DNA of 64,000 bases from NCBI GenBank assembly GCA_041159065.1, contig JBEBAG010000288.1:380-64379 (forward strand). The letters run 5' to 3'. The notes beneath the pieces were generated by a model that saw only the letters and a program-made list of their open reading frames with translations, had not been told where the DNA came from and searched no databases. The position numbers and the translations under genes were made by a program. Positions 1 to 64,000 of this stretch are shown in pieces. Within the stretch, counting starts at the first letter, position 1, and each line of letters begins with the position of its first letter. The DNA is from Verrucomicrobiota bacterium (GTDB taxonomy: Bacteria; Verrucomicrobiota; Verrucomicrobiia; Chthoniobacterales; Chthoniobacteraceae).

Positions 1-439
1 CGGCGGAGAATCCGATGATGCCAATCTTGGCGGGATCCACCTTCAACGCCGGGGCCATCGAGCGGAGGGTGCGAATGGCGCGCTGCGCATCGGCGAGCGG
101 AAGAAACGAATTCCCGTTTGGGAGCCGGTACTCGAGCACCGCTCCCACGATCCCGTTCTGGTTCAACCACTGGGCGATTCCGTGTCCCTCGGGGCCCGTG
201 ACCTTTCCCCGGTACCCGCCGCCGGGACAGATCACCATGGCGACCCCGGTGGGCTTCGTAGGAACATGGATTGTCAGCGTGGCCTTGGATGGGGCGGTGG
301 CTCCGCCGCCCACGGGCGCCTCGCCTGGCCAGAGCGGGAACGATTCGGGATTGCCCGGGGATGCCGCGGGAAGCGGGCAGCACATCAAGCCGAGGAACGC
401 GCCGACGCAAAGGGAGGGGAAAAGGAGGGAGGGTTTCAT
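1..439 (-). CDS. alpha/beta-fold hydrolase (esterase-like), N-terminal part only; the gene continues beyond the window start
   Basis: Own reverse-strand translation from ATG (cat at 437-439): MKPSLLFPSLCVGAFLGLMCCPLPAA (signal peptide) ...VAMVICPGGGYRGKVTGPEGHGIAQWL... KIGIIGFSA(G). This gives a GGG oxyanion-type region and the start of a GxSxG nucleophile elbow at the window edge. It is absent from the ORF track because no stop lies inside the window. Confidence 0.55.
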   Translation of the reverse strand, partial: MKPSLLFPSLCVGAFLGLMCCPLPAASPGNPESFPLWPGEAPVGGGATAPSKATLTIHVPTKPTGVAMVICPGGGYRGKVTGPEGHGIAQWLNQNGIVGAVLEYRLPNGNSFLPLADAQRAIRTLRSMAPALKVDPAKIGIIGFSA

Positions 440-735
440 GGGATGGATCCGCGGACGGCGGAGCAGTTGGCGCGCCGGAGCGGCGCCTCATCCGCATTCA
501 TTCCTCGCGCGGGATCTTTTGTTTGGGATCTCGCGCAGCGTCCAAAGTGCGAGGGTCAGGAGCGCGAGCCGAACGAGGTTTCAGGCAGACCACGTCAGCG
601 CGAGATGCTGAACCGCGGTCGCATTCGCCAGCGGGGTGGCGAAAGTTTCGTGGGGTGACCCCGGGCGGGGAGGCTCATCGCTTGGGGTTTGGGGGCTTTG
701 GGGATCTGCCGTGCGGTCGGGGGGCTCGTCCGTTT

Positions 736-2238
736 TCAGGTCCCGCAGAAGGTGCGGTAGGGCGGCGCGTCGGTTGGGGCGGGCTCAAGGTAGCGCGGCG
801 GGATTCCGGGCAGCGGGTCCCAAGGGGAGGCGAGGACTTCAAGCAACTGGTGGAGGGGAGCGAGTTGGTCGTTCTCGGTGGCGGCGTTGAGGGCTTCCTC
901 GACGAGGTGGTTGCGCGGGATGAGTGCGGGGTTGTGGCGGCGCATCTGCTGGGCGGCGATTTCGGGAATGTGGAAGGGATGGCCGGGTCGGTTTCTGCGG
1001 CTCAGCCAGCGGGCGTGCCATGCGCGGAAGGCGGGGTCCTCGAAGGGGGGCTGGAGGAGGGCTTCCTCGGAGCTGAGGGCGCGGAAGGTGCGGGTGTAAT
1101 CGGCCCGGGAGGCGGCCATCCAATCGAGCAGTTCCTGGGCGAGCGCGGTGTCGTCGGGTTCGGCGCCCGGGAGGCCGAGTTTGGCGCGGAGCGTGTCGGC
1201 CCAGTGGGTTTCGAATTGGGTGTGGAAATGCTGCAGTTGGGCGTTGGCGAGTTCGATGGCGTGCTTTTCTTCGGAGTGGAGCAGGGGGAGGAGCGCCTCG
1301 GCGAAGCGCGCGAGGTTCCACTGGGCGATGAAGGGCTGATGGGCGAAGGCGTAGCGGCCGGAGCGGTCGATGGAGCTGAAGGTGGCCTGCGGATCGTAGC
1401 GGTCGATGAACGCGCAGGGGCCGTAGTCGATGGTTTCGCCGGAGATGGCGGCGTTATCGGTGTTCATGACCCCGTGGACGAAGCCCACCTGCATCCAGCG
1501 GGCGAGGAGCGAGGCGTGTGCCTCGGCGACGGCGCGGAGCAGGGTGAGGGCGGGCGTTTCCTGGGGATGGGCGCTGGGGTAGTGGCGTTGCAGGGCGTAG
1601 GTGGTGAGGGCCTCGAGCAGGGGGCGTTCGCCCTTGGCGGCCGCCCATTCGAAGGTGCCGATGCGCAGATGGCTGGCGGCGACCCGGGTGAGCACCGCCC
1701 CCGCGAGGGGTTCGTTGCGGAAGACGGGCTGTCCGGTGGCGACGACGGCGAGGCTGCGGGTGGTGGGGATGCCGAGCGCATGCATGGCCTCGCTGATGAG
1801 GTATTCGCGAAGCATCGGGCCGAGGGCGGCGCGGCCGTCGCCTCCGCGCGAGAAGGGGGTGGGGCCCGAGCCCTTGAGTTGGATATCGAAGCGGGCGCCG
1901 CCGGGGGTGATCTGTTCTCCCAAAAGCAGGGCGCGCCCGTCGCCGAGGATGCTGAGGTGGCCGAACTGGTGGCCTGCGTAGGCCTGGACGAGGGGGGAGG
2001 CGCCGGGAGGCAGGAGATTGCCTGCGAAAATCGCGGCGCCCTCGGGCGAGTCGAGGGCCTCGGGATTCAGTCCGAGGGCGCATGCGAGCGTGCGGTTGAA
2101 CACGAGGAGGCTCGGGGCCTCGACCGGGGTGGGTTCCCAGGGGCGGTGCAGGGGGGCGGGAAGCGAGGCGTAGGAGTGCTCCAGTTTCCAGCCGGCTTCC
2201 GGTGCGGGCGGGGCGGGCGGCAATGGGGAAGCGGTCAT
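736..2238 (-). CDS. selO: protein adenylyltransferase SelO (YdiU/UPF0061 family)
   Basis: Track ORF 736-2352, trimmed to ATG at 2238 (MTASPLPP...). SelO hallmarks: AGHQFGHLSILGDGRALLLGE, QLKGSGPTPFSRGGDGRAAL, FVHGVMNTDNAAISGETIDYGPCAF. The C-terminus is ...YRTFCGT, with a Cys three residues from the end. Confidence 0.9.
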   Translation of the reverse strand: MTASPLPPAPPAPEAGWKLEHSYASLPAPLHRPWEPTPVEAPSLLVFNRTLACALGLNPEALDSPEGAAIFAGNLLPPGASPLVQAYAGHQFGHLSILGDGRALLLGEQITPGGARFDIQLKGSGPTPFSRGGDGRAALGPMLREYLISEAMHALGIPTTRSLAVVATGQPVFRNEPLAGAVLTRVAASHLRIGTFEWAAAKGERPLLEALTTYALQRHYPSAHPQETPALTLLRAVAEAHASLLARWMQVGFVHGVMNTDNAAISGETIDYGPCAFIDRYDPQATFSSIDRSGRYAFAHQPFIAQWNLARFAEALLPLLHSEEKHAIELANAQLQHFHTQFETHWADTLRAKLGLPGAEPDDTALAQELLDWMAASRADYTRTFRALSSEEALLQPPFEDPAFRAWHARWLSRRNRPGHPFHIPEIAAQQMRRHNPALIPRNHLVEEALNAATENDQLAPLHQLLEVLASPWDPLPGIPPRYLEPAPTDAPPYRTFCGT

Positions 2239-2278
2239 GCTCCTCTCTACGCCGGAAGCCGGGGGAAGAACAGAGCGG

Positions 2279-3349
2279 CTACCGCCCCACCTCGGCCGCG
2301 CCTCCGAGGGATCCGGCGGAGGATCCGCCCGCGGGGCTGGGGGCCGGGACATTCCACACGGCCGGCTGGCCCTTTCTCTGGAGCTCGAGCCATGCGAGGC
2401 CTGCTCCGAGAACGCTCTCGTGCCCGCCTTCGAACACGGTGACCCGGGTCTGGCCGGAAATTCGGCGCAGCAGCACGGGGCGTTTCGAGTACAGGGGATC
2501 GCCGCCGTCGAAGCGGAGGGCCTCGGGCACTTGGGCGAGGGTGGTCATGGAGCGGAGGTCCTCGTCCGGGATGCGTTTTTCCGGGGCGGCCAGGGCGTTG
2601 AATGCCTTGAGGGAGTGGCTGACGGGCACGCTGCCTTTGTGTCCGTCCCAGATGCCGGTGTTGAGGTCCATGGGGATGCCGGCGGCGGAGGCGAACCAGG
2701 TGGAAGCGGAGCGGTGGCGGTATTGGGCATCGACTTCGGGGGAGGAACCCGGAGGGCCTCCGCAGGCGGCCTCCATCATGCGTGCGTAGGGGTCGCTGGG
2801 ATTCCGGGAGCGTTCGGAATGCCAGTCGCGCAGATCAAAAATGCCGCACCATTGCGACACGCCCGCCCAGAGGTGCGGGGCTCTTCCGGCGAGGAGCATG
2901 GACGCGAAGCCGCCCCCGGAGCAGCCGATGAGATAGATGCGATTGGGATCGACGGGGGCTTGGGATTGCGCCCATTCCACGACGCTGAGGATGTCTTGGA
3001 CGACGAGATCGGAGCCGCAGGCTTCGGGGGTTTTATTGGGGCCGCGGAAGTGGGGGTGGACCAAGACCCAGCCTTTGCGGATGCACCATTCGGCGTAAGC
3101 GGGTTCGGCCTGGAGATGGGTGCCGCCCCAGGTGTGAAGGGCGACGAGGAGGGGTGCGGGCGTGGAGGCTTGGGGTCGGTAGAAGAGGGTGGGTTGGAGG
3201 GTCTGGTCGGCGCGGCTGCGGTAGTGCTGTTCGGAGACTGCGGGAGGCCAGCCGGGGAGGGGCGTTTGGGGGGGAGGCTCAGCGAGGGCGGCGAGGGGGA
3301 GGGCGAGCAGGAGCAGGGCGGGAAGCGTTCGGGTGGGGAGGAAGTGCAT
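2279..3349 (-). CDS. secreted alpha/beta hydrolase (peptidase S9/esterase-like)
   Basis: Track ORF 2279-3427, trimmed to ATG 3349 (MHFLPTRTLPALLLLALPLAALA signal peptide). Nucleophile elbow RIYLIGCSGGGFASML; LVALHTWGG oxyanion-type region; 40 nt upstream of selO on the same strand. Confidence 0.75.
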   Translation of the reverse strand: MHFLPTRTLPALLLLALPLAALAEPPPQTPLPGWPPAVSEQHYRSRADQTLQPTLFYRPQASTPAPLLVALHTWGGTHLQAEPAYAEWCIRKGWVLVHPHFRGPNKTPEACGSDLVVQDILSVVEWAQSQAPVDPNRIYLIGCSGGGFASMLLAGRAPHLWAGVSQWCGIFDLRDWHSERSRNPSDPYARMMEAACGGPPGSSPEVDAQYRHRSASTWFASAAGIPMDLNTGIWDGHKGSVPVSHSLKAFNALAAPEKRIPDEDLRSMTTLAQVPEALRFDGGDPLYSKRPVLLRRISGQTRVTVFEGGHESVLGAGLAWLELQRKGQPAVWNVPAPSPAGGSSAGSLGGAAEVGR

Positions 3350-3444
3350 GGAGGGAGTGGGCAGGATAGCGCGGAGGCGCGTTTCTGCGGGAGTGCAGGT
3401 TTCCAAACACGCGTCAGCGAAGCGCAAACGTGCGCACCCCGGCG

Positions 3445-6400
3445 TCAGGGGCGCGGGGAGGAGAAAAACGTGGACGTGAGCATGAGGCCTTCGGTGCTCC
3501 CCGCGCGCCTCAGGTAGATTATCGCTCCGGAGGGGCTGAGGCTAAGAGCCTCGGGGATGCAGAGGGTCCAGGGGATTTCCTCTTTGAGGGAGATGGTCTT
3601 CTCTTCCATTTCCCAGATTTTCACGGTGCCGTCCTCGGAGGCGCTCACGAGGTAGGGCTTGGAGGCGTGCCACTCGAGCGCGTTGACGAGGCTTTCATGG
3701 GCTCGGAAATCGTAGCGGACGACGAGGGTCTGGGCGTCGCGGATGCGGATGCGCTTGTCGCGTCCGGCCTCGGCGATCCAGCGTCCATCGGGGGAGGTGG
3801 AGAGGGTGTAGGCGGCGGGGGCGGCGACCTGTTTGAGGATGGCGCCGGAGGAGGCGTCCCAGAGGATGATGAAACGGGTTTCCTGGTCGGCGGCGTTCTG
3901 ATTGGCGGAGAAAGATTTGTTGACGATTTCCGCGACGCATCGGGAGTTCACCCACGAGACCATGTTGCGGTTGTCTGCATCCTCGGTGGAGGGTTCCCAG
4001 CCGGAGCGCTGGGTGGTTGCAATGAGGTTGCCTTCGGGAACGCGGTAGATTTTGCCATACTGCCAGACCTCGTTCCCGGAGGGGCTGAGGATGGGATGAT
4101 GAGCGGGGGAGAGGGAGAGGGGGTGGAGTTTGGTGAGCTCTTTGCCGGTCGGGAGGGGAGCGAGGGAAAGGCCGGATCGTTGGAAGAAGCGGATGCGCTG
4201 ATTGAAGGACCCTGCGCAGGCGATGCGGGAGGCGTCGCGGTTGGTGGAGGCGATTTGACCGGGAGGTTCGGTTTCGCCCTCGGTGGTCACGGGGGTGGGC
4301 TCGCCGAGTTTCTGAATGAGGACTTTGGCGCGGCCGTGTGAGAGGCCGCTGGAACTTGAGAAAAGGAGATTCGACGCGTCGTCCAGGATCCGGATTTTGG
4401 AGAAGCTCGACGGGGCGGCGGTGGCGGGGCGGGGCGGGGGAGAGAGTTTCCAGATCCGGATGCCGTAGCTTTTGAGGAGAGCGACGGCATTGGCCTGAGG
4501 GTGGTAGGCGAGGATCCAGAGTCCGCCATAGGGGCGGGTCAGGGGGACGGAGCGGAGGAGGCGGCCTCGGGAAGCATCCCAGAACTGGAGGGCGGCACCG
4601 GTGCCGGAGGTGGCGCAGAGGGTCATGAGGCGCTGTTCCTTGCCTGCGAAAGCCATGGCTAGAAGCTGTTGCGGGGTAGGGATTTCACACTCGGTGTTCC
4701 AGGAGGGCTTGTTGATTTTGCGAATGCGGCTGCCATTCCAGGTGAAAAGGGAGCCGCCGTCGCCCGAGGTGAGATAAAGGTGGCCATTGGCGACGGGCCG
4801 GGGGCCGGTGAAGGGGAAGGGCAATTCGGCGACTTCTCCCGTTGGGGCACCCGTGAGCAGGTCGACATCAAAGAACTCGCCGGTCGCGGCCGTGCTGTTG
4901 GAGAGGCCCTTGCGGCAAAAGATGCGCGCGGTTTTTCCGGAATCGGACAGCTCGCCCGTCAAGGGGTTGCTGGGGTCGAAGGGGTTGTCGATTTCCCAGA
5001 CCATCTGTCCGGAGGCGAGGTTCCAGAGTTGCAGGGACTCTCGATCCTTTTGCTTGCCTTCGAGGAGCAGCAGGCTGCCATCGTGGTTCAGGCTGATCCG
5101 CCGGACGTCGCGGGGGGGGCTGGCCAGGGGAATCTGGGCGAGCTTCTCGCCGGAGGGGAAGCTGCGGACATCGGCGAAGGTTTCCAAGGTCTTGCCTGCG
5201 GTAGTCCGGGTCGCGGTGAAGACGAGCTTCGGGCCCTTTTTGCTCACGGCGAGCCCCTGGTAATTGGAGGCGTCGCCTTGGAAGAGTTTCCGGATGGCGC
5301 CTGTTTCCGTGTCGACCTCGCTCACGACGCCGTTTCGCTGGAGCGTGACGAGCCCGTTGGATTTGGGGACAGGGCTCGGGACGGCGCACAAGAAGGCGGA
5401 GCGGTCCGTGGCGGTCACGGTGACGTCAGCGGCGTCGATGCGGTTGCGGAGGTATTTCCAGTCCGCAGGACGGAGGTCTCCGGGCACCTCGTTGAGGATC
5501 CGGAGGGCGCCTTCGGCATTGAGTTCCTGCTCGGCAGCCTCTGCGAGCGCGATCTGGGCCCTTGCGGCAGAGCGCCGGGCGGACTCCTTTTCCTGGAGGG
5601 CTTTGTTTTCGTTTGCGGTGGCTTGGATCGCGTTTTTGCGGGCGACCTTTTCGCTTTCGAGGGCTTTGCGTTCGCTGATGCGCAGGTGCGAGATGAACCA
5701 GACGGCGCTGGAGCATAACAAAAGCGCGGCGGCGGCGGCGGTGGAGAAAGCGCCCTTGTTTCTGCGGATCAGGAGCAGGAGTTGTTTGGCAAGGCCCGCC
5801 TTTTCGGCGCCGGTGGCAAACCCGGTTTGGTAGGCCTCGATATCGGCCATGAGCGCTCCAACGCTTTGGTAGCGGTCCTCGCGCCGGAGGGCCATGGCCT
5901 TGAGCGTGACGGCCCGCAGGGCGCTTGGAACTTCATTGCCGAGGAAAGGGACAGGCATCTCGCCGTTTTTCCGGGGGCTGGGCCCGCGGACTTCGGTCAT
6001 GGAGGTGATGGTGCCGTTTCGGACTTTGGTGAGGACTTCCTCGAGGGAGCTGCCCTCGACGGGGGCGCGCAGGGTGAGGATGGCGTAGAGAATGGCTCCG
6101 AGCGAATAGAGGTCGGAGCGGTGATCGAGGTCGGAAATACGGCCTTCCGCCTGCTCTGGAGACATGTACTGAGGGGTCCCCATGACATCGCCTTCCAGCG
6201 TCATGCCCAGATCCGCGGAGGCCGCGAGCCCTGGCGATGCGGTGGGGACGGGATCGTGGGATTCTTCGCCGATGACCTTGGCGAGCCCCCAGTCCATGAC
6301 GAGCACCTCCCCGAATTCGCCGACCATGACGTTCTCCGGCTTCAGGTCGCGGTGCAGAATGTGTTTGGAGTGGGCGAAAGCGAGCGCGTCGCAGACTTTG

Positions 6401-7254
6401 CGGAAGATGGTGAGGAGGCGGTCGAGGGAGAAGTGGGTGCAGGTTTCGAGGTCGCCGTCGCGCAGGGCGAGGATGATGGCCTGGAGGGTGCGTCCCTTCA
6501 CGAGCTTCATGCTGTAGAAGGGGCGCCCGTGCGAATCGTTTCCCAGGTTGTAGACGGGAACGATGTTGGGGTGTGCCAAGAGAGCGAGCACCTCGGCCTC
6601 CCGCGCGAAGCGCAGATCGCTCCTCCCCAGGCCCGCACTGCTTACCTTGACCGCCACCTGCCGGTGCAGCATCGGATCTTCCCCCTCAAAAATGCGGCCC
6701 ATGCCTCCCCGGGCAATTTCGCCCCGGAGACGGTACTCCATGTGGACGGGGGCCGTCTCGCCGGCCTGCTCCTCGGACGGACCGGGGGCAAGGGGGAGGG
6801 TGGTCTTTGGCTTTGGGCCCACGCGCGCCATGGGGATGGTGGCTCCGAGGTCGGCGACCGGAGGCTTGGGAGTCTGGGGGGCGGAGGTTGGCGGCGGTCG
6901 CCTTGGCACCGGGACGGTGACGGCGGCGTCGAAGGAGCTTTCGCTGGGGGAGGGGGATTCGATCTGCTCGAGTCCCAGAAGCACTGAGCCCAGTTGGAGT
7001 GTGGCGGGGTAGGGGACCTCCACGATGCCGGAAATGGGATAGCCCTCCACGAGGATCTCCCCGTCGGGGTGGAGTTCCTGCACCTCGAGATGGGTGGGCA
7101 GGAGGCTGATCTGGGCGTGTCGGGGGGCGATGCCGGGTTCCTCGAGTTGGATCGGGCAGGTGGCATCCGAGCCCAGCGTGTACACGCCCTCCTCGAGATC
7201 CCAGACCCGGACCGGTCCGTCGGATCCTTGCTGAGAGAGGGACCAGCGAGGCAT
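3445..7254 (-). CDS. FHA domain / Hanks-type Ser/Thr protein kinase / single TM / C-terminal WD40-type beta-propeller protein (1269 aa)
   Basis: FHA-like N-terminus YTLGSDATCPIQLEEPGIAPRHAQISL. Kinase motifs VAVKV, HRDLKPENVMV, DWGLAK, GTPQYMSPEQ. One hydrophobic segment AFSTAAAAALLLCSSAVWFISHL (about 5683-5754). It is followed by a coiled-coil-like stretch and about 680 aa of propeller-type repeats ending ...YLVSASEDGTVKIWEM. Confidence 0.9.
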   Translation of the reverse strand: MPRWSLSQQGSDGPVRVWDLEEGVYTLGSDATCPIQLEEPGIAPRHAQISLLPTHLEVQELHPDGEILVEGYPISGIVEVPYPATLQLGSVLLGLEQIESPSPSESSFDAAVTVPVPRRPPPTSAPQTPKPPVADLGATIPMARVGPKPKTTLPLAPGPSEEQAGETAPVHMEYRLRGEIARGGMGRIFEGEDPMLHRQVAVKVSSAGLGRSDLRFAREAEVLALLAHPNIVPVYNLGNDSHGRPFYSMKLVKGRTLQAIILALRDGDLETCTHFSLDRLLTIFRKVCDALAFAHSKHILHRDLKPENVMVGEFGEVLVMDWGLAKVIGEESHDPVPTASPGLAASADLGMTLEGDVMGTPQYMSPEQAEGRISDLDHRSDLYSLGAILYAILTLRAPVEGSSLEEVLTKVRNGTITSMTEVRGPSPRKNGEMPVPFLGNEVPSALRAVTLKAMALRREDRYQSVGALMADIEAYQTGFATGAEKAGLAKQLLLLIRRNKGAFSTAAAAALLLCSSAVWFISHLRISERKALESEKVARKNAIQATANENKALQEKESARRSAARAQIALAEAAEQELNAEGALRILNEVPGDLRPADWKYLRNRIDAADVTVTATDRSAFLCAVPSPVPKSNGLVTLQRNGVVSEVDTETGAIRKLFQGDASNYQGLAVSKKGPKLVFTATRTTAGKTLETFADVRSFPSGEKLAQIPLASPPRDVRRISLNHDGSLLLLEGKQKDRESLQLWNLASGQMVWEIDNPFDPSNPLTGELSDSGKTARIFCRKGLSNSTAATGEFFDVDLLTGAPTGEVAELPFPFTGPRPVANGHLYLTSGDGGSLFTWNGSRIRKINKPSWNTECEIPTPQQLLAMAFAGKEQRLMTLCATSGTGAALQFWDASRGRLLRSVPLTRPYGGLWILAYHPQANAVALLKSYGIRIWKLSPPPRPATAAPSSFSKIRILDDASNLLFSSSSGLSHGRAKVLIQKLGEPTPVTTEGETEPPGQIASTNRDASRIACAGSFNQRIRFFQRSGLSLAPLPTGKELTKLHPLSLSPAHHPILSPSGNEVWQYGKIYRVPEGNLIATTQRSGWEPSTEDADNRNMVSWVNSRCVAEIVNKSFSANQNAADQETRFIILWDASSGAILKQVAAPAAYTLSTSPDGRWIAEAGRDKRIRIRDAQTLVVRYDFRAHESLVNALEWHASKPYLVSASEDGTVKIWEMEEKTISLKEEIPWTLCIPEALSLSPSGAIIYLRRAGSTEGLMLTSTFFSSPRP

Positions 7255-7349
7255 AGGGGGCTTCTAAGAGCAGGCGGCGGGCCAAAGTGCTCCCGGAGCG
7301 TCTGCGGAAGTCTGCAAGGGATAGACCTTCTGCCGGGCCGTCCCCTCGG

Positions 7350-7394
7350 AAAAACGAAGGCCGTTCCCCGCCGCGCGGGCGTGGGAACGGCCTT
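7350..7394 (-). terminator. Rho-independent terminator downstream of the glutathione peroxidase gene
   Basis: On the minus strand: AAGGCCGTTCCC (7383-7394) / 14-nt loop / GGGAACGGCCTT (7357-7368), a perfect 12-bp stem followed by CGTTTTT. It starts 16 nt after the stop at 7410. Confidence 0.6.
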
Positions 7395-7409
7395 GGAGAG
7401 ATGAAGAGG

Positions 7410-7976
7410 CTAGGATTTTTTCAGTGCGGCTTCGATGGCGGCTTTGAGCACCTCGGATTCCGGCGTGGTTTTGGAGTCGAAGCGCTCTGCGAGGGCTCCA
7501 TCCTTCCCGATCAGGAATTTGTTGAAATTCCACGCCACCGGTCCCGGGCGGCCGGCGGCGGCGCCGGTGAGGGCGGCAAAGAGGGGGTGGGCGCCTTCGC
7601 CTTTGATGGTGACTTTGCTGAAGAGCGGGAAGGTGACCTGGTACTTGGTGGTGCAGAACTGGAGGATTTCCGCCTCCGTTCCGGGCTCCTGGCCGCCGAA
7701 ATCATTGGAGGGGAACCCGACGATGACGAGCCCCTTGTCCTTGTACGTTTGGTAGAGGGCTTCGAGTCCCGCGTACTGCTTGGTGTAACCGCATTTGCTG
7801 GCGACGTTCACGACGAGGAGGACCTTGCCGGAGAAGGCGCCGAGGGTGGTGTCTTTTCCGTGGATGTCCTTGACGGGGATGCCGAGCAGGTCCGGGGCGG
7901 AAGCCGCGTGGAGTGCGGGGCAGAGGAGGGGCAGGGCGAGGAGGGGGAGACTGAGGAGGAAGGCACGGAGTTTCAT
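7410..7976 (-). CDS. glutathione peroxidase (Cys-type), secreted
   Basis: VLLVVNVASKCGYTKQYAGLEALYQTYKDKGLVIVGFPSNDFGGQEPG is the classic GPx signature. The catalytic residue is encoded by TGC (Cys), not TGA. Signal peptide MKLRAFLLSLPLLALPLLCPALHA. Confidence 0.9.
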   Translation of the reverse strand: MKLRAFLLSLPLLALPLLCPALHAASAPDLLGIPVKDIHGKDTTLGAFSGKVLLVVNVASKCGYTKQYAGLEALYQTYKDKGLVIVGFPSNDFGGQEPGTEAEILQFCTTKYQVTFPLFSKVTIKGEGAHPLFAALTGAAAGRPGPVAWNFNKFLIGKDGALAERFDSKTTPESEVLKAAIEAALKKS

Positions 7977-8031
7977 GAGGCCTCCAGAGTAACGGGAAGC
8001 CCAACGGGCGCACGCTGGAAAAGGGGCGGGC

Positions 8032-9162
8032 TCAGGAGAGGCCCGGGATTTGGAGCTTGGCGGCCATGCGGCGGGGGCGGCGGAGGGCGTCCTGCATGCG
8101 GAGGGATTCGCCGGGGGGACGTTGGTCCCGGCAGGCGGGATGGGTTTCCGGCGAGTGGAGGAGACCCAGTTCGGCGAGGACGTGGGCGGTGCTGTGCTTG
8201 TAGGCGCTGGCGCTGGAGCGCTCGTCGAGCCGGAAGACCTGGTCCTCGAGGGATTGCATGGCCTCGAAGAGCTTGTAGACGCGGGTGTCGAAAAGGCCGG
8301 TGCCGGTTTTGAACCGTTTTTGTTCCACCGAATCGAGCAGCCACATGTCCTTGGCCGCGCAAATGAGCGGGGCGCCGCTGACCGCCGCCCCGATCAGCAG
8401 GGGCAGCCCGAGCTTGATAGCGGTGGCGATCCCGAAGTCGTCCCCGCTGTGGGGGGCGAAATCGAGCTGGAGATCGTGACACATGGCCGCCCAGTACAGG
8501 AAGTGGGGCTCGTCGAGGGTGCTGATTTTGCCGCCGACAAACTTGGGGTGCAGGGCGAGTTGGTGGAGGAGCCAGGGCTCGAAGGGGGTGGCCCAGGGGA
8601 CGAAGGCCGGTTCGAGCGCGTGCACGATTCCGGGGCGCACCAACAGCTCCGCGAGCTGGTAGTAGGCGTCCCGGCGGGACTGCGGTTCGAGTGCGTTGAG
8701 GAGGGGGGAGGTCATGAGCATGACCTCGCAGCGGTCGTAGACCTGGACGAGGTCGAGCAGGGGCCGGTAGTGGTCGGGATCGAAGGCGGTTGCGCCCGCG
8801 TTGGGGCGGGCGGTGACGCCCGCAATGAAGCGGCGTTCGGGGAAGGCGTCCCGGAAGCGCCGCAGCACCTCGGCGTATTCGGCTTCGCTCAGGTCGAAGA
8901 GGTAGCCGGTGTCGGCATTGAGGACGGGGACGAACTCGACTCCGTAGCGGGCGGCCGCCGCGTCCATCCAGCGGATGCTGGCGAGGAAGCCGTCCCAGTC
9001 GGGCTGCCGGTCGCGGAAGGGCAGGAGGGCGGCGCCGCAGAGCCGTGCGGTGCGGGTATGGTTGACGAGCGATTCCTCCGGGGTCCATGCCCAGATGGTT
9101 TGGGACCAAGGGGTGTCCGGGCGGAGGTCGGCGGGGTTGCGGATGAGGGCATCGGGGTTCAT
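8032..9162 (-). CDS. TIM-barrel protein with weak similarity to the DapA/N-acetylneuraminate lyase class I aldolase family (function tentative)
   Basis: 376-aa ORF whose ATG overlaps the stop of the upstream flavin oxidoreductase gene (ATGA at 9159-9162). VLNADTGYLFDLSEAEYAEVL resembles the GTTGE..S.EE region, and FVGGKISTLDE resembles the Schiff-base lysine strand of DapA-like enzymes. The coding call is solid; the family call is by eye only. Confidence 0.55.
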   Translation of the reverse strand: MNPDALIRNPADLRPDTPWSQTIWAWTPEESLVNHTRTARLCGAALLPFRDRQPDWDGFLASIRWMDAAAARYGVEFVPVLNADTGYLFDLSEAEYAEVLRRFRDAFPERRFIAGVTARPNAGATAFDPDHYRPLLDLVQVYDRCEVMLMTSPLLNALEPQSRRDAYYQLAELLVRPGIVHALEPAFVPWATPFEPWLLHQLALHPKFVGGKISTLDEPHFLYWAAMCHDLQLDFAPHSGDDFGIATAIKLGLPLLIGAAVSGAPLICAAKDMWLLDSVEQKRFKTGTGLFDTRVYKLFEAMQSLEDQVFRLDERSSASAYKHSTAHVLAELGLLHSPETHPACRDQRPPGESLRMQDALRRPRRMAAKLQIPGLS

Positions 9163-10652
9163 GCGCCCACCCCCTTCTTGATTTCCTTGAGCCGTGCGAA
9201 TTCGGGGCGGTTTTTGTAATACTCATCGAGCGGGTAGCAGCCGCTCAGAATCCCGTTTCGGGGAGCCGTGGTGCATTCGCTGAAGGTGCGGCAGATGAAT
9301 TTGGTTTCGACGGAGCCGGTGGTGGCGGCGGCTTGGAGGAAGGCCGGGTAGGACAGGACCATCCGGCCCATGCCGATGAGGTCGACCCAGCCCTCGCGCA
9401 GGACGGCCTGGGCTACATGCGGCAGGTACTCCTGCAGGTAGCTGTAGGCGGAACCGACCACGAGCAGGCTGCGGGGCGCGGCCTGGCGGACGGTCCGCAC
9501 CGCGTGGATCTGGCGGGCGACGTCGATCAGCGGATCGTGGGCGGGCTGGTAGCCGTCGCTGGGCGGGTAGGCCGCCGGACGCTGGATGTGCGGGGTGTAG
9601 TAGGGGGAACCGGCGCTGGTGTTGAGGATCTTCACCCCCAAATCCGCGGCCAGTTGCACGAAGCGCAGGGTTTCGGTGAGGTCGGCCTCGAGCGGGTTGT
9701 CGGGGTTCAGTCCAAATCCGAAGCGATAGGGCAGGCAGTGGGAAAACTCCTCGGGAATGCCCGGGCCCAGTTTCCCGGGTTGGGAGAGGGCGGGATCGGG
9801 CCGGTGGGGGATGGTGTCAAAGAGGCTCAGGCGGATGCCCAGATCGATCGGGTTCCGATCGGCACGGATGCCCTCCACGATCTCCCGCAGCAGCCGGGTG
9901 CGGTTTTCAAAGGATCCTCCGTATTTGCCAGGGCGGGTGTGGGCGCCGAGGAACTCATGGAGGAGGTAGCCGTGGCAGTGCTTGAGATCCACAAAGTCCG
10001 CGCCGGATTCCCAGGCCAGGCGCGCCGCTCGCACGTAGCACCGGACCAACTCCTCGAGTTCGGTGTCGGTGAAAACCTGCGAGTCGCAGGTGACGTTGAA
10101 TTTCGCGTCCAAGATCGGGTGACGGAAGGCGATGCGGGACTCCCAGCGTTTCTTGTCATTGGGCCGGCAGAAACGGCCGCTGTGGGTGAGTTGGAAACCG
10201 AGGACGAGGTCGGAATCGGTGCCGTAGCGTTCGCGGTGGGCGGACTTGAGGATCGTGACGAGTCCGGCGATGTCGGGCTGATTTTTTGCGTTGAGGATGA
10301 GCTGGTTGGGATTGGCGCGGCCGTCCTCCCGCACGGCCATGGCTTCGGCGCCGCAGATGAGCTTGGCGCCACTTTCTCCGAAGCGTTTCCAGCGGCGGCG
10401 CATTTCCTCGGACGCGCCGCCGGTGGGGGTGCCGTCCCAGCCCTCCATGGGGTGGATGGCGATGCGGTTGCCCGGGGTTTTGCCGTTGATGGAGACGGGC
10501 GGGAGGGGGGCGAGGAGGGGGGTGTGGGGGGCCTGGAGGATGGAGTCGTCGCAGGGGAGTTCGATTTGGAGGGACTGGAGGTGGGCCCTGAAATCGGCTG
10601 GGGATTTGAGGGAGGCGATGCGGGTGAGTTTGAAGGGAGGCGAGGCGAGCAT
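9159..10652 (-). CDS. NADH:flavin oxidoreductase, Old Yellow Enzyme family, with a C-terminal extension
   Basis: HCHGYLLHEFLGAHTRPGKYGGSFENRTRLLREIVEGIR, GADFVDLKHCHG, DLIGMGRMVLSYP are typical OYE/FMN TIM-barrel blocks. About 100 extra C-terminal residues contain C-x5-C-x13-C. Confidence 0.85.
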   Translation of the reverse strand: MLASPPFKLTRIASLKSPADFRAHLQSLQIELPCDDSILQAPHTPLLAPLPPVSINGKTPGNRIAIHPMEGWDGTPTGGASEEMRRRWKRFGESGAKLICGAEAMAVREDGRANPNQLILNAKNQPDIAGLVTILKSAHRERYGTDSDLVLGFQLTHSGRFCRPNDKKRWESRIAFRHPILDAKFNVTCDSQVFTDTELEELVRCYVRAARLAWESGADFVDLKHCHGYLLHEFLGAHTRPGKYGGSFENRTRLLREIVEGIRADRNPIDLGIRLSLFDTIPHRPDPALSQPGKLGPGIPEEFSHCLPYRFGFGLNPDNPLEADLTETLRFVQLAADLGVKILNTSAGSPYYTPHIQRPAAYPPSDGYQPAHDPLIDVARQIHAVRTVRQAAPRSLLVVGSAYSYLQEYLPHVAQAVLREGWVDLIGMGRMVLSYPAFLQAAATTGSVETKFICRTFSECTTAPRNGILSGCYPLDEYYKNRPEFARLKEIKKGVGA

Positions 10653-10811
10653 GGGATCGGGTGGGTGTGGGGGGGAGTGTGCGGGAGGTTTGGGTATTTG
10701 TAAAAAATGGGTTTATGATTGCTAGGATCGGAAATTTTGATGCTTGTGGCGCTCGGGGGCGGGGCGGATTCCAGGCGTTGCAGCCGGGCCGGGCGCGGGC
10801 AGAGTGGAGCG

Positions 10812-12128
10812 ATGGGTTCTCCTGTTTCTTCGATGCCAGCCCGGAGGGTGCTGATGGGGTTTGTGCTGTCGCTCACGGCGATCGCGTATCTGGACCGGGT
10901 GTGCATTTCCGCGGCGAAGCCCGCGATGAAGGAGGCGTTGGGGTTGAGTGATATCCAGATGGGGTACGCCTTTAGCGCGTTTACGTTTGCCTACGCGCTT
11001 TTTGAGGTTCCGAGCGGCTGGCTGGCGGACCGTTTCGGGCCGCGGCTGATGCTGACGCGGATTGTGGTTTGGTGGTCGCTGATGACGGCGCTGACGGGGG
11101 CGGCCTCGGGTTTTGCGTCGCTGGTGGTGGTCCGGTTGCTGTTTGGGATCGGGGAGGCGGGGATGTTTCCGGGGCTGGCGCGGGCGTTTGCCGCGTGGAT
11201 TCCGGGGCGCTCGCATGGGGCGGTGTTTGGGCTTTCGATCACGGCGGCGCTGATGTCGGGGGCGTTGACGCAGAAGTTGGTGGTGGGGCTGCTGGGGGTG
11301 ATGAGCTGGAGGTGGACGTTTCCGATGTTTGGGGCGGTGGGGATGGTGTGGGCGGTGGGGTGGTATCGGTGGTTTCGGAATGATCCCGCGGCGCATCCCG
11401 GGTTGAACGTTGCGGAACGGGAGGCGCTCGGAAGGGAGCGCGAGGCCGCGGGGGAGGCGTCCCGGGGATCGGTTCCGTGGGCGAGGATGCTGCGGAGCCG
11501 TTCGTTGGGGGCCCTTTGCGTCGTCTATTTCGGGATCATCTACGGCTGGTATTTTTACCTGACGTGGATGCCGGATTACCTCCAGCGCGCCCACGGGTTG
11601 AGCAAGGATGCGGCGGCGAGTTATTCGGCGTTGCCGTTGGTGGCGATGGCTGTGGCCGTTCTCGGCGGGGGCTACTGGAGCGATGCGCTGTGCCGGCGCT
11701 GGGGGCTGCGTCGGGGGCGGCGGGCGTTGGGGCTTGTATCCCTGCCCCTCGCGGCGCTGGCGGTTTCGGGTGCGGCGTGGGTGCGAAGCGGTCCGGCTGC
11801 CGCGCTCTTGCTTTCTCTGGCCGCGGGGCTGGCCTCCCTGTCCGTGGGGTCGGCATGGGCCGCGACGCTCGATCTGGGGGGGCGGCATGCCGGGGTGGTG
11901 AGTGGCGCGATGAATATGTTGGGGAACCTGGGCGGAGCGCTGAGTCCCGTGGTGGTAGGGCACTGCGTGGAACGTTGGAGCCGGAGCGATGCGTGGTTTG
12001 CATGGCATGCGCCGATCCTGAGTACGGCGGCGGGCTACCTCTTGTCCTTCGGGTGTTGGATGCTGATTGATGCCGGAACCCCTTTGTTTGGGGAGGCTCC
12101 CGCCGGGCCCCGGACGGATCGGCAGTAG
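10812..12128 (+). CDS. MFS transporter, anion:cation symporter (hexuronate/sugar-acid type) subfamily
   Basis: Track ORF 10719-12128, trimmed to ATG 10812 (GGAG 8 nt upstream; ATG 10833 is also possible). Polytopic hydrophobic profile; signature PSGWLADRFGPRLMLTRIVVWWS. Divergent from the oxidoreductase operon. Confidence 0.85.
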   Translation: MGSPVSSMPARRVLMGFVLSLTAIAYLDRVCISAAKPAMKEALGLSDIQMGYAFSAFTFAYALFEVPSGWLADRFGPRLMLTRIVVWWSLMTALTGAASGFASLVVVRLLFGIGEAGMFPGLARAFAAWIPGRSHGAVFGLSITAALMSGALTQKLVVGLLGVMSWRWTFPMFGAVGMVWAVGWYRWFRNDPAAHPGLNVAEREALGREREAAGEASRGSVPWARMLRSRSLGALCVVYFGIIYGWYFYLTWMPDYLQRAHGLSKDAAASYSALPLVAMAVAVLGGGYWSDALCRRWGLRRGRRALGLVSLPLAALAVSGAAWVRSGPAAALLLSLAAGLASLSVGSAWAATLDLGGRHAGVVSGAMNMLGNLGGALSPVVVGHCVERWSRSDAWFAWHAPILSTAAGYLLSFGCWMLIDAGTPLFGEAPAGPRTDRQ

Positions 12129-12277
12129 GGGGGGGTGCGGGCGGAGGGTCCGAGCACAGGCGGCCTTCCGCAGGAAGGTTCAGCGACGGGATCGCGAGAA
12201 AAAGGGGAGCCTTTGAAAAAAAGTCTGTCCCCGTTTGGAAGGAATCCGGGACGAAGACATGAACTCTCCCCCTCCCG

Positions 12278-14962
12278 ATGCGGTACCCCTCCCTTTCCTC
12301 CCTGTTGGTCGGATTTTTGGCGACGCAGGCTTTGGCGGCTCCTCCCAAGGCGGAGCTGGATCTCCGGCATCGGAAGCTTCTGGAGACGTATTGTCAGGAG
12401 TGCCACGGGCCGGAGAAGCAGAAGGGCAAGTTCCGGGTGGATGATCTTTCCTTCTCCCTCGCCGACGCCCACACGGCGGAGCGGTGGCAGAAGGTGCTGG
12501 ATGCGCTCAATGCGGGGGAAATGCCGCCGGAGGGGGAAAAGCCGCTGCCCGGGCAGGGGAAGGCCGATTTGCTGGAGGATCTGGCAAACACGCTGGTGGC
12601 GGCCCGGAAGAGTCTGAGTGACCAGCACGGGCGCATCGCCTTGCGCCGTCTCAATCAGCGGGAGCTCAAGAACACGCTCCGCGCCTTGCTCGGGGTGGAT
12701 GCGGAGGTGAGCGATTTGCCGTCGGACGTGGAAGCCAACCGGTTCGACACGGTGGGTGCGAACCTGTTCATGTCGGGCAACCAGTTCGAGCAGTACGAGG
12801 AAGTGGCGCGCGAGGCGCTGAACGAGGCGGCCGTGCTTTACGCGGCGAAGGGGGTGCAGAAACAGTTCCGGTTCGAGGCGGAGACGACCGTCAAGGCGAT
12901 CTCGGACTACTACAGCGAGGCCAAAGACGCCTACGAGCGGGCGCAGGCGTGGGTGAAGGGGGTCGAGGAGGCGGCCGCCAAACCCGAGAACGCGGAGATT
13001 GTGGCGGAGTTGCGCAAGAATTCCAAAAACGACGCCTTCTTCCGCCGGGCATGGGCCAAGATCCCGGGAGCACCCGCGCCGGAGTCGTTTGGTTTTCAGA
13101 CCAACGAGAACAACGCGGACAAGGCCAACCGCGCCTACTCCATGTGGCCAGGAGAGTACGCCTACACCAAACGCTACCTGGACCTGCCCGCGCTGGACAC
13201 GGGTGCCTACCTAGCCATCACCGACATCGATGGCGGCCGCAATGGCTCGTTCTTCATCCGGTTTCCCGGGGATTTTCCTCCGGGCGACTATCGGATCCGG
13301 ATTCGGGCCGGGCTGACCCCGCACGCCACGCCGGAGCGGAGTTTCATCGACTTCGGGTTCAAAGGGCGGGGGCGTCCGATCACGTCGGTGCACGAGGTGC
13401 GGGGTACGGTGGAGGCGCCTGAGATCATCGAGATCTCCTTTCACCGCAGTTGGAGGCAGCGGGACCAGAATCAGAACGCGCTCTACATTCGGGAGCGCGG
13501 CACGGCGGATACCTTCGAGCGGCTGAAATTCAAGCAGGGGCAGGGTCGGAAGGAGAACGGGATCGGGCTTGAACCGGCGATCTGGGTGGACTGGATCGAC
13601 GTGGAGCGCGTTCCAGAGGCCGATGATGCCGTGCCGCCGGGGATCCGTGCGCTGCAAATTCCACTCGACGACAAGCAGGCGCCGCCGAAGCCGGAGGCTC
13701 TGCGGGCGGCCCTGGAGCGGTTTGCGTTCGAGGCGTTTCGTGGGGTATCGCCGACGGAGCGGTACGTGGACCGTTTGATGGCCCTGTACGCCGAATCGCG
13801 TGCGGGAGGTGCCAAGCACAGCGTGGCGCTTCGGGACACGCTCGCGGTGGTGCTGGCTTCGCCCAAGTTCCTGTATCGCGCGGAACCGGCCCCGGCGGAG
13901 ATTCGCCGTCCACTGCACGGGCCGGAGTTGGCGATGCGGCTCTCGTATTTCCTGTGGGGCGCGCCGCCGGATGCGACGCTGGTGGAGAAGGGGCGGAGCG
14001 GCGAACTGCTGAAGCCCGAGGTGCTCCACGCGGAGACGAACCGGCTCCTGGATGACCCTCGCTCCATGGATTTTGTACGGCCTTTTGCGCGGCAGTGGCT
14101 GAACCTGGATCGGCTCGACTTCTTTCAGTTCAACCCGGTGTTGTATCCCCGCTTCGATTACGCCATCCAACACTCGGTCAAGCAGGAGGTGTACGAGTCG
14201 CTGGCGCTGCTTTTGAGGGAGAACGGAAGTGTGCGCAACCTGCTCAAGGCGGACTACGTGGTGGTGAATAGTGCCCTCGCCCGCTTCTACGGGATCGAGG
14301 GGGTGCACGGGGACGCATTCCGGAAAGTGCCGGTCCCGGCGGGGGCGCCGCGCGGCGGATTCTTGGGGATGTCGGCGGTCCTGGCGATGGGGAGCAATGG
14401 GGAGCACACGAGCCCCGTCGAGCGCGGAGCGTGGGTGTTGCGGAAGGTGCTGAACGAACCCCCACCGCCGGCCCCCGCAAACGTGCCGGCGCTCGCGCGG
14501 CTTGCAGGAAAAGTGCTCACCACCAAGGAACGCGTCCTCGCGCATCAGGAGTCTCCGCAGTGCGCGAGCTGCCATCGCAAAATTGATCCGATCGGATTCG
14601 GACTGGAGAATTTTGACGCGGCGGGACTGTGGCGGACGGAGGACACCTACCAAGTGCTGGATGACCACGGGAAACCGGTGCCGAACGCCAAAAAGACTTG
14701 GACCATTGATCCTTCCGGAGCCTTTCACCGGGGGCCGGCATTCCAGAATTTCATGGAGCTCCGCGACGTGGTTGCGACCCGGGGCGATGCGTTCTCCCGT
14801 GGCCTGGCCTCTGCTCTTATTGAATACGGTTTGGGGCGGCCTTGTGGCTTCAGCGATGAGCCTCTCGTCGAATCCCTCGTGTCTCACGCCAAGCAACGGG
14901 ACTTCGCCTTCCGGGAATTTTTGCACGCCCTGATTCAAAGCGAACCCTTTCACCACAAATAA
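12278..14962 (+). CDS. secreted DUF1592-family protein (PSCyt/DUF1587/DUF1592/DUF1595/DUF1588/DUF1585 architecture)
   Basis: Signal peptide [20 protein letters not shown]. Heme-c-type motif [20 protein letters not shown]-terminal [25 protein letters not shown] and [10 protein letters not shown] blocks are typical of this planctomycete-type family. Confidence 0.85.
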
Positions 14963-14972
14963 CCCAGTCCCC

Positions 14973-16268
14973 ATGAGCCTCCCCTCCTCCCGCCGTCATT
15001 TCCTCCGTTCCAGCACCGCGCTCATCGCGCTTCCTTTTCTGGAATCCCTCGGATTTCGCCGCTTTGCTTCCGCGGCGGCTGCCGCAGGGCGCCCCAAGCG
15101 CCTCGTGTTTCTCGGTCTCGGCTGGGGACTCACCACGGAGACGTGGTTTCCCGACGCGCAGCAGCCCGGGGCCGACTACGTGCTGCCCAAGGGCCTCGAG
15201 CCGCTGGCCCGGCACAAGGCGGACTTTTCGGTGCTGCAAGGGCTGACCAACCGTTTGGTGAACGCCGGACATCAGGGCAGTACCTTCTGGCTCACCGGCG
15301 CCAACCAGCTCGCCATCCCCGGGAAGAGCTTCCACAACACCATTTCGGCCGATCAGGTCGCTGCGGCGCACTTCGGGCGCGACACCCGCTTCACCTCGCT
15401 GCAGCTCGACTGTGGGACTTACGCGGGAAATTCCGGACACGGCCCGGGGCTTTCGCTGGCGTGGGATGCTTCCGGCAAGCCCGTTGCGGGCCACAAGAAT
15501 CCCGTCGAGGCGTTTCACCGGCTCTTCTCCGGGGACGATATGCCGCTCGAAAAACGCAAGGCGCTGCTCAAGCGGCGGCAGAGTGTATTGGACACGGTTT
15601 TGGAGGATGCGCACGACATGCGCCGCGGGCTGGGCAAGGACGACAACGCCAAGCTGGAGGAGTATTTCGAGGGCATCCGGGACATCGAGACGCGGCTGAG
15701 CAAGGACGAGCGCTGGCTGGAGGTGGAGCGTCCGAAGGCGCCGATCTCCGAGCCCAAGCCGGGGTTGGCTGGGTACAAGGAGATCGAGCTGATGTACGAC
15801 ATCTTGGTGGCTGCACTGCGGACGGATTCGACGCGGGTGGTGGGCTATCGGCAGCCGGTGGATACGCTGCTTACGAGCTTGGACATCAAGGTGGCTCCGC
15901 ACGACATGAGCCACTACCACAGCACCATGGGCGAGAAGCTGGACGCCTCGCAGCGCCGGGATATTGCGAATAGCGAGCTGCTTGCGGGGCTCATCGACAA
16001 GCTCAAGGCGGCGCGTGAACCCGATGGTTCGAGCCTCTTTGACCACACCACGATCGCCTTCGGGACGAACACGCGCACCGAACACAATGGCGACAATTGC
16101 CCCACGCTCCTCGCCGGGCACGGGGCCGGACTGAAGATGGGGCACAACCTCGTGCTCCCCAAGGACACGCCCCTCTGCAACGCGTGGCTCACCCTGCTGC
16201 AGGGCTCCGGCGTGCCCGTGGAGCGGCATGGGGACAGCACGGGACCGCTCAAGGAGTTGCTTGCCTAG
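14973..16268 (+). CDS. DUF1552 domain protein (Tat-exported partner of the DUF1592-family protein)
   Basis: Twin-arginine N-terminus SRRHFLRSSTALIALPFLESL. Starts 10 nt after the preceding stop. Paralogous to the protein at 58633-59913 (SRRSFLQASGIVLALPWLDAM). Confidence 0.85.
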   Translation: MSLPSSRRHFLRSSTALIALPFLESLGFRRFASAAAAAGRPKRLVFLGLGWGLTTETWFPDAQQPGADYVLPKGLEPLARHKADFSVLQGLTNRLVNAGHQGSTFWLTGANQLAIPGKSFHNTISADQVAAAHFGRDTRFTSLQLDCGTYAGNSGHGPGLSLAWDASGKPVAGHKNPVEAFHRLFSGDDMPLEKRKALLKRRQSVLDTVLEDAHDMRRGLGKDDNAKLEEYFEGIRDIETRLSKDERWLEVERPKAPISEPKPGLAGYKEIELMYDILVAALRTDSTRVVGYRQPVDTLLTSLDIKVAPHDMSHYHSTMGEKLDASQRRDIANSELLAGLIDKLKAAREPDGSSLFDHTTIAFGTNTRTEHNGDNCPTLLAGHGAGLKMGHNLVLPKDTPLCNAWLTLLQGSGVPVERHGDSTGPLKELLA

Positions 16269-16300
16269 GCCCCGTCCGGATTGGTGATTTGAGCGGCCCC

Positions 16301-16855
16301 ATGGATCCCACCCTTCCCCAACGCCTGAATGAGGCGGCTGCCGGCTTCATCCGGGACCGCCACCTGCTGGGGGCCTTTGTGGGGGGGCTGCTCCGGGACG
16401 CGCATGCGGCCGAGGACGTGCTCCAGGAGGTGTGGCTCCGTCTCGCGGCGGAGCTGGAAAAAGGCACGGTGATTGAGAACCAGCCGGCCTGGTGTCGCGG
16501 GGTGGCGCGGAACCTGATCCGGAGACACTGGGAGAAGATTCAGCGGGGCCGAAGCCCGAGGGAAATCAATGCCCTCGAGGAGTTTCTGGACCGTATCGAC
16601 CATTGCTTCCAGTCCGCCGATGGAGAGCCCAGTTACGCCACGGCGCGGATTGCGGCCTTGGATGAGTGCGTGGAGACGCTGCCGGAACGGTCGCGGCGTC
16701 TGCTTTCGCTGAAGTACACGAGGGGCGAGGCCGTGGAGGCGATTGCCGCCGAGATGGGGCAGTCGTTTGAGACCGTCAAAAAGGCGCTGGTTCGGATCCG
16801 GGCGGGTCTGCACGAGTGCGTACGCCAAAAGCTCGCCCGGGAGGAATGGAGATGA
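16301..16855 (+). CDS. ECF-type RNA polymerase sigma-70 family factor
   Basis: Track ORF 16097-16855, trimmed to ATG 16301 (MDPTLPQRL...). Region 2 DVLQEVWLRLAAE; region 4 HTH RSRRLLSLKYTRGEAVEAIAAEMGQSFETVKKALVRIRAGL. Confidence 0.85.
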   Translation: MDPTLPQRLNEAAAGFIRDRHLLGAFVGGLLRDAHAAEDVLQEVWLRLAAELEKGTVIENQPAWCRGVARNLIRRHWEKIQRGRSPREINALEEFLDRIDHCFQSADGEPSYATARIAALDECVETLPERSRRLLSLKYTRGEAVEAIAAEMGQSFETVKKALVRIRAGLHECVRQKLAREEWR

Positions 16856-17862
16856 AGGACGATGGGATCCAGACGTGGGATGCCTTGGAGCGCTGGGAGG
16901 CGGGGACCCTTGAGGTGGAGGCGCTGGAGGAGCTGAACCGGGCCTTGGATTCGGAGGACGCACGGCGCAGGGTGCTCGACCAGTGGCTGATCGACAGGGC
17001 CCTTCCCCAAGCGCTGGCCAAGGCGACGATCCGCGACACCCATCAGCAGGAGACGGCCCCGCAGGGGGGGCATGCGAACGTGGTTCGGGTTTCTCTGTGG
17101 AGGAGCAGTGCGTGGAGGACCCTGGGGGCGGCGGCAGCGGGCCTGGTGCTGGGCGCTTTTGGAGCCTCGCTCGTGTTCGCGAAAGTGGGGATGGGATCCA
17201 AGCGCATCACGCCGGTTTTGGAGGAAAGCTTTGAGTCGGGAGAGAACCCGCAGTCGACCGGCGTGCCGACGACGCCCGGGGTCTGGAGCGGGGACTTTGG
17301 CGCGGCGGTGGTGGAGCAGTCCGGGATCAAACCGCGCTCGGGGCAGCGGATGTTCCAGTTTCTGAGGGCGGACTACGAGGGGAAGCCTCCCCAGTTCAGC
17401 TACACCGGGGATCTCTATCGAATCATTGACCTGCAGGGGCAGGATCTGGGCTCGGGCGACTCGGAGACCCTGGTGGTGGCGGAGGGGAGCATCCGAAGCA
17501 TCCCTTTTCAGGAGAAGGGTCGCTACCGGGCTTCGCTCTGGCTTTGCGCGATGGACAAGATTCCGGCGTTTGACGGCGAGGGAGTCGTTTGGAGTTCCCA
17601 AAAACAGCGTTTCCCCGGCGCAGGGAACGCGTCGAGGGCTTCCGCGCACCGGGACCTCGTGCTGAGCAATGCGGGCAAGGAGTGGGAGAAATTGCGCGTC
17701 GAAATGCGGGTGCCCCCGGGGACGCGCTACCTGATGCTGAGCGTGCATGTGGCGGACGTTCTGGAGGGGCGCAATTCCAAGCGGGAGGGGGCCGTCGAAT
17801 TTCCCGGCCAATTTGTGGATGATGTGCGGATCTCGCTGGTGCGCGAGGTGCCGAGGAAGTGA
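16846..17862 (+). CDS. putative anti-sigma factor: short cytoplasmic domain, one TM, extracytoplasmic beta-rich domain
   Basis: The start overlaps the sigma stop (ATG 16846, or ATGA at 16852-16855). N-terminal helical region WDALERWEAGTLEVEALEELNRAL. TM WRTLGAAAAGLVLGAFGASLVFA. A C-terminal domain of about 200 aa ends ...FPGQFVDDVRISLV. The role is inferred from position and architecture. Confidence 0.6.
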   Translation: MEMKDDGIQTWDALERWEAGTLEVEALEELNRALDSEDARRRVLDQWLIDRALPQALAKATIRDTHQQETAPQGGHANVVRVSLWRSSAWRTLGAAAAGLVLGAFGASLVFAKVGMGSKRITPVLEESFESGENPQSTGVPTTPGVWSGDFGAAVVEQSGIKPRSGQRMFQFLRADYEGKPPQFSYTGDLYRIIDLQGQDLGSGDSETLVVAEGSIRSIPFQEKGRYRASLWLCAMDKIPAFDGEGVVWSSQKQRFPGAGNASRASAHRDLVLSNAGKEWEKLRVEMRVPPGTRYLMLSVHVADVLEGRNSKREGAVEFPGQFVDDVRISLVREVPRK

Positions 17863-18055
17863 GCGCGGCGGCGCCCCGGGGCACCGGGGTTGGCTGGAGG
17901 GCTGGAACTGGGCGGGGCTGGAGGCCTGATTCCTCCGAGGCATCGGGGGAACTCGGGGCGTTTTTATCCGATTGAAGGAGGCTCCCGGCACGCCTCATGC
18001 AGTCACTCGGGGGAAGCATCGGGCTTTCATTTCCCCCGTGCCCTCCTCATACCCC

Positions 18056-19501
18056 ATGAAAACCAGCCTCCTCTTGCGTCTCGCCTGGATCGGCTTCTGC
18101 GGCGCGCTTCTCTTCGCCTCCGTGTCCGCCTCCGAGGTCCCGCCCAGACTCCGCGCGGGGGCGGCTGCCGTGGATATCACGCCCACGGAATTTCCCCTCA
18201 ATATGCCGGGCGGCTTCTCGGCCAACGCCGCCACCTCCGCGCATGATCCCCTCCATGCGCGGGCCCTGGTTCTGGACGATGGCGCCACGAGCATCGCCGT
18301 CGTCGTGGTGGACACCCTGGGTGCAGGGCCCGAAGTGCTCGATGAGGCGAAGGCTCTGGCGTCCGAGCGGACGGGGATTCCGACCGCGCGGATGCTGGTG
18401 TGTTCCACCCACACGCATTCCGGTCCCGCGCATTCGAAGCAGGGCCCGCCCGCCGCCGTGGCCTACCGGAAGGTCTTCGTCGAAGGCATCACCCAGTCCA
18501 TCATTCAGGCGCACGCGGCATTGCAGCCCGCCGCCTTTGGAAGCGCCTCCCATCCCCTTCCCGACGAGGTTTTCAACCGCCGCTGGTACCTGCATCCCGG
18601 AAAAATGCCGCCCAATCCCTTCGGCAAATGGGACGCCGTCAAAACCAATCCCGGTACCAGTCCGGAGGTCCTTGACCGCCCCGCAGGCCCCACGGATCCC
18701 GATCTCTCCATCCTTTCCCTGCAGGATCCCAAGCGCAAACCGCTCGCCCTGTTTGCCAATTACGCCCTGCACTATGTCGGGGGTGCGCCGAAGGGCCAGG
18801 TCTCCGCCGACTACTTTGGCGAATTCGCGCGCCTCTTTCCGTCCCGGGTGCAGGGAGGTCCCGAGTTTGTGGCGATGATGTCCAACGGAGCGTCGGGCAA
18901 CATCAACAACCTTCCCTTCAAGGTCACCCGTCCCCCGCGAGAGCCCTTTGAGCAAATCCGCATCGTGGCGCAGAAGGCGGCGGACACGGCGTGGACCGCC
19001 TTTCGCAAAATTGAGAAGCACCGCAGCGATGTGCGGGTTGCCATGATCCAGCGCGAGGTGGCGCTGGCCTATCGCCGCCCGAGCGAGGAGCAGTTGGCCG
19101 AGGCGCGCTCCATCGTGGCCATCCGGGACAAGGCGGCCGTCGAACAGCTTCCCCACCTTGCCCAGAACTATGCGCGCAGCACGATCGGCGCGGCGGAACG
19201 CTCCGAGCCCACGCTCACCGTTCAACTTCAGGCCATCCGGATCGGCGACACGGCGCTCTGCGGAATCCCGTTTGAAACCTTCGTCGAAACCGGACTCGAG
19301 CTCAAAAAGCGCAGTCCCTTCCCGCACACCCTGGTCATCGGACTCGCCAATGGACGGCATGGCTACCTTCCGACGCCCGAGCAGCATGCGCTTGGCGGAT
19401 ACGAGACGTGGCTCGGCACCAACGTCGTGCAGGAAGACGCCTCCGAGATCCTCACCAAGCACCTGCTTGAGATGCTTGCGGAACTGCGCTCCCTCCCGTG
19501 A
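18056..19501 (+). CDS. secreted neutral/alkaline ceramidase N-terminal-domain-like hydrolase
   Basis: Track ORF 17972-19501, trimmed to ATG 18056 (signal peptide MKTSLLLRLAWIGFCGALLFASVSA). AAAVDITP, DPLHARALVLDDGATSIAVVVVDT and CSTHTHSGP resemble neutral ceramidase family blocks. Confidence 0.7.
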   Translation: MKTSLLLRLAWIGFCGALLFASVSASEVPPRLRAGAAAVDITPTEFPLNMPGGFSANAATSAHDPLHARALVLDDGATSIAVVVVDTLGAGPEVLDEAKALASERTGIPTARMLVCSTHTHSGPAHSKQGPPAAVAYRKVFVEGITQSIIQAHAALQPAAFGSASHPLPDEVFNRRWYLHPGKMPPNPFGKWDAVKTNPGTSPEVLDRPAGPTDPDLSILSLQDPKRKPLALFANYALHYVGGAPKGQVSADYFGEFARLFPSRVQGGPEFVAMMSNGASGNINNLPFKVTRPPREPFEQIRIVAQKAADTAWTAFRKIEKHRSDVRVAMIQREVALAYRRPSEEQLAEARSIVAIRDKAAVEQLPHLAQNYARSTIGAAERSEPTLTVQLQAIRIGDTALCGIPFETFVETGLELKKRSPFPHTLVIGLANGRHGYLPTPEQHALGGYETWLGTNVVQEDASEILTKHLLEMLAELRSLP

Positions 19502-19592
19502 GCCGTCGCGGTGCGGGATCCGCTGCGCAATTTGCAGTGCCGCTGCGCATTCCGCCCATTGCCCTCCCATGCTGGTTTTCCATAGTGCGCCC

Positions 19593-20663
19593 ATGCTTCG
19601 CGCTTCCGCTTCCCGTCGCCAGTTCCTGCTCGCCTCGGCCGCCTCGCTGATCGCCCCCGTGATCCGCGCTCAGAGCAAAACGGCTCCCGCATTTCACAAC
19701 GCGCTGATTGGCCATGGCGCCTTCCGTTACCGCGTGGACAAACTCTGGAGCCAAGCCGATCCGGAGACGCATCCCGTCCGCGACTGCCACGAAATGGTTC
19801 AGGTCGCCGATGGGCGTCTTTTCCTCCTCACCAACCACCCGCAGAACAACGTTCTCATCTACGCCAAGTCGGGCCAGCTGCTGGGATCGTGGACCCTCCG
19901 TCTTTCGGGTGCCCACGGGCTCACGTACCACCGCCAGCCTGATGGAGGCGAATTCCTCTTTCTCACGGACACCGGTGGCCGCGTGGTGAAGACCTCCCTC
20001 GACGGGCAGATCTTGATGGAGTTGCCCCGGCCCGCCTCCGTGGGCGCCTACAAGGAACACGATCCCTACAGCCCCACCGAGGCCGCGGTGGCGCCCAACG
20101 GCGATGTGTACGTCGCGGATGGGTACGGTTCCCAGTTCATCCTCCGCTTCGATTCCAATGGCAAATTTCTGTCCAAATTCGGGGGGAAAAGCACCCAGCC
20201 GAGCAACCCCGGCCGCTTCATGCAGGCCCACGGGGTGGCCCTCGATTTGCGCGGACCGGAGCCGCTGTTGGTCTGCACCGAACGCGTCCGGAATGAGTTC
20301 AATTGGTTCACCCTCGATGGGGCACATGTGCGGGGCGTCTATCTTCCCGGCGCGTATGTGAGCCGTCCCGTGATTCACGGGATGCACCTGTATTCCGGGG
20401 TCTGCTTCGGGGCCAAACCGGACGACTACCGGATGTGGCAAAAGCGGGGTTTTGTGACGATCCTCGACGCTGAGGGACGCGTCGTTTCGAATCCCGGGGG
20501 CCATGCTCCGGAATACAAGGAAGGCCGACTGCAGCTGATGCTGCAGGAGCAGCCGGTGTTCGAAAACTGCCACGATGTGTGCGTGGATGATGCGGGCGAC
20601 CTGTATGTCTGCCAGTGGAACAGCGGCAGGGTGTACCCGTACAAACTCCATCGCGAAGCCTGA
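19593..20663 (+). CDS. Tat-exported six-bladed beta-propeller protein (NHL/PAL-like repeats)
   Basis: Track ORF 19158-20663, trimmed to ATG 19593 (MLRASASRRQFLLASAASLIAPVIRAQS; ATG 19569 is also possible). Repeated blades such as GDVYVADGYGSQFILRFDSNGKF and HDVCVDDAGDLYVCQWNSGRVY. Confidence 0.65.
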   Translation: MLRASASRRQFLLASAASLIAPVIRAQSKTAPAFHNALIGHGAFRYRVDKLWSQADPETHPVRDCHEMVQVADGRLFLLTNHPQNNVLIYAKSGQLLGSWTLRLSGAHGLTYHRQPDGGEFLFLTDTGGRVVKTSLDGQILMELPRPASVGAYKEHDPYSPTEAAVAPNGDVYVADGYGSQFILRFDSNGKFLSKFGGKSTQPSNPGRFMQAHGVALDLRGPEPLLVCTERVRNEFNWFTLDGAHVRGVYLPGAYVSRPVIHGMHLYSGVCFGAKPDDYRMWQKRGFVTILDAEGRVVSNPGGHAPEYKEGRLQLMLQEQPVFENCHDVCVDDAGDLYVCQWNSGRVYPYKLHREA

Positions 20664-20734
20664 CGCGCGGCAACCTCCGCAGGGGTGCGTGGAGGGTTTG
20701 TCTCCGCCCCGCGTGCCCTGCATACTGGCGGGGC

Positions 20735-21910
20735 ATGCAACTCCAACCCCTCCCCCTGTGGGGCGCGCTTTTGCTCGCCCTCACGTCCCCCGCAGTCGCC
20801 CAAGCCCCGGGGGCGCAGCCTCCCGCCAACGCGCAGCCTCCGGCGAAGCCGCAGCCCCCTGCGAAACCGCAGCCTCCGACCCGTCCCTTCGACGCGCCCA
20901 CGGCGCCGCGCTTTGAGCGGCTCGACGGGAAACCCGGCGCGGTGCCTCCGCTGGATGCGGTGGGTGATTTTGTGGTGGGACCGGAGTACGTCCCCGCTCC
21001 TGAAACGAAGGCGGACGAGTCTGTTCCGGCGGGTCGTGTGGAGCAGTTCGTCATGGATTCCAAGGAGTGCAAGCGGTTCAACCCGGGCATTGCGCGCAAG
21101 GAGTTCGGTGTGGTGGATCCGAACAATCCGAAGACGTTGATCGTGCAGACGCACGAGATCGATTATAAGCGCACCATCACCGTGTACGTTCCCGCAGGTT
21201 ACGTGGCGGGACAGGAGGCGCCCGTGCTCGTCACCCACGACGGACCCGGGATGGGAAAGCCTGACAAGGGCCTGGCCCGCGTGCTGGACAACCTGATTGC
21301 CGCCAAGCGCATTCCGGCGCTGGTTGCGGTGATGATCCAGAACGGCGGAGGGGATGCACAGGGGCATGAGCGAGGCCGCGAGTACGACACGCTCTCACCG
21401 CTTTTCGCGGAATTCATTGAGGAGGAGGTCTTTCCCCTTGTGGAGAAGCAATGCGGGGTGCGGCTCACGAAGAATCCGGAGGCCAGAGCCACGATGGGAA
21501 CCAGTTCCGGTGCGGCCGCGGCGTTCACGATGGCTTGGTATCGCCCCGACCTTTTCCGCCGGGTGATTTCGTTTTCGGGGACGTTTGTGAACCAGCAGTG
21601 GCCCTTCAATCCGGAGACGCCGGATGGTGCGTGGGGATACCACACGACGCTCATTCCCCGGAGTGCCGCGAAACCGCTGCGTGTCTGGATGTGCGTGGGG
21701 GATCGCGACAATTTGAATCCCAACGTCATGCGGGATGACATGCACGATTGGGTGGAGGCGAATCATCGCATGGCGAAGGTGCTTCGGGAGAAGGGCTATC
21801 GCTACCAGTACCTCTTCTGCCTCAACTCCGGGCATGGGGTGGGAAATGCCCGCCCGCAGCTGCTTCCCCAGGCGCTCGAGTGGGTTTGGAAAGATTACAA
21901 ACCGCAGTAG
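20735..21910 (+). CDS. secreted esterase (enterochelin-esterase/esterase-D-like alpha/beta hydrolase)
   Basis: Track ORF 20615-21910, trimmed to ATG 20735 (MQLQPLPLWGALLLALTSPAVAQA). Pro-rich linker, then ALVAVMIQNGGGDAQGHERGREYD, nucleophile elbow ATMGTSSGAAAAF, and C-terminal LNSGHG. Confidence 0.75.
   Translation: MQLQPLPLWGALLLALTSPAVAQAPGAQPPANAQPPAKPQPPAKPQPPTRPFDAPTAPRFERLDGKPGAVPPLDAVGDFVVGPEYVPAPETKADESVPAGRVEQFVMDSKECKRFNPGIARKEFGVVDPNNPKTLIVQTHEIDYKRTITVYVPAGYVAGQEAPVLVTHDGPGMGKPDKGLARVLDNLIAAKRIPALVAVMIQNGGGDAQGHERGREYDTLSPLFAEFIEEEVFPLVEKQCGVRLTKNPEARATMGTSSGAAAAFTMAWYRPDLFRRVISFSGTFVNQQWPFNPETPDGAWGYHTTLIPRSAAKPLRVWMCVGDRDNLNPNVMRDDMHDWVEANHRMAKVLREKGYRYQYLFCLNSGHGVGNARPQLLPQALEWVWKDYKPQ
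20813..20884 (+). repeat. four imperfect in-frame 18-nt tandem repeats encoding an (A/P)QPP(A/T)(N/K/R) linker
   Basis: gcgcagcctcccgccaac / gcgcagcctccggcgaag / ccgcagccccctgcgaaa / ccgcagcctccgacccgt = AQPPAN AQPPAK PQPPAK PQPPTR, directly after the esterase signal peptide. Confidence 0.7.
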
Positions 21911-22686
21911 TCCGTTCGTGGACTCCAGGGTTCCTCGCGCGCGGTTCCGGCGGGTCCGCGCGCTTCCCGGGCCAACGCGCGTTCCAACCGTGCGCTGAAG
22001 CGCTGCCACGCCTTGCCGCAGCGGGTCCGGAACGCTCCGGGGGATAGGCCAAGGGCGCGGAGGGCGTGGCGGTGATCCCAGGCGACGACGAGGACCGTGA
22101 GGGCGTGCACCGCGCGAAACTGAAGACGCCAGAACCAGCGGACGACGGGCGATAACCTCGCGACGCGCACGCGGAAGAAGTCCCTTTGGAAGGCGAGGTG
22201 GCGGGTCTCGTCCTGCAGAATTTTCTGGGCCAGGCAGCGCACCACGGGGTCGTCGCAGTGGAGGTAGAGGAGTCCGTAGTACACCTCGGCGATGAGCTCC
22301 GCGGTCAGGAGCATCTGAATGGTGAAGTCCAGATTCAGGAGGAAGCGGAGCCTCTGGAAGACCGAATTGGTCCACTGCTTGGTGAGGAGACGCCCCCCGA
22401 GGTGCTCGACTGCTCGGGCCAGCAGGTACGAGTGGCTTTGCTCCTCCTTGATAAAGCGGTCCACAGCCTCCGGATAGCCGCGCAGGTCTGCGCCGATCCT
22501 CGCATCGTGGCAGCAGCGGCGAATGCGAGAGCCGCTTCCCGATTCCCCCAACTGGAACACCGCAAGGGATTTTGCCAAGGGTTTCCTTACCGCCTCGGGA
22601 AGGCTGCAGGGGGTTTTCGGAAATTCGAGTGCGCGGTTTTTCTCGGTGTTCGTCTCGAAGTGATGGATCCAGTACGGGGTATTCAT
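21895..22686 (-). CDS. ferritin-like di-iron carboxylate superfamily protein (function unknown)
   Basis: Two ExxH motifs (IKEEQSHSYL and LQDETRHLAF) plus helix glutamates (FQLGESG, LTAELIAEV) give a four-helix-bundle di-iron pattern. The ATG overlaps the ispH stop by 4 nt. The 3' end overlaps the convergent esterase gene by 16 nt. Confidence 0.65.
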   Translation of the reverse strand: MNTPYWIHHFETNTEKNRALEFPKTPCSLPEAVRKPLAKSLAVFQLGESGSGSRIRRCCHDARIGADLRGYPEAVDRFIKEEQSHSYLLARAVEHLGGRLLTKQWTNSVFQRLRFLLNLDFTIQMLLTAELIAEVYYGLLYLHCDDPVVRCLAQKILQDETRHLAFQRDFFRVRVARLSPVVRWFWRLQFRAVHALTVLVVAWDHRHALRALGLSPGAFRTRCGKAWQRFSARLERALAREARGPAGTAREEPWSPRTDYCGL

Positions 22687-23585
22687 GGGTTTGGGTGGGG
22701 ATGTGGGTGGGGTTGAGATGGGTCGCGAAGGGGGTCCTCCAAGGTGGCGCCGAGGCTTCGGAGGCGATCGATCACGAGCCGGATGGTTTCATCCGGGGTG
22801 GAGGTGCCGGCGGTCAGCCCGACGTGCTCGACTCCGGAGAACCAGCCGGGGTCGATTTCGTGCGCGAATTCGACCGGTCGCGGAGTGGCGCCGCATTGGC
22901 GGATGCGGTGGGCGAGTTGGGTGGTGTTGTTACTGACTCTGCCTCCAACCACGATCACGACCTCGCACCGCTTGCAGAGCGTTTCCACCGCCTCCTGGCG
23001 CAGTTTGGTGGGCTGGCAGACCGTGTCCACGTAGCGGACCTCCGAGTGGGGAAGCGCATCCCGCACGCGCGAGACGAGGGCCTCGACCCGGGACAGGGGC
23101 TGGGTCGTTTGGGCGATGATGCCGATTCGCGGCATGGGCGGGATCCGGGCGATATCCCCGGGCTCGAGGATGATGCTGGCGTCTGGAAAATCGCCGGTGA
23201 GGCCCCGCACCTCGGCATGGGTGGACTGCCCGATGACGACGGGATGAAAGCCCTGGCGCACCAGCTGGTGGAGGGCTCCGTGTGCCTTGCGTACGAGGGG
23301 ACAGGTGGTGTCGGTCAGCGTGTGTCCTGCGTTGATCCAGCGTTGCCGGTCCCGGTCCGAGGCGCCGTGCGCGGTGATCAGGACGCGTTGCGTGGAGGCG
23401 CTGGAGAGGGAGTGGAGGTCTCCCTCGCGCAGGCCGAGGGCGGCCAGGTTTTGGGTGACGGTGGGGTTGTGGACGAGCGGGCCGAGGAGGGTGGCGGGTT
23501 CGCGGTGGGCGGTCTGCTCGGCGGTCCGGAGGGCGTCCCGGACGCCGAAGCACATTCCGTAATGGGCGGCGAGGTGGAGTTTCAT
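22683..23585 (-). CDS. ispH: 4-hydroxy-3-methylbut-2-enyl diphosphate reductase
   Basis: Track ORF 22683-23630, trimmed to ATG 23585 (MKLHLAAHYGMCFGVRDAL, cluster Cys 1). ITAHGAS, TDTTCPLVRKAH (Cys 2), VDTVCQPT (Cys 3), VVGGRVSNNTTQLA. Confidence 0.9.
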   Translation of the reverse strand: MKLHLAAHYGMCFGVRDALRTAEQTAHREPATLLGPLVHNPTVTQNLAALGLREGDLHSLSSASTQRVLITAHGASDRDRQRWINAGHTLTDTTCPLVRKAHGALHQLVRQGFHPVVIGQSTHAEVRGLTGDFPDASIILEPGDIARIPPMPRIGIIAQTTQPLSRVEALVSRVRDALPHSEVRYVDTVCQPTKLRQEAVETLCKRCEVVIVVGGRVSNNTTQLAHRIRQCGATPRPVEFAHEIDPGWFSGVEHVGLTAGTSTPDETIRLVIDRLRSLGATLEDPLRDPSQPHPHPHPNP

Positions 23586-23636
23586 GGATGGATGGCTGGG
23601 TTGGCTTTGTGGCGCAAAGTGAATGGGCAAAAATTT

Positions 23637-23942
23637 TTAGTCCCGGGGGCGCATCGCCTGCACGATGCTCTCCAACACATCGAGGTAGTTCCGGAATGCC
23701 GCACGGCCCTGCGCGCTCAGGGAGTAGGTGGTGCGCGGACGGCTTCCGGAGTCGTCCTTCTCCTCGAGCACAAAGCCCGCGGTGCCGAGGGTGCGCAGGT
23801 GGGTGATGAGGTTGCCGTCGCTCATTGCGAGTTCGGATTTCAGTTCCTGGAAGGACCAGCCTGCGCGACTGGCGAGGAGCGTCATGATCGCGAGGCGCGC
23901 CTTTTCGTGGATCGTTTTGTCGAGTCGGTCGAAGTCAATCAT
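23637..23942 (-). CDS. small winged-helix transcriptional regulator
   Basis: 101 aa. HEKARLAIMTLLASRAGWSFQELKSELAMSDGNLITHLRTLGTAGFVLEEK is a wHTH pattern. The ATG overlaps the stop of the upstream membrane-protein gene by 4 nt. Confidence 0.75.
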   Translation of the reverse strand: MIDFDRLDKTIHEKARLAIMTLLASRAGWSFQELKSELAMSDGNLITHLRTLGTAGFVLEEKDDSGSRPRTTYSLSAQGRAAFRNYLDVLESIVQAMRPRD

Positions 23943-24589
23943 CGCAGCGGAGTGCGGTCAGGCTTGGGGCCGAGAAGGACGCATCCCGCGTAGAGCAGGT
24001 GCAGTATTCCGAAACTCGCCCCCATGACGAGGGAGGCGCCGTGTCCGCTGCGCAGGAACGTTTGGAGGGCTTCGTTTCCGAGCCCGAGGATGGCAAAGAC
24101 GGTTGCCCCCATGGTGAGGAAGGTCCAGCCGAGGCGCACGAGGGAACGGGGCGAAAAACTGGAGGTGCCCAAGAGCGCGAGCCCGTAGCAGAGCATCCAG
24201 TACGTGGCCGCCATGATCATGTCGCCGTGCAAGACCACGGCTCCCACGCCGAGGAGACCGCCCACGCCCATGGGAGGAACAATGGCGCGCAGGGCCATTC
24301 GCATTCCCTCGGACACGGTGGGTTGGCTGCGGCGGGATGCTTCGCGGGAAAGGAGCGCGAAATTCGCCGCGCTGGTGATGGCCAAGATCACGAGCCACGT
24401 CGCCAGAAAACCGGGGGGAGTGACGGGGAATCCGCCCGCCCTTGTGAGGGATGCGACGATGCCCGCGGTCACCGCGAGGCCTCCACCGACCAGGGCGGCC
24501 GGGGCGGAGATGGACCGGTAAATCTGGGCTCGCTCCATGAGGGAACGAATCACGCGCAGGCTTTCGAGGGCCTCAAGCTGAGAGGTCAT
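23939..24589 (-). CDS. polytopic membrane protein of unknown function (partner of the wHTH regulator)
   Basis: Track ORF 23939-24643, trimmed to ATG 24589 (MTSQLEALESLRVIRSLMERAQIY...). It is followed by about 6 hydrophobic segments (e.g. GGGLAVTAGIVASL, WLVILAITSAANFALL, MIMAATYWMLCYGLALLGT). Confidence 0.65.
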   Translation of the reverse strand: MTSQLEALESLRVIRSLMERAQIYRSISAPAALVGGGLAVTAGIVASLTRAGGFPVTPPGFLATWLVILAITSAANFALLSREASRRSQPTVSEGMRMALRAIVPPMGVGGLLGVGAVVLHGDMIMAATYWMLCYGLALLGTSSFSPRSLVRLGWTFLTMGATVFAILGLGNEALQTFLRSGHGASLVMGASFGILHLLYAGCVLLGPKPDRTPLR

Positions 24590-24665
24590 GACGCGAGCTT
24601 TGCAGCGCAAAGTTTCCTGGGCAAGCAAAACTTTGCGCCGCAAAGCTCGCGCGTGCCCGCGGGGG

Positions 24666-25838
24666 TTAGGGCACCACTTCCACCGTGGATCCGTCCGTCA
24701 GCGAGTCTGACGGGTTCTGCACCACGCGTTCGCCCGTCGTGACTCCCGAGACCAGTTCCACGACCTGTCCATAATCGCGGCCCAAGGTGACGTTGCGAAA
24801 CTGCACGCGGTCTCCCGTTCCCACGACGGCGATCTGGGCCCCCTCCGAGCGGTAGATCAGGGAATTGGCGGGCACGGTCAGGGGTTTCTCTTCGCGGGCG
24901 CCCTGAATTCGCACCTGCGCGTAGCTTCCGGACAGAAGCTCGCCGGAGCGATTGTCCACCTCGAGTTCGGTGAGCAGGGTACGCGAGGCGGCCTCCAGCG
25001 CTCCGGCCGTGCGCACGACCTTGGCGGTGAACGTTCTCCCGTGCACCTCGGGAAGCGTGATCTCCGCCGGGGCGCCGATTTGCACGCTGCGCGCGTAAGC
25101 CTGTGGCACCCGCACGAACACGCGCAGGTGCGAGGTCTGTGCGAGGCGGAAGAGTTCCCGTGCCCCGCCGGCCTCCACCAGCTGCCCGACGTCAATGCGG
25201 CGTGCGGTGATCGTGCCGGAGAAAGGGGCGGTGATTTTTGAGAATCCGGAGATTTCCTCGAGGCGCTGCACCTCCGCTCGCGCAGCCTCGAGGGCCGCCT
25301 GTTTGAGATGCAAATCGGCATCCTTCTCGTCCGCCTCCTGCTGGGAGGCCGAACGGGAGGCGAGCAATTCCCGCCAGCGTTTGGCGGTGATTTCCGAAAG
25401 GGCGAGCGCGGCTTCCGCAAGGGAGAGCTGAGCCCGGGCCCGGGATAGCTCGCGGCCCAGCTCCGGGGTGTCGAGTTCCGCGAGGACTTGGCCCGCTTCC
25501 ACCCGGTCGCCCAAGTCGGCGTTCCAATGGCGCACATACCCGCTGACCCGTGCGAGGAGGGTGGCCTCGACGGCCGGCTTGAGCTCGCCGGATAGCGAGA
25601 GGGGCTTTCCGTCCGGCGCGGGCTGGGGCGTGGCCGTGCGTACGCGCAGTTTGGACAAGTCCCGCGCGGTGGCCGCCGCCTCCTGATGGCGTTGCAGCTT
25701 GGGGAGCAGGCCCACGCCGAAGCCCAGCCCCGCAAGGAGGAGCAGCCCCGCCATCGTTCCGTAAAACACGCCTCCGGAGTTTTTGGGAAGAGACGTTTCG
25801 GGGCCGTCGGTCTCGGATGGCGCTGCGGGGATGCTCAT
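24666..25838 (-). CDS. efflux transporter periplasmic adaptor subunit (MacA/AcrA-type membrane fusion protein)
   Basis: Track ORF 24666-26465, trimmed to ATG 25838 (MSIPAAPSE..., TM GTMAGLLLLAGLGFGVGLL). Lipoyl-like ARVSGYVRHWNADLGDRVEAGQVLAELDTPEL, coiled coil, ITAPFSGTITARRIDVGQLV. Confidence 0.8.
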   Translation of the reverse strand: MSIPAAPSETDGPETSLPKNSGGVFYGTMAGLLLLAGLGFGVGLLPKLQRHQEAAATARDLSKLRVRTATPQPAPDGKPLSLSGELKPAVEATLLARVSGYVRHWNADLGDRVEAGQVLAELDTPELGRELSRARAQLSLAEAALALSEITAKRWRELLASRSASQQEADEKDADLHLKQAALEAARAEVQRLEEISGFSKITAPFSGTITARRIDVGQLVEAGGARELFRLAQTSHLRVFVRVPQAYARSVQIGAPAEITLPEVHGRTFTAKVVRTAGALEAASRTLLTELEVDNRSGELLSGSYAQVRIQGAREEKPLTVPANSLIYRSEGAQIAVVGTGDRVQFRNVTLGRDYGQVVELVSGVTTGERVVQNPSDSLTDGSTVEVVP

Positions 25839-25994
25839 GGGTTCAAGGAATATCCGGCTCTCCGCGAAGGCAACCCTCGACGGCTTGAAACCTTTGAAGC
25901 GCGGTTTCACGCGCGCCGCATCCAGCCCAAGGATCGCATCTCCTGCATGGCGGGGCACGTTGACGCCCCCGTCCCGGGCTGGTTGGTTAAGGGC

Positions 25995-27128
25995 ATGCTC
26001 CGACTGGCGCTTAAGATGCTTTTTGGCGACCGGGCCAAGTACATGATGCTCGTGTGCGGTCTGAGCTTCTGTGCGCTGCTCATGACCCAGCAGTCCTCCG
26101 TTTTTTGCGGGCTCCTGCTCTGGACCACCGCCACTGTGCGCAATCTTCCCGTGCCCATTTGGGTGGCGGACTCCAAAGTGGAGCAGGTCAACGAGGTGGT
26201 GCCCCTGCGTGACATTGACGTGCAGCGGGTCCGATCGGTCCCGGGCGTGGAGTGGGCGGTGCCGCTGTTTTGGGGAATCCTGCAAGCCCGTCTTCAGGAT
26301 GGGACGTTTCAGGCCATGCAGATCACGGGGCTGGATAGCGCCACGCTTGTGGGGCGTCCGGCCCAGATGCGGGCCGGGCGGGTGGAGGCTTTGCGCCTGC
26401 CCAACGCGGTGATTGTGGACCAGGTGGCGATCCAGAAGTTCGCCAAACGCGGCATCCGGCTTCAAGTCGGGTCCACCTTTGAAATCAACGACAAGGAAGC
26501 GCGCGTGGTGGGGATCTGCCAGACGGCGCGTTCATTTTTGGGGCAACCCTACGTGTTCACCACCTACTCGCGCGCGCTCGAGTACGCGCCACCGCAACGC
26601 AAGAATCTCTCTTTCATCCTCACCCAGCCCAAGCCAGGCGTTCCCGCTTCGGAGGTGGCTCAGCGCATCAACCTGCTGCGCGGCCTGCGCGCATTCGTTG
26701 CCGACCAGTTCGCGGTGCGGACGATCTGGTGGTATTTCACCAACACGGGCATTCCCATCGCCTTTGGGGTGGTGGTGATTCTCGGGGCGGTGGTGGGCGT
26801 GGCCATAGCCGGCCAGACCTTCTACCTGTTCATCCATGAGAACCTGCGCTTCATGGCGGCGCTCAAGGCAATGGGTGCGGGCATGGAAACCCTTGCTAAA
26901 ATGGTTTTTGCTCAGGCGTTTACCGTTGGATTCACCGGCTATGGACTGGGGGTGGGCTTCACGGCCCTGTTTGGCAATGCCGTACTCAAGCGGGGGGAGC
27001 CGCCCTTCTACATGCCTCCGCAGGTCCTCCTCTTCACCGGCGGCGTGATTGTCGCGATCTGCTGCTTTTCCGCGCTCATCGGGCTGATCAAGATCGCCCG
27101 CGCGGAGGCCGCCATGGTCTTCAAATAG
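25995..27128 (+). CDS. ABC transporter permease, FtsX/MacB-type (DevC-like)
   Basis: Track ORF 25686-27128, trimmed to ATG 25995 (MLRLALKMLFGDRAKYMMLVCGLSF; ATG 25947 is also possible). A large periplasmic loop is followed by a C-terminal FtsX-type bundle (IAFGVVVILGAVVGVAIAGQTFYLFIHENLRFMAALKAMGAG). Confidence 0.8.
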   Translation: MLRLALKMLFGDRAKYMMLVCGLSFCALLMTQQSSVFCGLLLWTTATVRNLPVPIWVADSKVEQVNEVVPLRDIDVQRVRSVPGVEWAVPLFWGILQARLQDGTFQAMQITGLDSATLVGRPAQMRAGRVEALRLPNAVIVDQVAIQKFAKRGIRLQVGSTFEINDKEARVVGICQTARSFLGQPYVFTTYSRALEYAPPQRKNLSFILTQPKPGVPASEVAQRINLLRGLRAFVADQFAVRTIWWYFTNTGIPIAFGVVVILGAVVGVAIAGQTFYLFIHENLRFMAALKAMGAGMETLAKMVFAQAFTVGFTGYGLGVGFTALFGNAVLKRGEPPFYMPPQVLLFTGGVIVAICCFSALIGLIKIARAEAAMVFK

Positions 27129-27179
27129 CCTCTTCAATCGCCTCCTCCCAGCGCCTCCGCTCCGGCCCCGCCACGTCCC

Positions 27180-27908
27180 TTGAACACCGCCTCCGCCCAA
27201 TCCCTCGCCATTCAGACGCGTGATCTGGTCAAAACCTTCGGTCAAGGGGAGGGCACCGTGCACGCCCTCAAGGGGGTCAACTTTGAGGCCCGTTGCGGCG
27301 AACTCATGATGATCGTGGGCCCCTCGGGCTGCGGTAAAACCACCCTCCTCAGCGTTCTCTGCGGGACCCTGCACTACGACTCTGGATCGGTCGTTGTTTT
27401 TGAGAAGGACCTCGCAGACCTCTCGTCCGCCCAACTCACCGCCTTTCGTGGAAGCCACATCGGCTTCGTTTTTCAACAGTTCAACCTGATCCCCACGTGG
27501 ACCGCGCTGGAGAACGTGTCCGTCCCCCTGTTGCTGCAAGGCCGCAAGCGAAGGGAGGCCGAGGCCGCCGCCGCCGCTCTGCTCGCCCAGGTGGGTCTCG
27601 CGGAACGCACCCGGTCCCTCCCCTCCCAGCTCTCGGGTGGCCAGCAGCAGCGCGTTGCCATCGCCCGCGCGCTGGTCCATCAGCCGCGGCTTCTCATCTG
27701 CGACGAACCCACTGCGGCCCTCGACGCGGCCTCCGGGCGCAAGGTGTTGGAGCTGCTCCGTCAAACCGCATGCCATCCCGGGCGCTGCGTGATCGTGGTC
27801 ACGCATGACAGCCGCATTTTTCCGTTTGCCGACCGGATTGCCGAGATGGATGACGGGGTGCTGAAGGCCATCCATGGACCGGGCGAATACAAGGCCTCTT
27901 ATGTTTAG
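27180..27908 (+). CDS. ABC transporter ATP-binding protein (MacB/LolD/DevA-type)
   Basis: Walker [12 protein letters not shown], signature [15 protein letters not shown], Walker [16 protein letters not shown] start as given by the ORF track. Confidence 0.9.
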
Positions 27909-28824
27909 GACACTCTCCTTTCTGCTCGCGTTTCTGGGCATTGCTTTTGCCGTCCAGTTGGTCCTCCGCCAAAAAGCGCCCCTTCCCACGTCTGCCCCCC
28001 TGGCGGAACCCGCCTCCGCACCGTATCCCCATTCCATCGGCGCGCGTGGCATTGTGGAGAGTGTGAACGAGAATGTCCGCATCTCGCCGGCCGTTCCCGG
28101 GCTGGTGGCGAAGATTCCGGTGCGCGTGGGGCAGGAGGTTCGGGCGGGGGAGGTGCTCATCGAGCAGGACTCGCGGGATGCGTCCGCCTTGGTGGAGGTG
28201 CAGCGCGCCAATCTGGCGTCGCTGAAGGCCTCGTTGCGCGAGGCGGAGGTGGCGTTGGCGGATCGGCAGGACCAGTGGGGGCGCATCGAGCAACTGCGGG
28301 AGAGCAAGGTCGTGAGCGTGGATGAAAAGCAGCGCACCCTTTTTGCCCTGGAGGCCGCGAAAAGCCGTCTGGAATCCAGGAAGGCAGAGATTGCTGCGGC
28401 GCAGGCGCTTCTGAACAAGGCGGAGGTTCAGCGGGAGCTTTTGGTGGTGCGTGCCCCGCGCGACGGGACGATCCTGCAGGTCAACCTGCGCGCCGGCGAA
28501 TTCGCGTCGCTCAATCCGGCGGAAACGCCGATCCTTTTGGGGTACACCCGTCAGCTCCAGCTTCGAGCGGACGTTGACGAGGACAACGCCTTTGAGGTCC
28601 GCCCCCAGTGCGAGGCGACGGCGTTTATCAAAGGCAAACGCGACCAGCCCATTCCCCTCCGCTTCGTGCGGATCGAGCCCTACATCCTGCCCAAACGTTC
28701 CCTCTCCGGAGAGAGCAGTGAGCGCGTCGACACCCGTGTGTTGCAGGTGATCTTCCTTTTTGATCGGCCGGAGGTCCCTGTGTACGTGGGGCAGCAGATG
28801 GACGTCTTTCTCAAGGGGCTCTAG
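27901..28824 (+). CDS. HlyD-family secretion/adaptor protein (DevB-like)
   Basis: Track ORF 27874-28824, trimmed to ATG 27901 ([22 protein letters not shown]), overlapping the ATPase stop by 8 nt. ARGIVESVNENVRISPAVPGLVAKIPVRVGQEVRAGEVLIEQD, coiled coil, VVRAPRDGTILQVNLRAGEF. Confidence 0.8.
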   Translation: MFRTLSFLLAFLGIAFAVQLVLRQKAPLPTSAPLAEPASAPYPHSIGARGIVESVNENVRISPAVPGLVAKIPVRVGQEVRAGEVLIEQDSRDASALVEVQRANLASLKASLREAEVALADRQDQWGRIEQLRESKVVSVDEKQRTLFALEAAKSRLESRKAEIAAAQALLNKAEVQRELLVVRAPRDGTILQVNLRAGEFASLNPAETPILLGYTRQLQLRADVDEDNAFEVRPQCEATAFIKGKRDQPIPLRFVRIEPYILPKRSLSGESSERVDTRVLQVIFLFDRPEVPVYVGQQMDVFLKGL

Positions 28825-28894
28825 GGCGCCCGGGGCGGAGGGCTCGAATTGTTCTAAGTTTCGGTGTGCGGACTGCTTGCCATGGAGTTGCACT

Positions 28895-30337
28895 ATGAAG
28901 CGTTCATTTATTTCTCTTTTTGGGCGTGGGGAAGTCCCGCTTGGGGGGCTTCCGCCCGCAGGCCGGGTGGGTCGTCAGGTTCGAACCCATGCGGGAACAT
29001 TTTGGAGTCTCGCGGCGGCGCTGTGCGTTGGGGCGCTGGAGATTCGGGGAACGGCCGCGGAGGCGGCTGCGCTGCGTGACGACCGGGCGCTTCCGGCGGA
29101 GGGGAGTGCTCTGCCCGGCGAGGGGGCGCTGCGGCGTCAGGAATGGTTCACCAAGCTATGGCAAAAGCTGCGCAGCGACTGGGCGACGCGTGTGGAGGCC
29201 GATCAGAAGGCGGTGGTGTTTTTGGGGGATTCGATCACGCAGGGGTGGGGGCCTCAGTTCAAGGGGCGTTTTTCCGGGGTGAAGCTGGCCAATCGGGGCA
29301 TCAGCGGGGACACAACCCATGGGATGCTGATCCGGCTCGGGGAGGACGTGCTCGACCTGAATCCGTCGGCGATCGTGATGTTGATGGGCACCAACGACAT
29401 CGAAATCGGAGTGGAGCCGGAGGCGATCGGACGCAATTTTCAAAAGATCCTGCAGGCGATCAAGGCGCGGCATCCGGCCGTGCCCATCGTGCTCTGCCGG
29501 ATCCTGCCCAGCTCGGAGACGAAGAAGCGGCCTGTGGAGACTATCAAAAAGGTGAACGCCCTTTTTGAAGCGGCGGTGAAAGGCGACCCGCAGGTCACGG
29601 TGGTCGATACTTGGACGCTGTTCGCGAATGCGTCCGGGGAGGCCGATCCCGCCTGGTTCCCCGATCTGCTCCACCTCAACGAGGCTGGTTACCAGCGTTG
29701 GGGCGCCGCGCTGCACACCATCTTCGCGACGCTTGGATTCGTCGACACGGCCGAGGATTCCTTCGTGCCGGAATCGGGCTTCATCAGCCTGTTCAATGGG
29801 CGTGATCTGAGCGGCTGGGGGTTTCGTCCGACTCCCCCGAGGAAGCCCTCTGCGACTCCTCCGAAGCCGGATGCGCCGGTGTTTGTGGAGGTGAAGGAGG
29901 CGGAGACGTTTGAGGGAAAGACGGTCAGTTCCGATGGGCGTTACCGGGCGATCCACGGGCGTTTGGTGGTGGCGACTCCACCGGAGGGGCGCCGGATCCA
30001 GCAGATTTCGACGACGCAGGAGTTTGGCGGCAACTTTGTGTTGAGGCTGGAGTTTCGGGCCTCGCCGAACGCGGACAGCGGCGTGTTCATCCGGCAGCCG
30101 CAGCTGCAGTGCCGGGATTATTTGCTGGCGGGACCGTACAAGGATCTGAAGCAGTACCGTCCGCAGGACTGGAACGAGCTGGAGGTCACGGTGCGGGACG
30201 GGGTGGCGGTGGCGACGTGCAACGGCGAGCTGCTCACGGACAACTTCAAGGTGCCCGAGACGGGCCCGATCGGGCTCGAGGGCGACCGCGGACAGATGGA
30301 GTACCGCCGGATCCGGCTGAAGCCTCTGGCGCCCTAG
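28895..30337 (+). CDS. SGNH/GDSL hydrolase fused to a C-terminal DUF1080 (3-keto-disaccharide-hydrolase-like) domain
   Basis: Track ORF 28760-30337, trimmed to ATG 28895 (MKRSFISLF...). SGNH blocks VVFLGDSITQGW, GISGDTT, LMGTNDI, DLLHLNEAGY. These are followed by FISLFNGRDLSGWGF, SGVFIR and GPIGLEGDRGQMEYRRIRLKPL, typical of DUF1080. Confidence 0.8.
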   Translation: MKRSFISLFGRGEVPLGGLPPAGRVGRQVRTHAGTFWSLAAALCVGALEIRGTAAEAAALRDDRALPAEGSALPGEGALRRQEWFTKLWQKLRSDWATRVEADQKAVVFLGDSITQGWGPQFKGRFSGVKLANRGISGDTTHGMLIRLGEDVLDLNPSAIVMLMGTNDIEIGVEPEAIGRNFQKILQAIKARHPAVPIVLCRILPSSETKKRPVETIKKVNALFEAAVKGDPQVTVVDTWTLFANASGEADPAWFPDLLHLNEAGYQRWGAALHTIFATLGFVDTAEDSFVPESGFISLFNGRDLSGWGFRPTPPRKPSATPPKPDAPVFVEVKEAETFEGKTVSSDGRYRAIHGRLVVATPPEGRRIQQISTTQEFGGNFVLRLEFRASPNADSGVFIRQPQLQCRDYLLAGPYKDLKQYRPQDWNELEVTVRDGVAVATCNGELLTDNFKVPETGPIGLEGDRGQMEYRRIRLKPLAP

Positions 30338-33300
30338 GGGACCCGGGGCGCGTTTGGGGGGCGTTTGGGGGGCTCCTCGTCGGTTTCGAGGGCCTCGAGC
30401 GAAGCTTTGAGGTTGGCGGAGCCGGGGATGGCGTCGAGTCCCCGGCGGAGGGCTTCGCGCGCGGCGGCGAGGTTCTTTCGTTGGCGCTGCAGCTTGGATT
30501 CGAGGAGGTAGGCCTCCTCGTATGAGGGGAGATTTTTTTGGGCGCTGAGGAAGAAGCGAACGGCCTCTTCCGTCTGCTGTTTTTTTGCGGCGAGCATTCC
30601 CTCGATCAGGTCGGCGTTGGCGAGGACTTCGGAGTCCTTGGTGAGGCGGGCCTTCGGGAGCGCGTTCGCCGCGCCTTGAAGGTCGCCCTCCTGGAAGAGG
30701 AAAAAGGCGAGCCCCGACCACGCGCGGGCGTGGGAGGGATCGGTGGCGACTGCGTTTTCGAAAGCCGCTCGGGCGAGGTCCTTGCGGTTGGCATTCACGT
30801 AGGCCACGGCTTTTTCATAGAGCGCGAGGCTTCGCGCGTAGCGTTCGCTTTCCTCGAAGAGGGTTTCCAGTTTCCGGAGGGCCTCGCCTTGCGCGGGAAG
30901 CGCGGCCTTTGCGGAGGCCACGCAGCGCCCCGCGGCGGCGAAGTCGTTGGAGTCGATGAAGCGTCGGACCCGGGCGTCGTACCACGCGAGGGGATCCCAG
31001 TCGCGCAGCAGGGAGTCGGCGGGAAAGTCGACGGAGAAGGGGACGAGCGCGATGGCTTCGGAGGTCTTGCCCGGCTGGATCGATGCCGTGGTGATGATGT
31101 CCTTGGGAGCTCGGTACTCCACGATGGGTCGGTCATCGGTGTTGAGTTCGGCTTTCTGGAACTGGGAGGCGAAGGAATCCAGGCGGCAGGCCCAGCGCAC
31201 GGCGACATGCTTGGGGTCGTCAATTCGGGACTGGGTGAGGAGCTGGCGGGCCCGTTCGGTGGAAAGGCGCGAAAGGTCGAGTGCGCGATCCTCGGGGGCG
31301 GCGATGAGCAGCAAATCCTGCGAGTAATCGACGCAGAAAACTTGGGCGCGCGGAAACACCTCGGAGAAGGAACGGAGCAGCGAGGCGAGGGTTTCCCGGG
31401 AAATTTCGTAGAGCTGGATCCACTGACAAAACACGCCGGTGGGCTCGAGTTTGGCCCGAACGCGCTGGTAAAAGTCGACGGTGAACAGATTGTTCACCCC
31501 GGCCATCCACGGGTTGGAGGGTTCGGAAACGATGAGTCCGTAGCGGCCCGGAGCGTGCAGGAGATGAGCGCGCGCATCCTGGAGGACGGTCGTGGTGCGG
31601 GGGTCGTCGAGGGGATCCTTTCCCGGTTCATGGAAGCGGCGGGACGCCTCGAGGACGGTGCGCTCCATCTCGACGATTTCGAGCGAACCCACGCCTCCGG
31701 CGAGCATGGCGGCCGCGGTGATTCCCGAACCATGGCCGACAACCAACGCTCGGGAATCGGGAAGCGCCAAGGCCGCAGGGAGCAGGCCGGAGAGGGTCTG
31801 GGTTTGCATGTCTCCATCGGAGGAGGCTTCGACTTTCCCTCCGATGCGGAGTGAGATGGTCTGGTTGGGGAGGTAGCGCTGGAGCAGGACGGAGGCGTTC
31901 TGTCCCTCGTGGTAGAGGAGAATCTCGGATTTCTGAGCGGCCTTTTGGACTGCGGTGCGGGAATTGGGGTCCAGTTTCTGGACCTGTTGGGCGAGGCTGG
32001 GTCGGTAGAGTCCGACTGACATGGAGGCGGGATCCCACGCGGGGGCGGTGAGCAGGGCGGCGAGGGTGATCGCGGCGGAAAGGAGCGCCACGGGGGGGAG
32101 GGAGGGGGCAGAGGAATGGGGGGGATGCCGCAGCCTGGCCTGCAGCAGCAGGGCGACAGCTCCGGCTGCGGCGAGGGCAATGCCGAGGATGTGGGTGCCC
32201 TGCACGCCGAGGGCTGGCAGAAGGACAAAGCTCGAGATCAGGCTCCCCGCGATGGCGCCAACGGTGTTCAGCGCGTAGGCGAAGCCCGCGGCGTGGCCGC
32301 TTCCCTGGGTCTGGAGCAGTCGCCCTCCCACGGGGAAGAGTGCGCCCAGAAGGAGGCAGGGCAGCCCGATGACCGTGGCCACCAAGGTGGACTCGGAAAC
32401 CAGCATGCGGGGCCAATCTCCCTGGGTGGCAATCACGACCTCGAGCGTGCGGCGGGGCAGGTTGGGGAAGAGGTGCAGGCCCAGCGCGGAGGTGGCCGCA
32501 AGGAGCATTTGCAGCAGTCCCAATCCCGAGAGCGAGCTGAGACGCGGCAGCCATGGAGCGATCAGGAAGCTGCCGAGGGCGATGCCCAAAAGATACACCC
32601 CGAGCACCGCCGAAAACGAGTAGACGCTGGAGCCCAACACCAGCCCGAAAAGGCGCACCCAAGCCATCTGGAAGGCCAGCGCGCCGAAGCCCGACGCCAC
32701 AAACACGAGGGCCACGATCGTGCGGGAGGATTTGTCCAAGGGAACGAAGGAGGCCTCGGTTTCCTCGATGGAATCGGGTTGCGAGCCCGCCTCGGCGGAG
32801 GGCTTTCGCAGGGTCCATGCGATGGCTGCGACGCCGAGATTCAGGGCGGCGGCGACGAGGGTACTTTTGCTCAGGCCGATCTGGGGGATCAGGGCGAAGC
32901 CGGCGAGCAGCGACCCCAGAACGGCTCCGAGCGTGTTGAGTCCGTACAGGACCGCCAGGCCCGCCTCGATGCGCAACCGCGCTGTGTGGGCGACGAGCAC
33001 GGGAAGGGTGGCTCCCATGAGGGCTGCCGGGGGCAGCAGGAGGAGCGTGAGCAGCCCGAACCGGGCGCAGGCGAAGGCGCTGCTTTGGCCGCCGAGATTC
33101 TGGTAAAGCGCCCCGACCAGGGGTTCCGACATGCGGATGAGCGGCAGCAGCAGCAGCCCGAAGAGGGCGACGCCGACCTCCAGCAAGGCGTAGATGCGCG
33201 CCCCATCCGGCCTTCGGCTCAGGGGCACTCCGAGAACGCGGGCGCCCAGGGCGAGTCCACCGAGGAAGGCCACCACCACCGCGGCGACGGCTTGGAGGGA

Positions 33301-33435
33301 GCTGCCCAGCACCAGCGTGAGTTGTTTGGACCAGATGACCTCGTAAAGCAGCCCCGCCGCGCCCGATACGCAGAAGCAAAAGGTGATCCACAAAGGCATG
33401 CGCGGGGAAACGCGGGAGGGGGGCGGGAGGGACAT
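30334..33435 (-). CDS. fused polytopic-membrane / spermidine-synthase-like / TPR protein (1033 aa)
   Basis: N-terminal membrane domain of about 480 aa (MPLWITFCFCVSGAAGLLYEVIWSKQLTLVLGSS...). Rossmann-type ALVVGHGSGITAAAML and YGLIVSEPSNPWMAGVNNLFT as in spermidine synthases. TPR-like C-terminal helical repeats. An alternative start at 33399 is possible. Confidence 0.8.
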   Translation of the reverse strand: MSLPPPSRVSPRMPLWITFCFCVSGAAGLLYEVIWSKQLTLVLGSSLQAVAAVVVAFLGGLALGARVLGVPLSRRPDGARIYALLEVGVALFGLLLLPLIRMSEPLVGALYQNLGGQSSAFACARFGLLTLLLLPPAALMGATLPVLVAHTARLRIEAGLAVLYGLNTLGAVLGSLLAGFALIPQIGLSKSTLVAAALNLGVAAIAWTLRKPSAEAGSQPDSIEETEASFVPLDKSSRTIVALVFVASGFGALAFQMAWVRLFGLVLGSSVYSFSAVLGVYLLGIALGSFLIAPWLPRLSSLSGLGLLQMLLAATSALGLHLFPNLPRRTLEVVIATQGDWPRMLVSESTLVATVIGLPCLLLGALFPVGGRLLQTQGSGHAAGFAYALNTVGAIAGSLISSFVLLPALGVQGTHILGIALAAAGAVALLLQARLRHPPHSSAPSLPPVALLSAAITLAALLTAPAWDPASMSVGLYRPSLAQQVQKLDPNSRTAVQKAAQKSEILLYHEGQNASVLLQRYLPNQTISLRIGGKVEASSDGDMQTQTLSGLLPAALALPDSRALVVGHGSGITAAAMLAGGVGSLEIVEMERTVLEASRRFHEPGKDPLDDPRTTTVLQDARAHLLHAPGRYGLIVSEPSNPWMAGVNNLFTVDFYQRVRAKLEPTGVFCQWIQLYEISRETLASLLRSFSEVFPRAQVFCVDYSQDLLLIAAPEDRALDLSRLSTERARQLLTQSRIDDPKHVAVRWACRLDSFASQFQKAELNTDDRPIVEYRAPKDIITTASIQPGKTSEAIALVPFSVDFPADSLLRDWDPLAWYDARVRRFIDSNDFAAAGRCVASAKAALPAQGEALRKLETLFEESERYARSLALYEKAVAYVNANRKDLARAAFENAVATDPSHARAWSGLAFFLFQEGDLQGAANALPKARLTKDSEVLANADLIEGMLAAKKQQTEEAVRFFLSAQKNLPSYEEAYLLESKLQRQRKNLAAAREALRRGLDAIPGSANLKASLEALETDEEPPKRPPNAPRVP

Positions 33436-33512
33436 AGGGAGGGCGAGGATGCCAGCATCGACAGCCGGGAGTCAGGTTTCGTTTCAAGGGGGGGAACCCT
33501 CGAAGCGCGGGG

Positions 33513-34196
33513 TTATGCAGGGGAAGTCCACTCCTCCCAGCGGGAAATATGCTGGCGGAGCAGGCGCTCGGCTTCGTCCGGTTTTTTCTGGGCGATGGCC
33601 TCCACGATGCGGGAGTGGTCGGCGGTGGAGGATTTGGATTCCGCGAGGGAGGTTGCGGTGCAGTAGGCGCGGAAGCTGCGCACGAGCAGGGTTTCGAGCG
33701 GCCAGCGGAGGGTTTGCCAGGAGGCGAGGAGCCAGGGATGGTGGGCGCTCAGGCAGAGCCGTTCGTGGAATTGCACGTCCCGTTGGGCGAGGGCCTCGGG
33801 GGAGTGGGCCGCATCGAATGCCGCGATATTTTCGCGAAGCGCCTCCAGATCGGAGGCGAGAGCGGAGGTCGAAGCGAGGCGGGCGGCGAAGCCCTCGAGT
33901 TGAATCCGAAGGGAGGCGAGGTGGCGGGCATCCTCGGCGGAGAAGCTGCGTACCATCCACTTGCCCTGCGGGGAGCGAACGAGGAGTCCATCGCGTTCCA
34001 TCTGGAAGAGGGCTTCGCGCACGGGGACCCGGCTGACGCCGAGTTCCTGGGCGAGCTGGCACTCGGGGACGGGGGAGAGGGGGGGGATTTGGCCGAGGGC
34101 GATTTGGGAGCGGAGTGCGGCGAGCACTTGATCGGAGACGGAGATTCGGAGGATGGGGGGGCAGGGGAAGGGGGAGGCGGAGGGGCGGGAGGCCAT
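33513..34196 (-). CDS. GntR-family transcriptional regulator (FadR/FCD-type C-domain)
   Basis: wHTH PECQLAQELGVSRVPVREALFQMERDGLLVRS followed by an all-helical C-terminal domain. 77 nt upstream of the spermidine-synthase-like gene on the same strand. Confidence 0.85.
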   Translation of the reverse strand: MASRPSASPFPCPPILRISVSDQVLAALRSQIALGQIPPLSPVPECQLAQELGVSRVPVREALFQMERDGLLVRSPQGKWMVRSFSAEDARHLASLRIQLEGFAARLASTSALASDLEALRENIAAFDAAHSPEALAQRDVQFHERLCLSAHHPWLLASWQTLRWPLETLLVRSFRAYCTATSLAESKSSTADHSRIVEAIAQKKPDEAERLLRQHISRWEEWTSPA

Positions 34197-34300
34197 GGCG
34201 TATTCTGTATACCAAGGAAATCCGTCCGGCGCACGGATTTGGACGGGAGGGATGCCGGAGGGTTCGGGGGGAGGGGCCGAAAATCGGGCGCTGGCGCCGG

Positions 34301-34348
34301 GATTTATATAAAAAAGCGCTTGCCCTCCTGCGGGTCAGCGTGCACTGT
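34301..34348 (+). promoter_or_regulatory. candidate promoter with AT-rich UP-like tract for the initiator tRNA gene
   Basis: gatttatataaaaaag (34301-34316) is the most AT-rich tract in this neighbourhood. It is followed by TTGCCC (34320-34325), a 17-nt spacer, then cactgt. The predicted start would lie about 10 nt before the mature tRNA 5' end at 34365. The -10 element is poor, so this is tentative. Confidence 0.3.
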
Positions 34349-34364
34349 ACGCAACCCAATCAAT

Positions 34365-34441
<77 letters not shown>

Positions 34442-34474
34442 CTTTCAGTTCGCTTTTAGAACGCCTTTTCAAGG

Positions 34475-34506
34475 CCCGCGGATCGCTCTCCGCGGGTCCT
34501 TTTTAT
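34475..34506 (+). terminator. Rho-independent terminator after tRNA-fMet
   Basis: CCCGCGGA (34475-34482) / loop tcgctc / TCCGCGGG (34489-34496), a perfect 8-bp GC-rich stem followed by tcctttttat. Confidence 0.65.
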
Positions 34507-34588
34507 GCCCGCTTCGCAGGTCCCGGGGCCTCACTCTGCCGGGGCTCGGGAGTTGAATGCGCCCACCCGGTGGACTTAGGGGTGGGGC

Positions 34589-36184
34589 ATGCCTCCCGTC
34601 TCCCGCTGCCTTCCCCTCCTCCTTGGGTTTCTGTTTTCCGTGCCCATGCCCCTGCCGGCCTCCGCCGCCGAGGGACCCGGCTTCTGGCCGCAGGCCGCGG
34701 GGCCGCGGGCCGATTGGACGTCGGATTCCAAGGACGCGCCGGTTTCGTGGAGCGTTGCGTTGAATCAAAACATCGCTTGGAAGACCACGCTGCCCGAGAC
34801 CGGGCAGAGCGGGATCGCCGTCTGGGGCAACCGGTTGTTTCTGACGACCATGAAGCCGCTTGAGCCGGACTCCAAAAAGCGCACGGGAAGCGCGGTGGTG
34901 GGGTATTGTTTGGATGCGGATTCGGGATCGATCCTGTGGACCGTGGAGCTGCCGGGGGTGGAGGAAAGCACCTACGCGTATGGGTTCAGCGATTCCTCTT
35001 CACCCACGCCGGTGACGGACGGTGAGCATGTGTGGTTTTTCAACGCGAGTGGCTCGGTGGGATGCTGGGATTATGCGGGCAAGCCGGTGTGGCTGCGGAC
35101 GTGGACTCCGACCAAGGGGCGTCCATTTAACAAGCAATTCGAGCCGATGCTGGCGGGGGACACGCTTCTGAATATGGAGCCTCGGGACGAGGGCGACCCG
35201 AAGCGGGAGCAGGATCCTTGGAACTACCTGCGGGGTCTGGATAAGCGCACGGGCAGGACCCTGTGGGTATCCGACGACGCGCTGACCCACTACAACACGC
35301 CGGGGCTGGGGGTGCTGCCAGACGGGATGCGGGTGGTGTTGCAGGGGCGGGGAGGACACCACGGGGTTCCGGAGGCCCCGGTGGGGATGAGCGCGACCAG
35401 CCTCATGCCGGGCGAGGAGGGGCGTACGGTGTGGCGTTACGAGGGGGAGGGCCGCGCCCTGTACACCATGCAGATGGATGGGCGGTACGCTTACTGGTGG
35501 AACGAGTCGGATCGCGTGGAGGTGCTGGATTCCAGCACGGGCAAGAGGGTGAGGACGCTTTCCCTGAGCGAGCGGGTGGATTTGCGGCGGTTTCGTCCGG
35601 AGTCGGGTCGTTACGAGTTGGAGGAGGGGGTGGCGCTTGCACAGGTGCTTCCCGAGCAGAAGGTTTTCCCGGCATGGTTCACCAATGTGCAGTGCGGCAA
35701 TTTTCTGTATTTCCTGTGCTTCTCGGAGCGGAAGTATGGCCCGGCGCATTGCGTCGGTCGGGTGCATGGGGAGAGTGGCAAAGTGGAGTATTTGGAAGTG
35801 CCGGTGCAGGTGGTGCGCCGTCCGGGAGAGGCGGAGTCGAGGATCTGGGGGGAGCCGCAGGCGAGTTCAACGGTGAATGCGCGTGGAATCGATGTGGCGG
35901 GGGACAAACGCTCGAAGCGGGACGGATGGTACTGGTGCATGCTGGGGAATCCGACGGTGTTGGGCGGGCGGGTGTACTTCACCACGATGCTGGGCGTGAC
36001 GTACGTGCTGGACGGACTCGCTCCGGTGCTGGATGAGAAGGCGCTCCTCTCCGTGAACGATCTGGGCAAGGCCGGGGAGACGTGGAGTCTGAACACCCTG
36101 AGCGGCGCGGGAGACCGGCTCTACCATCGCAGCATGCGCGAGGTGGTGTGCATTCGGAATCAGCCCAGCGCCGGGCGGCCCTGA
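34589..36184 (+). CDS. secreted PQQ-like/BamB-like beta-propeller repeat protein
   Basis: Signal peptide MPPVSRCLPLLLGFLFSVPMPLPASA. NIAWKTTLPETGQSGIAVWGNRLFLTT, GSILWTVELPG, GKPVWLRTW and GRTLWVSDD are recurring propeller-blade motifs. Confidence 0.7.
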   Translation: MPPVSRCLPLLLGFLFSVPMPLPASAAEGPGFWPQAAGPRADWTSDSKDAPVSWSVALNQNIAWKTTLPETGQSGIAVWGNRLFLTTMKPLEPDSKKRTGSAVVGYCLDADSGSILWTVELPGVEESTYAYGFSDSSSPTPVTDGEHVWFFNASGSVGCWDYAGKPVWLRTWTPTKGRPFNKQFEPMLAGDTLLNMEPRDEGDPKREQDPWNYLRGLDKRTGRTLWVSDDALTHYNTPGLGVLPDGMRVVLQGRGGHHGVPEAPVGMSATSLMPGEEGRTVWRYEGEGRALYTMQMDGRYAYWWNESDRVEVLDSSTGKRVRTLSLSERVDLRRFRPESGRYELEEGVALAQVLPEQKVFPAWFTNVQCGNFLYFLCFSERKYGPAHCVGRVHGESGKVEYLEVPVQVVRRPGEAESRIWGEPQASSTVNARGIDVAGDKRSKRDGWYWCMLGNPTVLGGRVYFTTMLGVTYVLDGLAPVLDEKALLSVNDLGKAGETWSLNTLSGAGDRLYHRSMREVVCIRNQPSAGRP

Positions 36185-36292
36185 GGGGAGCGGGGGGCGC
36201 TTTTCCAGCGCGCGGGCGGGGTTTCGTTCCGTCCCGTTTTTCCTCTTGCGGGAGGGGTTTCGGGGCGAATACAGTCCCGCCCCTTCAGTCTT

Positions 36293-36378
36293 GGGTAGAT
36301 ACCGAAGTGGCCAAACGGGGCGGACTGTAAATCCGCTGGCTTACGCCTTCGCTGGTTCGAATCCAGCTCTGCCCACCA
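36293..36378 (+). tRNA. tRNA-Tyr (anticodon GTA), class II with long variable arm, CCA encoded
   Basis: 86 nt: GGGTAGATACCGAAGTGGCCAAACGGGGCGGACTGTAAATCCGCTGGCTTACGCCTTCGCTGGTTCGAATCCAGCTCTGCCCACCA. Hand fold: 7-bp acceptor stem (one G-U), 3-bp D stem, anticodon loop CTGTAAA, variable stem GGC/GCC, T-loop TTCGAAT. Confidence 0.93.
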
Positions 36379-36560
36379 CTGAGATCCGAAACGGTGCGCA
36401 AAAGGTCCCGGGGAAGAAGAGCGAGGATCCTGAAGGGTCCGCAGGCAAGCGCGGGGGGAGGAAGTCGGGAAGGGGGGCGGGTCTGTTGATCGGGATTCCT
36501 CAGAAAATCCATGGAAACAAAGTCTGTTACGCGCGCGGCTTTTTAGTGTGATAAGGGTAT

Positions 36561-37271
36561 ATGGACTGGTATTACGCAGAAAACGGCGCGCAGGTGGGAC
36601 CTGTGTCCGAGCTCGAGATTCGCGATTTCGTGGCGCAAGGACGATTGAATGGCACTACGCTGGTTTGGAACCAGACGCTGTCGGGTTGGGAGCCGCTCGC
36701 AGTGGCTCTGCCGGAAGTGCAAACCTTGGCAGGGGAGGGGCGGCGAGTGGGAGGGGTGGTCGTTGCGGATGCCGACAAGGATCGGATGGTGCAGCGATTG
36801 CGGGAAGGAGCGGAGGAAGGCTTGGGGACAGAGGTTCGTTATGGAGGCTTTTGGTTGCGTCTCATGGCGAAGATTTTGGACGGAGTGATCCAGCAGATCC
36901 CCATGTATTTCATCAACAAAGGCATCGCCTCGGCGTGGGGTTTGAATCCGTCCGCGGTGGCGAGTCTCGAACAGGGGTCGGAGGTGTTCATGGTGATTGG
37001 GGTGCAGATGTCGGTTGGACTGGTTCTGGGGTGTTTGTACAGCGCGCTATTGAACGCGCGTTTTGGGGCGACCCTTGGGAAAAAAGCCTTGGGTTTACGC
37101 GTCGTGACGGAGAATGGAGCGAATCTTTCGATCGGGCGGGCCGTGGCGCGTTACTTTGCCGAGATGCTGAGCGCCTTTCTGCTTTTTATTGGTTTTTTGA
37201 TGGTTGGTTTCGATTCGAAAAAGCGGGGGCTTCACGACCGAATTTGCGCCACGTTCGTGGTGCGCTCCTAG
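36561..37271 (+). CDS. GYF_2 (DUF4339)-domain / RDD-family membrane protein
   Basis: N-terminus MDWYYAENGAQVGPVSELEIRDFVAQGRLNGTTLVWNQTLSGWEPL (GYF_2 pattern). C-terminal RDD pattern RYGGFWLRLMAKILDGVI ... GLRVVTENGANLSIGRAVARYFAEMLS ... KKRGLHDRICATFVV. Confidence 0.8.
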   Translation: MDWYYAENGAQVGPVSELEIRDFVAQGRLNGTTLVWNQTLSGWEPLAVALPEVQTLAGEGRRVGGVVVADADKDRMVQRLREGAEEGLGTEVRYGGFWLRLMAKILDGVIQQIPMYFINKGIASAWGLNPSAVASLEQGSEVFMVIGVQMSVGLVLGCLYSALLNARFGATLGKKALGLRVVTENGANLSIGRAVARYFAEMLSAFLLFIGFLMVGFDSKKRGLHDRICATFVVRS

Positions 37272-37318
37272 AAGCGTTTCAAGGGAGGTGGTCCCGGCTG
37301 ATTTGCGCCTGATTGCTC

Positions 37319-37939
37319 ATGCACCCGGTGGAGTGTTTTTTTTGTTGCGGCCCCTTTTTCCTGGAGGCGGAGCTGGCCCCGGATCGTGCAACGTGTGGGC
37401 GTTGCCGGAGAACATCCTGGGTGACGGTTTTTCCCGCGTTCCGGGGGCTTCCGTCCGATCAGCCACCGGCGCTTTCGGAGGAGGCGCCTCCTCCCGGCGA
37501 GGGAGAGGCGGTGTGTTTTTATGCTCCGCACCGGCGTGCGACCCATGAGTGCGGCCACTGCGGGGTCATGATCTCTCTGGCATGGGTTGCGCACTGGGGG
37601 CGGAAGGTGGTGTGTCTGAAGTGCTTGGAGCACTTGCGAGCGAAGGGGCGGGACGTGCAGTTCCAAACGCGGGTGCCTTTGTGGGAGCATCTGGTGCTTT
37701 GGCTTGCCCTGGTTCCTTTGACGCTCGTGCTTTACTGGACTGTCTTTGTGACCGCCCCGGCGGCGGTGTTCCTAGGATTGTGGAAGTGGAATGCGCCGCG
37801 GAGCATCGTGTCACGCTCACGTTGGAGGTTGGTGGTGGGCCTCATTCTGGCAACGATCCAGATTCTGGCGGTGATTTTCCTGATCTATTCAGCCGTCCAG
37901 ACTACCAAGGCCGGCGGAGCGGCGTGGACGCGTCGTTGA
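37319..37939 (+). CDS. Cys-rich (zinc-ribbon plus B-box-like) membrane protein, unknown function
   Basis: The track ORF starts at TTG 37313; the first ATG is at 37319 (MHPVECFFCCG...). CFFCC..x14..CGRC, then CFYAPHRRATHECGHC..x17..CLKC. These are followed by hydrophobic segments (WEHLVLWLALVPLTLVLYWTVFVTAPAAVFLGLW, WRLVVGLILATIQILAVIFLIY). Confidence 0.6.
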   Translation: MHPVECFFCCGPFFLEAELAPDRATCGRCRRTSWVTVFPAFRGLPSDQPPALSEEAPPPGEGEAVCFYAPHRRATHECGHCGVMISLAWVAHWGRKVVCLKCLEHLRAKGRDVQFQTRVPLWEHLVLWLALVPLTLVLYWTVFVTAPAAVFLGLWKWNAPRSIVSRSRWRLVVGLILATIQILAVIFLIYSAVQTTKAGGAAWTRR

Positions 37940-37955
37940 AGGGAGTCCCTCGCGT

Positions 37956-39083
37956 ATGAGAAAACAAATGGGAGAGTATCGGTATCTTGCGGGAAGCCGC
38001 CGCGCGAGGGGTACGCTCTGGGAGGGGCCCGACCACCTGTTGTATGTGGAGTGGACGGGATTCCCGACGATTTTGCACGAGACGCTCAAACGGCTGGATT
38101 ACCGGAATATCCTGGCGGTCACCTACGCCAAAACGCGCTGGGGATGGGTGCATGCCGCCTGGCTGGGACTCGCGCTTGCAGGGTTCGGATGGAAGGCGAT
38201 GACGGCATCGAATTTCGGGGCTCGGTCGTTTTATCAGATTCTGAGCGGGGCATTTTTTCTGGGCCTTTTGGTTCATGTCTTCCGGGGGCCGACGTGCGTT
38301 TGTACGATCCAAACGGCGGTGGGCGTGCATCGGATCAGAGCGTTGCGCCGTGTGTCGGCGGCTCGGCTTTTTGTTCGCCGTTTGAGCGAGCTGTGTTTGC
38401 TGCATCAGGGGGGGGAGGAGTTGCCGCTCTCCGTGCTCGCCTCGGGGGAGTCCGATTTTAGGCGGGGATGGGCGCGGGATGGTCAGCGCAAGCCCCCTGT
38501 ATTCTCGGGGTCGAGGCTGGTGGTTCTCTCCCTCGCAATGTTGGTGTTGAGCGGGGTGCTTCTGGTGGCCAAGCCGTTTAGCCAGAGCGGGGTTTTGTTT
38601 TGGGGTATTCTGGTATCGGATTTGGCGGGGGGGATTCTGGTGTTGGCGGCGCTTGCCCGAAATGCTCGGTTTTCATTGCCTCGCACACTCCGTGGGGCGC
38701 TCTGGACCGGGACGGTGCTCTCTGCGGTTCACGGCGTGATCGGCGTGGTAATCTACTTGTGGATGGTGACGGCCTCGTTTGTGTCGGCCGGACGCGAGGG
38801 CAGAGCGCCGACGCCTCTCGGGAATGTTGGAGTTGACTACTTGGAGGAAAGTTACCGGCGGCTGCATGGGTTGACTTTTTTGGAAATGGGAAAGGCAGGT
38901 TGGATTCTAGTGGGGTTGGGGGTGGCGCATGCGGTGGTGGGTTTGCTGGGGCTCGGGTCCCTCTGGTTTGGAGCGCCCCGGGTTTCCGGAGGCGAGGGCG
39001 AGGGAGGGCTTCGGATCCCGCCTCCCCTGCCTGACGGGGTACCGGGACGAGGAGCGGCACCTGGGGAGGAGGGGCTCCTGTGA
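37956..39083 (+). CDS. polytopic membrane protein, unknown function
   Basis: 375 aa, 16 nt after the preceding gene. Soluble N-terminus of about 55 aa (YLAGSRRARGTLWEGPDHLLYVEWTGFPTILHETLKRLDYRNILAVTY), then at least 6 hydrophobic segments and a Gly/Pro-rich tail. No family recognised. Confidence 0.6.
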   Translation: MRKQMGEYRYLAGSRRARGTLWEGPDHLLYVEWTGFPTILHETLKRLDYRNILAVTYAKTRWGWVHAAWLGLALAGFGWKAMTASNFGARSFYQILSGAFFLGLLVHVFRGPTCVCTIQTAVGVHRIRALRRVSAARLFVRRLSELCLLHQGGEELPLSVLASGESDFRRGWARDGQRKPPVFSGSRLVVLSLAMLVLSGVLLVAKPFSQSGVLFWGILVSDLAGGILVLAALARNARFSLPRTLRGALWTGTVLSAVHGVIGVVIYLWMVTASFVSAGREGRAPTPLGNVGVDYLEESYRRLHGLTFLEMGKAGWILVGLGVAHAVVGLLGLGSLWFGAPRVSGGEGEGGLRIPPPLPDGVPGRGAAPGEEGLL

Positions 39084-39421
39084 ACGGTCCTGCGCCTGCA
39101 GGGGCTGCGGTAGGGCTGAAGGCGGCCTGCCTGAATCACACAGGGCGTGAGGTGGCTGCGCGATGCATGGGGTGTGGGAAAGGGTTTTGTCGGGAGTGTG
39201 TCACCCCTTTTGAGAGGCGGATGTTCTGCGTGGGATGCCATCCGAGCCGCGCGGGGGCGGAGGCCAAGGCGAGGCGAGACGTGTGGATGATCTTTTCGAT
39301 CGTGCAGGTTGTGGCGGGGGGTCTGTTGCTCTGGTGGAGTGCTTATCTATTGGGATGGTTGCTGATGCGAATTCCCGCGAGTTTTCACGAAGGAACGATC
39401 TGGAGCCGTTTTAGCGGCTGA
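39080..39421 (+). CDS. B-box-like zinc-finger membrane protein, unknown function
   Basis: The GTG start overlaps the previous stop (GTGA 39080-39083). CLNHTGREVAARCMGCGKGFCRECVTPFERRMFCVGCH, then a hydrophobic hairpin WMIFSIVQVVAGGLLLWWSAYLLGWLLM. Confidence 0.6.
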   Translation: MNGPAPAGAAVGLKAACLNHTGREVAARCMGCGKGFCRECVTPFERRMFCVGCHPSRAGAEAKARRDVWMIFSIVQVVAGGLLLWWSAYLLGWLLMRIPASFHEGTIWSRFSG

Positions 39422-39447
39422 ACGAAGCGGCGATTTCGGGTGAGGAG

Positions 39448-41130
39448 ATGAACAACGCGCGCGCTGACGAGGGCCTTTCGATGGAGCCGATCCGGATGCT
39501 GGACGAAGCCACGGGATTGTTGCGGCGCTGTGGGCCTTGGCCTTGGGTGTGGTGGGTTGCCAGTTCGGCGCCGTTCGCGATCGGTCTATTCCGTTTCATT
39601 CACGACATGGCGCGATCGGCCACGGCTCCCGAGCGGATCACGGGGGCCGCCTTGAAGTTGGCGCTCTTGTACTGGGCGATGAAGGTGGGGCAGGCGTTTT
39701 TTGGGGCCGCCTTGCTGCGGACGCTGCGGGGTGGGGGCGAGCGTGGTTCCCTCTCGTTGGGAAGCGTTGTGCGGTTGGTGTGTGCGCTCGCGTGGATTGC
39801 GAGCACCCTGCCCTGGGTGCTGGGAGTATCGCTGGTCCTGATGGCCCCCTTCGGATGGGCCTTCACGGCCTACCACAACGCTTCCATTTTGGCGGTGGAG
39901 GTGTTCCAGAGAGGGGGGCGGATGCGGGACCTGGTTCGGCTGGCTGTCGGGGAGTCCCATGACCGGTGGCTTCAAAACCATCTGGTGATCACATTCTTGG
40001 GGATTTTTGCGCTGATCGTATGGCTCAACCTCCACGTGGGCTTGGGGCTCGGCGCGGCGCTGCTCAGCGTGGTGTCAGGGGAAGAAAACGTGCTGACGCG
40101 TAATCCGGCGATGCTGCTGGGAACCCCGGTTCTCGCCGGGACCGTGCTCGTTTCCTACTTGCTGGTCGGCCCGTGGGTGCGGGCGGTTCATGCGTTGCGT
40201 TGCTTCCGGAGTCTTTCGAAGAAAAACGGGGAGGATCTCCGGATCGCCTTTCGCCGCGCCGGTTCTGGTTTGGCAATTGCGGGAGTGGCCGGACTCTTGT
40301 GGTTGGGTTTTCCGGGAGCGCTTGTGGCTGCCGATGCAGCGGGTTCGCGGGCTGAGCGCGGGGCGGCCCCGGCTCCTTCCCGGATTGCGCCGGAGCGGCT
40401 CGAGCAAGGGATTCGCAGGGTGCTGGAGGAGGAGAAATTCCACTGGCGCGTTCCCGGCTCGGCGCGTGCGGAGCGTGAAGCCAAGGGGGCGGTGGGGGCT
40501 TTTTTTTCGGACATCGCCGACTGGATTTTGGAGTCGGTGCAGCGGCCGATAAAGAGGGGCTGGCAGTGGCTCAAAGAGTGGGTCGACCGGCTTTTCAAGG
40601 ATCCCGCCCACCGGCGCTCGGGGAGGGAGGGGTGGAGCCAACGTGTGCCGGTGACGCTGAAAGTCTTGAGTGGATTGATGGTGGTCCTGCTTGGGGTGGG
40701 CGCAGTGGTTTGGTACCGGCGCCGGCGGCGGGGGGAGGTGGTGCCGACGGTTTCCGGCGCGAGTTTTATCAATCTGGAGAGCGGGGAGTTGGTCGCCTCG
40801 CAATTTCCCTCCGAGGAGTGGCTGCGCCTGGCCGAAGCAAAGGTGGCGACGGGCGAACTGCGGCTTGCGATGCGTGCTGTTTTTTTGGCGACGCTGGCGA
40901 TTTTGGGGGAGCGGAAGTTGGTGCGGATTGGGAAGTCGAAGTCGAATGGGGACTATCTGCGGGAGCTTTCGGCGCGCACGCGGGATCGGGTGTGCCTGGG
41001 GGAGTGGTTCCGGGAGGAGGTGCGGTTTTTCGACTGGGCATGGTATGGATGCCACGAGGTGAGTTGGGAAAATTTCGAGCGTTTCCGGGCGAATCATCAG
41101 CGGATTATGGACGATGCAACGGCGAAGTAA
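39448..41130 (+). CDS. polytopic membrane protein with DUF4129-like C-terminal domain
   Basis: GAGGAG 3 nt upstream of ATG 39448. Multiple TM segments in the first 300 aa or so, and a late TM LSGLMVVLLGVGAVVWY. C-terminal ...ILGERKLVRIGKSKSNGDYLRELSARTRD...FFDWAWYGCHEVSWENFERF matches the DUF4129 pattern as I remember it. Confidence 0.7.
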   Translation: MNNARADEGLSMEPIRMLDEATGLLRRCGPWPWVWWVASSAPFAIGLFRFIHDMARSATAPERITGAALKLALLYWAMKVGQAFFGAALLRTLRGGGERGSLSLGSVVRLVCALAWIASTLPWVLGVSLVLMAPFGWAFTAYHNASILAVEVFQRGGRMRDLVRLAVGESHDRWLQNHLVITFLGIFALIVWLNLHVGLGLGAALLSVVSGEENVLTRNPAMLLGTPVLAGTVLVSYLLVGPWVRAVHALRCFRSLSKKNGEDLRIAFRRAGSGLAIAGVAGLLWLGFPGALVAADAAGSRAERGAAPAPSRIAPERLEQGIRRVLEEEKFHWRVPGSARAEREAKGAVGAFFSDIADWILESVQRPIKRGWQWLKEWVDRLFKDPAHRRSGREGWSQRVPVTLKVLSGLMVVLLGVGAVVWYRRRRRGEVVPTVSGASFINLESGELVASQFPSEEWLRLAEAKVATGELRLAMRAVFLATLAILGERKLVRIGKSKSNGDYLRELSARTRDRVCLGEWFREEVRFFDWAWYGCHEVSWENFERFRANHQRIMDDATAK

Positions 41131-42478
41131 CCAACCTGCGGGGAGTCGTTTGGGGTGGATCGTTCTGATCGCCATGCTGGTGTTTTTCTGCGTCGGATTG
41201 GCGCGCTCGATGCACGACCGGTTTGCTCTGGGCGATCACTACCCGGCCTACTCGAGTGCGCGTGCTGATCCGGTGGGAACGCAGGTGTTGTTTGAGTCGC
41301 TCGAGCGGCAGGAGGGCCTGGAGGTGAGTCGCAATTTCTATGTCGATTTCTCCAAGCTGCGCGGGGAGCCGGGCCGCACCCTGATCCTGGCGGGGCTCAA
41401 TACGCTGAGGTTTGGGAATGCAGGATCTTTGGATACGCCGGCTCTGCTCCGTTTCGCCCAGGATGGAGGGCGTTTGGTGATCGCGCTGGATCCGGTGCAG
41501 GGGGAGGAGTCGGGTTCATCCCACTCGGGGCGTGGAGGGGCAACGGAGAAAAGCAACCCCTCCGACTCAGGGGCCTCCCAGCGCCGGGAAGGCAAGTCGC
41601 GGCCCTCCGAGGAGAAGCCCCCGCGCCGACGCAAATTCACGAGCCTTTCGGAGGCGCTGGATCTGCCTGCCTCGGGAAGGCGGTTTTTGTTGGGGCCCCA
41701 TTCGGGAGACGTGCTGGTGCCGGAGGAGGCTTTTGCTTCGGTTTTGGGGAAGGCGCCGCGCTGGTTTGGGTATGTGAATCTGGGCGGAGCGGAAGGCGTG
41801 GAGGAGGAGAGGCACGAGAGCGGGCCTGGCGTGACGGAGGGGCGTCCGGGGTTGGGTCGGCCTTGGAAGGTGATTGCGCGCCATCAGCGGCGTGTTGCGA
41901 TTGCGGAGCGTTGGATCGGCAAGGGTTCGGTGGTGGTATGCTCGGATCGCTATTTTTTGAGTAATGAGGCGCTTTGGAAGGAGCCCGCTCCGGCGCTCTT
42001 GAGCTGGCTGATTGGACCGGCCAGACACGTGATTTTTGAGGAGACGCATCTGGATAAATGGGGGTGGTTGGGGGATGCGGACGGGGTCATGAGTTTGGTG
42101 CGGGCGTACCGGATGGAGGGGCTTATTTTCGGAGGGATTTTGCTCTTCGTTCTGATGCTTTGGCGGAATGCCTCGAGCCTGGTGCCCGCCGGTGGGTCCG
42201 AGGACGGGGATGGGGACGGGGGCGAGGTGAGTGCGGTGGAGGGGCGGGGGATGAACTCGGGGCTGGAGCTCTTGCTGCGCCGCGGAATTCCCTTTCCACG
42301 CCTTCTGCAACGGTGCTTGGAGGTGTGGGAGTCTTCCGCAGCGCTATCGCGTCGGGTGCCGGAAACGCGGCGTCAGGCGGCGCGGAAGCTTGTCCAAGAG
42401 CCCTGCGGTGCGGAGGACGGAGTGAAGGCGTATGGGCGCGTTCGGGATATTCTGCATGGAAGAGATGGAAAACTTTAA
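41114..42478 (+). CDS. DUF4350-like membrane-anchored protein
   Basis: ATG 41114 overlaps the preceding gene by 17 nt. N-terminal TM LGWIVLIAMLVFFCVGLA, then YPAYSSARADPVGTQVLFESLERQEGLEVSRNF (typical DUF4350 opening), and a second TM near the C-terminus (LIFGGILLFVLMLW). Confidence 0.7.
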   Translation: MQRRSNQPAGSRLGWIVLIAMLVFFCVGLARSMHDRFALGDHYPAYSSARADPVGTQVLFESLERQEGLEVSRNFYVDFSKLRGEPGRTLILAGLNTLRFGNAGSLDTPALLRFAQDGGRLVIALDPVQGEESGSSHSGRGGATEKSNPSDSGASQRREGKSRPSEEKPPRRRKFTSLSEALDLPASGRRFLLGPHSGDVLVPEEAFASVLGKAPRWFGYVNLGGAEGVEEERHESGPGVTEGRPGLGRPWKVIARHQRRVAIAERWIGKGSVVVCSDRYFLSNEALWKEPAPALLSWLIGPARHVIFEETHLDKWGWLGDADGVMSLVRAYRMEGLIFGGILLFVLMLWRNASSLVPAGGSEDGDGDGGEVSAVEGRGMNSGLELLLRRGIPFPRLLQRCLEVWESSAALSRRVPETRRQAARKLVQEPCGAEDGVKAYGRVRDILHGRDGKL

Positions 42479-42491
42479 TGGAAAATAGGTT

Positions 42492-43457
42492 ATGAATGAA
42501 ATGCTGGAGGAACTTCAGGGTACGCTGCGGGAAGCGAGGGAGGAGATCGCGAAGGTGATCATCGGGCAGCAGGCGCTCGTTGATCACTGTCTGATGGCGG
42601 TTTTCACACGCAACCACGTGTTGATTGAAGGGGCGCCTGGGGTGGGCAAAACCCTGCTGGTGCGGACGCTTGCGGGAGTGTTGGGGGCAGACTTTGGACG
42701 AGTCCAGTTTACCCCGGATCTGATGCCGGCAGACATCACGGGGACGAGTGTTTTCAATCTGAAAGAAAACGAGTTTCAGCTCGTGAAGGGGCCGATTTTC
42801 ACCAGTTTTCTGCTGGCCGATGAAATCAATCGAGCTCCAGCCAAGACGCAGGCTGCGTTGTTGCAGGCGATGCAGGAGCGGCAGGTGTCGATCGATCATC
42901 AAACGCACTCGCTCGCTCCGGAGTTTACGGTTTTTGCGACGCAGAATCCTGGGGACTACGAGGGAACCTATCCGCTGCCGGAGGCACAGAAAGATCGGTT
43001 CATGTTCAAATTGCGCGTGGACTATCCAAGCCGCAGCGAGGAGTTGGATCTTGCGGCGAGGTTGTTGGGGGAGGGAGCCCCGGAGCGTGTGTTGAGCACG
43101 GGAGGGGTGCGCGCGGTGCTTTCGGCGGAAAAGATTGCTCGGATGCAGCGCGCTTTGGAGGGCGTGGTTCTGAGCACGGAGTTGCGGGAGTACGCGGTGG
43201 ATTTGGTGCGGGCGAGTCGTGAAAGTGAGGCGGTGCTCGTGGGGGCGGGTCCCCGGGCGACGCTGGCGCTGGTGCTTGCGAGTCGGGCGCGCGCCGCATT
43301 GGAACAGCGCGACTTTGTGACGCCCGACGATGTCCGTGCGCTCGTGGAGCCGATTCTGGGGCACCGTCTTTTGTTGCGTCCGGAGTTTGAGATTGAGGGG
43401 CTGACGGTGAGCGAACTGGTGGGGCGGATTTTGGAGCAGGTGCCCGTGCCGCGTTAG
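42492..43457 (+). CDS. moxR: MoxR-family AAA+ ATPase
   Basis: Walker A EGAPGVGKTLL, Walker B/sensor FLLADEINRAPAKTQAALLQAMQERQVSI, FTVFATQNPGDYEGTYPLPEAQKDRF, C-terminal PDDVRALVEPILGHRL. No hydrophobic segment. Confidence 0.92.
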   Translation: MNEMLEELQGTLREAREEIAKVIIGQQALVDHCLMAVFTRNHVLIEGAPGVGKTLLVRTLAGVLGADFGRVQFTPDLMPADITGTSVFNLKENEFQLVKGPIFTSFLLADEINRAPAKTQAALLQAMQERQVSIDHQTHSLAPEFTVFATQNPGDYEGTYPLPEAQKDRFMFKLRVDYPSRSEELDLAARLLGEGAPERVLSTGGVRAVLSAEKIARMQRALEGVVLSTELREYAVDLVRASRESEAVLVGAGPRATLALVLASRARAALEQRDFVTPDDVRALVEPILGHRLLLRPEFEIEGLTVSELVGRILEQVPVPR

Positions 43458-43459
43458 CG

Positions 43460-44818
43460 ATGGCTTTCGTTCCTTCGAAGCGTCTGCTGTGGGGGGTGGC
43501 CGTCGGGGTGATGCCGGCCTGGCTTTGGCTGGGAATGACCGGGGTGTCTTCTGGTGTCCTGGTGCTGGGGTTGGGGAGCGTCGCGTGCTTTGCGCTTTTG
43601 GATGCACTGATGTCCCTCCGGGATTTGGACGGGGTGATGGTGAAAGCCGAGTCGATGGTGCGGGTGACGCGAGGGGGGCGTTTCGCCTGGAGGTTGGAGT
43701 TGGAGGGGGGCGGTGTGCGCGGCGGGGTGATGCGTTTGGGGATCGCTTTTCCCAAGGCTTTGAAGTGTGAGACCGAGGTGATGGAGGTTTGCTTCGAGGC
43801 GGGGAAACCGCGTGGGATCTTCCGCTGGGAGGGGCAAGCCTTGGAACGTGGGTCTTTTGAGATTCGGCAGGTGTACCTTGGAAAGCCCTCGAGGGTAGGA
43901 CTTTGGGAGATTCGAAGAGAGGTGCCAGTCCAGTGCGAGGTTCGGGTGTATCCGGACCTTTCCAGGCATCGAGACGTGCTGGCCCCCCTTTTTCTGCGGC
44001 GTGCGAGTCCCGGGATTCACTCCGTCCGGCAGATTGGTCGGGGCCGGGAGTTCGAACAGCTGCGCGCCTATGTTCCTGGGGATGGGTACGAGGACATTTA
44101 TTGGAAGGGGACGGCAAAACGGCGCTTCCCGGTGACGCGCGTGTATCAGACGGAGCGAACGCAGGAGATTTATGTGGCGGTGGATGTGTCGCGTCGGAGC
44201 GCTCGGGTGCTGGAGGGAAGCGGCTCCGGGGCTCAGACCGGAATGGTGGAGACCCAATGTGATCGGTTTCTGCAGGCGGCGCTGGTACTTGCGTTAACGG
44301 CATCCCAGCAGGGGGACCGGCTGGGGTTGGTGACCTTCAGTGATCAGGTCCACTCCATGCTGCCTGCGAGCGGCGGTAGCGCGCATTATGCGGCGTGCCG
44401 GGAGGCGTTGTATGCCCTGCATCCGAGGCGGGTGAATCCCGATTATGCAGAATTGTTTACGCAGATTGGGAATCGCGTCCGGAGGCGCTCTTTGGTGATC
44501 GTGCTGACGGATCTGGGGGAGGCGTGGTTGGCGGAGACCTTTCGCGAAGCGGTGCGGGAGTTGGCGCGGAAGCATTTGGTGCTGGTCCACTTTTTGGGTT
44601 CGCGGGAGGCGTCGCCTTTGTTTGGGCGCGAGGACGGGTTGCCGGATGCCGATGCCCTGTACGGGAGACTGGCTGGGCACATGGTATGGAGCGGCTTGGA
44701 GAAGACGGCGCGGGAGCTTTCGCAGTGGGGTGTGCACTTGGTGCGCAGTGACGAGGAGCGGTTGGTGGCGGAGGTGGTGTCGGAGTATTTGAAGGTGAAG
44801 AAGCGGCAGATTTTATGA
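43460..44818 (+). CDS. DUF58 domain protein (vWA-like MoxR partner), N-terminally membrane anchored
   Basis: Starts 2 nt after the moxR stop. Two N-terminal TM segments. DUF58 hallmark GREFEQLRAYVPGDGYEDIYWKGTAKRRFPVTRVYQTERTQEIYVAVDVSR, then a vWA-like LVTFSD...VIVLTDL. Confidence 0.88.
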   Translation: MAFVPSKRLLWGVAVGVMPAWLWLGMTGVSSGVLVLGLGSVACFALLDALMSLRDLDGVMVKAESMVRVTRGGRFAWRLELEGGGVRGGVMRLGIAFPKALKCETEVMEVCFEAGKPRGIFRWEGQALERGSFEIRQVYLGKPSRVGLWEIRREVPVQCEVRVYPDLSRHRDVLAPLFLRRASPGIHSVRQIGRGREFEQLRAYVPGDGYEDIYWKGTAKRRFPVTRVYQTERTQEIYVAVDVSRRSARVLEGSGSGAQTGMVETQCDRFLQAALVLALTASQQGDRLGLVTFSDQVHSMLPASGGSAHYAACREALYALHPRRVNPDYAELFTQIGNRVRRRSLVIVLTDLGEAWLAETFREAVRELARKHLVLVHFLGSREASPLFGREDGLPDADALYGRLAGHMVWSGLEKTARELSQWGVHLVRSDEERLVAEVVSEYLKVKKRQIL

Positions 44819-45840
44819 TTGTGGATCTGAAGGCTTTTTTGGCGAAGGAGGAGCCCTCGTGGCACGAACTGGAGCGTGCTTTGGACGCATTGGATGCGAA
44901 GACGCTCGATTTGGGTCGGTTGGAGGAAAGCGAGCGTCTGCTGTTGCTCTTTGAGCGGGCCTGTTCGGATTTGGCGAGGATGGGGGAGGGGACGAGCGAA
45001 CCGCAGGCGCGCGCGTATTTGGAGGCTCTGGTGGCTCGGGGATATGCGGAGATTCACTCGGGGAGTGGGGGCGGGCGTCCGATTCGTCCGTGGCGGTGGC
45101 TGGTGGTCGAATTTCCGCGCGCCTTTCGCCGTCACGCTTGGGCGTTTGGATGCTCGGTGTTGCTCACGGTGCTGGGGATGCTGGTCGGGGCGATCCTTTT
45201 GGTGGTCAGTCCCGAGGGACGCCGAGTGGCGACGGCGCCCTTCGCGCATGTGGCGTTGCAGTCTCCCTCGGAGCGTGTGGCGAGCGAGGAAAAGGACGTC
45301 GGGCATCATCGGAAAGCGTTGGAGGGGAGTGCCTCCCGATTTTCTGCGCAACTGATGAAGAACAACATTTCCGTGAGTATCAAGGCCGCCGCCTTCGGCA
45401 TGACGTGGGGAGTGGGCACGGCGCTCTTGCTGTTTTACAACGGGGTGATTCTCGGGGCGGTTTGCCTGGATTACGTGCTCGACGGGCAGTCCGTTTTTCT
45501 CGCGGCGTGGTTGCTTCCGCACGGCTCGTTTGAGATTCCTGCGATCCTGATGGGCGGGCAGGTGGGGCTGGTCTTGGCGGGGGCGTTGGTGGGGTGGGGA
45601 ACGCGTGAAGGATTGCGGACTCGTTTGCGAGCCGTGGTGCCGGACGTGGCCACGCTGGTGGGAGGACTTTCGTTGATGTTGGTGTGGGCGGGATTGGTGG
45701 AAGCCTTCTTCTCCCAGTATCATGCGCCGGTGATTCCGTACTCGGTGAAGATCGTGTTTGGAGGAATCGAGTGCGTGCTCCTGGTTGCGTTCCTTGCGTG
45801 GAGTGGTCGTCAAAAGCGGGATGGGGAGGAACAAGGATGA
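44815..45840 (+). CDS. SpoIIM/DUF95-family membrane protein
   Basis: ATGA overlap with the DUF58 stop. FSAQLMKNNISVSIKAAAFGMTWGVGTALLLFYNGVILGAV and LLPHGSFEIPAILMGGQVGL are characteristic SpoIIM-like blocks. Confidence 0.8.
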   Translation: MIVDLKAFLAKEEPSWHELERALDALDAKTLDLGRLEESERLLLLFERACSDLARMGEGTSEPQARAYLEALVARGYAEIHSGSGGGRPIRPWRWLVVEFPRAFRRHAWAFGCSVLLTVLGMLVGAILLVVSPEGRRVATAPFAHVALQSPSERVASEEKDVGHHRKALEGSASRFSAQLMKNNISVSIKAAAFGMTWGVGTALLLFYNGVILGAVCLDYVLDGQSVFLAAWLLPHGSFEIPAILMGGQVGLVLAGALVGWGTREGLRTRLRAVVPDVATLVGGLSLMLVWAGLVEAFFSQYHAPVIPYSVKIVFGGIECVLLVAFLAWSGRQKRDGEEQG

Positions 45841-46637
45841 ATCCCACGAGTCTCGCGTTTGGAACTCTCAAGATCACAACCCCCGAGGGAATCACGTTTT
45901 CCATCAGGCTTGCCGGTCCTTTGAGTCGGGGGATGGCCGCAGCCTTGGATTTTGCGCTGGTCCTGGTGGTGTCCCGAATGCTGTCCAAAGGTTTGGCTCC
46001 GCTGGAAGCGGCCCTTCCGGATCTCGGAGCTGCCTTTGGGATGATTCTGCACTTCGTGGTATCCGTCGGCTATGGAATGGCTCTGGAATGGCGCTTCCAA
46101 GGACAGACCGTGGGCAAGCGGGTGATGGGGCTGCGGGTGATGGATGCGCGGGGGTTGCACCTCACCCACAGTCAGGTGGTGTTGCGCAATCTCCTGCGGG
46201 TTGTGGATCTGCTTCCCCTCGTGTACGCGGTCGGGGGCGTCGCCTGCTTGGCCAATCGGAGAGGACAGCGTCTGGGGGATCTTGCGGCGGGGACGGTTGT
46301 GGTATCGGTCGCGGCGGAGGCAGTTCCCGATGTACACGCGCTTGGGGCGCTTCGATATAATAGTTTCCGTCAGTATCCGCATCTGGAGGCGAGGCTTCGT
46401 CAGAAGGTGAGCGCGGCTGAGGCCAACCTGGCTGTGTCGGCTCTGCTCCGCAGGGAGGATCTGGAGGAGGCGGCCGCGGCCGAAGTGTTTGGGGAGATGG
46501 CTGCGACCTTTCGGAAGCGGGTGCGCTTTCCCGAGGAGGCGGAGCAGGGTTTGAGTTCCGAACAGTACGTGCGCAACGTGGTGGACAGTATTTTTCGGAG
46601 CGCGAGTCGCTCGGAGGGGGCGGGCCTCCGGCGCTGA
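45837..46637 (+). CDS. RDD-family membrane protein
   Basis: Track ORF 45684-46637, trimmed to ATG 45837 (ATGA overlap with the previous stop). LSRGMAAALDFALVLVV ... GQTVGKRVMGLRVMDARGLHLTHSQVVLRNLLRVVDLLP ... RGQRLGDLAAGTVVV. Confidence 0.85.
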   Translation: MNPTSLAFGTLKITTPEGITFSIRLAGPLSRGMAAALDFALVLVVSRMLSKGLAPLEAALPDLGAAFGMILHFVVSVGYGMALEWRFQGQTVGKRVMGLRVMDARGLHLTHSQVVLRNLLRVVDLLPLVYAVGGVACLANRRGQRLGDLAAGTVVVSVAAEAVPDVHALGALRYNSFRQYPHLEARLRQKVSAAEANLAVSALLRREDLEEAAAAEVFGEMAATFRKRVRFPEEAEQGLSSEQYVRNVVDSIFRSASRSEGAGLRR

Positions 46638-46799
46638 GGGATCGGGGCGGATGGGCAGTGACGCTTTTTGGCGGGCTTGAGTCGCGCCTCAGCAAATGTG
46701 AGCCGCGCAAATCACGCGCATACCTTTGCTTTGGAGAACGGGGGAGGCTGGCAACCGCGGCTTCTTTTTCGGATGAGACCCTGACGCGTCTCGGGGGCG

Positions 46800-47732
46800 C
46801 TAGCGGTTGTCGGCGGTTGCCGTCCCCGGATGGGGGGCGTCGAGAATCCGGACCTGATTGATGGACTTGAAGAGGGTGTGGTCGGCGTAAGTCCAGACGA
46901 CCTGCTTCTCAGGCGTGAGTTCGTAGAGGTGGGGTTTCTCGCCGGAAAGCCAGTCGCACAGGATGGTGTTTCCGTTGGGGAGGCGTTGGGCTCCGGTGAT
47001 GGAGTGGATGGGGGGATTGGGAAGCTCTTTTTCGGTGACGGACCAGACCACCTGTCCGGAGGGATCCAGCTCTTGGAATGCGCGGCCATAACCGCAGGTG
47101 ACGAGGTGGTGGCCGTTGGCGAGGGTTTCCAATTGCACGGGAGTTCCGGGAACCGGAAACGTGCGGACGATTTCCCCCGAGGCGGTGAGTTCGAGGAGGC
47201 GGCGATCGCTGCACATCGCCACGAGATAGTTCCCACTGGCGAGCTTGCGGGCGCCTCGGAACTGCGTGTGGGTGGAAAGGTTGGGCCGTACGGGCACGGG
47301 GACCTCGCGAACGACGCTGCCGGAGCGGTCGACCTCGACGAGTCGTTTGGTGCCACACTCGCCGACGAGCACGTTGCCATCAGGCAGGGGTTGAGCGGCA
47401 TGAACCTCCGTTCCCGGGGGAGCCTTGTATTCCCAGACGATCTGCTTGGCGGGGGTCACCTCTCTGGCACCGGAGGCATGGGAGAAGAGGATGTTTCCGT
47501 TGGGGAGAAGCCAGCAGTCCTGAGGGGCTTTGGCCTCGATGCGCCATTCGATTTGGCCGTCGGTTCCGACGATGCAGACCTGTCCGCCGGAGTAATCGGA
47601 GCAGAGGAAGCGGTGGCGGATGGGGGAGTCGGCGGCGTGGGAGAGGGGGGAAAGGGAAAAAAGGGGGGCGAGAGCCGAAAGGGTGGCGAGGGCGAGGGAG
47701 CGGGCAGAGGGCGGGATGCGGGTGGAGAGCAT
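46800..47732 (-). CDS. secreted beta-propeller repeat protein, unknown function
   Basis: Track ORF 46800-47861, trimmed to ATG 47732 (MLSTRIPPSARSLALATLSALAPLFSLSPLSHA signal peptide). Recurrent ...G.IVWEY / LPNGN.L blades. 13 nt downstream of the DUF1501 gene on the same strand. Confidence 0.6.
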   Translation of the reverse strand: MLSTRIPPSARSLALATLSALAPLFSLSPLSHAADSPIRHRFLCSDYSGGQVCIVGTDGQIEWRIEAKAPQDCWLLPNGNILFSHASGAREVTPAKQIVWEYKAPPGTEVHAAQPLPDGNVLVGECGTKRLVEVDRSGSVVREVPVPVRPNLSTHTQFRGARKLASGNYLVAMCSDRRLLELTASGEIVRTFPVPGTPVQLETLANGHHLVTCGYGRAFQELDPSGQVVWSVTEKELPNPPIHSITGAQRLPNGNTILCDWLSGEKPHLYELTPEKQVVWTYADHTLFKSINQVRILDAPHPGTATADNR

Positions 47733-47745
47733 GGGGGGAGCGGGG

Positions 47746-49164
47746 TTAGGCGATGATGTCTCGGATGGGGGTGCCATGGTCGACGGCGAGGCGTTTGCGG
47801 TCGGGCAGTTCGAGTTTGCGGGAATCCAGGCCGAGCAGGGTGAGGAGGGTGGCGTGGACATCGGTCACGAAGTGGCGGTTCTCGACGGCGTGGAATCCGA
47901 GCTCGTCGGTGGCGCCGTGGACATAGCCTCCCTTGACGCCGCCACCGGCCATCCAGATGGAGAAGCCGAAGGGGTGATGGTCGCGGCCGGCGTTGCCTTC
48001 GGAGCCGGGGGTGCGTCCAAACTCGGTGGCGAAGACGACGAGGGTGTCTTCGAGGAGACCGCGTTGGTCGAGGTCGGTGAGGAGGGCGCCGATGGGTTGG
48101 TCGACGGCACGGGCGTTGGATTCGTGGTTGGATTTGAGGTTGCTGTGGGCGTCCCAGGCGCCGCCGCCGCCCCCGCCGTGTTGGATTTGGATGAAGCGCA
48201 CGCCTTTTTCGACGAAGCGTCTGGCGGCGAGGAGTTGCATCCCGAAGTCGCGGCAGTGCGGGAGGTGAAGGCCGTAGAGCTGTTTGGTGTGCTCGGATTC
48301 CTTCGAAAAGTTCACGATCTCGGGGACGCTCATTTGCATCCGGTAGGCGAGCTCGTAGGAGGCGACCCGGGCGGCAGTGGCGGGGTCGCGAGGGTAGGCG
48401 GCCTCCGCGTGTTGGTTCAGCGAGCGGACGAGATCGAAGTGGAGTTTTTGAGTTTCCGCCGAGACGGGGCGTTCGGGGCGACCGAAGTCGATGGGGTTGT
48501 TCGGATCAATTCGGAGCGGCACGGAGTTGTGAGCCGGGCCGAGATACAGGGAGTCTTTTTTGTCGAGGTACTCTCGTTTTCCGATGGAGATGTACTGGGG
48601 GAGGTTCTCATTGAGGGACCCGAGCCCGTAGTGGACCCAGGCGCCGACGGAGGGGAACTCGCCATCGAGCAGGTTGCGTCCGGTGTGGAACATGGCCTGG
48701 GCCTCGTGGTTGCTGTCGGTCGTGAACATCGAGCGGACGACGGAGATTTTGTCGATATTGGCTCCGATGTGGGGGAACCAGTCGCTGACTTCGATGCCGC
48801 TCCGGCCGTATTTTTGGAAGCCGACCTGCAGGGGGTAGAGGAGGTTGCGTTGAAAGCCGGCCATGACGGAGGAGCGCTTGGCCACGTTTTTTTGGACATC
48901 GGCGAAGGGGGTCTCGGAGATGTTTTTCCCGGCGTACTTGGTGACCATGGGCTTGGGATCGAAGCTCTCGAGGTGGCTGACGCCGCCGTTCATGAAGAGC
49001 CAGATCACGCTTTTGGCTTTGGCCGGGAAATGGGGAATGCCAGTGGGCGGGGCCCAGGCGGAGGCGGAGGCGAGGGCGTCGCGGTGGAGCAGCGAACCGA
49101 GGGCGATGCCGGAGAGGCCCTGGCTCATGCTGGCAAGAAAATGGCGGCGGGAGAGGGAGTGCAT
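47746..49164 (-). CDS. DUF1501 domain protein (sulfatase/alkaline-phosphatase-like fold), Tat-exported
   Basis: [22 protein letters not shown]; [20 protein letters not shown]; [48 protein letters not shown]. Confidence 0.88.
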
Positions 49165-49183
49165 CAGTTACAGGGGAAGGGGG

Positions 49184-51931
49184 TTAGCGAATGGTGACGA
49201 AGTCGGCGTGGTTCAGGAGTGCGGCGACGATTTGGACGCGCGCCACGTCGGGCGAGGCGGGCACGGGAGCGGGCTTGGGCAGGGCTCGGAACGCTTGGAG
49301 GGAGTCGAGGCAGAGTCGGCGTTCGACGTCGTCGGGAAGCCGGTTGAGGACGGACAGGAAGGCCCGATCGAGGAAGGCGGGGTCCGCGAGTTCGGCGGGG
49401 GCTTCCTTGGTGAGTCGGCTCACGATGGTGCGTGCGGCGTCCTGAACCATGGCGGCGTTGGAGAGGGCCAGGGCCTGCTGGGGGACGATGCTCTGATCGC
49501 GCCGGTAGCACACGGTCGAGTCCGGACCGTCGAAGGTGGCGAGGAAGAGGCTGCGATCGACCCAGTTTTGGGTGAAGTAAAGGCTGCGGCGCGTGGATTG
49601 CTCGCGGCCCTGCGCGGGCACGGAAGGGCCTCCGATGCGGGGCTCGAGCGTCCCGGCAACCGAGAGCACGCAGTCGCGGACGGCCTCGGCCTCCATCCGG
49701 ATGGAGTGTCGCCGCCACAGGAGCCGGTTGTCGGGGTCGATCTTCTCGGAAGTCTCAGCCCCGGCCATGGAGGAGGTCATGCGGTAGGTGGCGGAGGTCA
49801 CGATCAGGCGGTGGAGATGCTTCATGGCCCAAGGGGCTCCTTTGGGGGCGCCCTCGACGAGTTCGGAGGCGAGCCAATCGAGGAGTTCGGGATGGGTGGG
49901 GGCGGCTCCCTTGCGGCCGAAATCGAAGACGGTATTCACGAGGGGCTTGCCCATGTGGCGCAACCAGATGTGGTTCACGGCCACCCGTGCGGGGAGGGGG
50001 TTTCGGGAATCGGTGAGCCAGCGGGCGAGGGCAAGGCGGCGCCCGGTGCTCGTGGAGGGGAAGCCCGGGAACCGGTCCTCCTGATAGACTTTTCCAAACT
50101 GGGTGGCGCTCCATTTGGCGCCGGGCAGGGGTTCAAATTTCTCGCTGCTTTCACCGGCGGCCTTCGCGGCCTTGGCGAGTTCGGTGCGGGCCGCGGAGAG
50201 CTTGCCTTCGGTGGGCTTGCGCTTGTCGGGCGCGGTTTTGGCCAGATTCCACACGAGGTCGGCAATCTTGTGTTTGGCGCGAGCCACGGCGGCGTCGCGT
50301 TCGGACTGTGCGGCGGCCTTCGCCGTGGAGGAGACTTTTTCGGGAACGCCTTCCCAGGCGGCGCGCATGGCTTCGGCTTTGGATTGGGTGCTCTGGAATT
50401 CGGCCTGAGCGAGGTGCAAGGCTTTCTCTGCGGCGTCCCTTTCCAGGATCGCAAGCTCCTCGGCGGAAGGCGTGGCCGGGGGCAGGTTGGGCGATGAGTC
50501 TGACTGGGCGGGGTGGTTGGTCTGGGAAGACGCCTCGAGTTTCTGGTCAACTTTTGCCAGGGCCTCCTCGGCACTCCGGAGGCGCTGCCGGGAGGTTTGC
50601 ACGTGGGCCTCGAGCACCCAGGGGCGCCGGGCGGGATCGGTCTCGGTTTTGGGCAGGGAAACGGGTTGGACCGCGAGCGAGTCAAAAGCGAGCACCTCGG
50701 GCACGCCCGGGGGAATCACCCGCGACTTGTCGGGGCGCGTTTCGTCCCCGCGGGGGAAGAGGTAGGTGGGAGCGTTGGGTTCGGCGTCAAAGACGCGCGG
50801 GATGCCGTCCTCGTCGAGGTCGGCCTGACCGGGAGCGACGTCGAGGCGGACGTGGTAGGGCTCGAAGAAGGAACGCATGCGGTAGTAGTCCTCCTGCCGG
50901 ATGGGATCGTACTTGTGGTCGTGGCATTTGGCGCAGTTGAAGGTGAGCCCCAGGAACCCCTTGCCAAGGTGCTCCACGGTGGAGTCCATCCAGACGAGGC
51001 GGTTGAAGATATTGAAGTTGCGGGCGAGAAATCCGGTGGCGCGGAGTTTGGAGAGGTCGTCCGGGTAGAGCTCGTCGGCGGCGACCATCTGGCGGATCAT
51101 TTCATCGTAGGGGAGATCGGCGTTGAGCGATTCGATGATCCAGTCGCGCCAGTGCCAGAGATGCTTTTGGCTGTCGCGCGCGACGGTGTATCCCTGAAGA
51201 ATCCAAGCGTCGCTGTAGCGCCAGATGTCCATCCAATGGCGCCCCCAGCGCTCGCCGTAGCGGGGATCGTTGAGGAGGCGATCGACGGTGGGTTCAACCC
51301 ACGATGAGTCGGGGGCTTGGGCGACGGCGGCGAGTTCTTCCGCCGAGGGCGGAACGCCCAGGAGGTCGAGAAAGAGGCGGCGCAACAAAACCGCGCTCGG
51401 GGCCTCGGGCTGGGGGGTGAGGCCGGCTTTCTCGTGCGCTTGGGCGACGAAGGCGTCGATCGGGTTGCGGGCCCAGCGAGCGGCGCGTGCGGAGAGCGGC
51501 GGGATGGCGGGACGGGTGCGGGGCTGGAAGGCCCAGTGCTCGCGCGGATCGGCCTCGGGGCGTTCGTTGGCGGGAGCGGGAGCTCCCTGGGCGATCCAGT
51601 TTTGGAGGAGGCGGATTTGGGATTCGGAGAACGGTTCGCCCTCGTGCTTGGGGGGCATTTGTTCGTCGGGATCCTTGGAGAGGAGCCGCTCAATCAGAGG
51701 GCTCTTGGCGGCTTCCTTGGGGAGGAGGGCGGGGCCGGAATCGCCTCCCTTGCGCATGGCCTCGGCGGTGTCCAGGCGCAGGCCGCCCTTCTGTTTGAGA
51801 GCGCCGTGGCAGGCGTAGCAGCGTTCGCGCAGGAGAGGTTTGACGGAATGCTCGTAATCGACGGCACCGTGAAGCGGCAGGGCTGCGCAGAGGGCTGCGA
51901 ACGAGGAGCTGGCAAGGAGAGCGATCTTCAT
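49184..51931 (-). CDS. PSCyt1/DUF1549/DUF1553 (PSD1) planctomycete-cytochrome-type secreted protein
   Basis: Track ORF 49184-52129, trimmed to ATG 51931 (signal peptide MKIALLASSSFAALCAALPLHG). CYACHGALKQKGGLRLD, ARNPIDAFVAQAHEKAGL, FNCAKCHDHKYDPIRQEDYY. Confidence 0.88.
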   Translation of the reverse strand: MKIALLASSSFAALCAALPLHGAVDYEHSVKPLLRERCYACHGALKQKGGLRLDTAEAMRKGGDSGPALLPKEAAKSPLIERLLSKDPDEQMPPKHEGEPFSESQIRLLQNWIAQGAPAPANERPEADPREHWAFQPRTRPAIPPLSARAARWARNPIDAFVAQAHEKAGLTPQPEAPSAVLLRRLFLDLLGVPPSAEELAAVAQAPDSSWVEPTVDRLLNDPRYGERWGRHWMDIWRYSDAWILQGYTVARDSQKHLWHWRDWIIESLNADLPYDEMIRQMVAADELYPDDLSKLRATGFLARNFNIFNRLVWMDSTVEHLGKGFLGLTFNCAKCHDHKYDPIRQEDYYRMRSFFEPYHVRLDVAPGQADLDEDGIPRVFDAEPNAPTYLFPRGDETRPDKSRVIPPGVPEVLAFDSLAVQPVSLPKTETDPARRPWVLEAHVQTSRQRLRSAEEALAKVDQKLEASSQTNHPAQSDSSPNLPPATPSAEELAILERDAAEKALHLAQAEFQSTQSKAEAMRAAWEGVPEKVSSTAKAAAQSERDAAVARAKHKIADLVWNLAKTAPDKRKPTEGKLSAARTELAKAAKAAGESSEKFEPLPGAKWSATQFGKVYQEDRFPGFPSTSTGRRLALARWLTDSRNPLPARVAVNHIWLRHMGKPLVNTVFDFGRKGAAPTHPELLDWLASELVEGAPKGAPWAMKHLHRLIVTSATYRMTSSMAGAETSEKIDPDNRLLWRRHSIRMEAEAVRDCVLSVAGTLEPRIGGPSVPAQGREQSTRRSLYFTQNWVDRSLFLATFDGPDSTVCYRRDQSIVPQQALALSNAAMVQDAARTIVSRLTKEAPAELADPAFLDRAFLSVLNRLPDDVERRLCLDSLQAFRALPKPAPVPASPDVARVQIVAALLNHADFVTIR

Positions 51932-52127
51932 AGACCGAGCGAGGCGGTGTTTGGAAAGAGAAGAGGTCGGTGCCCCATGGGGGAGGGCGTTTCCGGGTGG
52001 GGAAGGATTTGGGAGGATGGGGAGTCGGGCTTTGGGGCCATCCCTTGGGGGAACTTCGGGCACTCTAGTGCGGTTGGGGGGGGCCTTGAATGGACGCCGG
52101 GGGGGGATTTCATGTAAAAAAACGACC

Positions 52128-53024
52128 ATGGCGGAGCTTCCCTACCATCACGACTGGCCCCTGGCTTTTGAGGCGCGGATGGGGATCCGTTTACACTGGT
52201 TTGGGCGGTATGCGGGCTATCCGGATTGGAGCGTGGAGCGCTCGAGGCTGATGGGAGACATGGTCTGTTTTTTCTTTGTGGAAAGGGAAAGCTGCTGGGT
52301 GGAGGTCAACGGGGTGCGTTGGGTGCTGAAGGCGGGAGATTTGATGGTGGTTCAGGGGGGGGATGAATTTTTCATGGGGCACGACCCCCGGCGGCCCCAC
52401 ACGAGTCTTTCCGCGGCTTTGGCCCTGGAGCGGGGCCACGAGGCGAACCTGTTGCGGCAGTGCGTTTTTGAGCGGCGGACTTCCCTCGCGGAGCCCGATC
52501 GCTACGTGGCTGAATTTGAAAAGGTGCTCGCGAGTTTCGGGAGCCGGAGTGAGCGACGGGATCTGCTCATCGCGGGAGCGATCGCGCAGTGGCTGGCCGT
52601 CCTGCTGGACATGATTTCACCGGGACGGGGCATCGGGTTCTCGGAGCACAGCACCCCGGTGGACCGGATTCTGGCGGCCGAGCAGTGGGCGATGGCGCGG
52701 CTGGCGGACTCGATTGCGATCAAGGAGTGGGCGGGAGCGGTGGGGCTCAACTCGGACTATTTTGCGCGGGTGTTTCGCAGGCACACGGGGCGCAGGCCCA
52801 TGGAGTGGCTCAACGAGCGGCGCCTGCAACGGGCCTCGCAGCTTCTGCTCAGCTCGCGTCAGTCGTTGATGGAGATCGCCGAGCGGTGCGGCTTTCGGTG
52901 CCCTTTCTACCTGTCCAAGCAGTTCAAGAGACACTACGGGCAGTCGCCAGCGGAGTACCGGCGGACGCCCCCTTCGGCACCGAGCGAGCCGGGAATTGCG
53001 AAGGGGGACAGGGAAGTGCGCTGA
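52128..53024 (+). CDS. AraC-family transcriptional regulator
   Basis: Track ORF 51951-53024, trimmed to ATG 52128 (MAELPYHHDW...). Cupin-like N-domain. C-terminal HTH pair IKEWAGAVGLNSDYFARVFRRHTGRRPMEWLNERRLQRASQLLLSSRQSLMEIAERCGFRCPFYLSKQFKRHYGQSPAEYRR. Divergent from the PSD1 gene. Confidence 0.85.
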   Translation: MAELPYHHDWPLAFEARMGIRLHWFGRYAGYPDWSVERSRLMGDMVCFFFVERESCWVEVNGVRWVLKAGDLMVVQGGDEFFMGHDPRRPHTSLSAALALERGHEANLLRQCVFERRTSLAEPDRYVAEFEKVLASFGSRSERRDLLIAGAIAQWLAVLLDMISPGRGIGFSEHSTPVDRILAAEQWAMARLADSIAIKEWAGAVGLNSDYFARVFRRHTGRRPMEWLNERRLQRASQLLLSSRQSLMEIAERCGFRCPFYLSKQFKRHYGQSPAEYRRTPPSAPSEPGIAKGDREVR

Positions 53025-53064
53025 GAGGGCGGGCGCGGGTCCGGCGGCGGCAGCGTGGACAAGA

Positions 53065-53087
53065 CCGGGAGGTGGGCCCTCTCCCGG
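53065..53087. terminator. GC-rich hairpin between convergent genes (possible bidirectional terminator, no T-run)
   Basis: CCGGGAG (53065-53071) / 9-nt loop / CTCCCGG (53081-53087), in the 80-nt gap between the AraC stop (53024) and the DUF1501 stop (53105). Confidence 0.3.
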
Positions 53088-53104
53088 AGGGGGTCGCCCG
53101 TTGC

Positions 53105-54493
53105 CTAGGACACGAGGTCTTTGACCACGCGGCCCTCAATGTCGCTGAGGCGGAAGTAGCGCCCGCCAAACAGATAGGTCAGATCCTCGTGCCGGATCCC
53201 CAGCTGATGCTGCACCGTCGCCCACAGGTCGTACACGCTCACCGGCTGCTCCACCGCGTGGTAGCCGAAGTCGTCCGTGGCGCCGTGGATGTGCCCGCCC
53301 TTGAATCCCCCCCCGGCTACCCAGAGGCTGAACCCGTACGGATTGTGGTCGCGTCCAGAGCCTCCCTGGGCAAAGGGCGTGCGTCCGAATTCGCCGCTGA
53401 AAATGACGATGGTGGACTCGAGCAGTCCACGGGCTTTGAGGTCGGCCAGCAGCGCGGCGATCGGCTGGTCCACTTGCTGCGCCATGTCCGCGTGCCCGAC
53501 GGCGAGGCTGCTGTGTTGGTCCCACGGGTTGACGGCGGGGAAGGTTTTCTTGGAGCCCTGCAGGCAGCTGAGCTCGATGAAGCGGACGCCGCGTTCGACG
53601 AGCCTTCGTGCCGTCAGACACTGGCGCGCATAGGCGGCTTGCTCGGGGTTGGCGGAGTCGAGGCCGTAGAGTTTGCGGGTCGCCTCGGTTTCACCCCGGA
53701 GGTCGCAGACCTCGGGCACGGAGGACTGCATGCGGAAGGCGGTTTCGTAATTGCCGATGGCGGCGTCGATGGCGTCCTGCTGGCCGAGTCGCGCGTTGTA
53801 GCGCTGGTCGAAACGGCGCATGGCGGCGATTTCGTCGCGCTGGGCCTGCTCGGAGTCGGCGGGTTTGAGGTTGGGCAGGGACGGGTTCCGGTCGACTGAG
53901 AGAAAGGAGGGCTGATGCTGCGCGGGCAGGAATCCGTTGCTGTAGATGCCGGAACCTCCGATGGGATCCGTGGCGTTGCCACTGCGCAGCACCACGTAGG
54001 CGGGGAGGTTCTGGTTCTCGCTGCCCAGCCCGTAGGACATCCAGGCGCCGGCGGAGGGATGGCCTTGGAAGGAGAAGCCGGAGTGGAAATGAAAGTTCCC
54101 CTGCGCGTGTTCGCTCGCCTTGCTGGTCATGGAGCGGACGAGGCACAGCTCATCGGCCATCCGGGCGATGCATGGAAAGAGCTCGCTGATGGGCATCCCG
54201 GATTGGCCATGGTTTTGGAAGGCCCAAGGGGAGGGCATGATGGTGCCGATGTCGTTGAACATCGTGGCTTTCACGGGCATCGGCATGGGCTTGCCGGCCA
54301 TCTCTTTGAGCCGCGGCTTCGGGTCAAACGAGTCCACATGGGAAACCCCGCCGGACATGTAGCAAAGAATCACGCTGCGCGCCTTGGGGGCGAAGTGGGG
54401 GGCAATCGGACCCGAGGCGGCGCGGGCAAGGTGGCTCAGACCGAGCCAGCCAAAGCCAAGGGAGGAGGTCTGGAGGAAACGGCGGCGGTTCAT
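53105..54493 (-). CDS. DUF1501 domain protein, Tat-exported
   Basis: Track ORF 53105-54712, trimmed to ATG 54493 (MNRRRFLQTSSLGFGWLGLSHL), which overlaps the upstream PSD1 stop (ATGA). VILCYMSGGVSHVDSFDPKP; VIFSGEFGRTPFAQGGSGRDHNPYGFSLWVAGGGFKGGHIHGATDDFG. Confidence 0.88.
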   Translation of the reverse strand: MNRRRFLQTSSLGFGWLGLSHLARAASGPIAPHFAPKARSVILCYMSGGVSHVDSFDPKPRLKEMAGKPMPMPVKATMFNDIGTIMPSPWAFQNHGQSGMPISELFPCIARMADELCLVRSMTSKASEHAQGNFHFHSGFSFQGHPSAGAWMSYGLGSENQNLPAYVVLRSGNATDPIGGSGIYSNGFLPAQHQPSFLSVDRNPSLPNLKPADSEQAQRDEIAAMRRFDQRYNARLGQQDAIDAAIGNYETAFRMQSSVPEVCDLRGETEATRKLYGLDSANPEQAAYARQCLTARRLVERGVRFIELSCLQGSKKTFPAVNPWDQHSSLAVGHADMAQQVDQPIAALLADLKARGLLESTIVIFSGEFGRTPFAQGGSGRDHNPYGFSLWVAGGGFKGGHIHGATDDFGYHAVEQPVSVYDLWATVQHQLGIRHEDLTYLFGGRYFRLSDIEGRVVKDLVS

Positions 54494-57400
54494 GGGAGGT
54501 AGATGAATTCCTTGAGGTTGAAGACGAGGTGGGCGGTCTGACGAAGGGCGGCGTCGGGCGCGCTGTTTCGGAGGCGCTCCTCGTAGAAGGTGCGCAGGGC
54601 CTCCACTTCTCCGGGGGCTTCGGGACGCGAGAAGGCGCGTTGAACGAGGGACCGGAGGGCGTCTTCCACCGGGGAGTTTTTGGATAGCACGCTGCGGGCG
54701 CCCTCCGCCCACTTCAGGGCCTGATGCTGCACAAAGGGCGAGTTGAGCAGGGTGATCGCCTGGCCTGGGGTGTTGCTCACATCGCGGCTGCCCCGGGTCG
54801 TGTTGGGCATCGGAACATCGAACGACGCGAACAGCGCGTTCTGTCCCTCCCGCTTCGTCTGGACGTAGAGGCCACGCCGCCGGTCGTTCTCGGGCGCCGC
54901 ATTCAGGGGCGTGCTGGGACCGTACATCGCGGGATCCAGCACTCCGGACACGGAGAGCAGGTGATCGCGGATGATTTCGGCATCCATCCGGCGAATGGGG
55001 GCGCGGGTGAGGAACCGGTTGGAGGCATCCTGCTCGAGCAGGGCGGAGGTGGGCTGACTGCTGAGGCGGAACGTGCGGGTGGAGAGCAGGTAGCGGATGT
55101 TGTCCTTGAGGTCGAATCCGGTGCGGATGAGACGCGAGGCGAGGTGGTCGAGCAGCTCGGGATGCGAGGGCTGCTGTCCGGTGCGGCCGAAGTTGTCCGG
55201 AGTGGAGACGAGCCCTTGTCCGAAGACGTGATGCCAGAGGCGGTTCGCGATGATGCGGGCGAAGAGAGGGTTGTCTGGTCGGGTGAGTTCGCGGGCCAGT
55301 TCGAGGCGGCCGGATCCGTGCTGGAGGGCGAAGGGTTTGCCACGGAGGGAGCTCAGGAAGGCGCGTGCGACAGGTTCGGAGGGCTTTTGGATGTTACCCC
55401 GGGTGTAGAGCGGTTGATCGAACCCGGGCCCCTCAATCACGCCGGGCGCGGAGCGGTTGGCGCTTTCGGCAAGGGCGTCTTCCCGGCTGCGGAATCGCTG
55501 GAGGGCTTCCTTGGAAACGGCGTTAAGGGAGGCGGTGTCGCCCCGGATCAGGCGGGAGGCAAGGCAGTCCGAGAGGAAAAGGGCGTCCTCCTCGGTGAAG
55601 GCGGGGGTTTGCCAGCGCTCCAGCACGCGGGTGATGGCGACCGAGTAAAGGCGAGCCAGTTCCTCCTCGTTCGTCGGAGCCGGCTCCTCCCGGAGAGAGA
55701 GCAGCGGAGTCAGCGAGAACTGATCGGGGGTGATGGCGTCCTTGGGGCTCTTGAGGAGACGTACCTCGGAGAGATGAAACCAGGATCCCCGGGTGGCCTT
55801 GCCGGGTTGGCGTCCCAGACGGCCCGCGGTGCCCCCCTGCGGAGTGGTGCGAGTCTGCGCGGTACTGATTTGCAGGTAGCCGCGGGCTCCTTTCCAGAGC
55901 GCGGTGGGGCGGTTGAACCATTCCGGGGTGCCTTCCTCCGCGCCTGCCCACTGGGTGTACAGAATTCCAGACATCGGAAAATTCTGTGGGGCGAGCCGCG
56001 CAAGGGCGCCTCCCGCTCCAGCCCAGCGGACGGCCATCGCGCCCTCAGGCACGAGGAAGTCGCCGGAGGTCACCGTGGCCTGCTCGCGAGCGGTGGCGTC
56101 CGCAGAAAAAAGCCCTGCGGGCAGAATACTCAACACCGCCTCGGTATCGGAAACGCCCAGCCCGAGTTCCCCCGCGGGGCGCGGCGTGAGGCGTCCGTCC
56201 GCGACCAGCCAATCCGGAGAAAGCCCGGTGCGCAGGTCCCAGTGAACGGCGGTCACCTCGGCGTTGCGCGTGGCGGTGGCGGCGCGGCGGGTTTCGAGGT
56301 TTTGACGATGCCCGGTCCAGCGCTTTGCCAGATCAGGCTGGGTGCGCCACTCGAGCCACGGATGCAACAGGTCGCTGTCGGCGATGCGGGTGGGCTCTGG
56401 CTTTTTAGAATCCTTCTTCTTTTCCTCCGCGGCTTGGGAGCGTGCCTTATCCCAGTCCTGCAGGCGTTGGAGGACTCCGGCGGGCGTGTTGTCCTCAAGC
56501 CAAAATGCTTTCAGAGCGGTGGCCAGGCGCTCTCTCGCGCTTCGGAGTTCAGCGCGCGCGGAATCGAGGGCGGCCGGCGTAAGGAGCGGGCGCTGGGCGG
56601 GGCGCGAACTCGCGAAGATGCCGAACAGCGCGTAGTAGTCCTTCTGACTGATGGCGTCGAACTTGTGATCGTGACAGCGGGCGCAGGAGACGGTCAGGCC
56701 GAGGGTGGCCTTGGTGACGACATCGATCTGGTTGTCGGTGAATTTGACGAGTTCATCGAGGGCATCGACGGGGAAGTACCCGTGCTCGACAAACCGGAAA
56801 TGGGCCAGCCCGATGCGGGATTCGTGGAGGCGCCCGGTCGGGTCGAGGCGCGGTTTTTCGAGGAGATCGCCCGCGAGGTGTTCGCGCACAAGTTGATCGT
56901 AGGGGACGTTCGCGTTGAGCGCGCGGATGAGGTAGTCGCGGTACTCGAAAGCGTTCGGGACCACGGGATCGCCCTGGCCTCCGTTTCCTTCCGAATAGCG
57001 GAACCAGTCCATCCAGTGGCGGGCCCAACGTTCCCCAAATGCGGGGGAGGCCAGCAGCGAGTCCACGAGTGCGGCGGGTTCCTCATTCGAGAGGGCTGGA
57101 GCCGGCAAGCCCGTGAGGACGTAGTGCAGGCGGCGGCGGATCGTGAAAGGATCCGCATCGGGGACGGGCGCGAGGCCCTCCCGGATCTGGGCGGCGCGCA
57201 CGAACTGGTCCACGGGGTGGGTGGAGAAGGCCGGGTCGGCGCTGGGCACGGGGGGATCGGTGATGGGCAGGAAGCTCCACCATTGCGCGCGGCGTTTGGC
57301 GATGGCGGCCCAGTCGGTGTCGGCGGCGAGCTGTTGGGGCGTGGGCGGCGTGTCGCGGGGATCGGGGGCGCCCATGGCGATCCAGCGGGTGAAGTCGGCG

Positions 57401-57744
57401 ATGGTCTGCGCGTCCAGCTTGGCGCCGGCCTTGGGCATTTTGAGATCCGGTTCCTCGTGCCGGATGGTCTTCAGAAAGAGGCTTTCCCCGGGTTTGCCCG
57501 GGACGATGACGTCCCCGGAGTCTCCGCCCTGTTGCCAGCCCGCCCGGCTGTCGAGCAGGAGACCTCCCTTGGCCTTGGTGGCTTTGGAGTGGCACTCGTA
57601 GCATTCCTGCGCGAGCACGGGGCGGATGCGGGACTCGAAAAACGCGATGCCCTCCTCGGTGGGGGCTGCGGATGCGGAGACGCTCGGCAGGAGCAGGCCG
57701 AGCAGGACGGGCCATCGGAGGGTGGTGGCGGCGTGGGGGCTCAT
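54490..57744 (-). CDS. PSCyt1/DUF1549/DUF1553 (PSD1) planctomycete-cytochrome-type secreted protein
   Basis: Signal peptide ...LRWPVLLGLLLPSVSASA. CYECHSKATKAKGGLLLD, HPVDQFVRAAQIREGL, VSCARCHDHKFDAISQKDYY. The ATG overlaps the IclR stop (57741-57744). Confidence 0.88.
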   Translation of the reverse strand: MSPHAATTLRWPVLLGLLLPSVSASAAPTEEGIAFFESRIRPVLAQECYECHSKATKAKGGLLLDSRAGWQQGGDSGDVIVPGKPGESLFLKTIRHEEPDLKMPKAGAKLDAQTIADFTRWIAMGAPDPRDTPPTPQQLAADTDWAAIAKRRAQWWSFLPITDPPVPSADPAFSTHPVDQFVRAAQIREGLAPVPDADPFTIRRRLHYVLTGLPAPALSNEEPAALVDSLLASPAFGERWARHWMDWFRYSEGNGGQGDPVVPNAFEYRDYLIRALNANVPYDQLVREHLAGDLLEKPRLDPTGRLHESRIGLAHFRFVEHGYFPVDALDELVKFTDNQIDVVTKATLGLTVSCARCHDHKFDAISQKDYYALFGIFASSRPAQRPLLTPAALDSARAELRSARERLATALKAFWLEDNTPAGVLQRLQDWDKARSQAAEEKKKDSKKPEPTRIADSDLLHPWLEWRTQPDLAKRWTGHRQNLETRRAATATRNAEVTAVHWDLRTGLSPDWLVADGRLTPRPAGELGLGVSDTEAVLSILPAGLFSADATAREQATVTSGDFLVPEGAMAVRWAGAGGALARLAPQNFPMSGILYTQWAGAEEGTPEWFNRPTALWKGARGYLQISTAQTRTTPQGGTAGRLGRQPGKATRGSWFHLSEVRLLKSPKDAITPDQFSLTPLLSLREEPAPTNEEELARLYSVAITRVLERWQTPAFTEEDALFLSDCLASRLIRGDTASLNAVSKEALQRFRSREDALAESANRSAPGVIEGPGFDQPLYTRGNIQKPSEPVARAFLSSLRGKPFALQHGSGRLELARELTRPDNPLFARIIANRLWHHVFGQGLVSTPDNFGRTGQQPSHPELLDHLASRLIRTGFDLKDNIRYLLSTRTFRLSSQPTSALLEQDASNRFLTRAPIRRMDAEIIRDHLLSVSGVLDPAMYGPSTPLNAAPENDRRRGLYVQTKREGQNALFASFDVPMPNTTRGSRDVSNTPGQAITLLNSPFVQHQALKWAEGARSVLSKNSPVEDALRSLVQRAFSRPEAPGEVEALRTFYEERLRNSAPDAALRQTAHLVFNLKEFIYLP

Positions 57745-58541
57745 AGACGCAGGCGGGCTTCGATTTGGCGGGCGGCTTCCTGAACCCTGCGTCCGACCGT
57801 TTCAAATTGGGACTCGGGGAGGCGCGCCATGGGGGCGATGATGGTGACGGCGGCGACGGGGTTGCCGTATTCGTCCAAAATGGGCGCGGCGATGCAGTGG
57901 ATTCCCTCGATGCCCTCTGCCCGGTCCACGGCGAAACCCGTGAGGCGGGTCAGTTCGAGTTCGCGCTCGAGATCTTTGCGGCGGCTGAGCGTCGTGGGGG
58001 TAAATGATTTGAGGGAGCGTCCCAAAAACCACTGGTTGCGCTGGGCCTCGCTCCAGTACGCGAGGATGGCCTTGCCCGGCGCACAGGAATAGAGGGGGCA
58101 GCGCATCCCGATCCGGCCCGTGACCTGCAGGGCATGAATGCCCTGGAATTGCTCGAGGATGAGCGCCTTCCCGCCGGACTCAATCAGGAGTTGGACGGTT
58201 TCCCCGAGCTCATCCCGGAGGCTGCGCAGGGCGTCCTGGGCGCACACCACGAGGCTCTTGTCCCCGACCTTGGGCCGGGACAGATCGAGGAGGCGGTTGG
58301 AGAGGGTGTAGCGTTTGTCATCCTCACGCTGCACCGCGTAGCCCATCAGGGCGAGGGTCTTGAGGATGCGGAAGACCAGGTTGCCAGTGATGCCGGAATA
58401 CCGCGTGGCTTCGGCGGCGGAGAGGCCGGCGGGGTGCTGGGCGAGGAGATCGAGGAGGGCGAGGGTCTTGGCGCCCGTGGGGGAGGGGAGGGCGTCGAGG
58501 TCCGTGGAGGGGGAGGGGACGGTCTGCGTATATGCGCTCAT
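57741..58541 (-). CDS. IclR-family transcriptional regulator
   Basis: wHTH LALLDLLAQHPAGLSAAEATRYSGITGNLVFRILKTLALMGYAVQ followed by an IclR-type effector domain (...GIHCIAAPILDEYGNPVAAVTIIAP...). Confidence 0.88.
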   Translation of the reverse strand: MSAYTQTVPSPSTDLDALPSPTGAKTLALLDLLAQHPAGLSAAEATRYSGITGNLVFRILKTLALMGYAVQREDDKRYTLSNRLLDLSRPKVGDKSLVVCAQDALRSLRDELGETVQLLIESGGKALILEQFQGIHALQVTGRIGMRCPLYSCAPGKAILAYWSEAQRNQWFLGRSLKSFTPTTLSRRKDLERELELTRLTGFAVDRAEGIEGIHCIAAPILDEYGNPVAAVTIIAPMARLPESQFETVGRRVQEAARQIEARLRL

Positions 58542-58632
58542 CTTATCATATACGATCCTGACGTCCCCCCGCCCTTAGCGTTTATTTTGCGCAGCGGGGT
58601 GCCGGAGCGGGAGGGGAGAGGGTGCGGCGGGG

Positions 58633-59913
58633 CTAGACGCGCAGCCCGCGAATCCCGGTGCCGGTGCTGGAGCCGAATTGGGACACTTCAACGCCGGTTT
58701 CCTGGAGGATCTGGAGGTAGAGATCGCACAGGGGCGGGGCGTTTTTCGGGTCGAAGGCGAGGTGTTGGCCATGCTGGAAGCGGCCTCCTGCGAGCAGGAT
58801 GGGGAGGTTCATGTTGTGGTGCATGCTGGCGTTTCCGAGGGGGGAACCGAGGAGGTTGATGGTGCTCTGCAGTTGGGTTCCGGTGGCGTCCCTGCCCTGT
58901 TTCAGGCGGCGGAGATGGGCGGACCATTCAGAGAGCAAGTCGGATTCCAGAAGCGCGAGTTGCTCCAGTTTTTCGGGGCTTTGGCCGTGATGGGTGAGGT
59001 CGTGATGGGCGAAGCTCGAGCCGGGATCGGAGGGGGTCTTGGTGGTGCCGCCGAAGAAAATGGCGACGGCCCGGGTGAGATCGGCTTGGAGCGCGAGGCG
59101 GGAGACTTCGAGGAGCAGTCCAAGTTTACGGGTTTGTTCGCCGGGGCCCGGATCGACCACCGGACGAACGCCGGGGTTGGGTTTGGGCTGGCGGGCGTAG
59201 TGTTCGTTTTGGTGGAGGCGTGTTTCGAGTTCGCGCACGCTGGTGAAGTACTCGTCGAGCTTTTCGCGATCGCTTGCGCCGACTTCCGACTCAAGGCGCC
59301 TGGATTTCTGGAGCAGACGGTCGAGGATGGACTGTCCGCGCTGGAGGCGGGTGAGTTCGCGTTCGACCTCCGCGGGAGAGCCTTGGAGAAACAGTTTCGA
59401 GAAGAGGGCCCGGGGGCTGGAGAAGGCGGGAACGGCGATGCCGGCGCGGGTGTAACTGCCACTTAACGTCGAGTGTGTGGACAGGCTCAGTGCCGGATAG
59501 CGCACGTCTTTTGCGGCGTTTTCGGCGATGCACTGATCGATCGAGATGCTGTTGCGAAACACCGGCGAACCCGGAAAACGCGCTCCGGTGAAGAAGGAAA
59601 GATCTCCAATGTGCCCGCCGGTGACATCGGGATGCTGGAGGCCGGAAAAGACGGTGAAATCGTTTCGATGCTCCTGCAGGGGCTGGAGATAGCGCGAGGG
59701 CGTGTAGTTGGCTCCGGTGTCTTCGGGAAAGAAGTACGGAGGATAAAAGCCGAAGCAGTTTTCGACTCCGATAAAGCGCAGGGCGGGTTTGGGATCGGCA
59801 CCGAATGCGGGCCGCATGGCGTCCAGCCAGGGCAGGGCGAGGACGATGCCGGAGGCTTGCAGGAAGCTGCGGCGTGAGAGCGAGATTTGCCGGGTAACGC
59901 GGAGGGGGGTCAT
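58633..59913 (-). CDS. DUF1552 domain protein, Tat-exported
   Basis: SRRSFLQASGIVLALPWLDAM. Collinear similarity to the protein at 14973-16268. 13 nt downstream of its DUF1592-family partner. Confidence 0.85.
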   Translation of the reverse strand: MTPLRVTRQISLSRRSFLQASGIVLALPWLDAMRPAFGADPKPALRFIGVENCFGFYPPYFFPEDTGANYTPSRYLQPLQEHRNDFTVFSGLQHPDVTGGHIGDLSFFTGARFPGSPVFRNSISIDQCIAENAAKDVRYPALSLSTHSTLSGSYTRAGIAVPAFSSPRALFSKLFLQGSPAEVERELTRLQRGQSILDRLLQKSRRLESEVGASDREKLDEYFTSVRELETRLHQNEHYARQPKPNPGVRPVVDPGPGEQTRKLGLLLEVSRLALQADLTRAVAIFFGGTTKTPSDPGSSFAHHDLTHHGQSPEKLEQLALLESDLLSEWSAHLRRLKQGRDATGTQLQSTINLLGSPLGNASMHHNMNLPILLAGGRFQHGQHLAFDPKNAPPLCDLYLQILQETGVEVSQFGSSTGTGIRGLRV

Positions 59914-59926
59914 GGTGGAGGAGTGG

Positions 59927-62900
59927 TTATTTGTGGGTGAAAAGACGGCTCTGGATGACTGCGTGAATCAGGCTGCGGACGCCGAAACCCTCGGCTCGTG
60001 CGTGTTGCACGAGGGCCTCGATCACCTCGCGGTCTGCGAATTGGGGACGGGCCCCGGTGAGCTGTGAGACGAGTTTTTCCGTAAGCGCGCGTGCGAGGAC
60101 TTCCGGTTGCGCCCGGAGGCGTTCCTTGAATCCACGGATGTCCTCGAAGGCGAATCCGTCCGCCATCGTGGCGCTGGGATCGACCTTTGGCCCCTCTAAA
60201 AACAACCGATGGACGTCGCCCGGGAGGGTGACCGTTTTGCTGCGGTTTTCCTCGCCCAGAATCCGGTAGTGCGTGCGCCAGCGGCCGGTGACATCGAAGC
60301 TTTCGAGGGCGAATCCCGGCGGATCCATTTTGGCATGGCAGACGGAACACGCGGCGTCGCTGCGGTGTTTTTCAAGCTGTGCGCGGATGGTGGTGGCGCC
60401 TCGGATATCGGGCTCAATGGCAGGCACGCCCTTGGGCGGGGGCTCGGGCGGGGTCCCAAGAATGCGCTCCAGTACGTAGGCGCCGCGGACCACGGGGGAG
60501 GTGAGCGTGCCGTTCGCGGAGACCTTGAGGACGGCTCCCTGCGTGAGGAATCCTCCGCGCGGGGAAGAGGGATCGAGCGCCACTTTGCGGATCGTGTCGC
60601 CGCGAACCCCGGGGATTCCGTAGTGCTCGGCGAGTCGTTCGTTGAGCATGGCGAAGTCGCTGTGCACGATGTGGGAGACGTCGAGGTTTTCCTGGACGAG
60701 GGTCCGCCAGAAGGCCTCCGACTCCGCCAGCATGGCGTCCTGGAGTTGCCCTTCGAACTCGGTGAAGAGCTTGGTGTCGGGCTGCGTGGCGTCGATGTCT
60801 CTGAGGTTGAGCCAGTTCGCGAGAAAGTGTCTGGCGAACCGCGCGGAACGGGGGTCGTTCAGAAGGCGTTCCGTCTGCTGGCGGAGGACCTCGGGCGAGT
60901 GGAGAGATCCCTGTCGTGCGAGTTCCAGCAGGGTGTCGTCCGGGGTGGAACTCCAGAGACCGTAGGAGAGGCGGGAGGCGAGGGCAAAGTCGTCGAGCGG
61001 GCCCGGGGTTTCGCGAAGGAAGAGGAATTCGGGGGAGCAGAGGGCCAGTTTGAAGGACTCGCGGAGGGCCTCGTCGAAGCGGGTGCCCTTGGCGATTTGT
61101 TCGTGGAATGGAGCGAGCACCTCCTGGAGTTCCGCATCGGAAACGGGTCGTCGAAACAGCTTGGGCAGGGCGGCTGCGAGGATCCTGCGTGCGTCGTCCT
61201 CGGGGCGGCTGGAGGCGACCTCGAACCGCGATCCATCCTCGCGCGGAGGGCAGGCTCGGAGGGGAAGATCGCCGTAGAGGAGGCGATGACCGCGGGGTGG
61301 CCATATTTCAAAGAGGGGCCCCTCGATTTCGATGGATTCGATGACTGCACACATGCCGTGGAATTTTCCACCTTCCTGGCCCGGTTGATCGGGAATGATG
61401 CGGTAGGGCGCGATTTGCAGGGTGTGGGTGCGCGGGACGCGGGCCTCGTACACGAAGTCGCGGAATTCCGTGGGACTGGCCTCATAATAGCGCGGATGGA
61501 GGACGGTCCCGGAGGCGTTTCGGGAGGAGATGCCGAGGGAGAGGGTCATGCGCGGATCGGGGCCGGGTTGCGGCCAGAGGTTGTTCAGGCGGAGTCCTCC
61601 CTGCCCCTTGCGTTCGGGGGAGACGCGGTTCGCTGCCTTTCCCGCACCGCCGGAGTCCCCGGCATCATCGAGCATCGCGCGGGCGCGGACCTTGAAACGG
61701 TAGAGGGCGTCGGGAACCTCCGGACTCCAGTCGAGGTCGCGGACACCGCGTCCGCGAAACGCGCGGATGGCGAGGAAGCCCTCGGGGGAGAAGCTCCACG
61801 CGTGCTGGGATTGCTCCGGCTTGGTGAGCCAGATATCCGAGAGATCCGTGCGGAGGATACGGGAGGGGGGTTTGGGATAAAGGAGGGTGGCATCCCTCAG
61901 GAGGGTGTCTGCGGTTTCGAGATAGCGTTCGAGATGGGCGGCTGAGAGGTGGAGCGCGTTCCCGATCGTGTCGAACCCACCCTCGGAAGGATCCGCTGGC
62001 AGGAGATCCTCGATCGGGGTGTTCACGTCGAAGAGGTCGCGGATGGTCTGCTGGTACTCGGCGCGGTTGAGCCGCCGGTAGACCACGCGGCCTTGGCGTT
62101 GCTGTTGCTGCAGGCTGTGAGTATGCAGCGCGGTGCGGAGGGATTGCGTGAACTCCGCGCGAAGCGCGGGGGCGGGGCGCTTTTCCTGAGGGGGCGGCAT
62201 TTCCCCGTGGTCGACCTTGTCGAAGACGCGGATCCAGCGCGCGAAGTTCTCGGGATCCTGGGGATTCCATGCGAGGGAGGAAAGGTCGAGGCCGCCCTTG
62301 TGGGTGTCGGCGTCGTGGCAGTCCATGCAGTGGGCGTCGAAGAGGGGCATCGCCTTGTGCGGGAAACCGGGGGCGATCGGGCCCGAGTTCGCGTGGGACG
62401 GAGTTGTTTCGGGGAGGCGGCGCGCGAGACGGAATCCGACGTCGCGCTGGGGAATGTTGGGGCGACAGCCCAGCCGCATCACGGCGCGCAGGGCGGCGGC
62501 GGGTTTGGTGACGGAGCCCCCGCGCAGGACGCGCTCGTTTTGGAGGCGCGGAGTTTCGGTCCATTCCCAGACGCTGCCGCCTTGGTCGAAGGTTCCGTAG
62601 TGGCTGGGCGAGAGGGGGTGGGAGCCGACGGGGTTGAGGAATGCGTAATTGAGGTCGTGGAGGGTGAGGTCGAGGAAGCTCGCGGATTGGGGGATGCTTC
62701 CCCCGCGGCGTTCCAGGCGCGGGGGCTCCATGGACCGGGTGGGATACAGCCAGTAATGGCTTTGCGGACCGCCCTCCGCCGCGGGGTGGTGGTAGGCGGC
62801 CTTGTACCATTCGTTTTCGGTGGGAACCCAGAACTTCGCCTCGGGGAGATGGGTTTCGGGAAGGCGGCCTTCGGCGAGCAGATAGGCGCCGTTTTCAGTG

Positions 62901-63397
62901 TCGGCGGGGCCCATGCCGTTGTGGAGCCAGTTGGCGAAGCGCATGGCATCGGCAACGGTGACAAAATTCACCGGCAGGGAATCGGCGTTGGGAAGCAGCT
63001 GGTAGCGGTAGGAGCCCGGGGCGCCGGTGCGCTGGATGAGGGCGGTGTGTCTTTGGTAGACGACCGCTTCCCCCATCTCGGGTTTCCAGAGCCGGTGCGG
63101 ATCGGATGCCGCGACCGCATTGAGAAATTCCACGTATTGTCCCGCGGTGACCTCGAATTTCCCGATCTGAAAGGCCCGGGCGACCGAACCGAAGCCTGTG
63201 GCATCCGGCGGATTGCCCGGGTTGCCGATCGTGACCCATTCGATCGCGCTTGGGGTGGAGCTCGAGGTGGAATCCGGGGAGCCACGCCCGGGCTGGGGAA
63301 AGGCGAGCAGCGTGCCAAGGAGCAGCGCGCGGCCCAGGGCTTGGCCGACTCTCGGGTGGGGGGTGGGAATGCGTAGGGAGGGAGGAAGGGGTTGCAT
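59927..63397 (-). CDS. FGE/SUMF1-like (formylglycine-generating-enzyme family) domain fused to a DUF1592-family planctomycete-cytochrome-type protein
   Basis: Track ORF 59927-63466, trimmed to ATG 63397 (MQPLPPSL...ALGRALLLGTLLAFP). About 62414-63244: WVTIGNPGNPPD...FQIGKFEVTAGQYVEFLN...FVTVADAMRFANWL...WVPTENEWYKAA...GSVWEWTE...LRGGS...DVGFRLARR (FGE-sulfatase fold pattern). Then CMDCHD (62318-62329), and C-terminal CSVCHAKMDPPGFALESFDVTGRWR as in the protein at 12278-14962. Confidence 0.85.
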   Translation of the reverse strand: MQPLPPSLRIPTPHPRVGQALGRALLLGTLLAFPQPGRGSPDSTSSSTPSAIEWVTIGNPGNPPDATGFGSVARAFQIGKFEVTAGQYVEFLNAVAASDPHRLWKPEMGEAVVYQRHTALIQRTGAPGSYRYQLLPNADSLPVNFVTVADAMRFANWLHNGMGPADTENGAYLLAEGRLPETHLPEAKFWVPTENEWYKAAYHHPAAEGGPQSHYWLYPTRSMEPPRLERRGGSIPQSASFLDLTLHDLNYAFLNPVGSHPLSPSHYGTFDQGGSVWEWTETPRLQNERVLRGGSVTKPAAALRAVMRLGCRPNIPQRDVGFRLARRLPETTPSHANSGPIAPGFPHKAMPLFDAHCMDCHDADTHKGGLDLSSLAWNPQDPENFARWIRVFDKVDHGEMPPPQEKRPAPALRAEFTQSLRTALHTHSLQQQQRQGRVVYRRLNRAEYQQTIRDLFDVNTPIEDLLPADPSEGGFDTIGNALHLSAAHLERYLETADTLLRDATLLYPKPPSRILRTDLSDIWLTKPEQSQHAWSFSPEGFLAIRAFRGRGVRDLDWSPEVPDALYRFKVRARAMLDDAGDSGGAGKAANRVSPERKGQGGLRLNNLWPQPGPDPRMTLSLGISSRNASGTVLHPRYYEASPTEFRDFVYEARVPRTHTLQIAPYRIIPDQPGQEGGKFHGMCAVIESIEIEGPLFEIWPPRGHRLLYGDLPLRACPPREDGSRFEVASSRPEDDARRILAAALPKLFRRPVSDAELQEVLAPFHEQIAKGTRFDEALRESFKLALCSPEFLFLRETPGPLDDFALASRLSYGLWSSTPDDTLLELARQGSLHSPEVLRQQTERLLNDPRSARFARHFLANWLNLRDIDATQPDTKLFTEFEGQLQDAMLAESEAFWRTLVQENLDVSHIVHSDFAMLNERLAEHYGIPGVRGDTIRKVALDPSSPRGGFLTQGAVLKVSANGTLTSPVVRGAYVLERILGTPPEPPPKGVPAIEPDIRGATTIRAQLEKHRSDAACSVCHAKMDPPGFALESFDVTGRWRTHYRILGEENRSKTVTLPGDVHRLFLEGPKVDPSATMADGFAFEDIRGFKERLRAQPEVLARALTEKLVSQLTGARPQFADREVIEALVQHARAEGFGVRSLIHAVIQSRLFTHK

Positions 63398-63426
63398 CTC
63401 ACAGGCACGCTTCCCCGGGGCGGTCG

Positions 63427-63468
63427 GTTTGCCGTTTTTTTTGAAAATTTCGAGAAAGTCCGGCAAAC
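63427..63468. promoter_or_regulatory. 8-bp inverted repeat flanking an AT-rich spacer in a divergent promoter region
   Basis: GTTTGCCG (63427-63434) ... 26-nt AT-rich spacer ttttttttgaaaatttcgagaaagtc ... CGGCAAAC (63461-63468). It lies in the 104-nt gap between the FGE-DUF1592 gene start (63397) and the ECF sigma start (63502). Function not established. Confidence 0.3.
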
Positions 63469-63501
63469 GGGCAGGTTTTTTGCGGCTCTTGAGTGGGAAT
63501 C

Positions 63502-64000
63502 ATGAACCAGTCCGCAGCACAGCAGGGAGAGTCGGGAAGCGGAGCGTTGCAGAGCCAGTTTTTGCGCGTGTACACGGAGCATCAACTGGCGCTGCACGCC
63601 TATGTGCGTTCGATTCTGCCGAACCGCGAAGAGGCGTCGGAGGTGATGCAGGAAGTGGCGGTGGTTCTCTGGCAGAAGTTTGAGTCCGCGCGGGACTTTC
63701 GGCCTTGGGCGTTTGGGGTGGCGCGCCTCGAGGCGCTCCGTTTTCTGCGGGATCGCCAGCGGGATCGCTTGGTGTTCGACGAGGCGTTGGTGAATCAGTT
63801 GGCGGAGGAGGCGCGGGAGTGCGAGGGCCGTCACGAGCGGCAGCGGGAGGCGCTGGAGGGCTGCCTGCAAAAACTTCCGTCGGGCCAGAGACAGTTGGTG
63901 TTGGTGGCCTACGCCAAGGGGACGCGCATGGACGAACTGGCGGCGTCGCGCGGGCAGACGGCGATGTCGCTCTACAAGGTGCTGCACCGGATTCGGCAGG
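63502..64000 (+). CDS. ECF-type RNA polymerase sigma-70 family factor, C-terminus beyond the window end
   Basis: Own translation from ATG 63502: MNQSAAQQGESGSGALQSQFLRVYTEHQLALHAYVRSILPNREEASEVMQEVAVVLWQKFE...FRPWAFGVARLEALRFLRDRQRDR (region 2) ... LPSGQRQLVLVAYAKGTRMDELAASRGQTAMSLYKVLHRIRQ (region 4). No stop before the window end, so it is absent from the track. Confidence 0.8.
   Translation, partial: MNQSAAQQGESGSGALQSQFLRVYTEHQLALHAYVRSILPNREEASEVMQEVAVVLWQKFESARDFRPWAFGVARLEALRFLRDRQRDRLVFDEALVNQLAEEARECEGRHERQREALEGCLQKLPSGQRQLVLVAYAKGTRMDELAASRGQTAMSLYKVLHRIRQ

Follow-up and report, generated by a model that had tools for sequence, protein, structure and literature searches.

What might a run of ten genes, most of them encoding membrane proteins and gathered around a MoxR-type AAA+ ATPase, be doing in a verrucomicrobial genome? 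The original prediction, made from a 64,000-nucleotide stretch of DNA (the window) of a Verrucomicrobiota bacterium, took them for a membrane-resident assembly or remodelling complex from a neighbourhood without an assigned function. The follow-up analysis supports this reading of the cluster, with some corrections, and no published function was found in the literature searched, either for the cluster or for its counterparts in other phyla.

Layout of the cluster

All ten open reading frames (g1 to g10; Table 1) lie on the forward strand within 36561-46637, separated by +41, +16, -4, +26, -17, +13, +2, -4, and -4 nt. Four junctions are start/stop overlaps, including GTGA at 39080 and ATGA at 44815 and 45837, and five are short gaps; spacings and overlaps alike reproduce those originally described. 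GC3 is 0.67-0.76 for each frame, and the gene calls of relatives show comparably tight spacing. On sequence grounds, the genes are best read as a real, tightly packed ten-gene operon.

Table 1. Features of the ten-gene cluster and its upstream region, in window coordinates.
Feature	Coordinates	Strand	Length	Description
tRNA-Tyr	36293-36378			Upstream of g1
Leader	36379-36560	+	182 nt	Between tRNA-Tyr and g1; relatively AT-rich
g1	36561-37271	+	236 aa	GYF domain fused to RDD membrane domain
g2	37313-37939	+		Zinc ribbon, B-box-like finger, then hydrophobic segments
g3	37956-39083	+	375 aa	N-terminal beta domain split by membrane hairpin; C-terminal helical membrane bundle
g4	39080-39421	+	113 aa	B-box-like double zinc finger, one membrane helix, short C-terminal tail
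g5	39448-41130	+	560 aa	Multi-pass membrane protein, DUF4129 at C-terminus
g6	41114-42478	+	454 aa	DUF4350 (GldG-like) flanked by N- and C-terminal membrane helices
g7	42492-43457	+	321 aa	MoxR AAA+ ATPase, soluble
g8	43460-44818	+	452 aa	DUF58; N-terminal hydrophobic anchor and large vWA-like domain
g9	44815-45840	+	341 aa	SpoIIM-like multi-pass membrane protein
g10	45837-46637	+	266 aa	RDD membrane protein, C-terminal soluble domain of ~126 aa

As predicted, the cluster follows a tRNA-Tyr gene and a comparatively AT-rich leader (GC 0.571 against 0.649 for the window), the final 80 nt of which have a GC content of 0.45. No sigma-70-like promoter was found in the leader, neither a promoter nor a terminator was definable for the cluster, and the leader gave zero matches in Rfam, hence carrying no recognised regulatory RNA. 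The adjacency to tRNA-Tyr is not kept in relatives. Since even the most frequent flanking gene family occurs at no more than 9 of 84 loci, the cluster can be regarded as a self-contained unit. In the window it is bordered by beta-propeller (PQQ_2) genes, flanks that are not conserved in relatives.

Membrane topology was assigned from hydropathy and charge alone. At least one hydrophobic segment is present in nine of the ten products, and MoxR is, as anticipated, the exception. The description of the set as almost wholly membrane-embedded was nevertheless overstated, as sizeable soluble parts exist in g6 (~295 aa) and g8 (~400 aa).

Domain content of the products

The products may be divided into three modules, and profile searches back the domain calls originally made for GYF_2 with RDD, DUF4129, DUF4350, MoxR, DUF58, SpoIIM, and RDD. 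Module C (g7-g10) would be the part common to other phyla. Its ATPase, g7, matches AAA_3 (204 bits) and AAA_lid_2 (72 bits) in Pfam, and 59 orthologues show no variation at the Walker A (K53/T54) and Walker B (D110/E111) residues, N152, or R169. The g8 protein, hydrophobic at residues 24-53, matches DUF58 at 84.8 bits and VWA_2 with an E-value of 1.9e-5. At the position of its metal-ion-dependent adhesion site (MIDAS) a D-x-S-R-x-S motif is conserved, which departs from the canonical D-x-S-x-S and renders metal-dependent adhesion uncertain. The SpoIIM match of g9 (108.9 bits in Pfam) is accompanied by an N-terminal soluble domain of ~106 aa, where precomputed annotation of orthologues places PF28475 (DUF8413). 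For g10 (RDD, 61.7 bits in Pfam), an alternative GTG start exists at 45684; the start at 45837 is favoured by orthologue lengths of 256-262 aa and by the profile alignment.

Module B (g3-g6) would constitute an obligate quartet in Verrucomicrobiota, made up of PH-like, B-box-like, multi-pass DUF4129, and DUF4350 proteins. The beta domain of g3 is tentatively modelled as a split PH-like fold into which a membrane hairpin is inserted: in Foldseek searches with its AlphaFold2 model (pLDDT 75.6), PH domains were the best matches, though weak (E 0.01-1). No match to g3 was found in Pfam or among PDB sequences, and none of the 170 relatives recovered contains a Pfam domain; LWxGxDHLL, YKRFxFRDIQA, and GPTCxC are conserved motifs. 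The B-box assignment of g4 holds better for the family than for the window copy, which matches B-box models weakly (E 0.015-0.03), while ANCHR-like_BBOX is matched by 76 of 78 orthologues and zf-B_box by 72. Eight zinc ligands (C-x2-H-x8-C-x2-C-x4-C-x2-C-x9-C-x2-C) are kept in these 78 proteins, and the C-terminal tail carries a conserved FHEGTxW motif. The protein is not assigned to any Pfam family; its PDB sequence matches are the TRIM21 RING, MID1 B-box1, and TFIIH p44, and the family comprises 374 representative clusters, almost all of ~100-130 aa.

In g5, DUF4129 is a helical domain positioned past the last membrane helix. It scores slightly below the cut-off in the window copy (23.3 against 24.8 bits) and is matched in all 68 orthologues (best E 2.7e-11). 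The AlphaFold2 model is all-helical (pLDDT 69.6), and the N-terminal part has no match in Pfam or the PDB. The -17 nt overlap between g5 and g6 recurs in relatives. DUF4350 of g6 (39.5 bits in Pfam) spans ~295 aa between hydrophobic segments at 8-35 and 331-354, and is probably the only sizeable domain of the cluster outside the cytoplasm; extracellular placement and similarity to GldG have been described for this family (PMC5898192).

Module A (g1-g2) would be an accessory pair. The g1 protein matches GYF_2 (54.4 bits) and RDD (84.6 bits) in Pfam and has hydrophobic segments at 140-164 and 195-220. Its GYF domain, found in 47 of 49 orthologues, is predicted to be cytoplasmic; a search for a conserved proline-rich ligand among the partner proteins found none. 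The g2 protein, which belongs to no Pfam family, begins with a CxxC...CxxC zinc ribbon, followed by a B-box-like finger, a hydrophobic stretch (119-155), and a further segment (168-196), a hydropathy pattern likely to represent three membrane helices. C6, C9, C26, C29, C66, C78, C81, C99, and C102 are invariant across 59 orthologues. Translation may start at TTG 37313 or ATG 37319. The product is only 94 aa long in one public gene call, against 180-201 aa in orthologues, in which the N-terminal cysteines are conserved. A detail absent from the original prediction is that the second finger of g2 is homologous to the g4 finger (hhalign probability 97.6%, E 4e-12).

Conservation of gene order

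The ten-gene order was tested in 45 species-level genomes with sufficient flanking sequence, nearly all labelled Verrucomicrobiota, and the full set occurs in the same order in 27 of them. Such order, broadly kept over several orders of one phylum and repeated in dozens of diverged genomes, lies far beyond chance. The upstream genes do co-occur with the MoxR core in related genomes, as had been proposed, and g1-g4 precede g5 in 40 of 55 genomes; the four do not form one block, however. The g3-g4 pair lies immediately upstream of g5 in 53 of 55, and in the reverse test on metagenome contigs g4 is followed by g5 in 56 of 57 cases and preceded by g3 in all 63. Six genomes contain g3-g6 with no MoxR gene within 8 kb, another new detail, so the modules may not always act together in cis; two contain g5-g6 alone. 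Thus the link of g3-g4 to g5-g6 is tighter than that of MoxR, and g1-g2, of which g1 lies on the opposite strand in some Chthoniobacter-type loci, are more dispensable.

The predicted recurrence of the neighbourhood in several phyla was confirmed in Pseudomonadota and Actinomycetota, where DUF4350 followed by MoxR-DUF58-SpoIIM-RDD is found in Rhizobium (pRL11, BSO17_RS27410-27440), Paracoccus plasmids (Paracoccus aminovorans, OH746_RS20800-20830), Nonomuraea (Nonomuraea gerenzanensis), and mycobacteria (M. tuberculosis Rv3689-Rv3695). The Verrucomicrobiota profiles of g7-g10 recognise these loci with E-values of 1e-20 to 1e-111. On the Rhizobium and Paracoccus plasmids the order of families is identical to that of g5-g10, but the 560-aa g5 is replaced there by two proteins, one with DUF805 and one with DUF4129; the latter is short (251 aa) and a weak match below the cut-off. 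DUF4129 was not detected in Nonomuraea, which shares with mycobacteria an inverted SpoIIM gene. The front GYF-RDD gene is absent from the other-phyla loci, and the g2, g3, and g4 profiles gave no match at E <= 0.01 in the three scanned.

Possible function and related systems

MoxR ATPases and their vWA partners have roles in maturation or remodelling, RavA-ViaA, CbbQ-CbbO, and NorQ-NorD being examples. The preferred explanation, with a probability of roughly 0.6, is that all ten products belong to a single protein machine, anchored in the inner membrane and powered by the cytoplasmic MoxR AAA+ ATPase. A MoxR hexamer would hydrolyse ATP, with the membrane-tethered vWA domain of DUF58 as its adaptor, by likeness to other MoxR/vWA pairs, and together they would assemble, activate, or remodel a membrane complex of the DUF4129, SpoIIM-like, and RDD proteins. 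The GldG-like DUF4350 module would be the main domain of this complex outside the cytoplasm, and the zinc fingers, PH-like domain, and GYF domain on the cytoplasmic face may oligomerise the complex or recruit partners. We infer such a physical complex, its topology, the adaptor role, and a physiological target, and the remodelling reading draws by analogy on knowledge of these families. No substrate is evident at the locus. Rather than defence, the likely role is a housekeeping one, in the biogenesis or upkeep of the membrane or envelope.

One alternative is an apparatus for secretion or surface translocation, with a conduit formed by the GldG-like DUF4350 protein and the multi-pass proteins and assembled under MoxR/vWA control; archaeal neighbourhoods that combine DUF4350, MoxR, and vWA have drawn this prediction (Makarova et al., 2015; PMC5898192). 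This reading would suit the predominance of membrane proteins and a weak ABC_transp_aux match of g6 (E 0.073), but is unlikely here: no lineage has a gene for an ABC transporter, secretin, pilin-like protein, or candidate cargo within the cluster or next to it, the archaeal S-layer and Ig-domain partners are missing, and most soluble domains, judged by hydropathy, appear cytoplasmic. Ion or metal handling, with RDD and SpoIIM-like transporters and a membrane enzyme or transporter that MoxR/vWA would load with metal, or activate, in chelatase-like fashion, is likewise doubtful. A Halobacillus RDD protein is reportedly a cation/proton antiporter, DUF58 has a vWA-like fold, g2 and g4 bear numerous conserved Cys/His ligands, and g7 distantly matches subunits of Mg and Co chelatases (E ~1e-12, far below cut-off). 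Against this, the Cys/His patterns fit B-box/RING-type fingers in which zinc is structural, the MIDAS-position motif of g8 is non-canonical, and the cluster contains neither a metalloenzyme nor a known transporter family.

Reading the cluster as two or three separate systems (g1-g2, g3-g6, and g7-g10) that merely lie adjacent in many Verrucomicrobiota would accommodate the partial sets, the inverted g1, and the three other-phyla loci with g7-g10 and no g2-g4. This reading is rendered improbable by the colinearity of the full set, its junctions tight or overlapping, in 27 of 45 genomes, and by the direct adjacency of DUF4350, with weak DUF4129 in the two proteobacterial loci, to MoxR-DUF58 across three phyla, which links modules B and C. 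A MoxR-vWA conflict or anti-phage defence system is very improbable. The secondary match of g7 to bpMoxR, the model for MoxR-vWA-beta-propeller ternary systems (44.7 bits), is far exceeded by its AAA_3 score, and the beta-propeller flanks of the window are not kept in relatives. No effector domain is present, PADLOC families yielded nothing save two P-loop-only matches of MoxR, and conservation over several orders fits a housekeeping role.

Among known systems, MoxR-DUF58-TgpA operons (e.g., Pseudomonas aeruginosa tgpA) encode a transglutaminase with TgpA_N and DUF4129. They have in common with the window the MoxR and DUF58 pair adjoining a multi-pass protein with a terminal DUF4129; however, neither g5 nor its 68 orthologues contain TgpA_N or a transglutaminase core, and the invariant residues of the g5 loop at 296-398 are Leu, Trp, Arg, and Pro, with no Cys-His-Asp set. 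Bacteroides aerotolerance (Bat) operons, arranged MoxR-DUF58-BatA-BatB-BatC-BatD, similarly have the MoxR (AAA_3) and DUF58 pair, at the head of a run of membrane proteins, but the window cluster lacks both membrane vWA proteins of the BatA/BatB type and a TPR protein; to our knowledge, none of SpoIIM, RDD, DUF4350, and DUF4129 is a Bat component. The g4 finger shares eight Cys/His ligands and B-box1-like spacing with the eukaryotic B-box/RING cross-brace fingers of TRIM21 and MID1, yet it is bacterial, scores mostly under Pfam cut-offs, and is fused to membrane helices; neither a RING-B-box-coiled-coil arrangement nor a neighbouring ubiquitin-system gene is present.

In the archaeal arCOG01314 system, for which a secretion or membrane-remodelling complex was proposed, a membrane-anchored DUF4350 protein is likewise encoded beside a MoxR-type ATPase and a vWA gene, but the partners are Ig-domain and S-layer-like proteins, and SpoIIM, RDD, DUF4129, B-box, and GYF are not described (Makarova et al., 2015; PMC5898192). 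The cluster is a solid lead as a variant of a known but uncharacterised MoxR/DUF58 neighbourhood: judging from profile matches, a MoxR/DUF58 membrane set common to other phyla appears joined here to zinc-finger, PH-like, and GYF membrane proteins specific to this lineage.

Layout and domain families of the MoxR–DUF58 cluster

The ten genes g1 to g10 are best explained as encoding one machine, anchored in the membrane and made of three modules. Of these, module C (g7–g10: MoxR, DUF58, SpoIIM-like and RDD proteins) is the ancient part, module B (g3–g6) is an obligate quartet in Verrucomicrobiota, and module A (g1–g2) is accessory. The original prediction had placed ten plus-strand open reading frames (ORFs) here, and all were found with the coordinates and spacings claimed for them (see the table). 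From g1 to g10 the intergenic spacings are +41, +16, -4, +26, -17, +13, +2, -4 and -4 nt; the -17 nt overlap of g5 and g6 is also present in relatives. GC3 is 0.67–0.76 in every one of the ten ORFs, and GC in the window is 0.649. The start of g2 is ambiguous (TTG 37313 or ATG 37319), and a public gene call, from one record, covers its final 94 codons only; the long form is judged correct because orthologues of 180–201 aa have invariant N-terminal cysteines in common. The g10 ORF can be extended to GTG 45684, with orthologue lengths and profile alignment favouring 45837.

Features of the cluster and its flanks (window coordinates; scores from Pfam models)
Feature	Coordinates	Strand	Assignment
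tRNA-Met (CAT)	34365-34441		
Upstream flanking gene	34589-36184	+	PQQ_2/BamB-like beta-propeller
Hairpin	36214-36234		terminator-like
tRNA-Tyr (GTA)	36293-36378		
g1	36561-37271	+	GYF_2 54.4 bits; RDD 84.6 bits
g2	37313-37939	+	no Pfam family
g3	37956-39083	+	no Pfam family
g4	39080-39421	+	B-box models, E 0.015-0.03 (window copy below cut-off)
g5	39448-41130	+	DUF4129 23.3 bits (cut-off 24.8)
DUF4129 domain of g5	40783-41127		g5 residues 446-560
g6	41114-42478	+	DUF4350 39.5 bits
g7	42492-43457	+	AAA_3 204.1 bits; AAA_lid_2 72.4 bits (MoxR)
g8	43460-44818	+	DUF58 84.8 bits; weaker VWA_2 match
g9	44815-45840	+	SpoIIM 108.9 bits
g10	45837-46637	+	RDD 61.7 bits
Downstream flanking gene	46800-47861	-	PQQ_2/BamB-like beta-propeller; Mala_s_1-like match
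DUF1501 protein	47746-49164	-	DUF1501 420 bits

The AT-rich leader noted between tRNA-Tyr and g1 is indeed present: it spans 182 nt with a GC of 0.571, falling to 0.45 in the final 80 nt, and matched no riboswitch or known RNA in Rfam. No sigma-70-like promoter site was found, and terminator-like sites were not enriched (21 against 15.5 ± 4.2 in shuffles). With promoter and terminator undefined, the operon borders are therefore drawn from gene spacing alone. The tRNA-Tyr gene was rejected as a landmark or integration site, its adjacency not being kept in 12 relatives, and no eleventh conserved gene emerged, since each flanking family occurs in at most 9/84 loci.

Beta-propeller genes stand on both sides of the cluster, the upstream one enclosed by the two tRNA genes and followed by the terminator-like hairpin. 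They recall MoxR-vWA-beta-propeller systems, a likeness that is probably coincidental because these flanks are not conserved in relatives. The DUF1501 gene on the downstream side belongs to a family that is expanded in Planctomycetes and Verrucomicrobia, in keeping with a PVC origin of the window.

The GYF_2, RDD (in both g1 and g10) and SpoIIM matches all exceed their Pfam cut-offs (25.8, 24.1 and 26.9 bits, respectively); the corresponding thresholds are 27 bits for AAA_3, 22.7 for AAA_lid_2 and 23.4 for DUF58. NCBIfam gave nothing specific beyond the Pfam calls. The single-copy calls for g4 and g5 are weak, but family-level tests settle the g5 call and strengthen that of g4: DUF4129 is matched by 68/68 g5 orthologues (best E 2.7e-11), while at E <= 0.05 the g4 orthologues match ANCHR-like_BBOX in 76/78 cases and zf-B_box in 72/78 (best 1.4e-7). 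The DUF4129, DUF4350, MoxR, DUF58, SpoIIM and RDD families are thus all present, adjacent and co-directional in g5–g10.

A hydropathy scan of the ten products bears out MoxR as the only one that lacks a hydrophobic segment. The description of the set as almost wholly membrane-embedded survives in part: nine products have hydrophobic segments, but they also have large soluble parts, so that 'membrane-anchored' suits the set better. MoxR keeps its Walker A and Walker B motifs, its sensor 1 and its arginine residues intact; across 59 orthologues the catalytic residues are invariant, and GxPGxxKT, LLADEINR, ATQNP and PEAQxDRF show little or no variation. The DUF58 gene begins 2 nt beyond the moxR stop codon. 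At the metal-ion-dependent adhesion site (MIDAS) position of its vWA fold, the protein has D-x-S-R-x-S, one residue longer than the canonical D-x-S-x-S; the D and first S are kept in 51/51 orthologues and the last S/T in 50/51. The GYF domain is kept in 47/49 g1 orthologues. Binding of this domain to a partner from the cluster is unsupported, as a PPP/PPG motif is conserved in no partner family and is commonest in DUF58 orthologues, at 41%, a search in which profile envelopes may have trimmed tails.

Predicted zinc fingers and folds of the upstream proteins

Eight candidate zinc ligands are conserved in the g4 finger, spaced as C-x2-H-x8-C-x2-C-x4-C-x2-C-x9-C-x2-C, and a conserved FHEGTxW tail closes the protein beyond its single membrane helix. 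The window copy scores 15–16 bits on B-box models against cut-offs of 24–27. RING models match some family members too, and the best PDB sequence matches of the finger are the TRIM21 RING, MID1 B-box1 and TFIIH p44. The N-terminus of g2 is a CxxC-x16-CxxC zinc ribbon, followed by a second finger that aligns with that of g4 over 52 columns (hhalign probability 97.6%, E 4e-12); the cluster accordingly holds two paralogous membrane-anchored B-box-like fingers. In the window copy and one relative (L006), the middle Cys pair of the g2 B-box-like finger is lost, residues about 80–90 reading MISLAW in the window copy against a consensus FLCALC. Judging from these residues, the finger in this sub-lineage probably coordinates a single zinc ion instead of a pair.

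The g3 product has no sequence match in Pfam or the PDB. A word-based search with the single sequence yielded one relative only, and a 74-sequence profile found 170, none with a Pfam domain. An AlphaFold2 model (121-sequence alignment, pLDDT 75.6) places five strands at residues 9–60, a helical hairpin at 62–109, two strands at 113–127 and a helix at 133–151, followed by a bundle of five helices. The strands at 9–60 and 113–127 and the helix at 133–151 are modelled mostly at pLDDT 84–96; a PH fold is a seven-stranded beta sandwich with a C-terminal helix as its cap. The top Foldseek matches of the model are PH domains (FACT, SIN1, BTK, Exo84 and GRK2), which are weak (E 0.01–1), and TM-scores are low owing to the hairpin insertion and the bundle of membrane helices. 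Tentatively, the model reads as a PH-like domain that a membrane hairpin interrupts. Orthologues come in two sizes, a short form of ~150–210 aa comprising only the PH-like domain and hairpin (for example, L002:9018-9659) and a long form of ~330–375 aa with the extra membrane bundle, as in the window. The existence of short forms indicates that the C-terminal bundle is dispensable in many lineages.

The g5 model is all-helical (pLDDT 69.6, from an alignment of only 7 sequences) and no significant PDB structure match to its fold was found; searched against the PDB, the sequence profiles of g3 and g5 returned designed helical bundles only. The modelled DUF4129 domain superposes on the HEPN-type four-helix bundles 2q00, 2hsb, 1ufb and 1o3u (Foldseek probability up to 1.0, target-normalised TM-score 0.5–0.6, rmsd ~4 Å). 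A HEPN assignment was not accepted given E ~0.8 and no Rx4-6H motif in the domain. In g6, the DUF4350 domain is broken at residues about 120–180 by a ~60-residue low-complexity insert rich in Ser, Gly, Glu and Arg, which is not conserved in orthologues.

Distribution and modular structure

Single-sequence searches with g3 and g5 give few relatives. A scan with the g5 alignment against one genome per GTDB species gave 234 coding matches, the best 80 of which are nearly all Verrucomicrobiota MAGs, including Verrucomicrobiales, Limisphaerales, Pedosphaera, Chthoniobacter, Terrimicrobiaceae and Akkermansiaceae. MAGs with the labels Prosthecobacter and Verrucomicrobium are also among the carriers of the cluster. 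In the relatives from the single-sequence searches, upstream gene order is identical wherever the contig reaches far enough upstream; the contig of L007 starts at g5, so this locus lies outside the comparison.

Gene order was scored with ten family profiles over six-frame ORFs in the 45 loci with enough flank. All ten genes are colinear in 27/45, one of these loci having an additional g1-like gene after g10. A further 3/45 hold g2–g10 with g1 divergent on the opposite strand, 6/45 hold g3–g6 only, 2/45 hold g5–g6 only, and 7/45 show other partial runs. Among the 55 loci with enough upstream sequence, g3–g4 lie immediately 5' of g5 in 53 and g1–g4 are complete in 40. The reverse test on metagenome contigs, starting from g4, found g5 downstream of g4 in 56/57 cases and g3 ahead of g4 in 63/63. 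The g4 family counts 374 representative clusters among 1.84 billion proteins, nearly all ~100–130 aa, and the g3 and g4 families are of modest size.

Variants of this arrangement occur in particular lineages. A Verrucomicrobiales sub-lineage typified by L033 (with L020, L022, L026, L032, L047 and L075) is devoid of g1–g2, and in most of its loci g7–g10 are non-adjacent; in L033 itself pdxJ lies directly 5' of g3 and an acyltransferase gene after g6. An upstream ORF family is common to nine L033-like loci. The Prosthecobacter-labelled L017:5623-7198 has the GYF-RDD gene in two tandem copies before g2.

Non-verrucomicrobial names stand on 13/80 loci, and one further locus is labelled 'uncultured bacterium' only. 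The cluster occurs in MAGs labelled Klebsiella, Bifidobacterium, Chitinophaga pinensis, Saccharimonadales and similar (L036, L058, L040, L061, L083 and others), and g5 on a 'Bifidobacterium'-labelled contig is 97% identical to a Verrucomicrobia-labelled copy. Several such names are clearly in error, a sign of MAG records that were binned or labelled incorrectly. Full or near-full gene order is also seen in L068 (GC 0.41, Deltaproteobacteria label), L079 (Hydrogenedentota) and L076 (Acidobacteria), with g5 just 37–44% identical to any Verrucomicrobia-labelled copy; these may be deep verrucomicrobial lineages or genuine occurrences in other phyla.

The neighbourhood had been expected to recur across several phyla with the upstream genes as a lineage-specific addition, and both expectations are upheld. 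Rhizobium pRL11 and a Paracoccus plasmid carry, in one direction, DUF805, DUF4129 (weak), DUF4350, MoxR, DUF58, SpoIIM and RDD genes, and Nonomuraea has RDD, SpoIIM, DUF58, MoxR and DUF4350. The DUF4129 and DUF4350 components of module B lie beside MoxR in phyla other than Verrucomicrobiota as well. A mycobacterial expression table lists contiguous Rv3689-Rv3695 with the same annotations (PMC8191103). The verrucomicrobial g7–g10 profiles match all three scanned loci (Rhizobium, Paracoccus and Nonomuraea), and those of g2, g3 and g4 match nothing in them, which marks the extension as lineage-specific.

Interpretation and known systems

The original prediction holds up overall in its gene layout, domain families, recurrent neighbourhood and lineage-specific extension. 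Characterised MoxR/vWA pairs are the established basis for an analogy in which MoxR would spend ATP on assembling or remodelling a membrane complex, the vWA domain of DUF58 serving as its adaptor. The zinc fingers, the PH-like domain and the GYF domain, all presumably cytoplasmic, would oligomerise the complex or recruit partners, and DUF4350 would form the main portion outside the cytoplasm. At about one chance in eight, it is unlikely that g3–g6 with the accessory g1–g2 form an undescribed bacterial membrane platform, in which B-box/RING-like zinc fingers, split PH-like domain and GYF domain build an oligomeric scaffold on the cytoplasmic face that selects clients for the MoxR/vWA motor, the whole being a distinct Verrucomicrobiota-specific machine for envelope or membrane-protein biogenesis.

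Several other explanations are less supported than a single three-module machine. A defence system was rejected: the matches that PADLOC gave were for MoxR and at P-loop level only, several orders of the phylum keep the gene order, and effector domains are absent. The ten genes could instead be independent neighbouring units, a less supported reading to be set beside the loci with g3–g6 only and those with all ten genes colinear. An ion or metal handling system likewise has less in its favour, as does a secretion apparatus, one of the two roles proposed in 2015 for a complex encoded by archaeal DUF4350-MoxR-vWA clusters, the other being membrane remodelling (PMC5898192).

The cluster is a well-defined target rather than a categorical surprise. 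What is new is its three-module structure, the second B-box-like finger in g2, the tentative PH-like domain of g3 and the quantified distribution. Mycobacteria (Rv3689-Rv3695), Alphaproteobacteria and Verrucomicrobiota all conserve the MoxR-DUF58-DUF4350-SpoIIM-RDD set, and the verrucomicrobial form brings three protein families without an existing model. This form also shows that the MoxR half of the cluster is a module separable from its DUF4129/DUF4350 half. Membrane-anchored B-box-like fingers are unusual in bacteria in themselves, and together with the PH-like and GYF domains they offer concrete interaction modules for pull-downs and mutagenesis. The platform reading, if true, would give a first functional handle on this cross-phylum set, and thousands of 'hypothetical' genes would gain an annotation if the function were worked out in a verrucomicrobium or mycobacterium that is tractable.

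No functional study of the DUF4350-MoxR-DUF58-SpoIIM-RDD neighbourhood was found among open-access papers and preprints. Known MoxR-associated systems differ from the cluster in their partners. The Bat aerotolerance operon has the membrane vWA proteins BatA and BatB and the TPR protein BatC, none of which is among the ten products, where DUF58 is the sole vWA protein. TgpA-type operons are built on a transglutaminase core with TgpA_N; neither domain is present in g5 or its 68 orthologues at E <= 0.05, and g5 as a degenerate TgpA was rejected. MoxR-vWA-beta-propeller systems include the propeller in the unit, whereas it is absent from the ten genes and PQQ_2 flanks occur in this window only. 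The Rhizobium and Paracoccus plasmids share the family order of g5–g10, and the closest published work is the 2015 archaeal prediction, where DUF4350 is described as GldG-like and extracellular (PMC5898192).
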